From: Botryllus schlosseri
Lineage: Eukaryota
Assembly (NCBI GenBank): GCA_051294905.1
Contig: CM119372.1
Span: 12,464,001 to 12,528,000, forward strand
Length of the DNA stretch: 64,000 bases
Reading direction: 5' to 3'
A model generated the notes under the pieces. It had not been told where the DNA came from. It worked only from the letters and a program-made list of their open reading frames with translations, and ran no database searches. Positions 1 to 64,000 of the stretch are shown here, piece by piece. A program made the translations under genes and the position numbers. Position 1 is the stretch's first letter; each line of letters starts with the position of its first letter.

Positions 1-1928
1 TGTATCGTGTACCGGTTAATATAATGTTCATTTATCGCCCGATAAGAATGTTCACCGTTGCACCCCCATTTCGCGAACAGGTGTGATGGGTGGGTTCCTC
101 TACCACTGACAACACTGCGTATACACATTATACATCAGTGACCGCTTCTTTACGATATCGGTCGGCACAGTGCTATACCTTCAAAAAAACATGCATTATT
201 ATAGCATGGCTACCACAGTTACGATTGCACGCGCTAATTCGAACCGCCATTCGGTCACTTTCATCATTCATTCTACGCGATAAACACCGCGCGCATGACG
301 ATAATTATCACCTTACAGCAGTTAGCTCATCGATCCTTCCGACTCATAGGCAAAACGACAGGCCACAGCATCCTGTCCTATGCTGGGCACTGCCTTCACT
401 CCCGTTATTACATAGGCTGCCCCGCCTGGATTGTGGTTATTCGGCTGTAGTAATTGCATTGTTTCATGTACTGTATCTTCTGTACTTTGTCTAGGCTTAG
501 TAATCGTTAGACATATTTTTTATTTTTTTTATCACGTTATGCTGGCGCCTAGCTTGTTTTCAGCCTACCCGCTCAATTCCCGACCCGGACGACGGTACGC
601 TGCTCATTGGATGCTTGGGCCTCCAGGACACTACACTGCGATCGGTCAATCATGGCTACCACTCGAACGCGTGACAGATGGACACAACCTCTACTGATTC
701 GCTCATTCCATTACCGACAGCCGAACGACGCACAGTTCACGGCCCTGTCTCAAACGCACGACTTCAACAACCAGTTGTTGCTCCACGTTCGCCTCAAAGC
801 TTGATTCCTCTGGGATTTGACACCGACGTACAACGGTCACGACAGTACAGCAGCATACGGCAACGGAGTAAGACGACTAGCGCGAATCGCCCGGTTTCGA
901 TACCGAGGTCCGAGATTCAACTGTCCACACGCATGCATTATGACGCCACACGCTCATGGCCTGGTAGCGACACCAACCACCGATCCAGCCCATTCCAGCA
1001 TCCCAGCACGTACCGTCGAGGGTCCTGCACGTATTGACTCATTAGTCACTCAGCATGGTGACTTTGTACGAACCTTGCCCCCACGCGCGGCGCGATCGAT
1101 TTAACTATCGTATTGCCACCCCTGCGTGGGTGATTTACTTGCTATGATTTTTTTTAAGAACCTTGCCCCCACGCGCGGCGCGATCGATTTAACTATCATA
1201 TCGCCACCCCTGCGTGGGTGATTACCTCTTTATTGTTGTTTCTGCATAGGCTACTTTTTTGTAGGCTAGTAGTGTGTTGTAATAATATAAAATTCACTCG
1301 GTCCATCCATCAATCATTCATAACTGCATGGTTTTGCTTTTGTTGTTAGCTTTAGACCCACGCATTCGCTATCTTCCTTCAGGGCGGATACCGACAACGG
1401 TAATTCATTAATTTGACTCTTCCACGTCACCTAGTTCCGCTCCCTCTCAAAGGGGGGTCGGTGTAGCGAACCGCTGGTCCTTTTAACCCAATGTCCCTAG
1501 CTAACGTCAGGCATCCGTTATGAAGGAAATATACTTTGCTTGTATTAGGATTTTAGTACATCATGACAACTTGTAGAACTCTACCATCTCTGCTAGTGTT
1601 GCGCAAGCTTTGTAAGCATAATTACGCCAAACATAGTCCTAGCTAGAGTACTGCCTTTTTCCTGGCATTAGAACTTTACCAACCCGTTCTCATTGGCTAA
1701 CGCATTACAATCGCATTCATTGTTACGCATTTTCGGGTATATAAACCCACGTTTCTCTGTGACGGCCCTTGAGATCTGAGATTCACCTCAGCGCATAACG
1801 TACGCTTCTCTGCTGCAATACATCCGACCGAGTGAAATTGTGAGTTAAGAAGTCGCCACCTCAAGACAGCCAGCCCGTCGCCAGTCAGCTATCTACTGCT
1901 CCAGGCACGACACAGCCACACTGTTACA
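1..1928 (+). mobile_element. 3' end of an LTR retrotransposon (degenerate internal region, PPT, 3' LTR at 1462-1928)
   Basis: Purine tract AAAGGGGGG (1449-1457) lies just before TGTAGC (1462). The LTR ends GTTACA (1928), giving TG...CA with imperfect inverted termini. Internal TATATAAA at ~1738. No recognisable gag/pol in the window and the 5' LTR is not visible. Confidence 0.6.
1070..1225. repeat. Two tandem ~67-bp direct repeats (period 88), each able to form a GC-rich hairpin
   Basis: GAACCTTGCCCCCACGCGCGGCGCGATCGATTTAACTATC..TA.TGCC/CGCCACCCCTGCGTGGGTGATT at 1070 and 1158. CCCACGC pairs with GCGTGGG in each copy. Confidence 0.85.
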
Positions 1929-3719
1929 GTGTCTGACGTTTGTCATTTGAATGCCACATCGAGACCTGTAAGTCCAACTTTGTTTCGCTGCGTATAGCAT
2001 TTAGAGTTCACGACTTTTTATAACGAATTTTCGACCTGGAATGAGTCATTATATATATATGAGACGAGTAACATACGGCCCGCGACGGGATTTTGTGTGA
2101 ACAGTGGACACAGACAGTGCCCGGTATTACCTTATTATGTGGCCGGCGGTCATAGACTGCCACAACCCCTCACTATATAACTTGCTTACTATACGTCAAA
2201 TTATGGTGACTGTGAACATGATAATTAACAAGACAACGCTGTGTTCCGATCTGACGGATGTTCAGGTGCGGTCTTTACTAAGAGTTTCTAGTTCTACGTC
2301 CAACATGCAGCCAGAGTTCAAAGAACATTCTGACAATTTTGATCGACCACAGATGTCTCATTGATTTCAACAGCTATTTTGCGTTGATGAATTCACAAAA
2401 TACTGCATTTGGTCTATGCTTTAAACCTAAAGTTTACGTTCAATACGATTTATTCCATGTATAGGTGGGTAAATGTGCGAGTAATGCATCGATTCAGGAA
2501 CCCGGCCCGCCAATTACCTAATTTTCCGTTATCAGGCACACCGACTGCAGAAGTTATCCGTCCTGATATACTGTATACTATTCGAAGTATGCGTTGGTGG
2601 CACTGCGCATCATAACCAGCTCTTTTGTAAACTCAAGACAGTAGATTTGAGTTCTGCAACTGTATAATGACTCGCGTGCCTCAGTAGGCAATCTACATGT
2701 CGGCCAACGCACACACCGATTTTGGCATTATTTCGATCGTCTTTTCGTCAACACCTAAAATCATCACGCGAATTAGTGGGTAGTGGCATATCAATAATTA
2801 AGAATGAAGTAGACAAGTCAAGTGCTGCGGTGGCAGATCTCGATGCAGTTCTGGCGGCGGCTCAAGTATGCTTTATCTCCTCTGACGTCAGTATAGGTGC
2901 AAAATGCAGAACGCAAATTGTTCGCCGTCCGTGAACCAAACCGTATAAGGATCCAGTATGAAATCGAATTTGGTATTTTCGCTCTATATCCGCTAATCCA
3001 GGAATCACGTCTCAACACTTCATCAGTCTTCAACTCATGCCCGAGTCCGCTGGATTTCCGAAGCCTTGTTGATCGCATCTCAGCATAAAATCCTACTCCA
3101 GCATGTAAGTGTCTACAGAAATCTTAACAGAATATGATCGTAGGAATGGACTTTTAGATCCCATTATTCAGTGCCGCAAGATGTATATATTTACTTTATA
3201 ATCCTTAGCACTTGTTGCGGCCATCCCTGTATGTAGGAGACAAAGCATTGGGCATTGTGTGCGTTCATAGCAAGCCTGTACCAAGATAATATTAAGGTAT
3301 AAACAGTTAAACATTGCGTCCGCATAAGCCTATACACACAGACTACTTTTCTCAATTCGCGTTTTATAACATTTTTGCAATATACCATCTAAATATTAAG
3401 CAATGTCGAGATTATACGTATCGGGTGCATCTTGCTGTAGCAATTTACTGATATAAATAGTTATACGTGCTGAAAACTATTGAAAATGACTTTGTTTCTG
3501 ACCGCAACGCGTGCTATCGCGATTACATTTCATTGCAGGACAAGAATAAAAGCCATTTGAAATATGTGACGAATTTGGTAATTGAAAATGAGCGCCTTGA
3601 ATCTTGCGCAGTTTGATGGAATGGGGTATGATTAGAATTAATGACGAATATATATGTACTATCATTGGCCATTGACAAACACCTAATGGATTTTATAATT
3701 CTATTTGTGCGAAAATTAT

Positions 3720-4490
3720 CGATAATACAGATTTCGAGTCGTAGGGAGAGTCCGTTCGTTCTTTTGTTTGTGTGCCATGGAGTCGGATTTAATCAAAATA
3801 CGCCAATATATAGGCTGAGCCAACAGAAGGAGTTCGTGTATAATCTAAAAAAATAGTACATAGAGCAATGGTTCCCAACGTGGGCGACATCGCCCCCAGT
3901 GGGCGATTTTGAGATACAAGGGGATGAAAATACCAAATGGGGCGACTGCGGGCGATAGGGGGCGAAAATATTAGAACGCCTAGTGATATATATTCAATTA
4001 ACACGATCAGAAAATTCACGTGAAGACGGTTTTTTCTGCATATGACGCGAAAAAAGGTCAACTCGACGAAAAGTAGACCCGGAAACCGGTTTTCTGAGCA
4101 CCTACCATCTCGGAAAAATAGCCTTTTCTTGGTTTATTCGCCTGCGATCGGAGTTAGGTGAATCAATTTTCCGAATATATGTCCTCTTTCCCGGATCCGT
4201 ATAATACGGGAGGCGAAATTTCTGTCGATATTGATAAGGGGGCGATATGAGTCACTGACCACTGACATAGAGCTGAAGCCATATATTCGCCTCTGTTATC
4301 CGAATTTCCATGCCCGTGACGACATATTTGGTGATACGATTGTTGATATACAATATCCTTTTCTATTCTATACTATAGTTGCTGACTATTACACCTATGG
4401 CGAGTGTCAGCCGAAAATATTCGAGTGTATTTCAATGCGAATATACTATTCAATTGTATATTAAAGTTCTGTACTCCAAGAGTATTTTCA
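3720..4490 (+). mobile_element. Penelope-like retroelement 3' fragment, interrupted by a MITE
   Basis: ORF tail ...LSQQKEFVYNLKK matches the copy at 47790-48065. After the MITE the sequence continues with the same tail (gtgtcagccgaaaatattcg...tatactattcaattgtatattaaagttctgtac). The hammerhead core is degenerate here (ATGGCGA instead of CTGACGA). Confidence 0.6.
3866..4264. mobile_element. hAT-type MITE nested in the Penelope fragment
   Basis: Termini CAATGGTT.../...GACCACTG. 8-bp TSD ACATAGAG on both sides. Confidence 0.8.
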
Positions 4491-4721
4491 AATATAATAT
4501 CAAAGGGTGCATTTCTGTCACGTGAGGCTTTGGTTCGTCGGATTGGAGATGTTCAGATATTATTTGGTCCTATGGCCAAGTGCAATCAATAAAAAGCCAC
4601 ATATTAATAAGCTCACGCATACGGTCATACATATTGAAACAGCAAAATGCACTTTATTGATTATATAGACCTTGAAACAATAGACCCCTACAAACTGTGC
4701 TTCGCTGTTCACACTCGTCTC

Positions 4722-5237
4722 TAGGGCTGGGCACAATGATTCGAGTACTCGAATCTGAATCGAGTATTAATTTTAATGATTCGAGTCGAGTCGTAAAAAG
4801 CGAATTTTTCGAGTACTGAAATTATACGCTTCTCGCCACTGAAAGTTAATTTATCAATGAGAATTATAGTTTTGATACTAATCTTCACTGTTGAAGCGTT
4901 GAAACCTTGATCAGCCGTATCGTAGCATGCGAAATATCTAGTACAAAGCTACGAAGGCTACTGGACGTAGCACATTTCCGAAATCATGATTATCCAACAA
5001 CATTGTCATCAAGGGGAATGAATTCAGTATGGTCGAGAAATACCAGAGCATCATTTATGAGAAGGATAACCGGCATTATATTCTTTGTGATGTCATAAAA
5101 GATGCATATTTGCACTTTGACGTATTGTATTGTGGTATGACGTCATGATGAGTGATACTCGATTACTCGACTCGACTCGAAGCATATTACGTGATTCTGA
5201 ATCGAATCACTCAGGTACTCGATTTTGCCCAGCCCTA
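4722..5237. mobile_element. hAT-type MITE family A, copy 1
   Basis: TIRs TAGGGCTGGGCA/TGCCCAGCCCTA. Perfect 8-bp TSD CTCGTCTC. Second copy at 22306-22821. Confidence 0.9.
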
Positions 5238-6435
5238 CTCGTCTCACGGAGACTTGTTCAAATATTATTGCACAGGTCACACACAGACGAACTCCTGACA
5301 TATTCTTGTAACACGCCAAATATATAGCGATGTATCCTCGCATCAGAAAATAAGTTAATAGCAGACCTTTTTAGATTTAAAATGGCGGGACTTGACTGTG
5401 ACGCAATCGAGATATCGGCGATAGCTTTATGGATGTCGCATACCGTCTCAGTTATCGACGCGATCATTGAAAGGTTCAGTTATGTTAATCCGTTTAATGC
5501 ACCCACCGAGTCATTGTGAATCGCCGAAGATTAGTGTTCATGCGATATAATTTGGCACTACAATTATTATTTAATGCATCAATCGACATGGTCGCGACAT
5601 TAAACGTACCAGTATATTCAGCAGACTCTTTCTAATAGATTGATGTTGGAGCAGGAACGTAAACTTGTTTATTTTTGATTGATTGCGAACACCTGGTTAG
5701 TTACACACTTTAATTATGATATGTGCAATTTGCGGTTGAATCTGCATCCATTTTTATACTCGACGTGTGAATTCTGCTGATTGATCCACACGATAGTGAT
5801 GATAATCTGTGGGCGTGTCGTTAATTTAGAGTTTCGAATGATGCACACTGTAACCGTCGATTAGCAAGCATTAGCGAGCGGGTGGGTTGATTAGCGACGA
5901 GCGGTCGATCTATTGACATGCGGTAAAATATCAACAAAGCGTGCGCATAATATGGAAAAAGGCCTCATTTTCTTCGATTCCGATTTCGACATTGCTGCTA
6001 TTTATGCGATTGACAGCGACCCGTGCAGTCATAAAGTGCCGATAAACTTTTTACTGCGAAAGTCTCACATGAGTAATGCCCGCGATTTAAAAATTCGCTA
6101 TCTGGCATCCATAAAATCTGAGGATGAAGATTGATAAGATAGCGTTTTTGATACGATATTGACAGGTAAATTTCATTAAATTGAAAATTGTTTCGTTCAT
6201 TCATTCGAGGAGCTTGACTATAATGACGAGATGAGGTACTCACAAATTTTTAATATAACGATGTTATTTTCAAAAGCAGATGAATGACATCACACATTCA
6301 GCCTCCAGCATAACATCGAGCCCTATCGTAATCGTAATCGAAATCAGGAGACAACAGCAAAAATATCGATAAAACGAAAAAGAAAACTGCAATACACTTG
6401 GTTGCGACTCCATTAAAATATTATAGAAATGTAGC

Positions 6436-6871
6436 TAGGGTTGCATTTAAAACAAAAATCAATATAAAACAAACATGTTTAAAACAAGGCCCTTGTTTAA
6501 AACATGATTTTTTTTAAAGAGATGACGTCACGTATATTCAATTGTGACATCATAGTGGATTGACATTGACAATTGAAAATACAGGGTAAATATAGCTCTT
6601 CTGACGAAATATCTGTACTATTGCTGTTGAACTGACTAGTTTGAGGGTTCCAACCATCCCATATGGAATGGATATACGTCGGCTATATCGGATGTTACTT
6701 GTCCGCAGGCTCATACAACATGTTTTGGAAAGTATTTACACAATTATGCCATAACTTTATAATTAAAAAAAAAACACAATTTTGTTTTTTTAAGGTCTTT
6801 TTTAAAACACTGTTTAAAACATGTTTTAAATAAACTGTTTTAAAGCACCATTTGTTTTAAATGCAACCCTA
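6436..6871. mobile_element. hAT-type MITE family B, copy 1
   Basis: TIRs TAGGGTTGCATTTAAAACAAA/TTTGTTTTAAATGCAACCCTA. TSD AATGTAGC/TATGTAGC. Reverse-oriented copy at 57610-58049. Confidence 0.85.
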
Positions 6872-7398
6872 TATGTAGCGTTCAATTGATGAAATTTCGT
6901 CTGCGTTTGAGTAGTTACATATTTCATTACCACACTGAGAAGTATAATCGTGGAACGGGCTGGCAGGTGAACACGCGCACGCGGCCGTTCCAGTGCTATT
7001 CGAGTTCGGAAAACCAACGCGTAGCTGGAATCCATCTCCCCATAGCTTGATAATTCATAACAAGATATAAAATTATAATGAGGGCGATGCGTCATTCCGC
7101 AGAAGCGCCAGAAGAGAATCCTCGCCCATTTCGATTTATTTTTAATTACCGCGAATACTGCTGCGTCTCTATTTTCGCATTTATCAACTCTGGTGCCCAG
7201 AAACCCACGACACCGACGGGAAACCCGGGCTCCTGTTGGCAAACCTCAAGTTCTGCTGATGAAATCGTAACCCAAGTGCATCGCGATGTAGGAGATATCG
7301 ATGGTGACATATCGCGAAACAAGAGCTTCTGCGATTGTTTAATGCCTCGGGAGAATATTTGCCTTTCTTCACATACATAATGAGTATCACCCATCACA

Positions 7399-7406
7399 TA
7401 TATAAA
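7399..7406 (+). promoter_or_regulatory. Putative TATA box of the single-TIL gene
   Basis: TATATAAA about 59 nt upstream of the ATG at 7458. Confidence 0.5.
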
Positions 7407-7457
7407 GATCAACAAATTGCCGGAAGGACACACGCAGTTCCAGCCTCCGCTTTCGAG

Positions 7458-7781
7458 ATGTCGACTTTCGCAACGATACTGCTGCTTTCCCAAAGTTTTC
7501 TGCTGATATCGACGTTGCCAGTGCACTTATTGACGCCACATTCTGAGATACCTTTCCGCACGCAGTCGCGCAACTGCACCGGGGATTTGATTCCGGTGAC
7601 TTGCGGATCGGCATGCCCGCCGACTTGCGACAATCCGGAACGGAACATAACTTGCGAGAAGATATGCCTGGAGACTTGCGAATGTCCCATTCCCCTTGAT
7701 GAAGTGGACAGGACAATATTACTCGCCATAGGAAGCGACCAGTGCGTGTTCATCGAACAGTGTCCGTCGATAAGGGCATGA
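7458..7781 (+). CDS. Secreted single TIL-domain (trypsin-inhibitor-like, 10 Cys) protein, 107 aa, intronless
   Basis: Hydrophobic N-terminus MSTFATILLLSQSFLLISTLP. Domain CTGDLIPVTCGSACPPTCDNPERNITCEKICLETCEC...DQCVFIEQC has the full TIL 10-Cys spacing. Reactive loop C-E-K-I-C. Confidence 0.85.
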   Translation: MSTFATILLLSQSFLLISTLPVHLLTPHSEIPFRTQSRNCTGDLIPVTCGSACPPTCDNPERNITCEKICLETCECPIPLDEVDRTILLAIGSDQCVFIEQCPSIRA

Positions 7782-10268
7782 TCAGCAGTGTTATTCTTCA
7801 ACTGGAGTTCAATAATGTGCAATGAGCTTTGTGAGACTTGGAAATTATGGTAGGAGTATGCGATGATTGCATGTGCATGTGCATAGACGAAGAAGACTCT
7901 TGCTTCCTTTTGGAATTGAATTTATATTTCGTGATGCATCAATATGCTAAATTAGTGAAAATACGGGAACGATCTTTCTTCAATAATTGACAAAGCAAAA
8001 AGTTGATCGAGTATTTTCAACACCTGATATTGCATCCACAGAAGAAGCAATGCGCCATCAGTCAAAAATGTGATTTGCCCAGGAAAAATATGCATATCGA
8101 CGTAATGCACTTTTCGCCAAAGCCTTTTCTTGTCCGTATATTTTTGATCGCAGGCTCCAAAGTTTATGGTCTAGTAATCGGAACTTTAATGATGTTATCG
8201 TAAAAAACCGTTTGTGCATGTTCGATTAGCACAATCTAGTGTGGATGTGATAACCGCGCTGATATGGAAAATGTAATGCAAATGTACATAATATATATAC
8301 TTTTATGTGGTATATTTTATTGTCTTGAAGTACTATAGATTGTACATCGAAATGAGCAATGACATTCCATATTGTTTACTTGTGTTTGAGTTAATAAAAT
8401 GTCCAATTCCGCCACAAAACTCTTGCTAGTTTCTCATTATGCCTTCCGAGCGTTGTATTTGCTGAGATGTCGAATTTGAATCGGGTTGGATCATGTATAT
8501 GGCTCGATTGGGGAAGTTTGAGCTATAATTTGAGACAAAGTTGTACAATATTTATAGAAACACTGATGACGTATATGGTAGATATGCTTTAGCTAGAAGC
8601 AACCGCACAGTGTCCGCTATACTATAATCTACGAAATATTCGCATTGATGTGCACTGAACTGAAGATGAGTTTCGATTCGCAATCAATACCGATGAAACT
8701 CGCCACATATTCATACAACATTCATTAGCATACTGACCACCAGCTAATCCCGCGCAATAATACAGGCATCGATTTATTTGTTTATAGATGTTGGTTATTT
8801 CGAAATCTCATAAAATTTCGATGGCCGGGAATAGCAATAAAACAATGGGCTGAGGTTTAGTTATGAAAGATTTATGCATGTGCGACATGCGTGGATACGC
8901 TTAAACACTTGGATATGAACTTTGAACTACCGCTATACTTGGGAATAGCTGTGAGTGTACTAAATTCGAGCGTAGTGACCGTGGGGATGTCATTTAATGT
9001 AGCTACTCACCACATTCCGATATAACTAAATACATGTGTGGTACATGAGGTTTTTATGGTCTTCTCATTGCCGAGATCACTGTGACTGAAGTGTTCATGG
9101 TGACATTAAGATGCTAAAAGTACATGTGCCTGTGCCTGGCAGCGAGCGAAAGTGTAAAATAGGTGCCCGTGATCCAGACAGCCAAATTTTCTTCATTCAA
9201 AGCAAGTTTGGACTAACACTTAAACACAGACAATCACAACGAGATGATCGCAATCAAGGGACGTGGTCATCAAGCCGGCTGTCATAAATTAATGTATGGT
9301 GCATAAAAACACTAAGACTGTATGACATACTGAGTGTATGTCAATAAGGTTCAACAAAAGAAAAACAAAAGAACGAAATAATCACTGCAAAAAGCAAAAA
9401 ATTACTGCAGTTTGACAGTATAGTGAGTCCTTACCCTCTTTCAATAGAAAAACAGAACGCAAAATGGAACAGTAACAGTAAATAACAATACAAGTATACT
9501 CGTACAAAAATTGCCCATAACACACCACTTGCAAATGTTAAATAACGATACCGGACAGAACACTCATTATGAAAGCATGAGCTGATGTTTTAATCTGCGG
9601 CAAAATGAAACGAATGACAAACCTCAGTGCCCCACAGATTAGGTAAATTCCATGAGGATTACCATAGTCGCCAAATTCAAAGCGTAGCGCACATTACGAA
9701 GTTACTGTTGTGGTGCAAACAGCCTTAATAGCCGATAAACGCTACTGTTGAGTGAATAATAATAATAATCCGAACACAACCGATTAGTGTTTCTGTGTAA
9801 TTGCGGTACTTTGCAATATTTTTCCAGCATTGCCACAAGCGTTTGTTAATCGCGATCTGGTAAATCGCGAATGATTGGTACGCCGCCACCGACCGGTATA
9901 TTCTGGGCGCCTGCCTGCCTGATACATCCGCGAGATGAAGTTGTCATATGGGATCAAATGTCAGCAGATATATACTTCGAGTTGTTATTGAGCTCGTGTT
10001 ATCACCCGCGGCACGAAGCAACCAGTACTCTCTATATGAGGAATTAAATATGCAGAAGAAGCGTGGCGAAAACAAGCGATGGCCTCAGCCAGGCACAACC
10101 ACGTACGGAGAGAGATACTGGCGCCGAATAGTAAGCACTGGAAATAAGGCACGACGATTCAAATGCGTGCCGTCGGGAGAGGGGGATTAACCTGAAAGCG
10201 ATATGACACCCGAGAAGGGCGGTTTCATTACTATGCGAATGGATTTCTGTCAACCCGCAACTGTACAA

Positions 10269-10734
10269 TAGGGCTGTTCAAAAATAATTTTTTTTCTGGA
10301 TTCCAGCCATTCAGTCATTCAATTGTCAGGTTACCCTAAAAAACGCTGCACACCAAATTTGGTTCAATTCTAACAAGTATAGGGCTCCGCAGATCCAATT
10401 AATTTTTTTAATTTAAACAGGAAAAATCCTCGGAGGATAATATGAGAAATATCAACGAAAAACTCCAATAACTCCGCTTCTACTAGTTGGAATTGAGTCA
10501 AATTTGTTTTGCATCGTCTCTGAAGACAGCTCAACAATTTCATGGGGTTGACAGAGAAATTTGAATTTTTTTTTAATTTTCCAGTTTAAATTAAAAAATT
10601 CAATTGGATCTGCGGAGTCCTATACTTGTTAGAATTGAACCAAATTTAGTGTGCAGCGTTTTTTAGGGTAACCTGACAATTTGATAACTGAACGACTGGA
10701 ATCCAGAAAAATAAGTTATTTTTGAGCAGCCCTA
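10269..10734. mobile_element. Foldback-like (long-TIR) MITE family C, copy 1
   Basis: TAGGGCTGTTCAAAAATAA.../...TTATTTTTGAGCAGCCCTA with ~150-bp inverted arms. TSD CTGTACAA/CTGAACAA. Confidence 0.9.
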
Positions 10735-13700
10735 CTGAACAAGATCGATTTACAAGAAGCAGCGTTTTTGCCTTTCACTATTCCTATCTCTGTTCCGTCC
10801 ATTTTTAATCTCTCTTAAACTCCTTCCTTTCTTCCACTCTTCAATCACCTACAATTTGTGATGATGTGGTGATGATATCGCACCACTCTCACAACATATT
10901 TAAGTTCTACTCGAAGATATATTGACTGAGTGGTTAAATATGACGAGATATGTGAATTCACTTGTACGATGCACCTTCGCAATTTCGCGTGCATTCCATG
11001 TGAATGTCTTGATCCAAATTTGAATACATTTACTATTTTGATCAAGTTGTTTTAGAAATATATGAGTAGTTTAAAAATTTATCTTATGTGACCTAATCGT
11101 GAAACATACACACATTATTGTCGATCTACTTTCTGCCATGCAAATTGCCGAGCATTATTCATTTAGTAACCATTCATACAATTTACCATTCTAATGCTTA
11201 TGAACATGGTACGTTTGTGAATAGGAAATGTTGACCTGCTCTTATATGGTCGAAATTGTGTATCAACGGCATTGCGTAGTTCCAGTCAATGAAGAGATAT
11301 TAATTTCGTCTCATTTTCGACGACTATATAGGTTGCTCGCTTGCTCCAATATCTCCCGGGAGATAATTTATATATACTCTTCTAATCGATGGGATTATGA
11401 TTACACTATACGTCTAACTCAGCGGCCTCCAACGCAGTGCCCGTGCACGCGGTGCCCATAAGGACCAAATGAGTCGCCCGTGGTGGCAGTAGCTAATATT
11501 GAAATGAGAGCTTCAAAGGCCGAAGTGGAAAGGGGCTCGATGTGAACAGCAATTGAACATGGGTCAGGTAACTCTAAGGAATATACGAGCGCAGTTTTCG
11601 ATCGGGGGACGTTGCCTGTCTTCGCCCCGCGAATCCGAAGGTATAATATGCCCGAGCCTCGGCGCCAAGTGCGGTGACGTAACTGAGCTCCGAGACGCTG
11701 GCATGCGTCTCGGGAAGAGTTTTATTTACAGGGTAAGGAATCCTGCCTATTGCTGTGAATGTCCAAGTGGAAAAATTCAAACTGATGTGGGTAGAGGACG
11801 GGAGTAACGGGTAGCCCTTCGCATTAATCTGCAGTACCCAAGCTCTTGGTTTGAAAAAGGTTTGTGACCCCTATAATCGAGCCCTTTGGGAATTTGATAT
11901 ATAGAGCATATATCGAACATAACGAAGTTGGACGCGCGCCATAAAATTCCATTCAATATATTTTGCTGTCTCAAAAACGTAAAAATGAAATTTAAGTATA
12001 TTTGTTTCCACATAATCATGAGATGATCTTGCAATGATCCAAGGAATGTTTCACAGGATAATAATAACCATAATGAGAACTCTGATCACCAAGAGTTATT
12101 TAATCGCGTATGGATGGTAAATAATCGGTTATTGTTAAATCATCATGATGATTGCTCTGTCGTAACTATTGCTTCGAAGTACGAAATCAGTGCCACGTTG
12201 AGACGGTACATTGTCGGCTGATCGAAAGGGATTATTGCAGATATCATTCATTGCACGATAGACTGGTCGGAATTCCAGTTATGAGATTTTTAGAGTGACA
12301 TCGAAATTTTAATCCAAAACGACAAAAGATCGAAATGTGTGAAAACAAGGTTGATGAATTGCGCTTCAATTCACGCCATTGCGTTTATTTACATTACCAT
12401 CAAGAGTTATATGTTGATGTAAATTTTACTCGTCATTATTCTCGCGACGGGGAGACCTGAGATCTCGCCGCGGTATATTATATAGGAATATAGGGCATAT
12501 CACCTTCCGTACATTTGAAGCTGAGTCATCCTTAAAATGACACTTAAATATCCTTTGAAATCTTATTTTAAACAACACACAACCTATGTTGGGCTTATAA
12601 TGCTACTGGAAGATCCAATATAACTGGATTATTTTCATGTACCTTTGCAGAGGAAATCTGATCGTAATCCCGGATTTACAAGCTATACATGTCCATACCC
12701 CTTGAGTTGTATGCAGGTATATAATGTGGTTGTCTATAACAAGATTTTTTCGCTAATAGGATTACTTCGGGTAAAATATCTAATATAGATGTATTTGGTC
12801 GGGGTAACGATTTTATGCGGTATGCAGTCTATCTATAAGCGACCGACAGAGGTCAAATATTTGTACGGATCACTTCTGCAATTGCGTTATGTAGTAACAT
12901 TGTTAATAAACACATTGGTATCCTTTGCGTAACGTAATTTGTATATTTTTCATCCCAAATCATAAGAAATAGCGGAGGGCTATAATGTACGAGCTCATTT
13001 TGACGCATTATCAAAATTCCAAACGAACGGACTTTTCAGAAGTTTGGAAGACTTCGGAATTTATGAACATATAACAGTCTTGGCTCAAAATTTTTATATT
13101 AATGCAGTGATGCTATTTTGATATAAGGAGGTCACCATGATAGTGTGAAGTAAATCATTCAATATTAAATTAAGTGCGTCGTAACTAACCGAGCCTAACA
13201 TACTTATGCATACAAGAACAAATGAATGCAATTACGATTTCGCGTTAAGTCGCTCCCATCCTTCCTTGTAATGCCATTCTTGAGTTATCTTGATCAGAAT
13301 TGTATCATATATATGAATATACTATTCAACTGTATATTAAAGTTCTGTACCTCCAGGAAGCTATTCAGAATTGTATTAAAACGATATTGATAATAAAGAA
13401 TGATACTGACTACATAAAGTGTTTCTTTGACAAAATGAAGTTAAGCTAATCGTGAAATTTATCACACGTATATTTGATCCCAAAACACCGCCGATAAAAC
13501 AAATACGTGTCACAGCAATTTTGCAAATTTTTATAAATCGCTGCGAAGCACGAATAGAATTTCATCAAATCTTCGCAAGCATTTCAATCCAACTGTGATT
13601 TGATGTTATGTAACTAGCAACATTGAAGCCATACAATACGTTTCATAAGATTTAAAAGAATTAAGTTCCACAATGTTCATCTCTATAATTCAATATTAGT

Positions 13701-15467
13701 ACAGAGTGCTGTGACGTACATGAGAATGTCGCAGTCTCAATGGGTGGTGAGGATAATTTGCATTCTAATCCGCACTCGCGAGGTCACAACGAGAACTAAC
13801 GTTTTTAATTATTCTTGAATTATCAAAGAATTGAGCACTCTTACGGTACCGTCTATAAAGCGAATTATAAACTCTAATCTGTAAAAATATGTACTTGTTA
13901 TAAACTGCTTCTAATCGTTGAGTCACACATTCTAGAAGGTCAAGAATACTCACGTGACAGCACAAGTTTGCACGCTATCGGCAGTAGTCTGAATTTACTC
14001 GAAGTATAAACGGCGTGCGTCACAACTTGCCGTTCCGCTCCGTTTCATATTCGGTGCTGTGGGGATTGGTGACAGAGTATATGTCCACCCCTGACATCGC
14101 ACCTCGAGCGCGAATATTGCAACTAATCGCGCATTGAACCTCGTTGCCAATGGCCATTGGCCATGCTAGCTGGTTTTGTACTCGAAAGTTCAATGTCGAG
14201 CGATAAATCGAAACCATACGCGCTGCTATTACTATCCAACTTGACTTGCGGTCAATAGAACTATTTGTTACTTCTCGGATTACATCTTTCCATATGGACT
14301 CAAGTGTTCAGTTCTGAAGCGAATGCAAGTATGCGGTATAGACGGCAGGGAAAGTTATCAAGTCACTTGAAAATCATGGCTTGCACACGAGCAAAAATAT
14401 AATATTGAATGACATTGTGAAATAAATCAAATAAATTCAGTCACGCAACTTATAATTGCGTGTTCGTTAATACTTAACAACGTTCCCTAATTCTATTACG
14501 ATATTAAAACTAAGAAACAGAATGATACTATGAATAATTGCTTTATCGACAAAATGCGTTATATAGGCGATGTTTCAATCGGCTGAAACTTCTGATATCG
14601 GTCAGGCTCTAACCAACAAATTCAACCGTCAATTTTGTGACATAGCTGTACTTACTAAGCCATGCCATAGTCAACCATCGGCGCCTACGATATCGAATAT
14701 CGTAGGCCCCGCAACCATACTACCAAAGTTTGTATAACGGTACAGGCGGGTGTTTTATGATGTTTCGCGATGTCCCGATTTCGATGTGATACTCTAACTG
14801 TATCACAGAAAGATTGCGTAGCATGCAGGCTAGGAGCGAAAAACATGACTGAAGTCACGCGTGGCAACATGCGGTCAGGTATTTTTATTTTTCGCGCAAA
14901 GGCGATGAAATACTTCTCCGAGAATACGAAATGAGTTACTTCACATTGTGCACACACTCGTCACGACCTGCGAATTACGTATCAAGGTTTCGTGTGAATC
15001 ACCTTCGCGAAGAAACCTGTTTACTATACCAACCAAACTAGGATCCGGATAGTGATTATACTATAGAACACTGGAGAACTGATTATTACAATTACCGTGG
15101 ACGTTTAATGCTCCATATGGAAAAGACTGTAAAATTCGTAAACAAATAATTAATTTACGGTAAAGCGCAATAAAGAAGTCTAATTAAGGGTCAAGCGTTG
15201 CGCATATTTCAAAGGATCGTACTTTCTTAAAACTTGCCGTTTAGCACACAGTCAATATGACGTATGTTTGAACGTGATCAATGATCATGATCAGTAACAC
15301 GGCCGCTCTGAGTCACCAAAAACTCACATTATGCTGTGGGATGAACAGTTTTATTGAGGTCGATATGGAAAGTCCGGACAACCATGATACTGTGCTATTT
15401 GATAATAATGATACAATCGAAAATCAAGTGAATGGATAGCGCCAACACGTTTTCGGTTTGCAAAATG

Positions 15468-15474
15468 TATAAAA
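15468..15474 (+). promoter_or_regulatory. Putative TATA box of the multi-TIL gene
   Basis: TATAAAA 57 nt upstream of ATG 15525. The spacing is similar to the small TIL gene and argues against the ORF-track start at 15432. Confidence 0.45.
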
Positions 15475-15524
15475 CCGACGAAATTTTCTCATTTGTTACA
15501 ATTCCCTACCCAGGTAGCACATTC

Positions 15525-17630
15525 ATGATGACTACTTTTGCGATGCCTTTCTTTCTGCTGGCAATTGGTGCCGTATCAACATCTGCTCTACCGTTCTGGA
15601 AATGTCCAGGAGATTTGAAGTATTTATTTTTCGGCAGTTCCTGCTCTTGCGACGATCCTTTACCAAGTCTTCTCTCTTGCCCGACAAGATTTAGCGGTGG
15701 CGAGTGTATGTGTCCTAGCGGTACAGTCAGACTCGGGTCTACCAGCTGTGTACGGCTTCATCTGTGTCCCCCGAACAAGAAACCGCTTTGTCCTGGTGAT
15801 TTGGTGTACAGGCGAGCGGGAGTTCAGTGTAGAATAACATGCGGGACTCGAGATAGAGCATGCGTGCGAATGTTTGTGCCAACAGGATGCCAATGTCCCA
15901 CCGGAAAGGTGTTAGTTGGTAAAGATCGATGCATCAGACCCGAAGAGTGTCCACCGAAGATTGAAACATCGCCAGCACCGACTTCACGACAGCCGATGAC
16001 ATGCTCTGGGGATTTGGTATATAGCGAGTGTAGTAGCATGTGTACATTGACTTGCGAAACAAGGGACAGAGCGTGTATAGCTATGTGCGGGCCGCCCAGA
16101 TGCCAGTGTCCAGGTGGAACCGTGTCAGCTGGAGCAGATATATGCATACCACCTGAGAAATGCCCTGTAAGCGTCACGACGACAACTCCATCAATATACA
16201 TCGGTGAATGTTCGGGCGATTTGGTTTTCAAAACCTGTGGAAGTATGTGCACTTTCACATGCGAAACTAAAACTATGCTGTGCCCAATGGGATGCGCAGC
16301 GCCAAGATGTCAATGTCCTGGAGGAACTGTTCTAGTTGGGAAAGATACATGCATACCACCGGAGAAATGTCCTATAAGCGTTACGACGACAACTGCATCA
16401 ACATCCGTCGGTGAATGTACGGGCGATTTGATTTTCAAAACTTGTGGAAGTATGTGTACCTTCACGTGCGAAACCAAAACTATGCTGTGCCCAATGGGAT
16501 GTGCAGCGCCAAGATGCCAATGTCCTGGAGGAACTGTTCTAGTTGGGAAAGATACATGCATACCACCGGAGAAATGTCCTGCAAGCGTTACGACGACAAC
16601 TGCATCAACATCCGTCGGTGAATGTACGGGCGATTTGATTTTCAAAACTTGTGGAAGTATGTGCACTTTCACGTGCGAAACCAAAACTATGCTGTGCCCA
16701 ATGGGATGTGCAGCGCCAAGATGTCAATGTCCTGGAGGAACTGTTCTAGTTGGGAAAGATACATGCATACCACCGGAGAAATGTCCTATAAGCGTTACGA
16801 CGACAACTGCATCAACATCCGTCGGTGAATGTACGGGCGATTTGATTTTCAAAACTTGTGGAAGTATGTGTACCTTCACGTGCGAAACCAAAACTATGCT
16901 GTGCCCAATGGGATGTGCAGCGCCAAGATGCCAATGTCCTGGAGGAACTGTTCTAGTTGGGAAAGATACATGCATACCACCGGAGAAATGTCCTGCAAGC
17001 GTTACGACGACAACTCCATCAACATCCGTCGGTAAATGTTCGGGAGATTTGGTTTTCAGAACGTGCGGAAGTATGTGCACTTTCACTTGCGAAACCGAAA
17101 CCATGCTGTGCCCAATGGGATGCGCAGCGCCAAGATGCCAATGTCCTGGAGGAACTGTTCTAGTTGGGAAAGATACATGCATACCACCGGAGAAATGTCC
17201 TGCAAGCGTTACGACGACAACTCCATCAACATCCGTCGGTAAATGTTCGGGAGATTTGGTTTTCAGAACGTGCGGAAGTATGTGCACTTTCACTTGCGAA
17301 ACCGAAACCATGCTGTGCCCAATGGGATGCGCAGCGCCACGATGCCAATGTCCCGGAGGGACGGTTTTAGTTGGCCAAGATAAATGCATACCACCGGAGA
17401 AGTGTCCGAAAATAGCCGAGACCACCGCAGCCTCCACACAACCACCGACTCAATGTCATGGGGACTTGGTGTTTTCAAAATGCGGCAGAATGTGTACCCC
17501 CACCTGCGACAATCCAAGTCTGATATGTACATTGGGGTGCGCGGAAGCACGATGCCAGTGTCCGGGCGGAACAGTATTGTTTGGAGAAGACAGATGCTTT
17601 AAACCAGAGCAATGTCCGAACAGAATTTAG
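15525..17630 (+). CDS. Secreted multi-TIL-domain protein (10 TIL domains with Thr-rich linkers), ~701 aa, intronless
   Basis: Signal-like MMTTFAMPFFLLAIGAVSTSA. Ten C.GDL...C...C...C...CQCP.GTV....C....C units separated by SVTTTT(A/P)STS linkers. AATAAA at 17803. Confidence 0.9.
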   Translation: MMTTFAMPFFLLAIGAVSTSALPFWKCPGDLKYLFFGSSCSCDDPLPSLLSCPTRFSGGECMCPSGTVRLGSTSCVRLHLCPPNKKPLCPGDLVYRRAGVQCRITCGTRDRACVRMFVPTGCQCPTGKVLVGKDRCIRPEECPPKIETSPAPTSRQPMTCSGDLVYSECSSMCTLTCETRDRACIAMCGPPRCQCPGGTVSAGADICIPPEKCPVSVTTTTPSIYIGECSGDLVFKTCGSMCTFTCETKTMLCPMGCAAPRCQCPGGTVLVGKDTCIPPEKCPISVTTTTASTSVGECTGDLIFKTCGSMCTFTCETKTMLCPMGCAAPRCQCPGGTVLVGKDTCIPPEKCPASVTTTTASTSVGECTGDLIFKTCGSMCTFTCETKTMLCPMGCAAPRCQCPGGTVLVGKDTCIPPEKCPISVTTTTASTSVGECTGDLIFKTCGSMCTFTCETKTMLCPMGCAAPRCQCPGGTVLVGKDTCIPPEKCPASVTTTTPSTSVGKCSGDLVFRTCGSMCTFTCETETMLCPMGCAAPRCQCPGGTVLVGKDTCIPPEKCPASVTTTTPSTSVGKCSGDLVFRTCGSMCTFTCETETMLCPMGCAAPRCQCPGGTVLVGQDKCIPPEKCPKIAETTAASTQPPTQCHGDLVFSKCGRMCTPTCDNPSLICTLGCAEARCQCPGGTVLFGEDRCFKPEQCPNRI
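16203..17410 (+). repeat. Coding tandem repeat, 207-bp unit x ~6 (TIL domains 4-9), with a 414-bp higher-order period
   Basis: Units start at 16203, 16410, 16617, 16824, 17031 and 17238 and are nearly identical at the DNA level. Confidence 0.95.
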
Positions 17631-18408
17631 GCGTCTGTGGTTACACAGACTACATAAGGCCTACTTTACATATCATGCAGGAGTTTACAACCACATCGGG
17701 TCGACGCTGTGTGAATTTCCAACTATTCAAAAGGAATGGTGTATTATATTGACTTCAAGTTTTTGTATAATTGCTTCTACGATGTATACTATACACTGAT
17801 CCAATAAACACACAAAGTAAGTACGATAGTCGGCTTATACGGACGTGAAGACGTCACGAAGTGTGACATGTGGTTAGGAATATTTTCATATTCTGGATTT
17901 TTATTTGACATAGATAGGAATTGAGGATAACAACTTTTTCCGGTATTCAATGTTCAATAAGCGAAGCTCTCGCGGAACACCATGTACCCCGCAGAAGTCA
18001 GGTTGAGAATCATTGCACTCAGCAACCACTAGGGTTAGTTCGGTAGCAATAATTTTCACTATCTGGATAACGGATATATCCGTACATTCGGAATTTATCC
18101 AACCGGTTAACCGGACAATAACTGCTAAGTGAGACAATCAATATCACGAGGTCTGCATCAAAAATGGATCGCAAAATCATTACACAGTGTCATTGTAGAT
18201 ATATACGTACACGCGCAATACGAGCGAGTACGAGAAAAATTAAGCACTGCCTCTGCAACGCCCTCCTTATAAATTACAATGCATCAATTGTGGCATCCTG
18301 AAGCCGGGACCAGAGTTTTGTAACAAAGTGTCCACGTGCATTGAATCCCCTTTCTGCCTCCACAGAAGTGGGCTGAATAGTAAGCAGCGATTCGTAGAGA
18401 GTCTAAAG

Positions 18409-18693
18409 CAGTGGTTCTCAAACTTTTTCAGACACGCCCCCCTTATTGCGATATCACAACATATTAAAGAGAGAAATCAGAATGCTAGTAATCCCAACGG
18501 ATAGTTTGATGGCATTAGAGGTTAAGGCTATTGTTGAGAACATGCTCGAATATGAAATTTGGACAATATACAGAGTAAACACCACGAGCAGGAGGCAAAT
18601 CGCGCAAATTTTTTCTGTTAACTGCGGCTTCGAGCCTCCATTCGGATGCTTTCACGCCCCCGAAGGGGGCGCGCGCCCCAGTTTCAGAACCTG
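18409..18693. mobile_element. Charlie-like hAT MITE (nested)
   Basis: CAGTGGTTCTCAAAC.../...GTTTCAGAACCTG. TSD GTCTAAAG on both sides (NTCTARAN-type). Confidence 0.8.
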
Positions 18694-19135
18694 GTCTAAA
18701 GGTTGGCAGGTCGTTTCCCGGTAGCTTCAAAGACTTTACATTCCTTTTTGACCATTCTTCTTTCTAGGTTTGGAGTACTGGAAGAACGAACAGCTGACAC
18801 TGGAATTGATGCCGACATGATAGCACGCTCTAATTCCTCTTTGAAAAATTCATGTTATCAGGCGCGTAGCCAGCCGAAAAATAAGTAGGGTGTTTGAAAT
18901 AAAATGAGGGGGTTCCGATTTATTTCGAATTTAGTATCAGCGGAAATTAATTACGCTCGCTCTCACGCACATGTTTGCGAACATTTGACGGCATATTGTC
19001 TCCAAACCATCGAGAGATAGGAGCCAACGCATGCTCGGCCCGAGACGCGATGGTTAGGCCAGCGATGATATCTTCCGTACCAGGCCTATTGCAGATGCGA
19101 TTGTGTAGGCCAGCGATAATATCGTGAGCACCAAG

Positions 19136-20080
19136 CAGTGTTGGGATCAAGTCACTACCTTCGAGTCACGAGTCATTTCGAGTCATTGCACATTTTGACT
19201 CGAGTCAAGTCAAGTCAATCGATTTTCTAAAGTGACTCGAGTCAAGTCAAGTCACCCAATTTTCGGAGGTGACTCGAGTCAAGTCGAGTCAAGTCAAGTC
19301 AAGTCAAGTCAAGTCAAGTCAAGTCACGAGTCAAGTCATAATTCAAGTCAAGTTGCCTTTTTGAAGTATGAGACATGATTACGTCATTGCATTTTGCTAG
19401 CTGGCTGAAATATAGATTGAGTGGTCATTGATTCTGAACCGATGGACGAATACAGAGATAAACATACACGCAAGAAGGCCCTGTATCGCTCACATATAGC
19501 CTACGTGGCATAGCCCCGTTTTATAGGTACTAGCCAAAATAGAGAATAGATAATAGAAAATCGAATTGATATAGATGCAATACATTACCCATTTACAAAT
19601 TGATATGATACAATTCGAGCCTGCGCCAATGGTTGAGGAATAGATAAACTATATTCGAATTCAATTTCAATAAAACAGGAGGTTTCGTTAGGGTAAGAAC
19701 AGAAAACAGAAATAGACATCTTGCTATTAAATTATTTTACTATAATTTATGGCAACATAAGCTGTAAGCTTCGATCACTTCGTTTGCGGAAAATTTATTT
19801 GTGAGAGAGCAATGGAGGCTCAGTAAAACGCAGGATCATTGAATGATTGGTCGCTCTCACGGCGTTTCACACCAGCGTTTCGCGAACAATCCGACCATAT
19901 GCTAAATACAGTGATTTTTACCGACACCGATTACTTCATGACTTGAAATTGACTCGTGAATTTTGCTCCGAGTCACGAGTCAATCCACATTTCTGATACG
20001 CCGAGTCAAGTCAAGTCATTCGAAAAAAGTGAATCGAGTCTGACTCGAGTCAAGTCATGACTCGAGTCATCCCAACACTG
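19136..20080. mobile_element. hAT MITE rich in GACTCGAGTC and (GTCAA)n (nested)
   Basis: TIR CAGTGTTGGGAT/ATCCCAACACTG. Perfect TSD GCACCAAG. (AAGTC)n array at ~19278-19325. Confidence 0.9.
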
Positions 20081-20550
20081 GCACCAAGCCAATGCAAATG
20101 CGATTGTGCAGGCCAGCGTTGGTGTAATGATAATGTGCACACTGCACAGGGCCTATTGCAGATTCTTCAAGCGGAACTATAGGCTGGTTAAAGACGCGAT
20201 AAATCAGGCCAGCAACGATAGCCGAGTTCGCGGCAATCAGCTAATTTCGCGATCTTTTCAGCGGGAGATCGTGTCGCGCTACATTGTGCTGTGTAGTGTG
20301 CACAGAACGTATCTCGCAACGTGACCTAAGATCACAGCTAATTGGCAACACGCTTTTCGCTAATTGGCCGCGCGCAACCCTGATAATACGACTTATTGAA
20401 GCTTACTAAAAAGTGTAAAACGCATTAGCAACGATACTCTTTTATCCGGTTAACCGGCAGAATTATATCTGGATGTCAGATATTAAAAAACCTGCGGTTC
20501 ATAGGTTAAACGGTTAACCGTTATCCAGATAATCCAGCCCTAGAAACCAC

Positions 20551-21536
20551 TAGGGATGGTGTGAACTTGAGGTTCACGTTCGCGTTCTGTGTGTGAACCT
20601 CGGAAATTTAGAGGTTCGCGTTCACAACAGAACCTTGGTAGGTTCTGCACTGTGAACCTTTTGGTAAATTGAATTTTCACTCCATTTTAAGATCTTTGAC
20701 TCAAATTTATTGCATTTCAACTGCGGGCAACTTCATGCATGGTGCTGGCAGCATAAAAAATCAACGCTAAACGAGCATGCACCATGCACCTCGACAACCT
20801 TAAAAGTTTTACTTGCTTTGTTGCAAAAATTTTCTCGGAATAACCAGCTTTCCGTTTGTGAATATTTAGTGACTCTCTGCTGTGAGCTTGACCCGCAATT
20901 ACACAACATCACGAGCGATATATACGTAGTCAGCGAATGATGCTTATTCAACCAATCATTGACATTGATATCGTCTTCTGATGTAAAAAATAGAACGGGC
21001 GTACGGGGTCAATCTTGACTTCATATCTTTACTGTATCATTAAAACCAAATCCGTGCGATTAGGGTGCTTGGCATAACTTGGTGTTGTTTGTGGCATCGG
21101 TAGCGAGTATAGAAACCCGTTGTACACTCTGCTCAATATCAATGTAGCATAGCAATACTCAGTCTCCGAACACATTGTCCGGTCTGGCTAAGACCGTTAA
21201 GTCGTAAGCTTATATTCCTTGGTAAGTCCTCGTCGAAATTGTTGGCAAAGTGAAGGAATGTATTGATTTTATGCAATTATTATATCCTTTGATTACCGCG
21301 GTTGATACATTTAGCGACGTTTAAAACGCCGATATGTACTTCAGCATTGTGGCATTATGTGGACCGAGTCTTCGCTAGGTATCGTGTACATTAATATAGG
21401 CTATCACTTCATTGGAAGATAGGGTTGGAATTAGCAATATGACGTCACGAGGTTCACGTTCGTGTTCACACAGAACCTTGCAAAAAGGTTCGCGTTCACA
21501 CGAACCTGAACCTTTCAGAGGTTCACACCATCCCTA
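20551..21536. mobile_element. hAT MITE (GTGAAC/GTTCAC-rich) abutting the previous element
   Basis: TIR TAGGGATGGTGTGAAC/GTTCACACCATCCCTA. Perfect TSD GAAACCAC. Confidence 0.9.
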
Positions 21537-21719
21537 GAAACCACGCTATACTATGACCTATTAACTATTCACTGTTATAGCCTCGATGTGCACAATATCT
21601 ACCGAATTACTCCTGACAGCTGTAATATAGAGTCAATGATCTCCAGATCACCTCGCTACAGCTGCATCTCGCAGTTATTATAGCCTTATGCGTATACATC
21701 TACCATTAAATTTGCCTTA

Positions 21720-22222
21720 CCGCGAGCGCGCTGTGTCATTTGTAGTTCGAAAGACGTGTCTCAAGTTTTTTTTGTGATGATGAATAATTTGTTTCTCTCT
21801 GTCTCAAAGAATCATCGATTTACTGCCGCTACCCCTAAACTGTGTATCATTTTAAAGTTGTCCAAAATATGATTTTCATCGCAGATTTCTTATTGATAAA
21901 TGTGCTCAGTCAAAAGTGAATTTTTGTGTTGTCAATTTGCTCTTTGATTCTCGCATAACTCCGTATGTCGTCGTTGAATTTGTATTCTATTTGCAACCGC
22001 GATTTGTTTCTTGAAAGTGTATTATGGTATTCTGAAATTTGATTTGTGTTATTGTGTTCCCGCCTTTTACGATTTTTTATGAGTTTTTCTACTCCGCATT
22101 CTAATATTTTGTCATTATTTCTGACGACCTCCTTGCTTGGCCGTGCTACAAAAGGCCGTCAGGCGATAAGTACAAAATATGTTTGTTTAATAAACAACAA
22201 CAACAACAGCAGCAGCAGCAAA
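21720..22222 (+). mobile_element. Probable degenerate LINE (L2/CR1-like) 3' end
   Basis: T-rich degenerate stretch ending ggccgtgctacaaaaggccg...AATAAA(CAA)n(CAG)n. No intact ORF. Confidence 0.35.
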
Positions 22223-22305
22223 GAATCATCGATGTATGTACAGGCTACGACAAAATTGAAAGATGTGGGATAAGGAATTATAATAATTGATCACTGGCTT
22301 GAGAG

Positions 22306-22821
22306 TAGGGCTGGGCACAATGATTCGAGTACTCGAATCTGAATCGAGTATTAATTGTAATGATTCGAGTCGAGTAGTAAAAGACGATTTTTTCGAGTAT
22401 TGAAATTTTACGCTCCTCGGCACTGGAAGTTAATTTTTCAACGAGAATAATAGTTTCGACAGTAATTTTACTATTGAAGCCTTGAAACCTTGATTGTCCG
22501 TATCGTAGCATACGAAACATAGAGTACAAAGCTACGAACGTTGCTGGAACTAGCACATTTTCGAAGTCATGATCGTCCCACAACATTGTCACCAAGTCCA
22601 ATAAAATCGGTATGGTCGAAAAAATACCAAAGTATCTTTAATATGATGGATAACAGGCATTTTATTCTTTGTGGTGGCATAAATGGTACATATTTGAACT
22701 TTAACATATCACGTTCCGCTATGACGTCATAATGAGTGATACTCGATTACTCGACTCGACTCGAAGCATATTACGTGATTCAGAATCGAATCACTCAGGT
22801 ACTCGATTTTGCCCAGCCCTA
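22306..22821. mobile_element. hAT-type MITE family A, copy 2
   Basis: Same TIRs and body as 4722-5237. Perfect TSD CTTGAGAG. Confidence 0.9.
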
Positions 22822-22942
22822 CTTGAGAGTTGAAGCCCGATCGAGGTTTATTAGAAAATAGATACTGCATTGTTGGAGGTTTATCTATAGAATAAGATCC
22901 TCATTGCCACCATCCTATCCATAAAAAGTCTAACATGAAACT

Positions 22943-23048
22943 GGGCAGTGCTACAAGTCGGCAGGTCAGCAATAAAAAAGGATATTGGCCTGGTGTGAAA
23001 TTACTGTTGATGTTGAAACGCCATCATTGCCAAACAACAACGACAACG
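22943..23048 (+). repeat. Retroposon 3'-tail family ending in (CAA)n; further copies at ~54892-55000 and ~56598-56706
   Basis: Shared gctacaagtcggcag...ggatat(t/c)ggcctggtgt...aaacaacaac in three places. Confidence 0.6.
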
Positions 23049-23738
23049 AAGCACCCGATGGTTAAGATAAAAAAAAATAAGTGTGATCCTTTTCTCTCTC
23101 TCTCTTGAGCATTTGCAAGGTGAATCCTTTCTTATTAGCACGGTTAGAGCAACAACCCTCCTCGGTTCACCCTGGCTACTCCTCCCTTGTGTCGCTATAG
23201 CGCCTTTACAGAAAAAACAGGGATGAACGAATGCAAGGAAAGCGAACGGAGAATTGCAAAGAAAGGCATCTAAAACACGGCTGAAGAGATCAAAATAGAA
23301 CTCTATCACTTCGGCCATTAGGCCGAGATGGATGCTAGATTAAAGACCGTGCTTGGTCGTATCAGCATTCTCCTCTCTATTCAATATATCACATTGGATC
23401 TTATGTACACTGTCTGACTTGACCGGAAACAATAAAATAGAACATCCGATAATACCGAAGTTTTTGTGAATAAAAAATTGCGAAGGGGTGATTCGATTCG
23501 AACAAAATTCCGAATATCTCATTCGAATGATATGTGTTTCGATTTATTTTGAGTGTCAGTTACTTTCCAATGTCCGTATGACATTTAATTCCTCAATTGT
23601 CCTTGAAACTGATCAAGGATTACATCTAGAACTTATGTCGTGTCATCACAATAGTAGTCACCAATTTTATCACGTGACTTGGAACTGTCGCCATATTTTA
23701 ACACGGTGTCTAAAGGCTTGAAATCCCTATATATACGG

Positions 23739-24063
23739 TAGGGTTACCATTCGTGTCCTCGGAGGACCGCCTTTTGTCCTCATTTTTGAGATTTTGTCCT
23801 CTTTTTTGAAAATCTAGGTCAGATTTAGAGCAAATTGCGAATGATATGCCGTAAATTAGCACAGAAGTGACGCTTCGGCGGGTATTTCGGAGTGAAAAAC
23901 GGTGCTTTTAGCTCCGAGCGAAAAGTTGAACTTTTTTTTTTTAGTCAACCGGTCACACAGTGGGAAAAATTCACCGGTTTTTAAGAATTCTTCTCCGGTT
24001 TTGCAAGTCTCAAATTTCTAAAAAAGTGTCCTCTTTTTAGATCTCCAAAATATGGTAGGCCTA
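23739..24063. mobile_element. hAT-type MITE (GTCCT-rich subterminal repeats)
   Basis: TAGGGTTACCAT.../...ATGGTAGGCCTA. Imperfect TSD around ATACGG. Confidence 0.65.
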
Positions 24064-24969
24064 AATACGGGAACGGTCTCAACTGAGTAAATCCTAAACA
24101 AAAACTATCATGCATTCATATTGCAATAGCGGTGTCATTTTATACATGAGAAAAGTGGAAGAAAATACCCCTATGTGTTGTCGACTCGATGCCTCTTTTC
24201 AAAATACGGTGTTTATATGTATGAAAATGTAGCCCTTGTAACTCAAAAGTCACGCTGCTTCGTGATTTGATTTCTTCCGGAAGGAGCAAATGAGGTAACA
24301 ATAACCGTGGTCCCGAACGGATTTGCTGATCAGACGATAGCAACTGAGGGAAAAATGTCGCCAAGAATTAGGGGGACGCGAAATTCTCTCCCAAATTTTT
24401 TTGTACCCATCTGCTACAAAAATAAGTACGATTGTCTGATTGTCTGTATAAGAGCGCCTTTGCCGAGGATATGGAAGTACGCCTATCCATCGAAAAAAGA
24501 GAGCATCAAAGATTTCAATTATAAATTAAATTTTTCGTGAAAGTGCTGCTTTCGAGAATGTCCTGATGTCGGTTTCGTTCATCTCGTCAAACTCAACATA
24601 TAACAGTAGGCCTACCGGCTTTTGCATTGAATCAGTGCTGCAAACCGATCGTCAATAACAAAATGGACTATACCTAATCAGATCGTGACGAAGGGAATTT
24701 TTTCTCAGTGTCCACTCCACCTTTGAGTACCCCCTGATGTCACAGTCTTCTTCGATGTTAATCTTTCTTCATAGGTCCTTTTAGACGCTATTTCTTGCCA
24801 TTTTCTTTCTTTATCGGGTTATTTTCTGGGCTTTTTTGTCGCCTTAAGAAAGGCGACACGGGATACCAGTAGCGCATAATATCCTTCGACAGCGGGATTT
24901 GCCGGGCAACCTGTATAGATGGCTCCGACGCTCACCACTACGCTATATCCCCCGATCATCATCACTGGA

Positions 24970-25215
24970 TCAGTATCAGTTTATTAATATTTTCATCATT
25001 TCAAAACTCCACAAAAACAACGATATAACGAAAGATAGGAAGGTGTCGAAACGACTTGGAGTAGTCTTTGAGATCAGACCCCCACCTTGGCCTAGGCGAA
25101 GTAGAGAAGAGGCCTGCGCACTGAATGAAAAGTCTAGCAGATAATATAAAAGGCAAGCGACAAAATGAGGTGGTATGTGGCGGGAGGCGAGATCGATATG
25201 TTAGGTTGTGGTCCT
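24970..25215. repeat. Dispersed repeat with an inverted copy at ~27016-27835 (that copy is split by a MITE)
   Basis: gcgacaaaatgaggtggtatg...gatcgatatgttaggttgtggtcc is the reverse complement of ggaccacgacctagc|atatctatc...cataccacctcattttgtcg. Confidence 0.75.
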
Positions 25216-25795
25216 GTGATCCTGAAGGCTGGCTAGTATGTAAATATATTTCAATGAATTGGGTTGACTGGAACTCCATATATATTGGCTAAGCAATTCA
25301 TTCTAACTGCAGCTCGATTAATCACATCGTCGATATATCCGGTATGTAACTAACAGAAAAGTGAATTATTTTATACTCCGGATCCGGTAATTTACGGTTC
25401 ACTTGGCGTGTGGCACAACATGACCCACGCGCATAGCCATCGAGCGGCACGATGGCAGCCGATAGCAAAACAGCATACTATTATAGCCATGTTGGAAGTG
25501 TGACTTTTGACAATGGACAGAGAAGTTGGAGCGCTCAGTGATATGATAAGGATTGACTGGATCGGAGGAGTACCGTAGCTGCCTTACAATCCCGAACGAA
25601 CTGTCCTTTATTATTTGTCTATAATGTTTATGTATCTTTAGTCAATTCACTTGACTTATATAGAATCATCCCGTCTTCAATATATCACGCATATCGAAAG
25701 CCGTAAGAGTATTGTTGTTGTAACTCTTTCTAGTTTCTAGACAGTTGATTAGGTACCGGTATTGCGCCTGTGAGTACTTATAAAGACTATATTGA

Positions 25796-28700
25796 ATGGC
25801 TCGTAGTCGAAGAAAATATGGCAAGGCAGCGACGGATTCCAGTGAAGCGAAATCAGAAGGTATAATAGCAGTGTTTCTTGACCTTTTCTCTTGAACCAGC
25901 CTCCCCAACAAAATATGAAATGAAAATTTAATGAATACTGAAGAAAAGTGCCATGTGTTTTGTTAACAGACCTTTTGAAATTGAAGGGGCACTGCGCTCT
26001 AAAAATGATGAGGTCTCAATATGAAAGGCAAAACGAGAGAAAAAATGGCCGCCGCCATTTTCTTCAGAACGCCACCGCCTGTCCAGATTGGAAACAGTGG
26101 TTGTTTTCGGCAATGAGTTGCGCGTGACAGAAGGGTTTCTTACATAGAATAAGTAAGGAATTGAACGGAAAGTTGCGCGTGACGTTACCACCAATTCCAC
26201 TCTGGCCGCCTGTACCCTGTATGGAATCGGTGTCCTGTACTCACACAATTCTTCATTTTTTGATTATTTTCTATTAAATTACTTCAACTTGGAGAATCAT
26301 CCCTGCTTACATGTTATATATCAGCAAAACGTACCGAGATTCCAGTAGGGCGCCATCATAACGGAGCTTCAATTTATTGAAATTTCGACAGGACCGTCAC
26401 GCTCCAGCTGTTGCAGCTGCACGTCATTTCCTAACCCGGTACATGGCAGTTCATGCACTATAGTTCTGTGCCACGTGCCTTATTTAACCATGAACTTGAA
26501 AGATGTTAAATCACAATGACGGAAGCCTGACTGCCACCATACCATCACAATACAAGTGCAAAGTATAATTTTAACCAGGATAAGATCATAATTCAAAACA
26601 ATAGTACAAATAATAATTGTTATAATTACGAGTTACTTGAGAGTCTGATAGGTGCAGTAGTTTAACCCCAGGTTTGTGTCAGAAAACGCTAGGTCTCGCA
26701 CTGCGAGACTCGCACCCACCTGAAAATTTGCTCCCATCACCCTTGCGGTCCGGTTGAGGGTTGATCACCACTCGTTCATAGCAATATTTTGTGGTCTTCA
26801 AGTTTCACATTGATTGAGATTATTTTTAGACACCAATGTGCTTCTGATCGATTCTACGGAGACGGTGGTGTCACGAAAAAAAGCTGCTGTACCTAACCAA
26901 CCGAAGAAGCTGAGCAAGAAACAGAGAAAGAAACTTGAAAAAGTGCTTGAGCAGAAGGATAAAAAAGCAAAGGTAGAAATTTACGAATTATTTTGGGCAA
27001 CGATCGAGATAACCGGACCACGACCTAGCTCAGGGGTGGCCAACCTTTTCGGCCAAAGGGCCACATGAGATTTATGAACCATTGCGCGGGCCACTTGAAT
27101 GTTGATGACTTTTTTAATCTTCCGATAGGAGCGAAATGGTGAAACGGTGAAAACAATACTTACCGTATATTAATACGCATCAATAACATATATGATATGA
27201 AGACTCGGCTTGCAAGTACATCCACGACCTAGCCGCGCACGGCGCGATTTTTTTAAAAGTTACTAAATGAATTCGGTCGATAATAATGTTACTTGCATAA
27301 TTATATTTCGGGTCGCCTCTGCATACCGCTAGACTCATTTGGCAAGGACAGGATTATCCGCCGCTTGGACTTATAAATATCGAAGATTTCAGCTAATATG
27401 CAAAATATTGTACTTTGTGATTGGTCATATACGACGATCTGCGAAAAATGTGTCTGGCCCCTGGCTATGCCAATGCGTCGGAACTGATATTTTAGTTATC
27501 AAAATCCCAAATTCCGCGGTCAGGCTAATCAAATTTTGGTTATTTGGTTTCAGTAATTTATCTTTAATAATATAACTAGTTTCGAGAATTACCCCGCCGG
27601 CCACGGGATGGTCGCCCCTGACCTAGCATATCTATCTCACCTTCCGCCGCATACCACCTCATTTTGTCGAGCGCTTGCCTTTATATTCTTTGCTTTACTT
27701 TTCATTCAGTGCATGCCCAGGCGGGTGTCTGATTTCAAGGACTGCTCCAAGTCGTTCGACACCTTCTTATCTTTCATTGTATCGCAGTTTTGTGACGTTT
27801 TGAAATGGTGAAAATATTAATATACTGATACACTGGAATGTAGTGAAATATTAGGTACTGGTATAGATTTGAAAAGGGATGTGCCATCAATTCTGCTGGT
27901 GATCACTATCATTTAGTTGCAGCTTTATCTCATTAACAGCATTGTATATTCAACTTATACAGCGTATTGCCTATTTTCCAAGTCAATTTTTATACAATTA
28001 TATTATAGTCATCTTTTATTTTACCTTTTAATTTATATTGTTGATGATGTGTGTTATTTTCCCTGTTAATGTTCTCAGGTATCATGAGTTTATAAATTAT
28101 CTCTTGCTCAAATGCTCATGTAATATGCAATTATGATCCCAAAATGTTTATACCATATGTGCGGATAAGCCCTTGTAAGCCTCTCGGTCTTGGCAGTGTG
28201 CGGGCCACTGCATGTCAAGGCAATATGCCCAATGCCTATTCACATCAGCTGATTCTCCCTCGAAGTCGTTTTAGCTAGTGAGGAATAGTGCGTTTGGGCA
28301 AAGCAGAATAGCTTATTTTGAACCAGGCCGCGTGTTGGTTACACGTCTTCAGAAATTTTCAAATGATGCTTTCCAAAAATTGAATACTTTCATATAGTAT
28401 TGCAGTTGCAGTGCAGGTTGCGTAAACTGAGGACTAATCATATTGTGAATATCAATTCTAGCAAACCCTAGACTAACATATAGCCTATAGTCTCACCATG
28501 TCATGGTATACAAACATGAAGTGGGCCAATTCATCTGCCATACCGGTATGACAAGCAGTCCTAGTCTCCGTATTGATCCCATACGCTGACTTTGTACAGT
28601 ACATACTGTGGCAATTTACTGATAATATCATTGTCAGAGGGCGGACTTGCTGAAGGAGCTAGCCAAGGTGCAAGTCGACGCTTCCGAATTGGCTCTCATG

Positions 28701-31700
28701 TCGAGCGTCGCACATCTTGGGACAAAAAATTCCAATCTTCAACTTGCGAAAAGACCGCTTCCGGAAGATTTGAAGCAAGAAATTGAAAAGTTGAACAGTA
28801 TTCGGGGAGCAAAGAGGAGGAAAAAATTACCAAAGAGCGAATTGGTGAGTGTGGCTGCACCTATTTTCACTGGGCGGTCTGTAGGTGCTCATTAGTACTC
28901 TTGGTCTGAATATTTCTGCTCTACGTATGAAACCACAGCTTCACAAGTTTCAGCACCTCTGTAATAAAACATTGAATGTTTTTGTCTTTGCTGTTTCTGC
29001 GGCATATACACGGACGATGGACTCGTGATATACAGATACACACGATCTGTGCATATGCATACCAGGAGTGCATGATGTACATATGCCTCTAGACAAGGAA
29101 GGTGCATAAATAACCTCGTAAGACATTCTAAGTCTTGGACCAAGCCTCCATGCTATCCCGGTAACTTCGGTCTGACCCGCTGGGGATCGAACCCACGACC
29201 TACCGATCAAGTCGCACCCTCCACCATTACTCAATCTTGTCGGAATAGTATATTATTTATGGACCATCAATCAGAGTTAGGCTTGTGTAGGGATTAAAGT
29301 AAGAGTAGTGCCGTTTACTGTTATCAATTGCAGGGCCAAGTAGTACTGTTTGAGACTGATCAAAACGAAGTTACCTGTACTACAAGTAAAGTAGCCCGAT
29401 GTCACCGGGGCAAGTACAAGTTCTGCAAGTAGTAGGAAACCGTAAAGACACCGAGGAAGTGATTTTCCTGACATAATTTGAGAAACTTAAACACTGCAAA
29501 GTGTAGTAAGTGGTGTTTGTTTGCTTGAATAGTGCAACAGTGCAGTATAAGTTCGTTTCTGTGGTCCGTGAGCCACGTCACTATACTGCAGCTTGACAAA
29601 ATTGAGTTAGGTTTAGATGCATGCACCTCGAAGCTTTTAAATTGTGTGATGTTAACAATCAACTTCCAACTACAAGATATCTGCATGAAGCAAGGTATCA
29701 TTGTTGATATTTGCATTTTGGGGAAATTTCGTTGATTCGATAATTCATATCGTATTTTGCCTGTCGCCGTTCCGCAATTGCAGCCTGATGCACAGCAGGA
29801 AGACAGCACAGACACGAGCGACATCTCCCTGTCTTCAGACGACGAGAATATCAAATCTGGTAACACGGTTCGAATACGAGCTATCGCTTCACCTGACTGT
29901 AATAGCGCCGTGCACCTGTTCAGATTTGGAAGCCGATCGCGTGGAAATCACCGACGACGCGTGCAAAGTGGATGATGTGGCGGAAGAAAAACAGACGGGT
30001 GCTACGGCGGTCGGTGGCGAAGATAAATCTGTGACCAAGGAGAGCGGTGACGCTAAATCGACGGGACCTACCAACTCCGAGACTTCCCTGCCCAAGTTAC
30101 CAAAGTTTCCCACGGTCTACGTGCCGCTCGACAGAGATGATTCGATCCAAGACCACCGACTGGCCCTGCCTATTCTGGCGGAGGAGCAAGCCATCATGGA
30201 GGCCATCCAGCACAACCACACAGTCGTTCTGTGCGGTGAGACGGGTTCCGGCAAGACGACGCAAGTGCCACAATTTCTCTACGAGGCCGGCTTTGCGAAG
30301 TACGATTCGATGCCGAAGTCTGCATTTTCCAATCGGTTACCATGAATTTTTCTTGTTTCGACGCAGGCAAGGTATTATCGGCGTGACTGAACCGCGGCGA
30401 GTGGCCGCCATCAGCATGTCGCAGCGCGTGGCGAATGAAATGAATTTGCCCCCGAGCCGGATATCATATCAGATAAGGTATATTTGAATTGTATGTAGGA
30501 ATTTCAAAACGTCTTTATCTCAGAAGGTGGCCTGACGTTCGGACGCACTGCTAATATAACCCTAGACCATGGGTTCCTACCCAGGGTTCTGAGGACCTGT
30601 TAGGGATACGAAGCACTAAATTAGGGTGTACGAGATGCATTGTGGAATTAGGCATACACGTTCAAATTTATTTCCCAACCTAACCAAAAATGGAATATTT
30701 CCTAGGCAGATTTACTCAAGTACATCATTTTCTTCGAGCTACGCCCGATTTCATATCGAAGTTCATTTTTATTTTGATATAGGTACCATCAGAAGTTGTG
30801 TTGGAAGTGAACAGGGGGTACGAGAAATTTTATTCAAACCCCAAGTGGTACAAGTGCTAAAATGTTTTAGAAACACTGCCCTAAAATTAACCCTAAATCT
30901 AATCCTAACTTTTTTAACCCACATGCTGACATACAGAGACGATTGTTGCTAGTTGTCGTCCTGGGGCAAAAAGCCAAGTAGCTAAGTCACGTCATCCCTC
31001 TAGTACCCACCTAAGCCACATGCTGAATTGTTGCATGCTGATATGTCCACGGGCCATCTCGGAAATCGTCAATGTGGTTAAGAAGCTTTGAAGAAATTTG
31101 ATTTGGGCATATCTGGTGCCCGGGGCCGGGTTGATTAGGTTTTTACCGATTTTTGATGTGCATGAATCGCGTCCCTCGCGGTGTGCCGACACCCGTGCCG
31201 TAATTATTAGTAGGCCTATAGTTAGAGTTTTCTTCACTAAGATTCACTAAGTTTGCGATTCGATCCACTCTTTCAATATCTTATGTTGACCTGATGGAAG
31301 CAAGCTTCATTATCTTTACTCTTTTAGTTTCTTTCCCAGTTGAGGGTTTGAAAATTGTTCGGATGTTCCAGTCAGCTCTAGATTACCTGACCATGATCTG
31401 ACATATCGACCTCACCTACTGACACTGATCAGTTAATTATCTCCGCTTGTCCTTATATCCTGTCTTCTGTTCCTTCACATTCAGTGTGCAAAATCTTGGG
31501 GCGTTTTGAATATATGACAAAATAACTAAAAATAACATCCGAATATAGCGAATCCCCCATCCCTGCTATGATCCGTTCGATCTGTTAAATCGTGCTTCAG
31601 GTACGAGGGAAACGTGACGGACGACACCGAGATGAAGTTCATGACGGACGGCGTCTTGCTGCGAGAAATCCAAAACGACTTTCTGCTGACCAAATATTCC

Positions 31701-34700
31701 GCCGTCGTAATCGATGAGGCTCACGAGAGGAGCGTCTACACCGACGTGCTGATCGGACTCCTGTCTCGGATTGTTCCGTTAAGAAATAAGGTGAGTGTAC
31801 TGGTGTTGCGTGTGGTCTTATCGTCACTTCTAATTGAACCGGCGTGAATTTACAGAAAGGCAACCCTATGAGATTGATCATCATGTCTGCGACATTGCGC
31901 GTTGAGGACTTTACCCAAAACGCGAGGCTGTTCAAGACGCCTCCGCCTGTGATAAGGGTAAGCTTGCAATTGATGTCTTGAATTTATGCTTCTATTCTCT
32001 ATTTTAAGTGTGATTTGTTTAGGGTAGTGGTTCTGAACCTTTTAATGGTTGCTATCAATTTCTGATTTGAAAATGTTCCACGTGCCACCTCTAAAATTGG
32101 GTGATCTAGACAGGACAGCACCTTCCACCCTGACCGACATATATGAAAAGCTGGTTGCTAAAAAAAAGCCACACTTTCAGAACCCGCAACTTTCCAAACC
32201 CCCATGATGTAACCACTCGTTTACAGGCTAATATAGTTTAAATGAGATACACTCGAACAGAAATATATACAAGCTAGTAGTGATACCCGTTTTATAAATA
32301 AACCGGTTATTGTGGTATTTCTTGTCGACGGATGACCTCGTATTTCTCTGTGAGCCAGCTTCAAAATAGACGTCACGTTTGTATCATCTGGCTTCGCTTG
32401 TCTGATTGCTAGTTCAGTAATGTACTATTGTTCAATGTACATCAAACGGGTTGTTTATTTTCTCAGATAAGCATCAGTACGTAATGCGTAATACTTAACG
32501 ATCATCTTCTTTTTTTCAAACCGCATAACTGTCCGGCATGGTTATGCTAATCGGGTATGCCGCATGTCCAGAGCACATGTGACTGGTATTTTTGACCAAA
32601 ATTGGTTGGCTGTCATATGTCGACAACGCATTCTGTCACGCAGGTAGAGACACGACAGCACCCGGTGACCGTACACTTCAACAAGAAGACGCCCATGGAC
32701 GATAAAGGAAGGCCGTACATCCGGGAAGCCTACAAGAAGGTAAGGGAGACGTCGCCGGGCACGGTTGCAGTTGTGAATTTTCGCTCCGTTGTGCTGTTTC
32801 AGATCTGCAAAATTCACCGCACCTTGCCGGCCGGCGGTATTTTGGTGTTCGTCACAGGTCAGAACGAAGTGCACTCTTTGTGCAAGATGCTGAAATCGAC
32901 TTTCCCGGCAAAACCTCGTGTCGGTTCGGTCGATCCGAATGACAGCGCTAAAGAATCGGTTGCCGATAATAAAGGTGGCTAAAAGTTGCTGCATTTTGAT
33001 GATTCTTGGATTTTATCAGTCGATGTCATGTGAATTGAAATGCTTGGTCACACTTGTCCATGTTTTGGCGCTCTGATACTTGACTTGAACCGAGTCGGGT
33101 ACTCGATTTTGTTTAGGCCTACTAGTGACCTCCGGATATTGATGGTGTGTTATGTTGCATTTCATTGTAATGGTAAGTAATAGTTTTCTTGTGCTTATCC
33201 TTTATCAGCAGTTTTTATGCGGTATTTGCCAATTGCTTCCTGGACTTTCGAGTGACTTCAGTGGTAAATAGTGCCACAGGTGTTGGGTACAAGACAGGGT
33301 TGTAATGACTCGACTCGCAATTTTTTGGTGACTCGACTTGACTCGAGTCATTTTTTCAAATGCTTGAACAGACTCGACTCCAGTCAATTTGTGTAATGAC
33401 TTGACTTGTGCGCGAGTCATTGTACATGACTCGAACCACGTCATTTGACTTGAGACTAGGACGGCCAAGACAGACATTTCATTGTAACTTCGAAGAAGAG
33501 TAAAGTAACTACGTTATTGGTATTTCGTCTATCAGTCCTGATACTTGGAAAACAGGGCCTGGAACTGTTAAGACTGAGCAAAATTACTATATTGTGAATG
33601 CGAGCCATTCTATATCACTCGAGCAGAGTTGAAAAAAGTGGATTGAACTGAAAACTGAACACTGAACCTAATGACTTGGACTTGGATTCGAGTCAAAAGA
33701 CTATGACTCGGACTCGACCGTCTACTAACTGACTTGTACTCGGACTTGACTCGGCGATGAATTGAAAATGACTCGACTTGACTCAAGTCAAAACTCATGC
33801 CTCCCTTGGTAGCTCTCAACTTCAGTGATTGTTGTTCCAGAATCTGGTCTTCCCAAAGTGAATCTGGATGCCATTTCTTCTGTTCCCGGCAACAACAAAG
33901 AAGTGAAACGTGACCGGGAGGAAGAGAAAGATGCCCCGGCGTGCTTATCTGATGAAGATGATCTGGATTCAGACGTTGATGAATCTCCGGTACGGTGTTT
34001 CTGTGTTCTGTGTCATACATGTACTGAGTCGCCGTACGACTCACAGTCGCGAAGCAGCGTCACTACTTTATGGTCAACGAAAATTTTTACTTTACACTTC
34101 AGAATGATGTCGAATTTTCGAGAGAGGTCGACAGAAACCTGCCAATGCATGTACTGCCGTTATACTCGTTGTTAGCACCAGCACGGCAGCGGGAAGTCTT
34201 CCAAACGCCTCCTGAAGACACAAGGTAGCCACCCGACATCGCGTGTCACATATCCACTGTGTTTTAACCTCCTGTCATCCGCAGGCTGTGTGTCATCGCC
34301 ACCAACGTGGCCGAGACTTCGCTCACGATTCCCGGGATCAAGTATGCGATTGACACAGGAAAGGTGAAACAAAGGTTCTACGACAAGGTAACAAACATTT
34401 TTTTATGCGTTGCTGTTTGGCGATGTTACAGGGTTTATGCTTTCAGGTGACTGGGATATCGTCTTTTCGCGTGACGTGGGTGTCGAAAGCGTCTGCCGAT
34501 CAACGTGCTGGCCGTTCGGGCAGAGTCGGACCGGGTCACGCTTATCGATTGTATTCGTCTGCGGTGTTTCAGGATTTCAGAAACTTTTCAGTTCCGGAAA
34601 TAGCGTCGAAACCCGTTCCTGGATTAGTTTTGCAGGTGACTTATATATCAGTCTAATAGTGTAAGTACAGTATGGTTCGATATCGGTGCCGATATTGTTA

Positions 34701-37700
34701 AGTGGTTTGGAGGTTGTTTTTGATTTCGAGATGACATATGTGGTCAGAGTTGGCACGCTCTCAAGAACAATATAGCACTGCGAGCGTAGACACGAGTAGT
34801 TAATGAAAATTTGTGGGGAAATTTGGTACAAATTTATAATAGTGCCCACAGGGCATGATGGCCAAGTTGAAAATTTGCTGGTTGCAAAGGTACCCTTGCC
34901 CACTATCAGGCACATGCGTCTTGAATCGCTTATCATATTTATACCAGTAAAACTTATTACGGCCATGACCTGTAAACTGCCCATTTTCAGAACATCATTT
35001 TGTTCGCAAATCTGCGAGACTTTACTTTCGACCCTTCGATTGATACCAGTGTGTCACGAAACTTCAACGTTCTATCTGTTGGCCTCTAACAAAAGTGGTG
35101 AAAGTAGTGACCGTTGGCACTCGAATAGAAGTAGAAGTAGCGATTTCGAAGGAAGTGAAAAAGCAAGTATTCTAGGCCTAGTATTGCCTAAAAATCGAAA
35201 ACTGTCAAGTGGAAGTGGAATTGGTCTAAAATCATGACCACTCGAGCATGTAGCGAAACCAAGCAAAATCAACTCGAGTACCATACTTCAAAATAGTAGG
35301 ACTGCTCTGTTACCACTGCCTCTGGCCTTTAACTAACCGTCCCTCACAGATGAAGCAGATGAACATCGAAAAAGTTGTGAATTTCCCATTTCCTACCCCG
35401 CCGCCACAGGAATCTCTCAGAGCCGCGGAAGATTTGTTGATATCGTTAGGCGCGGTTGAGAAGCCTCAGCTCAGGAAAGGAGTTCGGAATAACTTTGGTA
35501 AGTGCCCGCAAGATTACCGATGAATTGGGCAATTGGTAACCGTTAATTCTAACCCTAACCTACCCCCAAGTAATCCCCTAACCCAAATACATTGATATAT
35601 ACCAGTGGTCGGGGACCTTTTTTGTCTGAAGAGCCATATGGGCCCTATTTTTTCCATTTTAACTCCCAAAGAGCCATACATGTCAATCAACTGTTACGTC
35701 GTGACATGGTGACGTCATGGTAGCACTAATTCGAACTTACTACAAGGGATTCGTCCTTTTTCCCCACATTTTCTTTGTGAAACCTCGAACTAATCATGCT
35801 GGTTGCCTTATTTAAGCTTGCGAAATTTGAATTTCGAGAACGTAGGTTCATTGTGATGCTACTTTTAAATGCTAGAACCCATGATCACATGCGTAGGTGG
35901 ATCCAAATATGGTCACTACAGCAGTATATATGTCTACCCACTCTAAGTTGTGATACATCAGTGACGTCAGATCAGGGGAGGTAAGTAATACAGTACCTGA
36001 CCTGTCGCCAGGATGAGTGAACGGAAATTGTGAAACCTTGAATTACTATTGGTATTTTCTATTGATGTCCATGACTGACAAGATTTTAAACATTTTTCTT
36101 CCAAAATCACACAATTTTCATATTTACCGTACGAATACAAAGCGCGGAACGAGAGGTAAGTCACAGATGGACCAAAGCTCACCATTGATGGGTGTGGGTC
36201 TGATTCCATAGACTACTCCAAATCGCTTCGCCACCTTCCTATCCTTTCATTGTATCACAAGTTTGTGGTGTATTGAACAGATAAAATTGCTAATAAACCA
36301 ATGATGCTGATGATAACGCAACTCATCGTAAATAGATTGGAATTTATTATAACTGATGTTAATCGAATGTAACTGTAACGATTCTGAAAATCTAAATACT
36401 GCTGATCGACTTCTCAATTCTTGAAGTATTCGGCGGTAACATATAACGTTGCACTACACGCCTGCATTTTATCGCCGGTACTACAGAGCTACTCACCAAT
36501 CAAGAACGTTGTTAGCTATGACGTTGTTTGTAATTCGAGTTTGTAATTGTGAATGTAACGTCCACGATAGTTCACTTCGTGCCGAAGAACACGAAGACAT
36601 TGTGTATTTGAAAACTGCGTTCATATGCTGGGCGTCGCCATGTCTGCTATTCTCTTCGATCAATCAAAGTATCGATCAATCCAAGATTTCGAGTCGGGTA
36701 GGTGTGTACCGAATTCGCGAATGATATTGGTCGCCGGCGCGACAGTAACTTAAATTTGAGGATTTTGAAAAGAGGGGGTCCGATCCCCTAAACCTGAAAA
36801 GGACATTGTCTTTACCTCGCAAAGACACGTTTATGCTGCCAGGAGAATAATTATTCTATCTGTGATGAAAATTTACTAACAAGTTGCTGCAATATTGATC
36901 AATTTAGTAAAAAAATAAATATTTGGCAAAGAGCCGTAGGTTCCCGACCACTGATATATACAAAGTGCCGAATTCACCAACATAAGAAACGCTCATATTC
37001 AGTGAAATATTCATTTTCGATTAAATTAATATAATATTGATATATCGGTTTCATACTAATTATAGTTAGTATATTTTCTAATGACAAGTTCACCAAGTGC
37101 CGAATTCAACATGATAAATTAACCAAGTTCAGTTTTTCACAATTCGCATTCATATTCAGTTAAACATTATTTTTTAAGTATATTAATGCGGTGTGCATCA
37201 CTTTCATAATAATAATAGTTATTATTGCAATTTTAATGCCAAATTCGCCAAGTTCCGAACTCCCGGTAATCGCCCGCAGGCCTAGCCACGCCGACACTTT
37301 TCACAATAGCCGTCGATTTGCTTCAGACCGACATGGCGGACGCATAACGGAATTGGGGAAAGCGATGGCGGTCTTCCCTGTGCATCCAAGATTCGGGAAG
37401 ATGTTGGCTATGGCGTCTGCGAAGGAGCACATCGAAATCTTGCCCTATGTGGTGACGTTAGTGGCCGCGTTGACGGTCAGGGTGAGTACGTGCGGAATCG
37501 AGTTCGTAGGAGCTCAAATCACGGCTCAATGTCGACGTTTCAGGAAGTATTCGTGGAGCACCATCAGCCGGCCACGTCAGAAGACGAGGTTTGCATTCTA
37601 CTGTTAATTTTATGTAGTGATGTTGCTAGGGCTGTTCAAAAATAACTTTTTTTCCCGGATTCCAGCCATTCACTGATTAAATTGTCAGGTTACCCTAAAA

Positions 37701-40700
37701 AACGCTGCACACCCAATTTGGTTCAATTCTAACAAGTATAGGACTCCGCAGATCCAATTAAAATTTTTAATTTATTATGGAGAATTAAAAAAAAAATTTT
37801 CAATTTTTTCTGCCAACCCCATGAAATTGTTACGCTGTCTTCAAAGACCTTGCAAAACAAATTTGAGTCAATTCCGACCAGTAGAAGCGGAGTTATGTGA
37901 GTTTTTCGATGATAATCCACGGATTATCCTTGATTGGTGGATAATCCACAATTTATCAACGAAAAACTCACATAACTCCGCTTCTACTGGTCGGAATTGA
38001 CTCAAATTTGTTTTGCAACGTCTTTGAAGACAGCTCAACAAATTCATGAGGTTGGCAGAAAAATTTGAAAATTTTTTTTTTCAATTTTCCATAATAAATT
38101 AAAAATTTTAATTGGATCTGCGGAGTCCTATACTTGTTAGAATTGAACCAAATTTGGCGTGCAGCGTTTTTTAGGGTAACTTGACAATTTAATCAGTGAA
38201 TGGCTGGAATCCGGGAAAAAAAGTTATTTTTGAACAGCCCTGCCAGCACAGCCCATTGTTGCTGTGCCAGTTGCGCTCATTTTACATTTTATTTTTTGCA
38301 AATTGGTTGAAAATCGTCACTCTCCGGGATTCAGTTTTTGTACAGCGTGCTTTTCCAAGCAACTTCTGATGCGAGTTTTTAAACTTGGTTTAAACCGGAG
38401 CTGTGGTGGAGTCTGTTCACTTACCACCGACTCCAAACATTTTCAATATACTGCACTTTTAACCACACCGACTCACGCTGATAAGATTTCATTCACAGAA
38501 CTCTGACGCCAACTCCAACATTCCTGAAATTAATGCGTTTTTTAATTTGGAAAAAAAGTTCTCGCAGAAACAAATTGTGAACGTCCGCCTATATCGAACA
38601 CTCAGTAACTTCTGAAATTGCAATGGTCTTTTTAGTTTTGCACATAGTGGCAAAATTTCTAAGACTCCACCAGGAGAAAATTCCGACTCTCCAGCCCTGG
38701 TTTAAATCGACTGAGTGTAGTGCGCTGCTTGCTTGCTTGCTGGTAGCAGAGTAGACTATAGTTCTACTAAACACTGAAATGCTTTGTTGTTTCAGTGACC
38801 GTAATTCACTTTCATGGAACGTGGTATGGGTTTTGAACTCAAACTAACGATGAAGCCAGACGATTCGGGAGTGTTGACGTTTTATTTCTATATGCCAATT
38901 CTATTGTCAAGTCGTGTCTATTCAATTGAAATTTGCCATTACAATGTGTGCCAATGAAAATCAGTTACCCACTCCTACAGTCCTACAAGATATTGTAGGA
39001 TTCATAAGTGATCTCTTAAATTGCAGAAAGCGCACTTTAAAGAGCTTACCGCTCGATTATCCCATCTGAAATCGGTATGGGGTGGTGGAAACAATGACGC
39101 AGCAAAATCTTTCGGCGATTTGATGGTGTTGCTTGGGGCTATCGGATCCGCGGAGTACACGGGATTGTCTCACGGCTTGTGCGTTCAAAATTGTTTGAGG
39201 TACGCGACACAGTTGTGTTCTAGTTTTACGTGTTTGTCTACGTCAAGTTCTACGCGTCTGTTCAGGTATAAGGCTTTGACTGAAATTCGTAAGCTTCGTT
39301 CGCAAATTATCAACATCATCAACTCTGTCAATCCTGACAGTAATGTTTGTTTGACTTCGAAGATGGAACCGCCAAACAATAATCAGGTAGGGCCTCACGA
39401 AAGAAAAGTGGATCCAGCCATGATGACTATCTGTGAAATCTGTTCTGTTGACGATCAGTTTTTGTTATGCTGAAATGGTATGGCATATGAGCAACAGACG
39501 TATGTACCTGTACAATTGAGAAATTTAATGGAGCCCGACCTATATCGGAATTTCTAGCCGATACCAATTTCGACTTTATAACATATTTTGCCAACAAAGC
39601 AAAGCAACGTGTGACATTGGAATATGAGCCTTGTGAAGACCCTCCTCTGACTTGAGGATTTTAACCGTGAAATTGCCACTACGATAGGATGATGTTGCCC
39701 TTATATCATGGTGGCAGTGAATGATTTTGAAAATAGGAGCTATCTGTTGCGTCATCAGTAGGGCCATTTTTATATGACCTTAAAAAATCCATATTATGAC
39801 TTTATTTTTTGGAAAATATGACTTTATATGACTTTATGTGAAAATTGTGTATTTTTACATGCTAACAACGTCACTCACGGAACTAAAGAGTAAAACATAC
39901 GCAACATAACACATCCATTTTTATTTGAAGCCACTGTTGTAGTACAGTTTCATGTAGTGCGGAATGTTAGAGCCTTTGAAGTTATGATTTGGACGTAAAA
40001 TGACTTTAGTAAGGAAAATGAGCGCTCCACAGACGCTGATGTGGGTTGACACTTCTGCAGTTTTGCATAAAGCGATGGTGAAATGTCTCGTCTTTGTAGC
40101 TCCATAATTTTTTTCACATCGTTTTTGTCCAATTGCTTTTTAATGTAATTTTTGAGCTCAAGCGGATCTTTTCAGAAATCAAGGGCATTTAGATCAGCAT
40201 GGGCGTGTATGTAGGCTATAACTTTCCATTACAACATCACATCAGGTTGACGGTATACGTAGGCTATAATTTTCCATTTTCAGTATTAAGTTTGAAATAT
40301 TGTTATAGTGGAGGAAAATTGACTGAACAGTCAACTTTGGATCGTTGACTGAATATTTGATGCTCTTTACTTCACCTTCCTACGTCTCGGCATAATATTG
40401 AGCAACATTCGACCAGCTACCCCAACGAGTAACTGCCTTAGTTTCTTAGTGCTTGATTGCTTCACCACTTAAATTGGTACTTTTTATTTAAAGTATACTA
40501 AAAATATGACTTTATAACTTTCTTAATATACCCCGTAGGGATGCGGTTTTTACGTTAAAATTGATTTCACGACTTACTGATGCATAGAAAAAAATATGAC
40601 TTTAATGACTTTAAATGGCCCTAGTCATCAGTCCTTCTGCATTGGTCGCAAAGACCCATCTTGCAATTTTGAAAGCTTCTGTCGGCGTTTGCCTGTCATA

Positions 40701-42884
40701 AATCCGCAACGCCTCGTTACTATCTACTTGTTCAAATTGACATATTGAGTACCTTTCGTTTTGTACTTACAGGATGTCTCGAAAATTGCTTCATTACTAC
40801 TACTTGAGTAGCCTCGGAGACTTACTTTTTCCACCTCTCTCCAGATTACCTAACCTATGGTGCATTGGTTGTCTAATTTTTAGCGCGGTTGTGTCTGTAT
40901 TCACTTGAAATAACTTGTAACCGCTATTCATATAATTCAGATCACCTTGTTGCGACAAACCGTACTGTCCGCGATGGGCGATCACGTGGCTAGGAAAATT
41001 CCGGAGAGCCAGATTAAAAGCTTGGACGACCCGAAAGAAGTGAGAAGAATGACGGGGGCTTACAGTTGGTACGCGAAAGAGTTTTGATCTCGAAAACTAT
41101 GGTTGTTGAAATTTTTGTGTTGGTACTTGCGAAATATACCCGATTAGACTACTCTGGATGAGTTATTACATATCGTTTGGACCAGACTTGTAAATTTGTA
41201 CAAACTACTGGATTTTTAAAAAGCGCAACTGGAACTAGAACTTCTCAATTATTAAAACTCGCAACTAGAACTAAAGCTAGAACTACTAACTTTTCAAAAT
41301 CTGCAACTAAACTCTAACTATTCACTTTTCAGAATCTAGAACTTTTTACTTTTCAAAATCTGCAACTAGAACTAGAACTACTCAAACAACCATTAGGTAG
41401 TTGACCGTCAACTAACTGAGTAGTTTGTACAAGTCCCGTTCCTGGTTTGGCCGTCTCCCGGGAGTCGTATTGTGTCACGCTGACTAGAAAATCTTTGTTG
41501 TGGACAGAAGTGCTCAGTAACAAGGTACTTGCACTTTTTTTGAGTGCTCGAGTAGTTTGCTCGTACTTCTTATTCTTGTGGTTGTATTTTCGACAAATAC
41601 CTACTTGTACACTGTGGATTTTGTAAAGTAGGAAGTAGTATTGGGATACACTTTCATCCCTTTTATGTGTGAAATTATCATGACGAGTGGACGAAAGAGA
41701 CTCTTTATCACCGAGTATCTTCCAAAATTGCACCATCTGTGACAGTGTCAACGGTCTATAAAGGTCACTCTGTGTTAGTCGTGAAGACGCTCGCTGAAAG
41801 TTTGAAATGCGAACCAACAACCAACCAAGTCTATTTTTCGAAATTACTTGAGTATCTTCATTTTACCATTTTATTTGAAGTAGTTTTTCATGTGTGTCAA
41901 ATTGCCATTCTTTTCAGTAGAAATTTACGGCGTTACTTCTACGTTTACTCAAGTATCAATTCTGACTACTGATGGCTACCTGTGGTCTTCAACTTAGTGT
42001 GCTTGACCAAGCTCGCTTTTTCAGTCTCCTCACGACGGAACCTGTGTTCATCCATCCCACCTCCATCTATTTCACCAATTCCAAACTACCCGAGTACGTC
42101 GTTTTTCAAGAAATCGTCGAAACAAAGAAGTCCTACATGAAAGGTGACACTATATTCGCAACGACGAAAATACAAAATTACAAATTCATAGCTGTTCAAC
42201 AGATGTCATGACTATCGATTCCGTGTGGCTGTCGAAGTACTGCCCGCAATATTGCTCGTTTTCCGAGCCTTTGGAGGAACCGGCACCGTTTCTGGACAAG
42301 TCCGGCGTGGTTCGATGCCACGCGAAAACCTCGTACGGCAGGCTGTCGTGGCCTCTCGGCAATTCCGTGATAGCCTACCCGCCTGGTTTGAACAGGTGGA
42401 ATCGCGTTTTTATACTCTTCGCAGTCGCTGTGGAATTTGAATCCGATGTTTTTAAGATACAAGTGGTTCGCCAGATACATGCTGTCGGAATATATCGTGA
42501 AATCTCTACCTCGGCAATTCAGCGCGCTACTTTCCAACCCGGAAATAATGACCAGGTCGTGGGCGAAGTAGGTTTTGTTATTATTCTCAGTCGACTTTTG
42601 ACTGTGCTATTTCAAAACAAAAACACGCTTGTGTCGCAGTTTACAGCCTCGGACGCAGCTGATGCTCCAGTCTCTCATCGGTCAAGAAGTCGACTCCAAG
42701 GCTAAACTTCTTCAAGCTTGGCGTGACAGTCCGTGCTGTGAGTGTTTGTCGCTCTTCTTGTCACATTTGCATATCTCTTAACTGTGTGAGTTTGGGCGCA
42801 GTTCTTTTGGAAGAATTTCAAGAATGGCTGCCCGAGTCGATACGCGAAGACTTGTCTCCGCACTGGCCGCCGAAAGTGCGATGA
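25796..42884 (+). CDS. DHX37: DEAH-box RNA helicase DHX37 (Dhr1/kurz orthologue), 25 coding exons, 1157 aa
   Basis: Exons, all GT-AG and phase-consistent, total 3474 nt: 25796-25859, 26830-26972, 28638-28844, 29784-29859, 29924-30299, 30367-30477, 31601-31790, 31856-31957, 32644-32739, 32803-32974, 33841-33989, 34103-34224, 34285-34387, 34447-34635, 35350-35497, 37327-37481, 37544-37588, 39027-39199, 39266-39386, 40941-41068, 42025-42143, 42203-42395, 42457-42567, 42640-42737, 42802-42884. Motifs [80 protein letters not shown]37-type N-terminus (MARSRRKY...[23 protein letters not shown]). Confidence 0.95.
27031..27620. mobile_element. Charlie-like hAT MITE in DHX37 intron 2
   Basis: CAGGGGTGGCCAACC.../...GGTCGCCCCTG. 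TSD ACCTAGCT/ACCTAGCA. Confidence 0.8.
28950..29235 (-). mobile_element. tRNA-derived SINE (degenerate) in DHX37 intron 3
   Basis: Minus strand reads gtaatggtggagggtgcgacttgatcggtaggtcgtgGGTTCGATCCCcagcgggtcagaccgaa: a Pol III B-box and A-box-like head with no acceptor stem. The 3' boundary is approximate. Confidence 0.6.
30569..30878. mobile_element. Charlie-like hAT MITE in DHX37 intron 6
   Basis: CATGGGTTCCTA.../...TAGAAACACTG. TSD CCCTAGAC/CCCTAAAA (imperfect). Confidence 0.55.
33295..33808. mobile_element. Degenerate GACTCGAGTC-rich MITE in DHX37 intron 10
   Basis: Starts CAGGGTTGTAATGACTCG, with many gactcga/gagtc motifs at both ends. TSD unclear. Confidence 0.55.
35603..36953. mobile_element. 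hAT non-autonomous element in DHX37 intron 15
   Basis: TIR CAGTGGTCGGG/CCCGACCACTG. Perfect TSD ATATATAC. Confidence 0.85.
37627..38242. mobile_element. Foldback-like MITE family C, copy 2 (near-perfect ~300-bp arms) in DHX37 intron 17
   Basis: TAGGGCTGTTCAAAAATAACTTTTTT... mirrored by ...AAAAAAGTTATTTTTGAACAGCCC. Arms are complementary almost to the centre (~37920-37950). Confidence 0.9.
39759..40623 (-). mobile_element. Deleted hAT transposon with transposase remnants in DHX37 intron 19
   Basis: TIR TAGGGCCATTT/AAATGGCCCTA. Perfect TSD GTCATCAG. The minus strand encodes AVTRWGSW (~40410-40435) and [15 protein letters not shown] (hAT C-terminal dimerisation motif, ORF 39950-40132). Confidence 0.85.
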
Positions 42885-43345
42885 CGGGACGGGCGTTAAG
42901 ACGAGAGGTGAGGCGGGTTTGAATTTGTCGCGATTAGGGATTGTCACAGCGGTTCAAGTAGTTAGAGTCGATAAAGCTCGAGTATCCAAACTATACTCAG
43001 GAGTAAAATTTCATGAACCGAAAATATAGTTTGCGTACTGTGCTTCCGCAGTCGTTCAGTTCGTTGTAGTTCATCATCGAAAAACATGTCACACAAGGCT
43101 ACGAATGTTCGATTGTTCATGGTACGACATTTTTACCAAGTACTGATTGAGCCTGACAGTGGTTGCAAGGCGATTCGAAATAGTTATGGTCCAGAAATGG
43201 ATGACGTGTAACCAGGGCTGTGGAGTCGGTTCCTTTTACCACCAACTCGAGACGTTTTTAGTATACCGACTCAGGAAATTTCAAATTCTCCAACTACGAC
43301 ATTCCTGTAAATCTACTCGGAAGATTATACCTGTATTACATTTTT

Positions 43346-43655
43346 AGAACTTCAATATGCAATTGAATAGTATATTCATATTAAAATGAACCCGAATATT
43401 TTCGGCTGACACTCGTCAGGGGTAATCGTCAGCAACTAGTTGACAGCGTATATCAACAATCGTAACACAAAATATGACGTCACCAGCACGAAATGTCGAA
43501 TACGAGAGCCTTCAATGTACTATTTTTAAATGATACACAAACTCTTTTTGTTGACACAGCCGAAAATGTGTGTCAGCCGAAAATATTCGGCTTCATTTCA
43601 ATATGAATATACTATTCAATTGTATATTGAAGTTCTGTACCTCCAAGAAGCTGTT
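43346..43655 (-). mobile_element. Penelope-like pLTR fragment with inverted partial copy
   Basis: 43346-43412 and 43570-43636 are reverse complements. The body matches 47590-47840. Confidence 0.75.
43390..43423 (-). ncRNA. Minimal type I hammerhead ribozyme motif (Penelope-associated)
   Basis: Minus strand: ACCC CUGACGA G-uguca gc-C GAA A-AUAU-U C GGGU. Shows stem I, the CUGAnGA core, a 1-bp stem II, GAAA, palindromic AAUAUU and a UC cleavage site. Confidence 0.7.
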
Positions 43656-44284
43656 CAAATTTTTAGATATGTATGGTTCACAGAAATTATGAAAACTATT
43701 GTCACAGAAAGAAATCAACTTGTGATGGGCCGAAAACGTAAAAACTTGATGACTTCTGCAACTGCAACCTCACTTATCGGCAACATTTAGTTCGATTTTA
43801 AAGTAGCTGAGTCGGAGTCGGAGCATTTTAACAAACTCCGACTCCAGCCAATATGTGCCTCGCCAACAGCTACTCCAATGAGTGCTACAGATATTCTGTG
43901 ACTCCGACTCCAACAAGAGAAAATTTAACGAAACTCCGACTCCACACAGCCCTGCGTGTAACACGCTTCGTGTCCTCGGAAAAGATGCATATTTGAATGA
44001 ATAATAATTTCGTTATTACTGCTACGACATATAGTTGGTACTCGAATGCTCAAATCAAAGCTTGATACTCGACCTGGAATCAAATCGCTCAGATACTCGA
44101 TTTTGCCCAGATCTGGTCGCAATGTATGGATGAGTGGACTTCTTGCTGGCGCAAAGGGACTTTTGTTGAATGATGCGGATCTTACCTCGCTTAGCTAGTG
44201 TGATGATTGAAATTAAAACCAGCGTGACCCTATGAGGAAAGTCTGTCTCGTGTATGGTTGGTCGTGTAGTACGCGTGTGCCTCG

Positions 44285-47200
44285 CTACGTTTGAATTTGC
44301 TCGATGTTGGATTTGGATATTCCGTAGCAGGAATCTCCTTGCGTTCTGCCGACGTTGGTTTGAGTGCTATCTGTCGGAGATCTCGGAACGGGGGGAGTTG
44401 CATTCGCGCTGACTGTACGTTCCGCTTGACTGTTCGTTATCTCCTCTCTTGGCGAGCGCTGGTCTCGTGGAATCCCGTTCGTCGTTGATTGCGTCCAGGA
44501 CCACTGTCGGCTCGATTTCACGAGACCCGGGCTGCTATTTGACTCGTGCGTGCGTGTCACGTTTGCTTGCCTTGTCTTGGACGAACGCGTGCTGAACGAT
44601 ATAGAAATATAGCGATCGCTCTGGTATCACACCGATACGAAGCAGGCCGGCTGAGTTGGAGAACTAAGAAATTTACAGCTTTTCCAAATAAGATTACATT
44701 TAGAATTATAACTAGTTAGTTTTCCAGATTAGATTAGAAAATCGAATTGAATTCCGAATTGTATAGAAATACGACAACAATAAAATTCAGTACGTGTCAA
44801 ATCGGGCTTCAATCTCGTAAGTATGAGAATGGCAAATATATGTACAATTGTACATGTACTGTACATTGTATTATAGTGCACAACAAGCTTGGCTTGTTTC
44901 GCACTATGCAGTTCACCAGCGGCATTTTGAGGAAACCAGCAATTAGACTACCGGCATGTAGCTCTAAAATTCGTCTAATTAGGTTACCTGAACGTGGTGG
45001 CGGGATTGTAGCGTCTGTGCTCCGACTCGTACTTGTTTCTGCACATGTCCGCGATCTCGATTACGGTGAGCACGCAAGAAGCCTGCGAAATGTCGTCAGG
45101 GCTGTTTGACGCGAAACTCGAGCGGCAAGCATGGTCGCACAAAAATGCGAGCACTTGACTTAAGCTTTTCGGATTACTCGAGTAGGATATACCTAGTTGC
45201 GCTACTTACTCGAGTGGTTTTGTTTTAGGACTACCTCCTTTTTTATTCTACTATTTTCAGGCAACATTGCAGTTTTGAAGGTAGTTTTGGGGTAGGTTTG
45301 CACTGCTGTCATGAGCAATGCTCCTAATTTTTTACGAGACACCCCCAACTCGCTGCCCGGTCCCTTGGACAACAATGCGTAACGACTAAAAAAAGGTCAT
45401 CACTTCGGATTTCTCTCTGCACGGCCGCGCACGCGCGCAGCTTACAGGGAACATTAGTCATGAGTGAAATTGTCACAAGGACTGATCGCATGTATTGCGG
45501 TACCTGAATAAATTCTCAAAAATTGCTATTGCAATTGCAATTTAGCCGCAAACAATATATTCATATTGCCAAATTTATTCCACTCTTACCTTATCGACTG
45601 ACTCACGTCAGGAGCGAACGTCAGTAAATGAGGTTAACCAAATTCAAAATACATTCTTTCTATATTTGGGATTTGGTTTACCTCATTTACCGACGTTAGC
45701 TCTTGATCAGAGTCGGTTGAAAAGCTTAGAATGGAATGCATTTGGCAATATGAACATATTGTTTGCTGCTGAATTGAAGTTCTGTACTTCCAAAAGCCTA
45801 TCAATGACAATTGGTCGTTCTGCGTTGGGCGTTGGGTCGCGCAGAGACATCTTGCCATTACTCGAGTACTTTTTAGATCTATTATTTTCTCCTTTCACTC
45901 AAAGTGGTTTTGACCTGTCTTGGAAATAGCTACTTCTACACGAGGCGCAAAGCTGATTACTGTGACCCCCCTCTAGCGACTGTAGCCGTCATATACTGTA
46001 TGCTGGGATGGTTTGCATGGTCGAAACGCTAGCAAATTTTCGATTTCCTTACCAGGTTGACAGCTGCAAGAAACCACAGGAAGCAAGTCTTTTCGCTCGC
46101 TTTGTCGAGCAGGTCGCATTTGACCGACCCACCGTAGCACGTCAGACTCGAGGGAATTCTCCAGCCGTAAAGCACGGGGATAGTCACGACGCACGTCAGC
46201 TCCAGAATGCACCTGTTGAACTTGCGGCAATGAAATTCGATGTGAAATGTGGTGGGCGACGCCGACAGCGAAGCTGTCACCGAGCTCCTGTGGGCGTAAT
46301 AAAGAATGTAGGATTCGAATTGTGTTTATTCTCGCAATTTGTGGAAGAAGACGATGGTTTTGTTATTCGTGCGGTGGTTAGGGAAGCGTAGGACCTATTA
46401 TTTAGGATTCGTCTTTGGGTGTGTATCAGGAACGTGTGACAAAACGAGTAATGTCTTGGCCAACTGGGAATTAGGTATTGCCTTACGTCTGGGGCGGCCA
46501 ACCTTAATCAGTCGTAAATAAACTTTCAAAGCAAAACATACTGGAACGGAAACGCTGTGCGTTAGGGCTGTTAAAAAATAACCTTTTTCCCGGATTCCAT
46601 CCATTCACTGATTAATATGTCAGGTTACCCTAAGAAACGCTGCCCACCCATTTTGGCTCAATTCTAACAAGTATAAAACTCTGCAGATCCAATTATTATA
46701 TTTTAATTTATTTAGGAAAATTCAAATCTTTGTGTCAACCCCATCAAATTGTTGAGCTGTCTTCAAAGACGATGCAATACAAATTTGACTCAATTCCAAC
46801 TAGTAGAAGCGGAGTTATTTAAGTTCTTCGTTGATAACTCTCGGATTATCCACCAACCAAGGACCTGACAATTTAACAGAGGTGGTCAGTAACGAAGTAC
46901 TTCTACATTTTTGAAGTACTCAAGTAGCTTTCCGTTACTTTGGTACTTACTAAAGTAGATCTAATTTCCCACTACTTCTACTTCGTGATTTACTTTTCGC
47001 TATTTTCAGTTTGTCAAGAAGTAGTTTATTGTTCCAATCAGGAAGATAGCCCGAGGAATTTCGGTGCTGTTTTCACGGAGTATCAACATCTAATTTACAT
47101 AAAGTTGAGTAAAGCCCAGAATTTTCGTCGCGCAGAGTGGATATGGAGTGACGGGTATGATTTCACGAAAGTGTCGGTGAATATAATTTAGGTAGCGGGT

Positions 47201-50200
47201 TGCGTGCTTCCGTCCACACCGCATTGACGCCCTTATGAAATATTTTATCACAGTAGATATGGCCCATCATAACGCTTGAAATTGATGTTTCGCAATCTAG
47301 CATTTACTTCTCATATCGTAATCTAGCAGTCCGTGGCGTGTACTAATCTGGAAAAGTGGACTCCGACTCTTTTTTGTTAGCTTTAGACCTGTTTTAGCAT
47401 ACCACCTTTGAAACTTTCTGGACCAAAGACATGAAATACATTTTCCGCTTTTAGAAGTGGTATCTCTTTCAATTCCCAGTATCCTACTTTGAGTTCTGAT
47501 AGTTTCAGTTCTTTTGTCTTGAAAACATACATGTTGAGGCATAAAAGCAAGTGTAGAAATGCCTTTAATTTCCAGAAATATAGCTGAAGAGCTTCTTGGA
47601 GGTACAGAACTTCAATATACAATTGAATAGTAGGCTATATTCATATTGCAATGAACCCGAATATTTTCGGCTGACACTCGTCAGGGGTAATCGTCAGCAA
47701 CTAGTAGAGAATTGGAAATACCATTGTATATCAACAATCGTATCGCAAAATATGACGTCACCAGCATGAAATTTCGAATGAGAGAGCGTTCAATGTACTA
47801 TTTTTAGGTGATACACGAACTCCTTTTGTTGACAGAGTTTTGGTTGGTGTATTTTGGTTAAAGTCGACTCCAAGGCACACAAATGGAATTGTGAACGGCA
47901 CCGCCCAACGATTCGAAATCGGTCGTCTCGATAGAACAGATGTTTGCAGATGGCAGAATTAATCGCCTTTGATCGATCAGCATCAATCTTAAGCGGATGA
48001 GTTAGGGGTGAGCTTTTCACTGAGCGTGATGCACCCCTCACTTTGCACCATTCTGCATCTTTCACCTAGTTCAATTTGCAGCTTTTGACTATCCATGCGA
48101 ACGAATTACAATCGTTTTCACAAGTACTTCCTTACTTGAGTAGATTCAAAGTCAGTCAATTCTACTTCAAGTAGTTTTCGGTTGCTTATGTAAGAAGTAC
48201 TTTTACTCGTACTTGAGTAGATTTTTTCGTCGCTACTTCTACTCGAGTAGCTTTCTTGACTACTTTGAACACCTCGGCAATTTAATCAGTGAATGGCTGG
48301 AATTTTTGAACAGCCCTACTGTGCATTCTACCACCCCCCCCCCCTCAAAAAATAATTTGAAGATGAGGTACCTTCATATCCCTTTGTCATGAAAGTAGAC
48401 TCTAATCAATAATTTTAGTCTGTGTAGCATAGTTTATTCCGCACAGTCGACCAGAGGATAATCATGTGCATCGTGCAATTGTCCGTGACTTCTAAAACAC
48501 CTTCCTATCAGAGGTGGTCAAAGTAGTCAAGAAATCTACTCAAGTAGAAGTAGAAGTAACGACGAAAAAATATACCCAAGTACGAGTAGAAGTACTTCTT
48601 CCATAAGCAACCTAAAATTACTTGAAGTAGAAGTAGAATTGACTGACTTTAAAAGTACTCAAGTAAGTAAGTAGTTATGAAAACGATCCTAATTCGTTCA
48701 CATGGACTGTAAAAAGGTGCAAATTGAGCTATGCGATAGGTGACGAGCTTGATTCATATTGATGCATACCAGCAGGTATCCAATTTTCGCTAGCATAAGT
48801 AGGCTATTCGTCCACATCATGGGGTGAAAATGATAGTATTGATGTGGAAATGCGATGCTAATCCTCTGTTTTCTCGAACAGCGCGTTTTAGAAAATAGCA
48901 TGGAATGGCGCCATTCCCCATATTATAAGGCTCGCAGTTTAGTCGAAGAGCAATACGGAGACAAAGTTGTATAGGATACGGTGTAAACACTTTGCGCGAT
49001 TAGTAAACGTTAATAAAATTATGGTGGACCGTAAAAATGCCATATTGTATAGCTTTATTTCCAGAAATTAAGGGCATTACTACACTTGCTTTTATACTTC
49101 CACATGTATGTTATCCAGACAAAAGAACTGATAATAATTATAACTCAAAGCTTATGATACTGGGAATTGAAAGTGAAATATAAATACTACTTCTGAAAGC
49201 AGAACATGTATTTCATGTTTTTAGTCCGGAAAGTTTCAAAGGTGATATGCTAAAACAGCTCTAAAACTATAAAAAAAAAGTCAGAGTCCACTTTTCCAGA
49301 TCTGGACACGCCATGGTCATGCTAGATTACGATATGACAAGTAAATGCTAGATTGCGAAACATCTGTGTCAAACGTTATATACTGTGATGAATTATTTGA
49401 TATGGACGAAGGACGACAATGCGGTGTGAACGGAACCACACCAACCCTCTACCTAAATTATATTCACCGATACTTTCGTGAAATCATACTGGTCACTCCG
49501 TATCCAGCACTGCGCGTGAAGCGCGACGAAAATTCTGGGCTTTACTAAACTTTTATGAAAATTAAATGTTGATACTCCGTGAAAACAGCCCCGAAATTCC
49601 TCAGGCTATCTTCCTGATTGGAAGATTGAACTACTTCTACTTGACAAACTGAAAATAGCGAAAAGTAAGTAAGTAGATCACAAAATATTACGAAGTAGAA
49701 GTAGCGAAAATCAGATTTACTTGAGTAAGTACCAGAAGTAGAGGAAAACTACTTGAGTACTTCGAAAAAGTAGAAGTACTTCGTTACTGACCACCTCTGC
49801 TTCCTATATATATAATGTAGCGGCCTTTTGTTTTATTTGGTCACGGGTCGTTGAGGAATACCAGTTCTTATATGTCTAATTACTGTTTCGGAATAACAAA
49901 TTACGGATGATTCGGCGTTCAAGAAATAATTTCGGAAAAAGATAGCCGCGTTGGCTACTCCTCAGTTACGTCATCGCTGAGGCAAATTTATTGTATAATT
50001 TTGTCCATATAAAGCCACAACTGGCCACAACAGACCGGGACATGAAAGCAAGGGCATGGGCAAGGCTGCACCTTTTGCGCATTTGTACTCCAAAAGCACG
50101 CTTGTAGAGAAGTTATGGTACCGAGGTCGTTGTAAAGCGATTACCTATAGCCTACATCAGAAATTCCCAAATTTAGGTATCATAATCGCACTCTACCTTA

Positions 50201-53200
50201 GATTGACTTTCATCAAATGAACAACATAGGTAGTGAGACACGGCCAGCGAATCCGCGTGGGTTTGCACACCACGTACTCCTGTTCGTCAGTTGCCGGCGT
50301 CCATGGCAGCAGCACAAGGGGCGGAATAAATGCGGTCAGCGTGCTTAATCCCCATATTGTTATCGGTGACACGCCCGAGTATGCGGAACTGTCAGGCATG
50401 TGGCAAAGTCGGTTAAAGTGTCTTATTTGAAAACCCGCAAGACTCACTTCATACAACTCATCATCACCTCGTATGATGATGTATTGATCGCGGAATCGTT
50501 AGCTGGCGTCGTGGAAGCCTGCATGTCGCCGCCGGGGGTAGCTCTCCTGTAAGAACAGAACTATTACGCAGCGTAAGCAACACATTGACACGATGTAGCC
50601 TACTTGGACTTTATGTGCACTACAGTACAGAGCTAGAGGTCCTCTGCATTAAGATGGTTTCAAATGGCTATCCACATCCCGTGAGAATTACTTAGCAAAT
50701 GAAACTCGCATGCACTACATTGTAGTTACTACAAATCACAAGACCTTTTGCTGCTTTTATTTCCACCATTGCAAAATATTCTATCGTGAATCAATCCATT
50801 TTGAAGCGAAAACCGTTTTTGTGTCTTGAAAGTGATTAACTCTTTCGACGCCGCGTATCCCCATATGTTCGCTAGAGATTGTCTTCAAAACGCCGCGTAT
50901 CCCCATATGTTCGCTAAATCGAGAGAGCGTATTTTTGTCTCGAAAATCTGACATGCCGTTTTGCGTCCATGGCAGTCGGGGCATTGTGCGGTAATGAATT
51001 CAAAATTCAAGACTTGCTACTAAGAAACAATTTTGCTGGATTACCTGTACGGAATAGTAACTTTATTTGATATATATTTCCACGACGGTAATGATTTTCA
51101 ACAGATGCCAATACCTAAAGACATTTTACATCATTATCACCAATCTTTAGCGACACATCGCGCGTTAAGTTAATATACGGATCTACTGAAGCCACCAAGT
51201 CAGTACATGTACTGCGACAAGACAGACTTCACACCAATATATACGTATTTATTCAAGTTTTTCAAACGTAAAATTGCATCGGGAGATGACGAGGACTCAA
51301 CGGAGACAAATAATGATGTTTTTGTGCAGATCGTTGCTTGTAATCGTACACAAATGGGCTCCGTCGGTATGTTACTGCGCCTGAAAAACAAACTTGAGTA
51401 CCGGTACTAGCAGAAGTCAAATTTTCGAGCCATTATTGCGGATTTGACGTCACAATGATAACCTTGAAGCATCGACGGCCGAAGATCATGTCGGCAGCAG
51501 TATTTCACGACGGTTCTGAACCTCCGCATTGCCATTGAAAAGGAATTAACGATTTAAGGATAATATATTATCAATATATAATATAATAAGAATATTCTGT
51601 GGAATTTACAACGTCACAGCTAATCTATAAGTACCATAGAAACACCAACAAAATCCATACCTTAGCAGCAGCGCGCCTGAAATCAGCCAAACTTCAGTTC
51701 GTACCGAAGCCTGTCCTAGCAACACGACAGGATCAATCAAGGCACGTTACGCATCGTTAGATAGATATCGTTTGCGGCTACAATACGGACGTAGGTACGT
51801 CTCGGTAGCTAAGGTAGCGACGAAGTTACGATCGGTTGAAATTGGGGTTATTTGGTGAAAATCGCGGCGTTTTGAAGACAATCGTCAAATTTAGCTCGGC
51901 GTCGAAAGAGTTAATGTGTGGAGGTATTCCGTTTTCGTGCAACCCCGTCATTTAATTTTCGAAATTTCTCAATCCCTGAAGAAATTACCCAAGACGATTC
52001 CAACAGTAGGAAAAATCAATAATTATGTAGAATTGAAATACACCTGCATCCGTAGGCATAGCCAGGATGGAAATTTGCAGGGGGCGAAACATTTTGAACT
52101 TTGACGTGACGTCGCAGAGTACTGATGACGTCACAATTAACAAACCGAATATTTGGAGAAGGCAAAGGCGTCTTTCGACCCCTTGGCTATAAGGGGTGGT
52201 CAAATAAGTTAGCGCGTTGTGACTTATGTAGAATTAACGCTGCGTATTCCTTCTCAATCACAAGTAGAAGTAGCAATTTCGGAGACATGTCAAATTACTT
52301 CAACTGGAAGTAGAAAATGGTTTGAAAAGTACTTGCATACTTTTAGCGTCTAAACAATTGTAGCTAACTATCGATATTTTTCAACATGTGTCCTTCGACT
52401 AATTCAAGATGACTGGACTGACACTGCAAATAGGTACTGAATCTTAGAAAATATATTCAGTTACCGCGATGCAGAGGCTATTTGATGCGGTTCTTATGAC
52501 AATTCCTCTCATAAGAGTGAAGCAAATTTATCTCAAAACTATAAGTCTACTTTCTATTTTTTTTAAATCCAAATTGTAAAAATTCGTTTTGCCCAAAAAC
52601 ATAGCTACAATGGAAGTAATATAGTCTAATAACATAACCACTTTCAGAGTAAGTAGTGCAAATTTTCAAAACGTGCTGAGGTATTACAAAAAGTGTAAGT
52701 AGCCTACTCTGTTGTACTGACCACCTCTGGTGCCCAATGCCTGCATACCTTACTATGTTATCAATGGCGAGCCATGAGATGTGTCGAAAGACGCAATGAC
52801 CTGCTATAAATCGTGTTTCACTTTATTCTATTACGTCACCATCAATCTCTAACGTCACTGCATTGTTGAGGGGTTTTACCCTTTCAAATTCTTGTGCCGT
52901 CGATATATGTTACAAAGCTCCGCTCCGCTATTAACGTTCAGGTCTTTGTTACCAATCTTTGATTTAGTCAACACGCACGACGAAGGACTCCCATTGTCAC
53001 CTTGTATCGCCCTTGCGTGTCTCCGTTGATGAGCAGTTCATGCCGTATGGATCGTTTCCAAACAATCTTCCACAAAGTGAGCCCAGGATAATAACTCGTA
53101 AAATCATGAAAACCTGGGAATTATACGTTTAAGATTGTTATTCTATACGCAAGATCGAATAGTATACACCAGCGCTTCCCAGCCGGTGGATCGCGAAGCT

Positions 53201-53282
53201 ATTACAAGTGGGTCGCGAAGCATTCCTAAATATTACAGGTTTCTCTTCAATATGTCGCAAAGAGAGAGAGAGAGAGACAGAC

Positions 53283-53316
<34 letters not shown>

Positions 53317-55705
53317 GGAGAGAGAGTCTTCATTTTCATCCAACTAAAATACTTAACAAACAAACGGCAATGATGGTGGTACAAAAAATATGCATGCACA
53401 GTATTCGGTGTCAGTTAGGAATAATCGATTGACGATGAACTATAGTCTGATCACACCCTCATCAAACAGGTACATTTGCCTCTATACAGTCTGGCTGTAA
53501 AAAATGTTAGTTAAAAAAAGGAAAACGAAAAAGAAAAATTAAACGATGGTATAGCAAAAGATCAATAAAGGTCTGGTCGAGGTAGGACAATATAACGACA
53601 AGAGGTGATTAAAAGTAGGTCTTTTTTAGTCTATCATCAGGCCTTTCACGGATATGTTGTGGTAATGCATTCTAGATGATAGGTCTCGAGTAGTCGATAG
53701 ATCTCTTAGGTAAGTATAGATATTTCTCTTTGACGTGCTACACAAAGTTTTACTTTTGATTGGTATGGAATGCCGGCAAACTTCCAATCGATGTGATTGC
53801 AGGTATGTATACAAAATACGGCAATACTGACTATTTTACATGTCTGTCGGCCTGTGGCCGTTGGTCTTAAATAGTAGTACCTCAATTTTAGGTATTTTTG
53901 GATATTTTTGAGTAAGAAAATCACGCCAATCAAGCCCAGAGTTGATCTGATAATATCTAATATGCAAGCTTAACTTTCGTATTAATTGGAAATTGCATGT
54001 TTGTATACAATGCTTCTTTTCCCAATAACTTGTTTTTCCTTCGTTTGGTCATATTATCTCATTGTGGGTCCCACACTAAAACTTGCATTAAAAGTGTTTC
54101 GCGATCTGAAAAAGATTGGGAAGCACTGGATAGTGGCTACACAATAGCGTAATCACTGGCCAGGGATGTAATTTGTAGTTTCGTTCACTATTCACTATTA
54201 GTAGCATCAGGTTGCTGACGATCTCATGCATCCGACGTTTCGATAAAAGTATTTGGAATGGATCCGTGCATCCTCCTATCATCAAGTCAGATAGCGAATA
54301 CACCAGCCACAAGCCAGTTCGTAAAGCATTGTGTGTCAAACTGATCGCAGTGATTCTTATGAGATATATTTCAATTATTCATGACTTCTGTGTATGACAG
54401 TACATATTTTGAAAGCATTTGCTATTAAAATTCTATACGAACCCGGGATTGGATACATTGAACACAGTGGCGTAAGGTGAGGTTCATGGCTGGTGATTGC
54501 TCAACGAAAAGGACGAAATAGAAAACGAAAACAACATTTTACTTAAGATCATAATTTCGGTTATATATTCTCTATTGTCCTTTGCTCGTCCAATCTTTTT
54601 TGACAAGATTGAAAGTATCTGTATCAGCAAAACTAAATGTGTCACTCACTATATAAGATCAAACTTAAATGGTTTAAAACACCATTCATACAAAGGAAAA
54701 TCAGGGTTAGATTCACGACTGGTGATGCAGATTTTCTTGGAGTAAGATTCGCAAACACCAAACCTAAAATGTAAATTGATTGAGTTGGCGACCTGTTTCT
54801 TATCACATTAGACATCTTCACCCGCAGGTTATCTAGGCTTCTCGTCGCCATTTGATCCGCGTTTGCGGTGTCTTACAAAAGCCTAGAAGTATGGGCCGGG
54901 CTACAAGTCGGCAGATATGGAATCATAATGTAGGATATCGGCCTGGTGTAAATGACCATGACAATCAAAAGCATTACAAATGCCACAAACAACAACAACG
55001 CAGGCTATGTAAAATAGCTATTACATGCCACAATTTAAGGGTCGGTATGAATGGAAAATACGTTACAGCTACATCAGTAAAGGAATGTATTTGCTCCGCA
55101 TTACGAATTAGGCGTCGCAACCCCACAATTCCTACAGCCCTGTTGGTTTCCGAAATCGATAGCGCGTTTCAGTGTGCTGTGATTATCCAATTTTTAGGGA
55201 ACAGTGAGTGAGGCATATATTCGTCCCCACCTGGCTATCTCTTCTCTGCGCTGTCATTGTACGTAACAAAAAAGTATAATTTCACATTCGTTGGTGAATT
55301 TGAGGGGGTCTGGTGCTCTGACATTAATTGTTAATATTCGGGTTTTCGGAAACAGTGCGACAATAGCATTTGATTGATACCAATTAATATAAATACTGAG
55401 CTGTTTATGATAAATTGCATTATCCCAGGTGAGGCACGACTCATCTGTGCCTCACTTCTCCTTTCGCGGTGTATTTTTGAACAATAAGTAAAAAAATTGG
55501 TGATGAAGAAATGTTCAAATTTAGTTATTCATGAACATCAACGGAAAATATCAACATATAATCATTGAAGGTTCTCACAACTTTCTTTTACTCATCCGAC
55601 GACAGATGGGGCACTGCCTCATTTGCCTCCCCTGACTGCGCCCACGTCACTGATTGAACATATTCGGCCAATTAATGAAATTTAACATTATTTTTCTATG
55701 GCGAG

Positions 55706-55772
<67 letters not shown>

Positions 55773-56217
55773 TCCCTCTGTGTCCTACCACTGGCATATA
55801 GTACCATAACAAGATGGTATTATCGCTTCGGTAATTGAAGGTTGATTGATAGATTGATTGAAGTGGTTTTGCGGCAGGGACGGTTTAGTCAACATCGCTA
55901 TACAAGCTGAAAGCGCGGTCTCGTAATTGAACACCATCGGACATTTAGTGAGTATATATAGTCGCACACATTTCGACTACAGCTGCGCAACTACATTATA
56001 TCAGTACAGAAGGGAACGCGGGCATTGTATAAATATTATCTGAAATCTTTCAAAGTCATGACCACGACCAATATTTTAGCTCTGGTATGACATGGGCGGA
56101 GCGCTTTTGCATCAAATTACCTACCATAAATTGAGTGTATCCGATGGTTCGTGATGTTGTGAATACTCCATTTATTAGACAATTCCATGACCAATATCGG
56201 CATTGGTCGGTGAACAT
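44285..56217 (-). CDS. Divergent connexin (gap-junction family) with 4 extracellular Cys, 7 coding exons, ~352 aa
   Basis: Exons, GT-AG and phase-consistent, total 1059 nt: 56217-56125, 53113-53001, 50546-50448, 50388-50197, 46212-46053, 45082-44988, 44591-44285. Connexin landmarks: WNCLINGVFTTSRTIGYTQFMVFMILRVIILG (N-term/TM1), SPITIWGLSTLTAFIPPLVL (TM2), CLTTYVVHL...RCILE...LYGW (TM3), KASEKTCFLWFLAAVNLASCVLTVIEI (EKT motif/TM4), and a Ser/Thr-rich tail. The start codon and the splice just before TM3 are less certain. Confidence 0.85.
45316..45456. mobile_element. Small hAT MITE in a connexin intron
   Basis: CAATGCTCC.../...GGGAACATTA. TSD GTCATGAG on both sides. Confidence 0.7.
47586..48065 (-). 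mobile_element. Penelope-like element 3' fragment (GIY-YIG C-terminus plus pLTR), nested in MITE D1
   Basis: ORF 47790-48065 SAICKHL...DDRFRIVGRCRSQFHLCALES...QPKLCQQKEF resembles the Penelope GIY-YIG endonuclease C-terminus (SAI.EH...F.IL...L...E...P.LN.Q). This stretch is absent from sister copy D2. Confidence 0.7.
47655..47688 (-). ncRNA. Minimal type I hammerhead ribozyme motif (Penelope-associated), copy 2
   Basis: Identical core to 43390-43423. Sense orientation relative to the connexin pre-mRNA. Confidence 0.7.
48509..49799. mobile_element. hAT MITE family D, copy 2, inverted relative to copy 1
   Basis: TIR CAGAGGTGGTCA/TGACCACCTCTG. Perfect TSD CTTCCTAT. Its right end is the reverse complement of the D1 left end. 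Confidence 0.9.
50840..51910. mobile_element. piggyBac-like non-autonomous element in connexin intron 2
   Basis: TTAA|CTCTTTCGACGCCG...CGGCGTCGAAAGAG|TTAA. Subterminal inverted repeat GATTGTCTTCAAAACGCCGCG/CGCGGCGTTTTGAAGACAATC. Confidence 0.85.
53261..53326. repeat. (AG)n microsatellite
   Basis: Interrupted agagag run. Confidence 0.95.
54465..55652. mobile_element. hAT-type non-autonomous element in connexin intron 1
   Basis: CAGTGGCGT.../...ACGTCACTG. Perfect TSD ATTGAACA. Carries a (CAA)n retroposon tail inside. Confidence 0.8.
55707..55772. repeat. (TCAA)n microsatellite
   Basis: About 16 perfect TCAA units. Confidence 0.95.
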
Positions 56218-57609
56218 CTCTTTTTCATCTGGAAAAGGCCAAAGCAATTGTTGTTCGAGTATAGGTGTATATTCCCCGCAATCAGTTCACTCGAAAATGG
56301 AACCGAACGGAACCAATGACAACGAAAAAGCATGATCGAATTTATAAAACATAACATAATTTTTGCGGACGGTACACGTCACACACAGCCCCAAATATCC
56401 CATCGATAGAGTGAGGTCATCCATGCTCAATTATGCACATGTGCTAGCTTCGCATGCTGTCGAGTTCAGATCAATAAATTTACATTTTTACTGGAAAGGA
56501 GTCGAGCAGCAATTTTTTTAAATTTTGGTTTTCAATTTTGCAAAGTGACTATACCTTTTAAATTCACTTCGTCTTACGAAGAGCATAAAACGAAAGTGAG
56601 CCGTGCTACAAATCAGCAGATTAAGAATTATAATAAGGAATTTTGGCCTGGTGTAAATGACCATATTAGTCGAAACACCATGAACAACAAAAATAACAAC
56701 GACAACTTCGTCTCTTATATCATTTTGGCAATGGTACCAGACATTAGCAGCATTTCATATATATTACCTTCGTGAATTTCGATATTATTAGGATGTTCAT
56801 GTTCATTGACGCTCTAATTTCAACAGTATTGAGTGGATGAGTGTGCCCTTCAGCTCACTGGTTCTCAGCCGCCGGTGCCGTGTCAATTTACTACCGGGTC
56901 ATAAAATAGTTTTCAATATTTTTTATTTGGTAAATGCAATAAATTGGACGCTTGCCAATTCATTAGTAAAATGAAATTTCAAAGTTATAATTGACCATTA
57001 AACTTGTGATAAATAAGATCTTATTGATAACCCAGCGTCAGGTAACTGACTAACCAATGTGAGGCAACGACTGACCTTCATCGAGTCTTGTTTGAAAATA
57101 TCTTTCTGTGCACGGGCTCGATGACTTGTCGCGATAATCATCATCCGTAATACGGACGATGCTCGTTGCGCGCATTGTTGTAACGACGTTGCCGATGTGA
57201 CGTATTTTAGTCAAGTGAGTCAGGGTAGTATTGGCATAGTCCGCTCATTCATATTATACGCTCTTGTAGCAATGACTGTGACAACCTGAACGTTACAGGC
57301 TACGGTGATTTCTTGGATAAGGAATCCTGAAACACAATTAACCTCATAAATAGTGTTTTAATGAATTTCCACTGTGCATGTGCATGACTCTTATTTACAT
57401 GCTCTAGGCCTAGGTGGGTGCCTGATTGATAGACTAATCCAAGTCGCTTCGGCACCCTCCTATCTTTTCATTATATCACAATCTTGTGGTCTTTTTATTT
57501 GATTATTATTTTAATAAAATGTCGATGATGATGATGATGAAGTTCGAATTCGTGCTTGGTCGGGATTCGGAGGTTTAAATGCGTATCTTCACAAATGGTA
57601 TGGTATAAT

Positions 57610-58049
57610 TAGGGTTGCATTTAAAACAAACGGTGTTTTAAAACACTTTGTTTCAAACATGTTTCAAACAGTGTTTTAAAAAAAGGCCTTTAAAAAATAT
57701 TGTGTTTTTTTTAAGTTGTAAAATTATGCCATAATTGTATAAATACTTTACAGAAAACATGTTGTATGAGCGTACGGACAATTACCACTCGATTTTAGCC
57801 GACGTATATCGATATGAGATGGTTGGAACCCTCAAAATAGTCGATTCAACAGCAATAGTACATATATTTCGTCAAAGGAGCTATTTTTACCCTATATTTT
57901 CAATTGTCGAGGACACTCCACTATGACGTCACAATTGAAAATTCGTGACGCCATGGCTTAAAAAACATAAAAAACAATAAAAAACATGTTTTAAATTAGG
58001 GCCTTGTTTTAAATGTTTGTTTTAATTTGATTTTTGTTTTGTAACCCTA
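57610..58049. mobile_element. hAT-type MITE family B, copy 2 (reverse orientation)
   Basis: TAGGGTTGCATTTAAAACAAA.../...GTAACCCTA. Perfect TSD GGTATAAT. Confidence 0.85.
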
Positions 58050-60653
58050 GGTATAATCGAATTGAATCTACGAAACGACTGCAATCTGTGTTCTTGAATA
58101 GAAAACAAAGTTTTGTGTTTGGTAGTCCGCCCTGCAGTGCTTAGAACAGGATGCAAATAGCGCAGTAACTCAAGCCGGGCGCAAAAACCATGTAACTCGT
58201 AATGGTGACTACAGTATAGGCGTATACTGAGATGCTGGTTTTATTCGCAATGCTCGTTTTGCGCTTTCTGAAACAACACTTGGAACGAATATAGTAAAGT
58301 CGCAACTAGGATTTGAAACTAGGACATAGTAAAGACGCTGTGATTTCTATTTATAATATAATGGTCGTGCAAGTCGTAAAAGCTTGATCTGAGTCTTCCC
58401 CTGCCTACAATATCCAGATACTTCTCATATGACTTTGACAAGGAATTTTTCGCTTGCCTTTCAAGGGATTCCGAAATTATGGAATCACAAGGTTAGACCT
58501 CTCTGCTCGCTCACAATGAATTTGCCTCTTAAATGGAGTCTAATGTTATCGTTATTGGCTATTCCGTTTTGCAGACACTCTATATCCGATTCAGTTTTGA
58601 ATATTTTATGACGGACATCGTTTGTATCGACAGATTTCATTAGCTCCCAGAATGAGATCGGCTTCATGTTTCAAGAATACATTACCAATCGCTTAAGTAG
58701 TAGCCTTTCGCTTGTTCCGTGGCCGTCTCTTGACAAAGCAAATTAAGTTACCGATTTCCATTCCATAGAGCTGAAAGTTTGCATCGCTACTCGAGCGCTT
58801 AATGCAATACTTCTGTAAACCCACAATATATATTAGGCATATATCCAAGAATATGGAACAATGTCTATCATTTATTTACCATACAATGTATACCTTTTTA
58901 TTTTAGCATAAGGGTTTTGATGTAGCCAGCTTTTTATATATTGTGCGCATCGATGACCCATGCGATAGAGAACAATTTACCCCAAGTTTCTCAAATTTGG
59001 GTAAGAGCTCAATTTGCTCGCATCGGCAATAAGCACATAAAAGCTTTAGATTAGCCCGATCTGTCGAAGATAGATGATTGATGATAAATTACTTCTGATG
59101 GAATTACGATGTAACTTGGTAGCGTCCATGGTGATATGACTCTTCGCATATAATATACAACTACTCAGTTTATTGCAGGCATTACTTTAAAATGAATTAT
59201 GAGATTTTTCTGAATTTTTCGTTGTATATTATATTATAAATAACATATTGGTTAAAGTATGATTACACAATTACGCACCCCGTGTACGGCGTTCTCGTCC
59301 TGTGTGGAAATGATGTTAACACATATGCTTCTAAGACCTGTAGGATACCCTGAAACGAAATTATTTTACACTATTGCTTATATCGTCTTCCATAGCCGGC
59401 GCAAGTCTGCAATCAAAGAATAACAATAGTAATATGACTGGTTCGGTTGTTTATCTTAATTCTGTGGCAAAGGTTAGGTTTTTCTGCGTGGAAAGCGAAT
59501 AATATTAATCCAAGAAAGCTTATTGCAGATCATTTTGCAATATAGCTGGAAAACAACACGTGATGTAGCGCGTACCTATATAACAAGGGAATGAGGTTTA
59601 TCGCGTCACCCGTCGATCAGACATTTGAGTTTGGCTCATCTCATTTCGTTGAAACTGCAATGCTATTGGATCAGACTGGCAGTAAATTGCCTATTTAATT
59701 GACAATAACATACAAAAGTACTTCAGCCAATGCAAATAATACCATTATATATTCATCAATCCTCGATGTCACTTCACCAATTATCTCGCTCGGTTTTAGG
59801 CATTAGTTATGTCATATCGCAAAGCGAAATATTATACGATCGATTTTCTGTTCCGGAAACAAATTTCTACATGTTTGCTATTGAAATGCACCCGAGAAGT
59901 ATAACTAAAGCATTGTATATATAATCGAGATGGATGGCCAGGCAACGATTGATGGATGCTTTGTATGGCTTGCGATCCGTAGATATAGTTGAGAGCTGTC
60001 AAAGTTTCTTGAACCACAGAAGTAACCCACCACTTTCGGATATATTCCTTTTGACGTTTCGCCGATATTTGCTATGTTAGGCACACCGGAATATTGATGC
60101 ATCTTCGACCGAATGAATTTAATGAATAATTCAATCCCATTTAAATTGATACAAGCAGAAAACAAAATGACAATAATTTCAAATTGCAAGATTTAAACAT
60201 CTAGCTAGAAAATCTCTACGGCGATTGATGTGTTTGCAGTTTTTTGTGCATTATATACACTGTGCACACTGCACACTAATTTCGAAACGTGTACGGTTAA
60301 AGTCTTAGTATATAACCAGTGTCGAATCTACAGAGCGGTCTTCACTGCCCACAAATCAATCACCGGAACATTCGACACAGGTCAAAAGTACAAAGACACA
60401 AGTATGCAGATCATCGAGATCAACTATGTATTCCGCGTATAACTAAGCCTTTTAAGTCACTAAGCCTCAACGTCGCGGCGATTTGGGTTCACAATATTTT
60501 CGGCCTTTGCCTGCCCACATACTATCGCAATCAAGTCGAAAAAGGTAGCGAGTCGCTACGCATTTGCTACTAACACTTTAACATATAGAGGGAACGTTCG
60601 AAGGCGAACTCGAAAATGATGGATATCTCTTTCCCCGTTCAATCAACAAGGAC

Positions 60654-63115
60654 TTAGAAATTCTCGAAATGATGTGAGAAGATAGCCCCTTCGAACTTGT
60701 TCATCTCAGCGCAAGCCTCCTCAACGTTCTGCGTCATCGGTGGTGGCCCGCAGCTGAACACACCAAACTCATCGACCTGAAAACGTGTAGCAATGTGGGA
60801 TGTTTCGCATTATTGACTCGGGGAAAATATCCTAAATGAACTTCACTTTGTTAACTTAGCGCGACAAACTCTCGGTCGCATTATGCAGTCATGCGTAAAC
60901 GTACCGTTGTCTCGTATTCTTTGGACAAGGCCCTGAAGAAATCTTGGAATTTCGGCCGTCCAAAATGAGTGACAGCACTCAGTCCGGTAAACAAAGACCT
61001 TCCTGATAGCCTTTGGAAATTCCTTTCGCATATGTACTGAACGGAAGGGTGCGTATTGAGCATAAGGTGATTCTGATGCGAGGTTCACGTTCGGGGTTGC
61101 TCGTTAGCTGAAGGCGCAAATCAACGTACCAACATTACAGTCCGGAAATCAAATCGAGACGGGATTTGGGTGATGAAGATATGCGGCTCCAAGATTCCTT
61201 TGTCGTCTGCGTTTTCCGCTTCCCGAATAATGTCTGTCAACCATTCGAACTCCTTCTGGTCACGCGTCAACCACATGAAGAATACCTGTAACGTGCGTAT
61301 TTGGTAGACGCCAATAGGCGATTACAGCATCCATGTAACTTATAATCGTTTGCTAACTTCCACGCCAACTCGGTATGGGCAGGTTGCTGACGACAGATTC
61401 AGATTTACAGTAAGAACGATAAAATAACGATAGGTGCCAGCTCAAGGTAGGATCTTTGGATAATAGGACAAAATTCTGCCCTATCGAATAATTCTTCCGA
61501 CGTAAGACATTTATTGTGATTTACATCAACTTTATACTAAAAATTCCAGATTTTTAGTATAAGATCTGCGCCATTCTACAAAAGCCATTTCGTACGCGCC
61601 TACCTTTTTGCAGCGGATCTCCTGGTTAATTTTTGTCTTGTGCACTAAATCTTTCAGTATAGATGCAAAGGGAGTAACTCCAATTCCGCCTCCCACTAAT
61701 ATCGATACATCATATTTGTACCAGTCTTGATGTCCCTCGCCAAATGGACCGTCCAAGAATAGCTGTGACAAACATCAAACATACGTTATTTGTACTTTTT
61801 ACGACAAGTAACGGCCTTTTTGCTGTTTACTTTCGGATAAGGAGAATCGCGCAGTCTGTTCGGGTCGTAAATGTTGCGGAGATTCTTCGTCCACGGTCCG
61901 ACTGCTCTGATGTGCAATTTTAACGTGTCCTCGTGCGGCGATGACGTCAACGTGAAAGGGTGGTATTCGTTGTGCGATTGAGAAAGGCAAGCAATGCGTA
62001 CCTGGATGAAGCGTTTACGAGTTTAGCTCCGGAAAATTTATTTCAATTTCTCAGCTATGCAACTTCACGGCCCGTTCGCCGAAAGAATAGAAAAGATTAC
62101 CAAGAACCGACAATTTGGATATAGTAAATCCCTACTTGTCATCTATAATAACATCTTAGTAGGTAACATACAGTCCTACTACACAGTAATAGGCAATACT
62201 CTACGTGAACGATTCTTAACCTTAGTGCGGATCCCTAAATATATTTGTCTGTTTGCGTGCTCTCCCTAACCGCAAAATCAGAGAAGCAGGTCATCACTTC
62301 CGCCCATTCCTCATCATGGCCTCATATTGGCATCTAGTCTGGTTGCTGCCGAAAACAAAGTCATAACCTTCGCTCGTGGCCTGGTGAGCGTTGAACATGA
62401 GACTAAAATGAGAGGAGATGTTGTAAAGTAAAGGACAATGTAGTTTTATAGTGGTGGTTTCAACAGTGACCTTTCATGGACCTCTTAAGACCAGTCCGCA
62501 GATCCCAAAGTGGTACATTGACCCTTAGGTTAAGAACCTCTGTTTTACGGGCCGTTTGAATAATCTAATAAACCTGTGGGACTCTTACATGCTTATTCGG
62601 GTTACTATATGCGAATCATTTGATGCAGCATGCAGTATACTCAGATGTATTATTCAACATATATTTCGGCGAACAAATTAGCAAGCCGGACTCGACAGTC
62701 ATTCATACCCATTGTCCTGCTTTGTAGTCGAATGTCGACGGCTTTTTGAATTCCAGATAAGTAACATGCGACGGGAGAAGCTCTGCTCTCACGACAGAAA
62801 TTTCAGACTTGTTACGGCTGATGCTGTAGAGCTTGTCCAGCGTGTAAAGCACCGCCGGGCCCAAGAAGAAGTAGTAAAAGAACGGGCGCTGAAGATAAAA
62901 GTAATACCCGGTATGAGCCGCGAGTTGGTGTCATGGGTATTTGGATAGGTACGTGGTATCTTGTCTGGTCAACATACATAACTTCACACACCTGTACCAA
63001 ATATCCGCTGCCGTGCAGGACCATGAAAAAGTACAGGAGAACGTATCCGTAGCTGTGAGTCCACCAAAACCAACGAAATACCCAAAGTCTCGCGTGGTCG
63101 CTTGCGAATACGTAC
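60654..63115 (-). CDS. DUOX: Dual oxidase (NADPH oxidase family), last 7 exons; the gene continues beyond the window
   Basis: Exons 63115-62992, 62888-62709, 62001-61831, 61762-61604, 61285-61130, 61036-60905, 60776-60654. Motifs FWWTH...LHGS, GQWVRIAC...[39 protein letters not shown]...[36 protein letters not shown]. These are DUOX-type rather than NOX2-type. The peroxidase domain and EF hands lie outside the window. Confidence 0.9.
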
Positions 63116-63164
63116 CTGTAAGGTTCAGATTTGCAAATCGACGAGATCGTCTCGCGTATAAAGG

Positions 63165-63958
63165 CGGGGTTGCCATACCGTCCTTATTTCTAAGATTTGT
63201 CCTTATTTTGAAAGGTCAGGTCTTAGAAAACTCAACTGTCCTTATTTTTAGGAAATGTCCTTGTTTTCGATTTGCGTCCTTATTTTGTCTTATTTTCAAC
63301 AACTAAAGAACTTCGCTCGTTTTCCTCTGGTGTCTGTGTTGCTTAATATTCTAAAATTATGCCTTTGAGTTGTCATTTTATGACATAAATGAAAGGAACT
63401 CACGATATGTACATACCACAGGATTAGACTTCTAAGTGGTGAGATAGCTAGGGCGGCAGTGAGTGATATAGCAGTTTCGGCTGTACCAAGCTATCGCAGC
63501 GGACCTCATTTTAGCAGTTAACAGCAGTACCAGGGTTCTGCTGTGTAGTCTACAGCAGAATTAACTGTGGGGAAGGTAGCATTTATTGTGTAGTGAAAAA
63601 GGGAGCAGTGCAGTCGACACTTGGGTTAAAAAGTAGTCAAGCTATAAATCCTTGATAATTTCATTTAAATTATGTTGCAAATATAGTTTTAAGTACCACT
63701 AACAAGGCTAAATCTGATTAGCTAAAATGAGCAAGCGTAAAAATGTTATTCTTGAGGATTATGAGAGAGAATTCAAAGTATCAAACGAAGCTTGGAGGGC
63801 GAGTGTTTCGCTGTTTTGCACATCGCAATATCTGCAATTGTGACATTAACCTGGATGCCATAGGAAAGACCGCTATTTCAACTCTCACAGAGTATGTACA
63901 AAAACTCTCTAATTTTTCGACTGTCCTTATTTTTGGGACAATGTCACTGGCAACCCTG
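63165..63958 (+). mobile_element. Deleted hAT element with transposase N-terminal remnant in a DUOX intron
   Basis: CGGGGTTGCCA.../...TGGCAACCCTG. Near-TSD TATAAAGG/TAATAAAGG. Frameshifted MSKRKNVILEDYEREFK...ICNCDINLDAIGKTAI resembles a transposase N-terminal Zn-finger. Confidence 0.7.
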
Positions 63959-64000
63959 TAATAAAGGATTGACAATTTGCACAGAAATGGAAATAAAATA

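Follow-up and report, generated by a model that had tools for sequence, protein, structure and literature searches.

A divergent ascidian connexin homologue with four loop cysteines and a sequon-bearing insertion in the first extracellular loop

The window, that is, the whole 64,000-nt stretch of Botryllus schlosseri DNA that was analysed, contains a gene of seven exons, which runs on the minus strand from 56217 to 44285 (Table 1), and has splice sites that are all AG acceptors and GT donors when read directly. These exons were spliced into a connexin in the original prediction, and they do join in frame, giving a protein of 377 aa with four hydrophobic segments in connexin order in its hydropathy profile. 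The region of the N-terminal helix is encoded by the first exon (e1), in which the first transmembrane helix (TM1) also begins. The second exon (e2) supplies the remainder of TM1 and the start of the first extracellular loop (E1), which there includes C58, an NCS sequon, and the initial ~10 residues of an insertion. Most of the insertion was thought to have an exon of its own, and the 99-nt e3 does encode ~30 of the 41 residues that separate the E1 cysteines, and it also carries two further sequons (NDS and NTS) and the other E1 cysteine (C100). E1 is completed in e4, which goes on to encode TM2 and a short loop on the cytoplasmic side, bearing the conserved motif C-x(6-7)-WPC. TM3 and the second extracellular loop (E2, C-x6-C) are found in e5, where TM4 also begins. 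The remainder of TM4 follows in e6, together with the first part of the C-terminal tail, and the Ser/Thr/Arg-rich tail is encoded by e7.

Table 1. Exons and associated features of the gene, as positions in the window.
Feature	Position	Strand	Basis
e1 acceptor AG	56232-56231	-	used by the X3 contig, which is placed on 56123-56230
Exon 1 (e1)	56217-56125 in the original model (ATG 56217); 56125..56230 by RNA	-	donor gtaggt
Exon 2 (e2)	53001..53113	-	cccag/G ... AAG/gtgaca; X3 contig
Exon 3 (e3), 99 nt	50448..50546	-	ttacag/G ... GAA/gtgagt; X7 joint
Exon 4 (e4)	50197..50388	-	splice sites; X7 contig; tblastn with Styela
75-nt in-frame stretch	46213..46287	-	present if the upstream acceptor 46287 is used
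Exon 5 (e5)	46053..46212 with the conserved acceptor (46287-46053 in the original model)	-	Pfam, orthologue colinearity, RNA joint
Exon 6 (e6)	44988..45082	-	X1 joints and one X23 read
Exon 7 (e7), coding part	44285..44591	-	stop TAG 44287-44285; X1 contig 44311-44591
3' untranslated region, at least this far	43700..44284	-	X1, X3, and X7 contigs beyond the stop codon

The original model probably needs to be amended at two points. The e5 acceptor at 46212 is favoured over that at 46287, because the protein is colinear with its orthologues only in this case, and the use of 46287 would add an insertion of 25 aa that has no counterpart in the three orthologues. The protein predicted with acceptor 46212 has 352 aa, and its extracellular loops are the same as those of the 377-aa model. 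The intervening 75-nt stretch represents either an alternative acceptor or a retained intron: an X3 contig extends into it as far as 46246, and an X1 contig (46054-46627) is unspliced to 46627. Four SNPs are listed in these 75 nt, three of them non-synonymous, and two in the 160 nt of e5. The N-terminus is also probably longer than that given by a start at ATG 56217. The X3 contig uses the e1 acceptor (56231/56230), and at least one further exon must therefore lie upstream; the same contig has 246 further letters, none of them placed on 56231-56500, while an X1 contig is unspliced up to 56297. The N-terminal extension comprises 45-65 residues in the orthologues of Styela and Phallusia. The tblastn search for the corresponding upstream exon or exons did not find them, and returned only weak matches at 61984-62113, on the wrong strand.

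The gene is expressed, at low RNA depth and abundance. The RNA data consist of raw reads (X23) and contigs (X1, X3, and X7), the label "RNA?" of the coded runs being a guess, and the spliced contigs stem from three separate studies. The e1/e2 junction is found in the X3 contig, which is placed on 56123-56230 and joined to 53000-53111. Two junctions, 53001/50546 and 50448/50388, had been singled out for confirmation by RNA. The second of these is present in an X7 contig (depth 9) that covers 50195-50387 of e4, and in which the single letter intervening in the joint 50387/50448 is a synonymous SNP at 50388; this contig also places the 99-nt exon in RNA, as anticipated. The first junction (e2/e3) is absent among the rows listed for the RNA contigs, and we infer its use from depth arithmetic and from the X3 contig, in which a single further base (G) follows 53001. 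The e5/e6 and e6/e7 junctions are found in an X1 contig, with joints at 45081/46052 (cut +1) and 44591/44988, and e6 is further backed by one X23 read. A 6-nt in-frame insertion behind 45027 in X1 adds two residues, giving the length of the orthologues. Beyond the stop codon, contigs are placed at 43826-44152 (X1), 43700-43989 and 43993-44511 (X3), and 43838-44016 and 44091-44519 (X7).

Orthologues are found as single copies in Styela, Phallusia, and Clavelina, where they are already known to public databases, under the name "uncharacterized". These proteins are colinear with that of the window, at 37-45% identity. When the Styela orthologue was used as a tblastn query, matches were recovered in colinear order across the exons, with E-values of 3.7e-21 in e4 (60% identity), 7e-11 in e5, 6e-7 in e1 (Styela residues 44-72), 8e-6 in e2, 0.007 in e6, and 3.2 in e3 (Styela residues 124-140, 53% identity). 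On these alignments, the gene structure is far above chance expectation. The gene is single copy in the Botryllus schlosseri genome, where a search for paralogues of e4 and e5 found none, the next matches having E-values of 3.1 and 0.5. A chance chain of open reading frames, or a functionless pseudogene, is a highly improbable account of the locus. It could appeal to the Pfam connexin family (PF00029), which has no match in five of the six open reading frame pieces tested, and which yielded 80 exon matches in a scan of the whole genome, none of them in the window, and also to the unspliced contigs, which include a further one at 50527-50779. This account is refuted in practice by the spliced RNA, the colinear orthologues, and the Styela tblastn matches, to which can be added a frame that is intact over seven GT-AG exons, and the conservation of the cysteines, sequons, and motifs.

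The extracellular loops of the spliced protein read as had been proposed, with an E1 of C-x41-C (C58 and C100) that bears three N-X-S sequons (NCS57, NDS85, and NTS90), and an E2 of C-x6-C (C216 and C223). The middle residue of the NCS sequon is itself the disulfide cysteine. Whereas canonical connexins have three cysteines per loop (C-x6-C-x3-C and C-x4/5-C-x5-C), there are two per loop here, and also in 3/3 of the orthologue species. Alignment to the canonical paralogues confirms the predicted loss of the middle cysteine from both E1 and E2, the retained cysteines being those of the first and third positions in both loops. Given the known pairing, this absence would remove one of the three inter-loop disulfides. 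In the same genome, all eight of the canonical E1 segments recovered are C-x6-C-x3-C, and all 12 of the E2 segments have three cysteines, with no sequon in either set. The E2 is four residues shorter than the canonical loop, the length of which varies in this genome (C-x8-C-x15-C in 4/12). The insertion lies between the two E1 cysteines, has 30-41 residues across the orthologues, and is acidic and rich in Ser, Thr, and Asn; its site is presumably that of the E1 docking residues of canonical connexins, as in the Cx26 structure. The acidic residues at the TM1/E1 border, which we take to form the pore mouth of canonical connexins, are mostly replaced in the alignment. Colinearity with the channel-forming connexins is kept in the N-terminal helix motif, the transmembrane helices, and the E2 hairpin, including its EKT motif.

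Profile comparisons identify the protein as a connexin homologue, albeit a highly divergent one. A search with PF00029, which had been suggested as a check, gave a mixed result, in which e5 (the only exon with a match) has an E-value of 1.6e-4, but a score of 22 bits, below the gathering cutoff of 31.3 bits. The orthologue of Phallusia exceeds this cutoff (33.8 bits), while those of Clavelina (26.6 and 24.1 bits) and Styela (18.6 bits) do not, so that three of the four orthologue proteins fall below it. The conclusion that ordinary HMM scans overlook this gene is supported. A profile of the family itself matches connexins in 28 of the 28 distinct PDB sequences at E<=1, including Cx36 (the best, at 6.9e-7), Cx43, Cx46, Cx50, Cx31.3, Cx32, and Cx26, which bears out the predicted connexin identity. 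When half-profiles were searched against 4,099 open reading frames of the same genome, the N-terminal half found the canonical N-terminal exons L006, L014/L021, L008, L016, and L003 at E-values of 1.4e-4 to 0.015, with the first decoy at 0.72, and the C-terminal half reached a best E-value of 1.2e-9. The homology thus spans both halves of the protein (NT-TM1-E1-TM2 and TM3-E2-TM4) in colinear order. The innexin and pannexin families (PF00876 and PF12534) have no match in the window exons or in any orthologue.

Other comparisons returned little. No significant match in the window was obtained with a profile built from three close canonical paralogues (E 1.1 in e5). When a family alignment of two sequences was compared with a single canonical paralogue by hhalign, the probability was 1.9% (E 0.026), this alignment being too shallow to be of use. 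A word-indexed protein search with e5 against longer proteins had no match. Protein searches returned only Styela and Phallusia when the profile was built from these two, and added Clavelina and canonical tunicate connexins, with no vertebrate connexins, when a mixed profile was used. The structure models lend weak support to a connexin fold. When canonical connexins were included in the alignment, which biases the result, the AF2 model of the Styela orthologue had a mean pLDDT of 56, and all 50 of the chains listed for it are connexins, with TM scores by target of up to 0.70. With family members only, AF2 reached a pTM of 0.38 and no meaningful PDB match, the first connexin being at rank 33. 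In the ESM Atlas model of the Phallusia protein, connexin clusters occupy the first four rows (TM 0.68-0.70), and LRRC8 and pannexin clusters are listed below them. The nearest ESM Atlas feature cluster is a cluster of 215-aa chordate connexins, which is only a lead on a possible grouping with vertebrate GJE1.

The orthologue group is conserved across ascidians, on the evidence of these alignments, and the gene is not unique to the Botryllus schlosseri genome. Conservation of the sequons and of the four-cysteine pattern in other ascidians had been raised as a check, and the 2+2 cysteines, the C-x6-C of E2, the E1 insertion, and two to three E1 sequons are retained in 4/4 species, representing three ascidian orders. 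The E1 cysteines are separated by 41 residues in the window protein, 41 in Styela, 30 in Phallusia, and 33 in Clavelina, and the loop bears three, three, two, and two sequons, respectively. The composition of the whole protein predicts 0.34-0.62 sequons per loop, and loop shuffling returned P values of 0.10, 0.02, 0.14, and 0.17 in the same order of species, which are not independent of one another; the excess per species is modest. Two sequon columns are common to the window protein and Styela, and the NCS sequon is common to the window protein and Clavelina, and absent from Styela and Phallusia. The sequence of the insertion is poorly conserved and its sequons persist, while conservation of E2 is high across the four orthologues, and the family has its own conserved cytoplasmic cysteine motif.

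The persistence of a sequon-bearing insertion suggests a channel to the outside instead of a cell-cell junction. The protomer would keep the connexin layout, with the N-terminal helix motif, four transmembrane helices, the E1 strand, and the E2 hairpin, while its outward docking surface would be rebuilt by the loss of the middle cysteine pair, the shorter E2, and the insertion. Such proteins would assemble into connexin-type oligomeric pores, in which the glycosylated E1 cap would sterically block head-to-head docking, leaving a plasma-membrane channel to the outside, analogous to the pannexins and hemichannel-only connexins. We put the probability of this reading, which draws on sequence and analogy, at roughly 0.5, and a "pannexin-like, non-junctional" function is plausible. 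The cysteine pattern in itself argues weakly for the absence of docking, because Cx23, which lacks the same pair, reportedly assembles into gap junctions in addition to hemichannels (PMC4729916).

This precedent also favours the unlikely alternative of a connexin that is still junctional, in which the rebuilt loops would provide a private docking specificity, either homotypic or with a single partner, and the sequons would either carry no glycan or be tolerated. Functional gap junctions are reported to include seven innexins that have extracellular sequons (PMC8769644). The conservation of E2 is as expected of an interaction surface, and the length of this loop is already variable among the tunicate connexins of this genome. 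However, the docking contacts of solved connexins are presumably made by the stretch that follows the first E1 cysteine, in place of which the insertion is found, and the combination of a variable sequence with persistent sequons is more in keeping with a carrier of glycans than with a specific interface. The connexin-like proteins of anthozoans, which have enlarged loops, also gave no cell coupling (10.64898/2026.06.13.731801).

The protein might, on the other hand, form no pore of its own. A connexin-derived four-TM protein of this kind could be a subunit with a modulatory role or in a heteromer, could serve in adhesion or recognition, or could reside in intracellular membranes. Its extreme divergence, with the Pfam scores below the cutoff, would fit this idea, as would the family-specific cytoplasmic motif, the low RNA abundance, and the replacement of what are presumably the acidic residues of the pore mouth. 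In Styela and Phallusia, the N-terminal extension precedes the helix that gates canonical pores, and such an extension might not be compatible with the lining of the pore by a canonical N-terminal helix. This reading nonetheless has a low probability, given the segments that remain colinear with channel-forming connexins, and the data hold no pointer to any specific non-channel role.

The connexins are described in reviews as not glycosylated (PMC5983588), and glycosylation is the accepted reason for the failure of the chordate pannexins to form junctions (PMC8769644). A conserved connexin with sequons in a docking loop would represent a natural experiment on the choice between junction and hemichannel, which could be tested directly by deleting a single exon or the three asparagines. 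The gene also extends the diversity of the tunicate connexins by a branch that has been overlooked, and that databases list as "uncharacterized". In the literature outside most subscription journals, nothing was found on the protein (including LOC100176175), or on a glycosylated tunicate connexin.

The canonical tunicate connexins, such as the Styela "gap junction beta-2 protein-like" (P0010), share the superfamily, the N-terminal motif, the four transmembrane helices, the EKT after E2, and a multi-exon structure with the present gene, but are easily found by PF00029, and have ~20% identity to its family. The hemichannel-only vertebrate connexins (Cx31.3/GJC3 and Cx29) retain all six cysteines of the loops, and are not known to carry an E1 insertion or sequons. 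Hemichannel structures of Cx31.3 are among the PDB matches of the family profile. Both Cx31.3/GJC3 and mouse Cx29 are thought not to form gap junctions (10.64898/2026.06.13.731801).

The 2+2 cysteine pattern is shared with vertebrate connexin 23 (GJE1, epsilon clade), a known exception to the three-cysteine loops of the family. To our knowledge, Cx23 has a short coding region, with no large E1 insertion, extracellular sequons, or N-terminal extension. The second cysteine of both loops is lost in the present protein, as is described for Cx23 (PMC4729916). Cx23/GJE1 is a very divergent, long-branch member of the family, and gje1 was not found in lampreys or hagfish, according to PMC7914757, while its homotypic docking is reported as weak or disputed (10.64898/2026.08.31.743583). 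The pannexins have a four-TM large-pore subunit with two cysteines per loop, and their docking is hindered by N-glycans on the extracellular side (PMC8769644). These chordate homologues of the innexins are proposed here as a functional analogy, with no sequence relationship to the present protein.

The connexin-like proteins (CxLs) of anthozoans and protostomes also have two cysteines per loop and larger, elaborate loops. In the anthozoan members, these loops are proposed as a docking block, and the proteins behave as hemichannels without coupling; the accessible text of this preprint has 0 occurrences of "glycos" (10.64898/2026.06.13.731801). Many of the CxLs of anthozoans and protostomes occur as the N-terminal domain of an NLR or another immune protein, and the anthozoan ones are single-exon, whereas the present gene is a stand-alone, multi-exon chordate gene. 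With the origins of the connexins now pushed back to the cnidarians, this gene bears on the question of whether the four-cysteine state is ancestral. It is tempting, but tentative, to propose that the ascidians keep a dedicated N-glycosylated connexin, an obligate non-junctional large-pore channel with its docking face capped by an exon-encoded, glycan-bearing insertion, as a pannexin-like route inside the connexin family, and that it might also be what survives in chordates of an ancient two-cysteine-per-loop lineage, linking the connexin-like proteins of anthozoans and protostomes to the vertebrate GJE1.

The seven-exon gene on the minus strand, read directly, spliced, and translated, contained all of the features listed in the original prediction, at the positions given there. 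The splicing of exons e1–e7 through canonical AG/GT sites gives 377 codons in an unbroken frame, with four hydrophobic segments and two cysteines in each extracellular loop, that is, Cys58 and Cys100 in the first loop (E1), enclosing 41 residues, and Cys216 and Cys223 in the second (E2), enclosing 6. Three N-X-S/T glycosylation sites (sequons) are found in E1 (NCS57, NDS85, and NTS90). Of the 41 residues between the E1 cysteines, approximately 30 are encoded by e3, which also contributes the second cysteine and two sequons, NDS85 and NTS90.

Positions of the exons of the connexin gene and of other features of the window
Feature	Position	Strand	Remarks
e1	56217-56125	minus	AG/GT-bounded open segment, as originally modelled
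e2	53113-53001	minus	AG/GT-bounded open segment
e3	50546-50448	minus	AG/GT-bounded open segment, exactly 99 nt
e4	50388-50197	minus	AG/GT-bounded open segment
e5	46287-46053	minus	AG/GT-bounded open segment (acceptor as originally modelled)
e6	45082-44988	minus	AG/GT-bounded open segment
e7	44591-44285	minus	AG/GT-bounded open segment
Simple repeats, introns 1 and 2	53250-53330; 55700-55783		GA/CT-type microsatellite; tetranucleotide repeat translating as INQS; both excluded from read mapping as repeats
Foldback, intron 4	46877-49799		Large structure
Foldback, outer inverted arms	~46877-47585; 49051-49799		Six collinear pairs, 86-92% complementary
Foldback, nested inverted pair	48056-48243; 48549-48742
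TIL domain	7308-7778	plus	~8 kb upstream of the nine-repeat frame
Nine TIL repeats	15432-17627	plus	Single 732-codon open frame; trypsin-inhibitor-like cysteine-rich (PF01826), E 9e-52
DEAH-type RNA helicase	~29700-43000 (e.g., 37164-37604)	plus	Exon-like pieces, upstream of the connexin gene 3' end, on the opposite strand

Among six ORF pieces, the Pfam Connexin profile (PF00029; gathering cutoff 31.3 bits) matched only exon 5, at 22 bits, under the cutoff, and in a six-frame scan of the 495-Mb assembly with this profile, all 80 exon matches lay on other contigs and the candidate gene gave none. Genome searches with e4 and e5 found no paralogue of either. When exon 5 was searched exhaustively with HMMER, six proteins were recovered at E<=0.001, three of which are relatives: Styela clava XP_039267619 (annotated as "uncharacterized protein LOC120342721"), Phallusia mammillata CAB3260896 ("uncharacterized protein LOC100176175", named after a Ciona locus), and an 82-residue fragment. 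The other three have no connexin domain. In a later search, a profile also recovered Clavelina lepadiformis LOC143449040, which is uncharacterized at NCBI, and bears the automatic UniProt name "Connexin cysteine-rich domain-containing protein". The window protein is 44.8% identical to the Styela protein and 36.5% to that of Phallusia, and tblastn with the former recovered e4, e5, e1, e2, e6, and e3 in order, with E-values of 3.7e-21 to 3.2.

Every one of the 28 different PDB sequences matched by a profile of this family at E<=1 is a connexin, with Cx36 at the top (6.9e-7). The Phallusia protein scored 33.8 bits against PF00029, above the cutoff, with Clavelina (26.6 and 24.1) and Styela (18.6) below it. 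The N-terminal half of the family matched the first exons of canonical connexins of the same genome at E-values of 1.4e-4 to 0.015, in a database of 4,099 ORFs in which the first decoy appeared at 0.72, and the best E-value of the C-terminal half was 1.2e-9. The PDB matches, the Phallusia score, and the matches of both halves support the identity of the protein as a hidden connexin, nearly missed by ordinary scans, which we conclude to be a genuine, if extreme, connexin superfamily member. The evidence from modelled folds is mixed. The AF2 model of the Styela protein matched connexins in all 50 of the chains listed, but its mean pLDDT was 56 and the input alignment included canonical connexins, and AF2 with the family members alone gave a poor model and no structural match. 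In the ESM Atlas, the model of the Phallusia protein recovered connexin clusters first (TM 0.68-0.70), with LRRC8 and pannexin clusters behind them, and the nearest feature cluster was a 215-residue chordate connexin cluster.

The original prediction had described a paired loss of the middle cysteine, and this proved correct: in alignments to the canonical paralogues, Cx36, and Cx43, the cysteines that remain in each loop are the first and the third, and E2 has a four-residue deletion. The check proposed there in other ascidians was for the four-cysteine pattern and the sequons, and both are conserved in 4 of 4 species. The two E1 cysteines are separated by 41 residues in the window protein, 41 in Styela, 30 in Phallusia, and 33 in Clavelina, and E2 is C-x6-C throughout. 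There are three E1 sequons in the window protein and in Styela, two in Phallusia and in Clavelina, and none in any E2, against the 0.34-0.62 per E1 expected from whole-protein composition. When each loop was shuffled with its own residues, the probability of reaching the observed number was 0.10 (window), 0.02 (Styela), 0.14 (Phallusia), and 0.17 (Clavelina), which is a modest excess in each species, and the four species are related. Two sequon columns are common to the window protein and Styela, one of them also to Phallusia, and the NCS position is shared by the window protein and Clavelina. Apart from the sequons, the insertion is weakly conserved; it is acidic, with a net charge of -2 to -5, and has many Ser, Thr, and Asn residues. 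High conservation is seen in the C-x(6-7)-WPC motif on the cytoplasmic side, in E2, and in the transmembrane helices. The canonical paralogues had three cysteines and no sequons in all eight E1 and all 12 E2 segments, which were chosen by a pattern demanding three cysteines. Canonical connexins also form tandem clusters on two other contigs, at C11:17416818-17455151 and C13:6657600-6702102 (loci L002-L005), the latter including four single-exon copies that are almost identical and whose E2 (C-x8-C-x15-C) is unusually long; one of these copies has an internal TGA.

The splice junctions were compared with the raw RNA-seq run X23 and with Logan contigs of runs X1, X3, and X7, from three other studies, whose RNA nature is only a guess. 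RNA depth is low over the whole gene. One of the X3 contigs covers 53000-53111 together with 56123-56230, which, allowing for a shared GT, is the junction 56125/53113 (e1/e2). An X7 contig (depth 9.1) covers 50195-50387 and continues at 50448 after one letter, a synonymous SNP at 50388, which gives the e3/e4 junction 50388/50448. Joints 44591/44988 and 45081/46052 occur together in one X1 contig, and the second also in one X23 read. Two further contigs, both of X1, run unspliced over 46054-46627 and 50527-50779. The e2/e3 junction was absent from the joints listed (20 joints and 7,650 pieces lie beyond these), and the edge of an X3 contig, together with depth arithmetic, points to it indirectly. 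This contig extends one base (G) past 53001, which matches the first base of e3 and mismatches that of e4. The X3 bin depths of 0.23 (50105-50531) and 12.4 (50532-50958) equal the listed contigs plus approximately 33 of 36 leftover contig letters on 50545-50513, where the skipping of the exon predicts 0.44 and 12.2; the same arithmetic gives the X1 (0.05) and X7 (4.66) values exactly.

Protein alignment is colinear with the orthologues only if exon 5 begins at 46212 (caacag|GT); the acceptor at 46287 produces a 25-residue insertion present in no orthologue. The X7 contig stops two letters beyond the donor, at 50195, which fits an exon starting with GT (46212) and misfits GA (46287), and 46262-46688 has zero depth in X7 and X23. 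Among the SNPs listed, four fall in the disputed 75 bases (three non-synonymous), versus two in 160 bases of e5. The conserved acceptor is thus probably 46212, although an X3 contig extending to 46246 speaks against this site alone, and both acceptors may be in use. Both forms are in frame and leave the loops unchanged, and a Clavelina isoform has a four-residue difference at the corresponding junction. The true N-terminus is probably longer than originally modelled, because an acceptor at 56231/56230 is used by the X3 contig, the frame remains open across it, and the orthologues are extended, with 45 (Styela) and 65 (Phallusia) residues preceding the N-terminal motif. This contig has 246 further letters without a match on 56231-56500, and tblastn of the Styela orthologue on the window found no upstream exon. 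In exon 6, X1 has a 6-nt in-frame insertion at 45027, adding two residues (Val-Tyr) behind NK in the post-TM4 motif. With these two residues the length matches that of the proteins from Styela, Phallusia, and Clavelina, and the insertion is therefore a natural indel polymorphism.

The foldback of intron 4 resembles either a foldback transposon or a dispersed repeat present in two inverted copies. At 47543-47969, raw reads reach depths of 56 and 51, and summed contig depth up to 43,000 in X1, with many loose ends clustered at 47585-47636 and reads carrying fixed differences; this signal comes from a dispersed repeat or small RNA family with high expression, and not from the connexin gene. In intron 2, between exons 2 and 3, 50836-51702 is covered by RNA contigs (depth 43-100) and raw reads (depth 17-31), and 20 X23 reads are spliced at 51379/51660 (CT..AC, which reads GT..AG on the minus strand); this is a distinct transcript of higher abundance. 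Elsewhere in the window, the helicase pieces include HA2 winged-helix and ratchet domains (E 3e-6 and 1.5e-4), and TIL-type repeats typically show long antisense open frames.

In solved gap junctions, docking contacts are made by the stretch behind the first E1 cysteine and by E2 between cysteines 2 and 3, as in the Cx26 structure. In the candidate, the former bears the sequon-carrying insertion of 30-41 residues, and the latter is shortened. The most economical reading, to which we give a probability of about one half, is a connexin-type oligomeric pore that would be unable to dock and would act as a plasma-membrane channel, with E1 glycans that would play the part glycans have in pannexins (PMC8769644). 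This non-docking reading is limited by Cx23, which, without the same cysteine pair, is reported still to make junctions and hemichannels (PMC4729916), and by seven sequon-bearing innexins that belong to functional junctions (PMC8769644). It is limited, too, by the N-terminal extension and by the replacement of acidic residues where TM1 meets E1, as gating could be altered or a pore lacking altogether. A pannexin-like function of the candidate is a plausible hypothesis.

A literature search, largely outside subscription journals, found no paper dealing with the orthogroup or with a tunicate connexin that bears sequons. Connexins are stated to be unglycosylated in reviews (PMC5983588), a phrase that four further papers in the search also carry. 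The gene is already present, unrecognised, in the databases, and its combination of features is new within a known family. The 2+2 cysteine pattern is already known in Cx23 (GJE1), and a 2026 preprint (bioRxiv 10.64898/2026.06.13.731801) describes anthozoan connexin-like domains whose enlarged loops have two cysteines each and which behave only as hemichannels. The candidate could be the tunicate counterpart of GJE1 or of these invertebrate connexin-like proteins.
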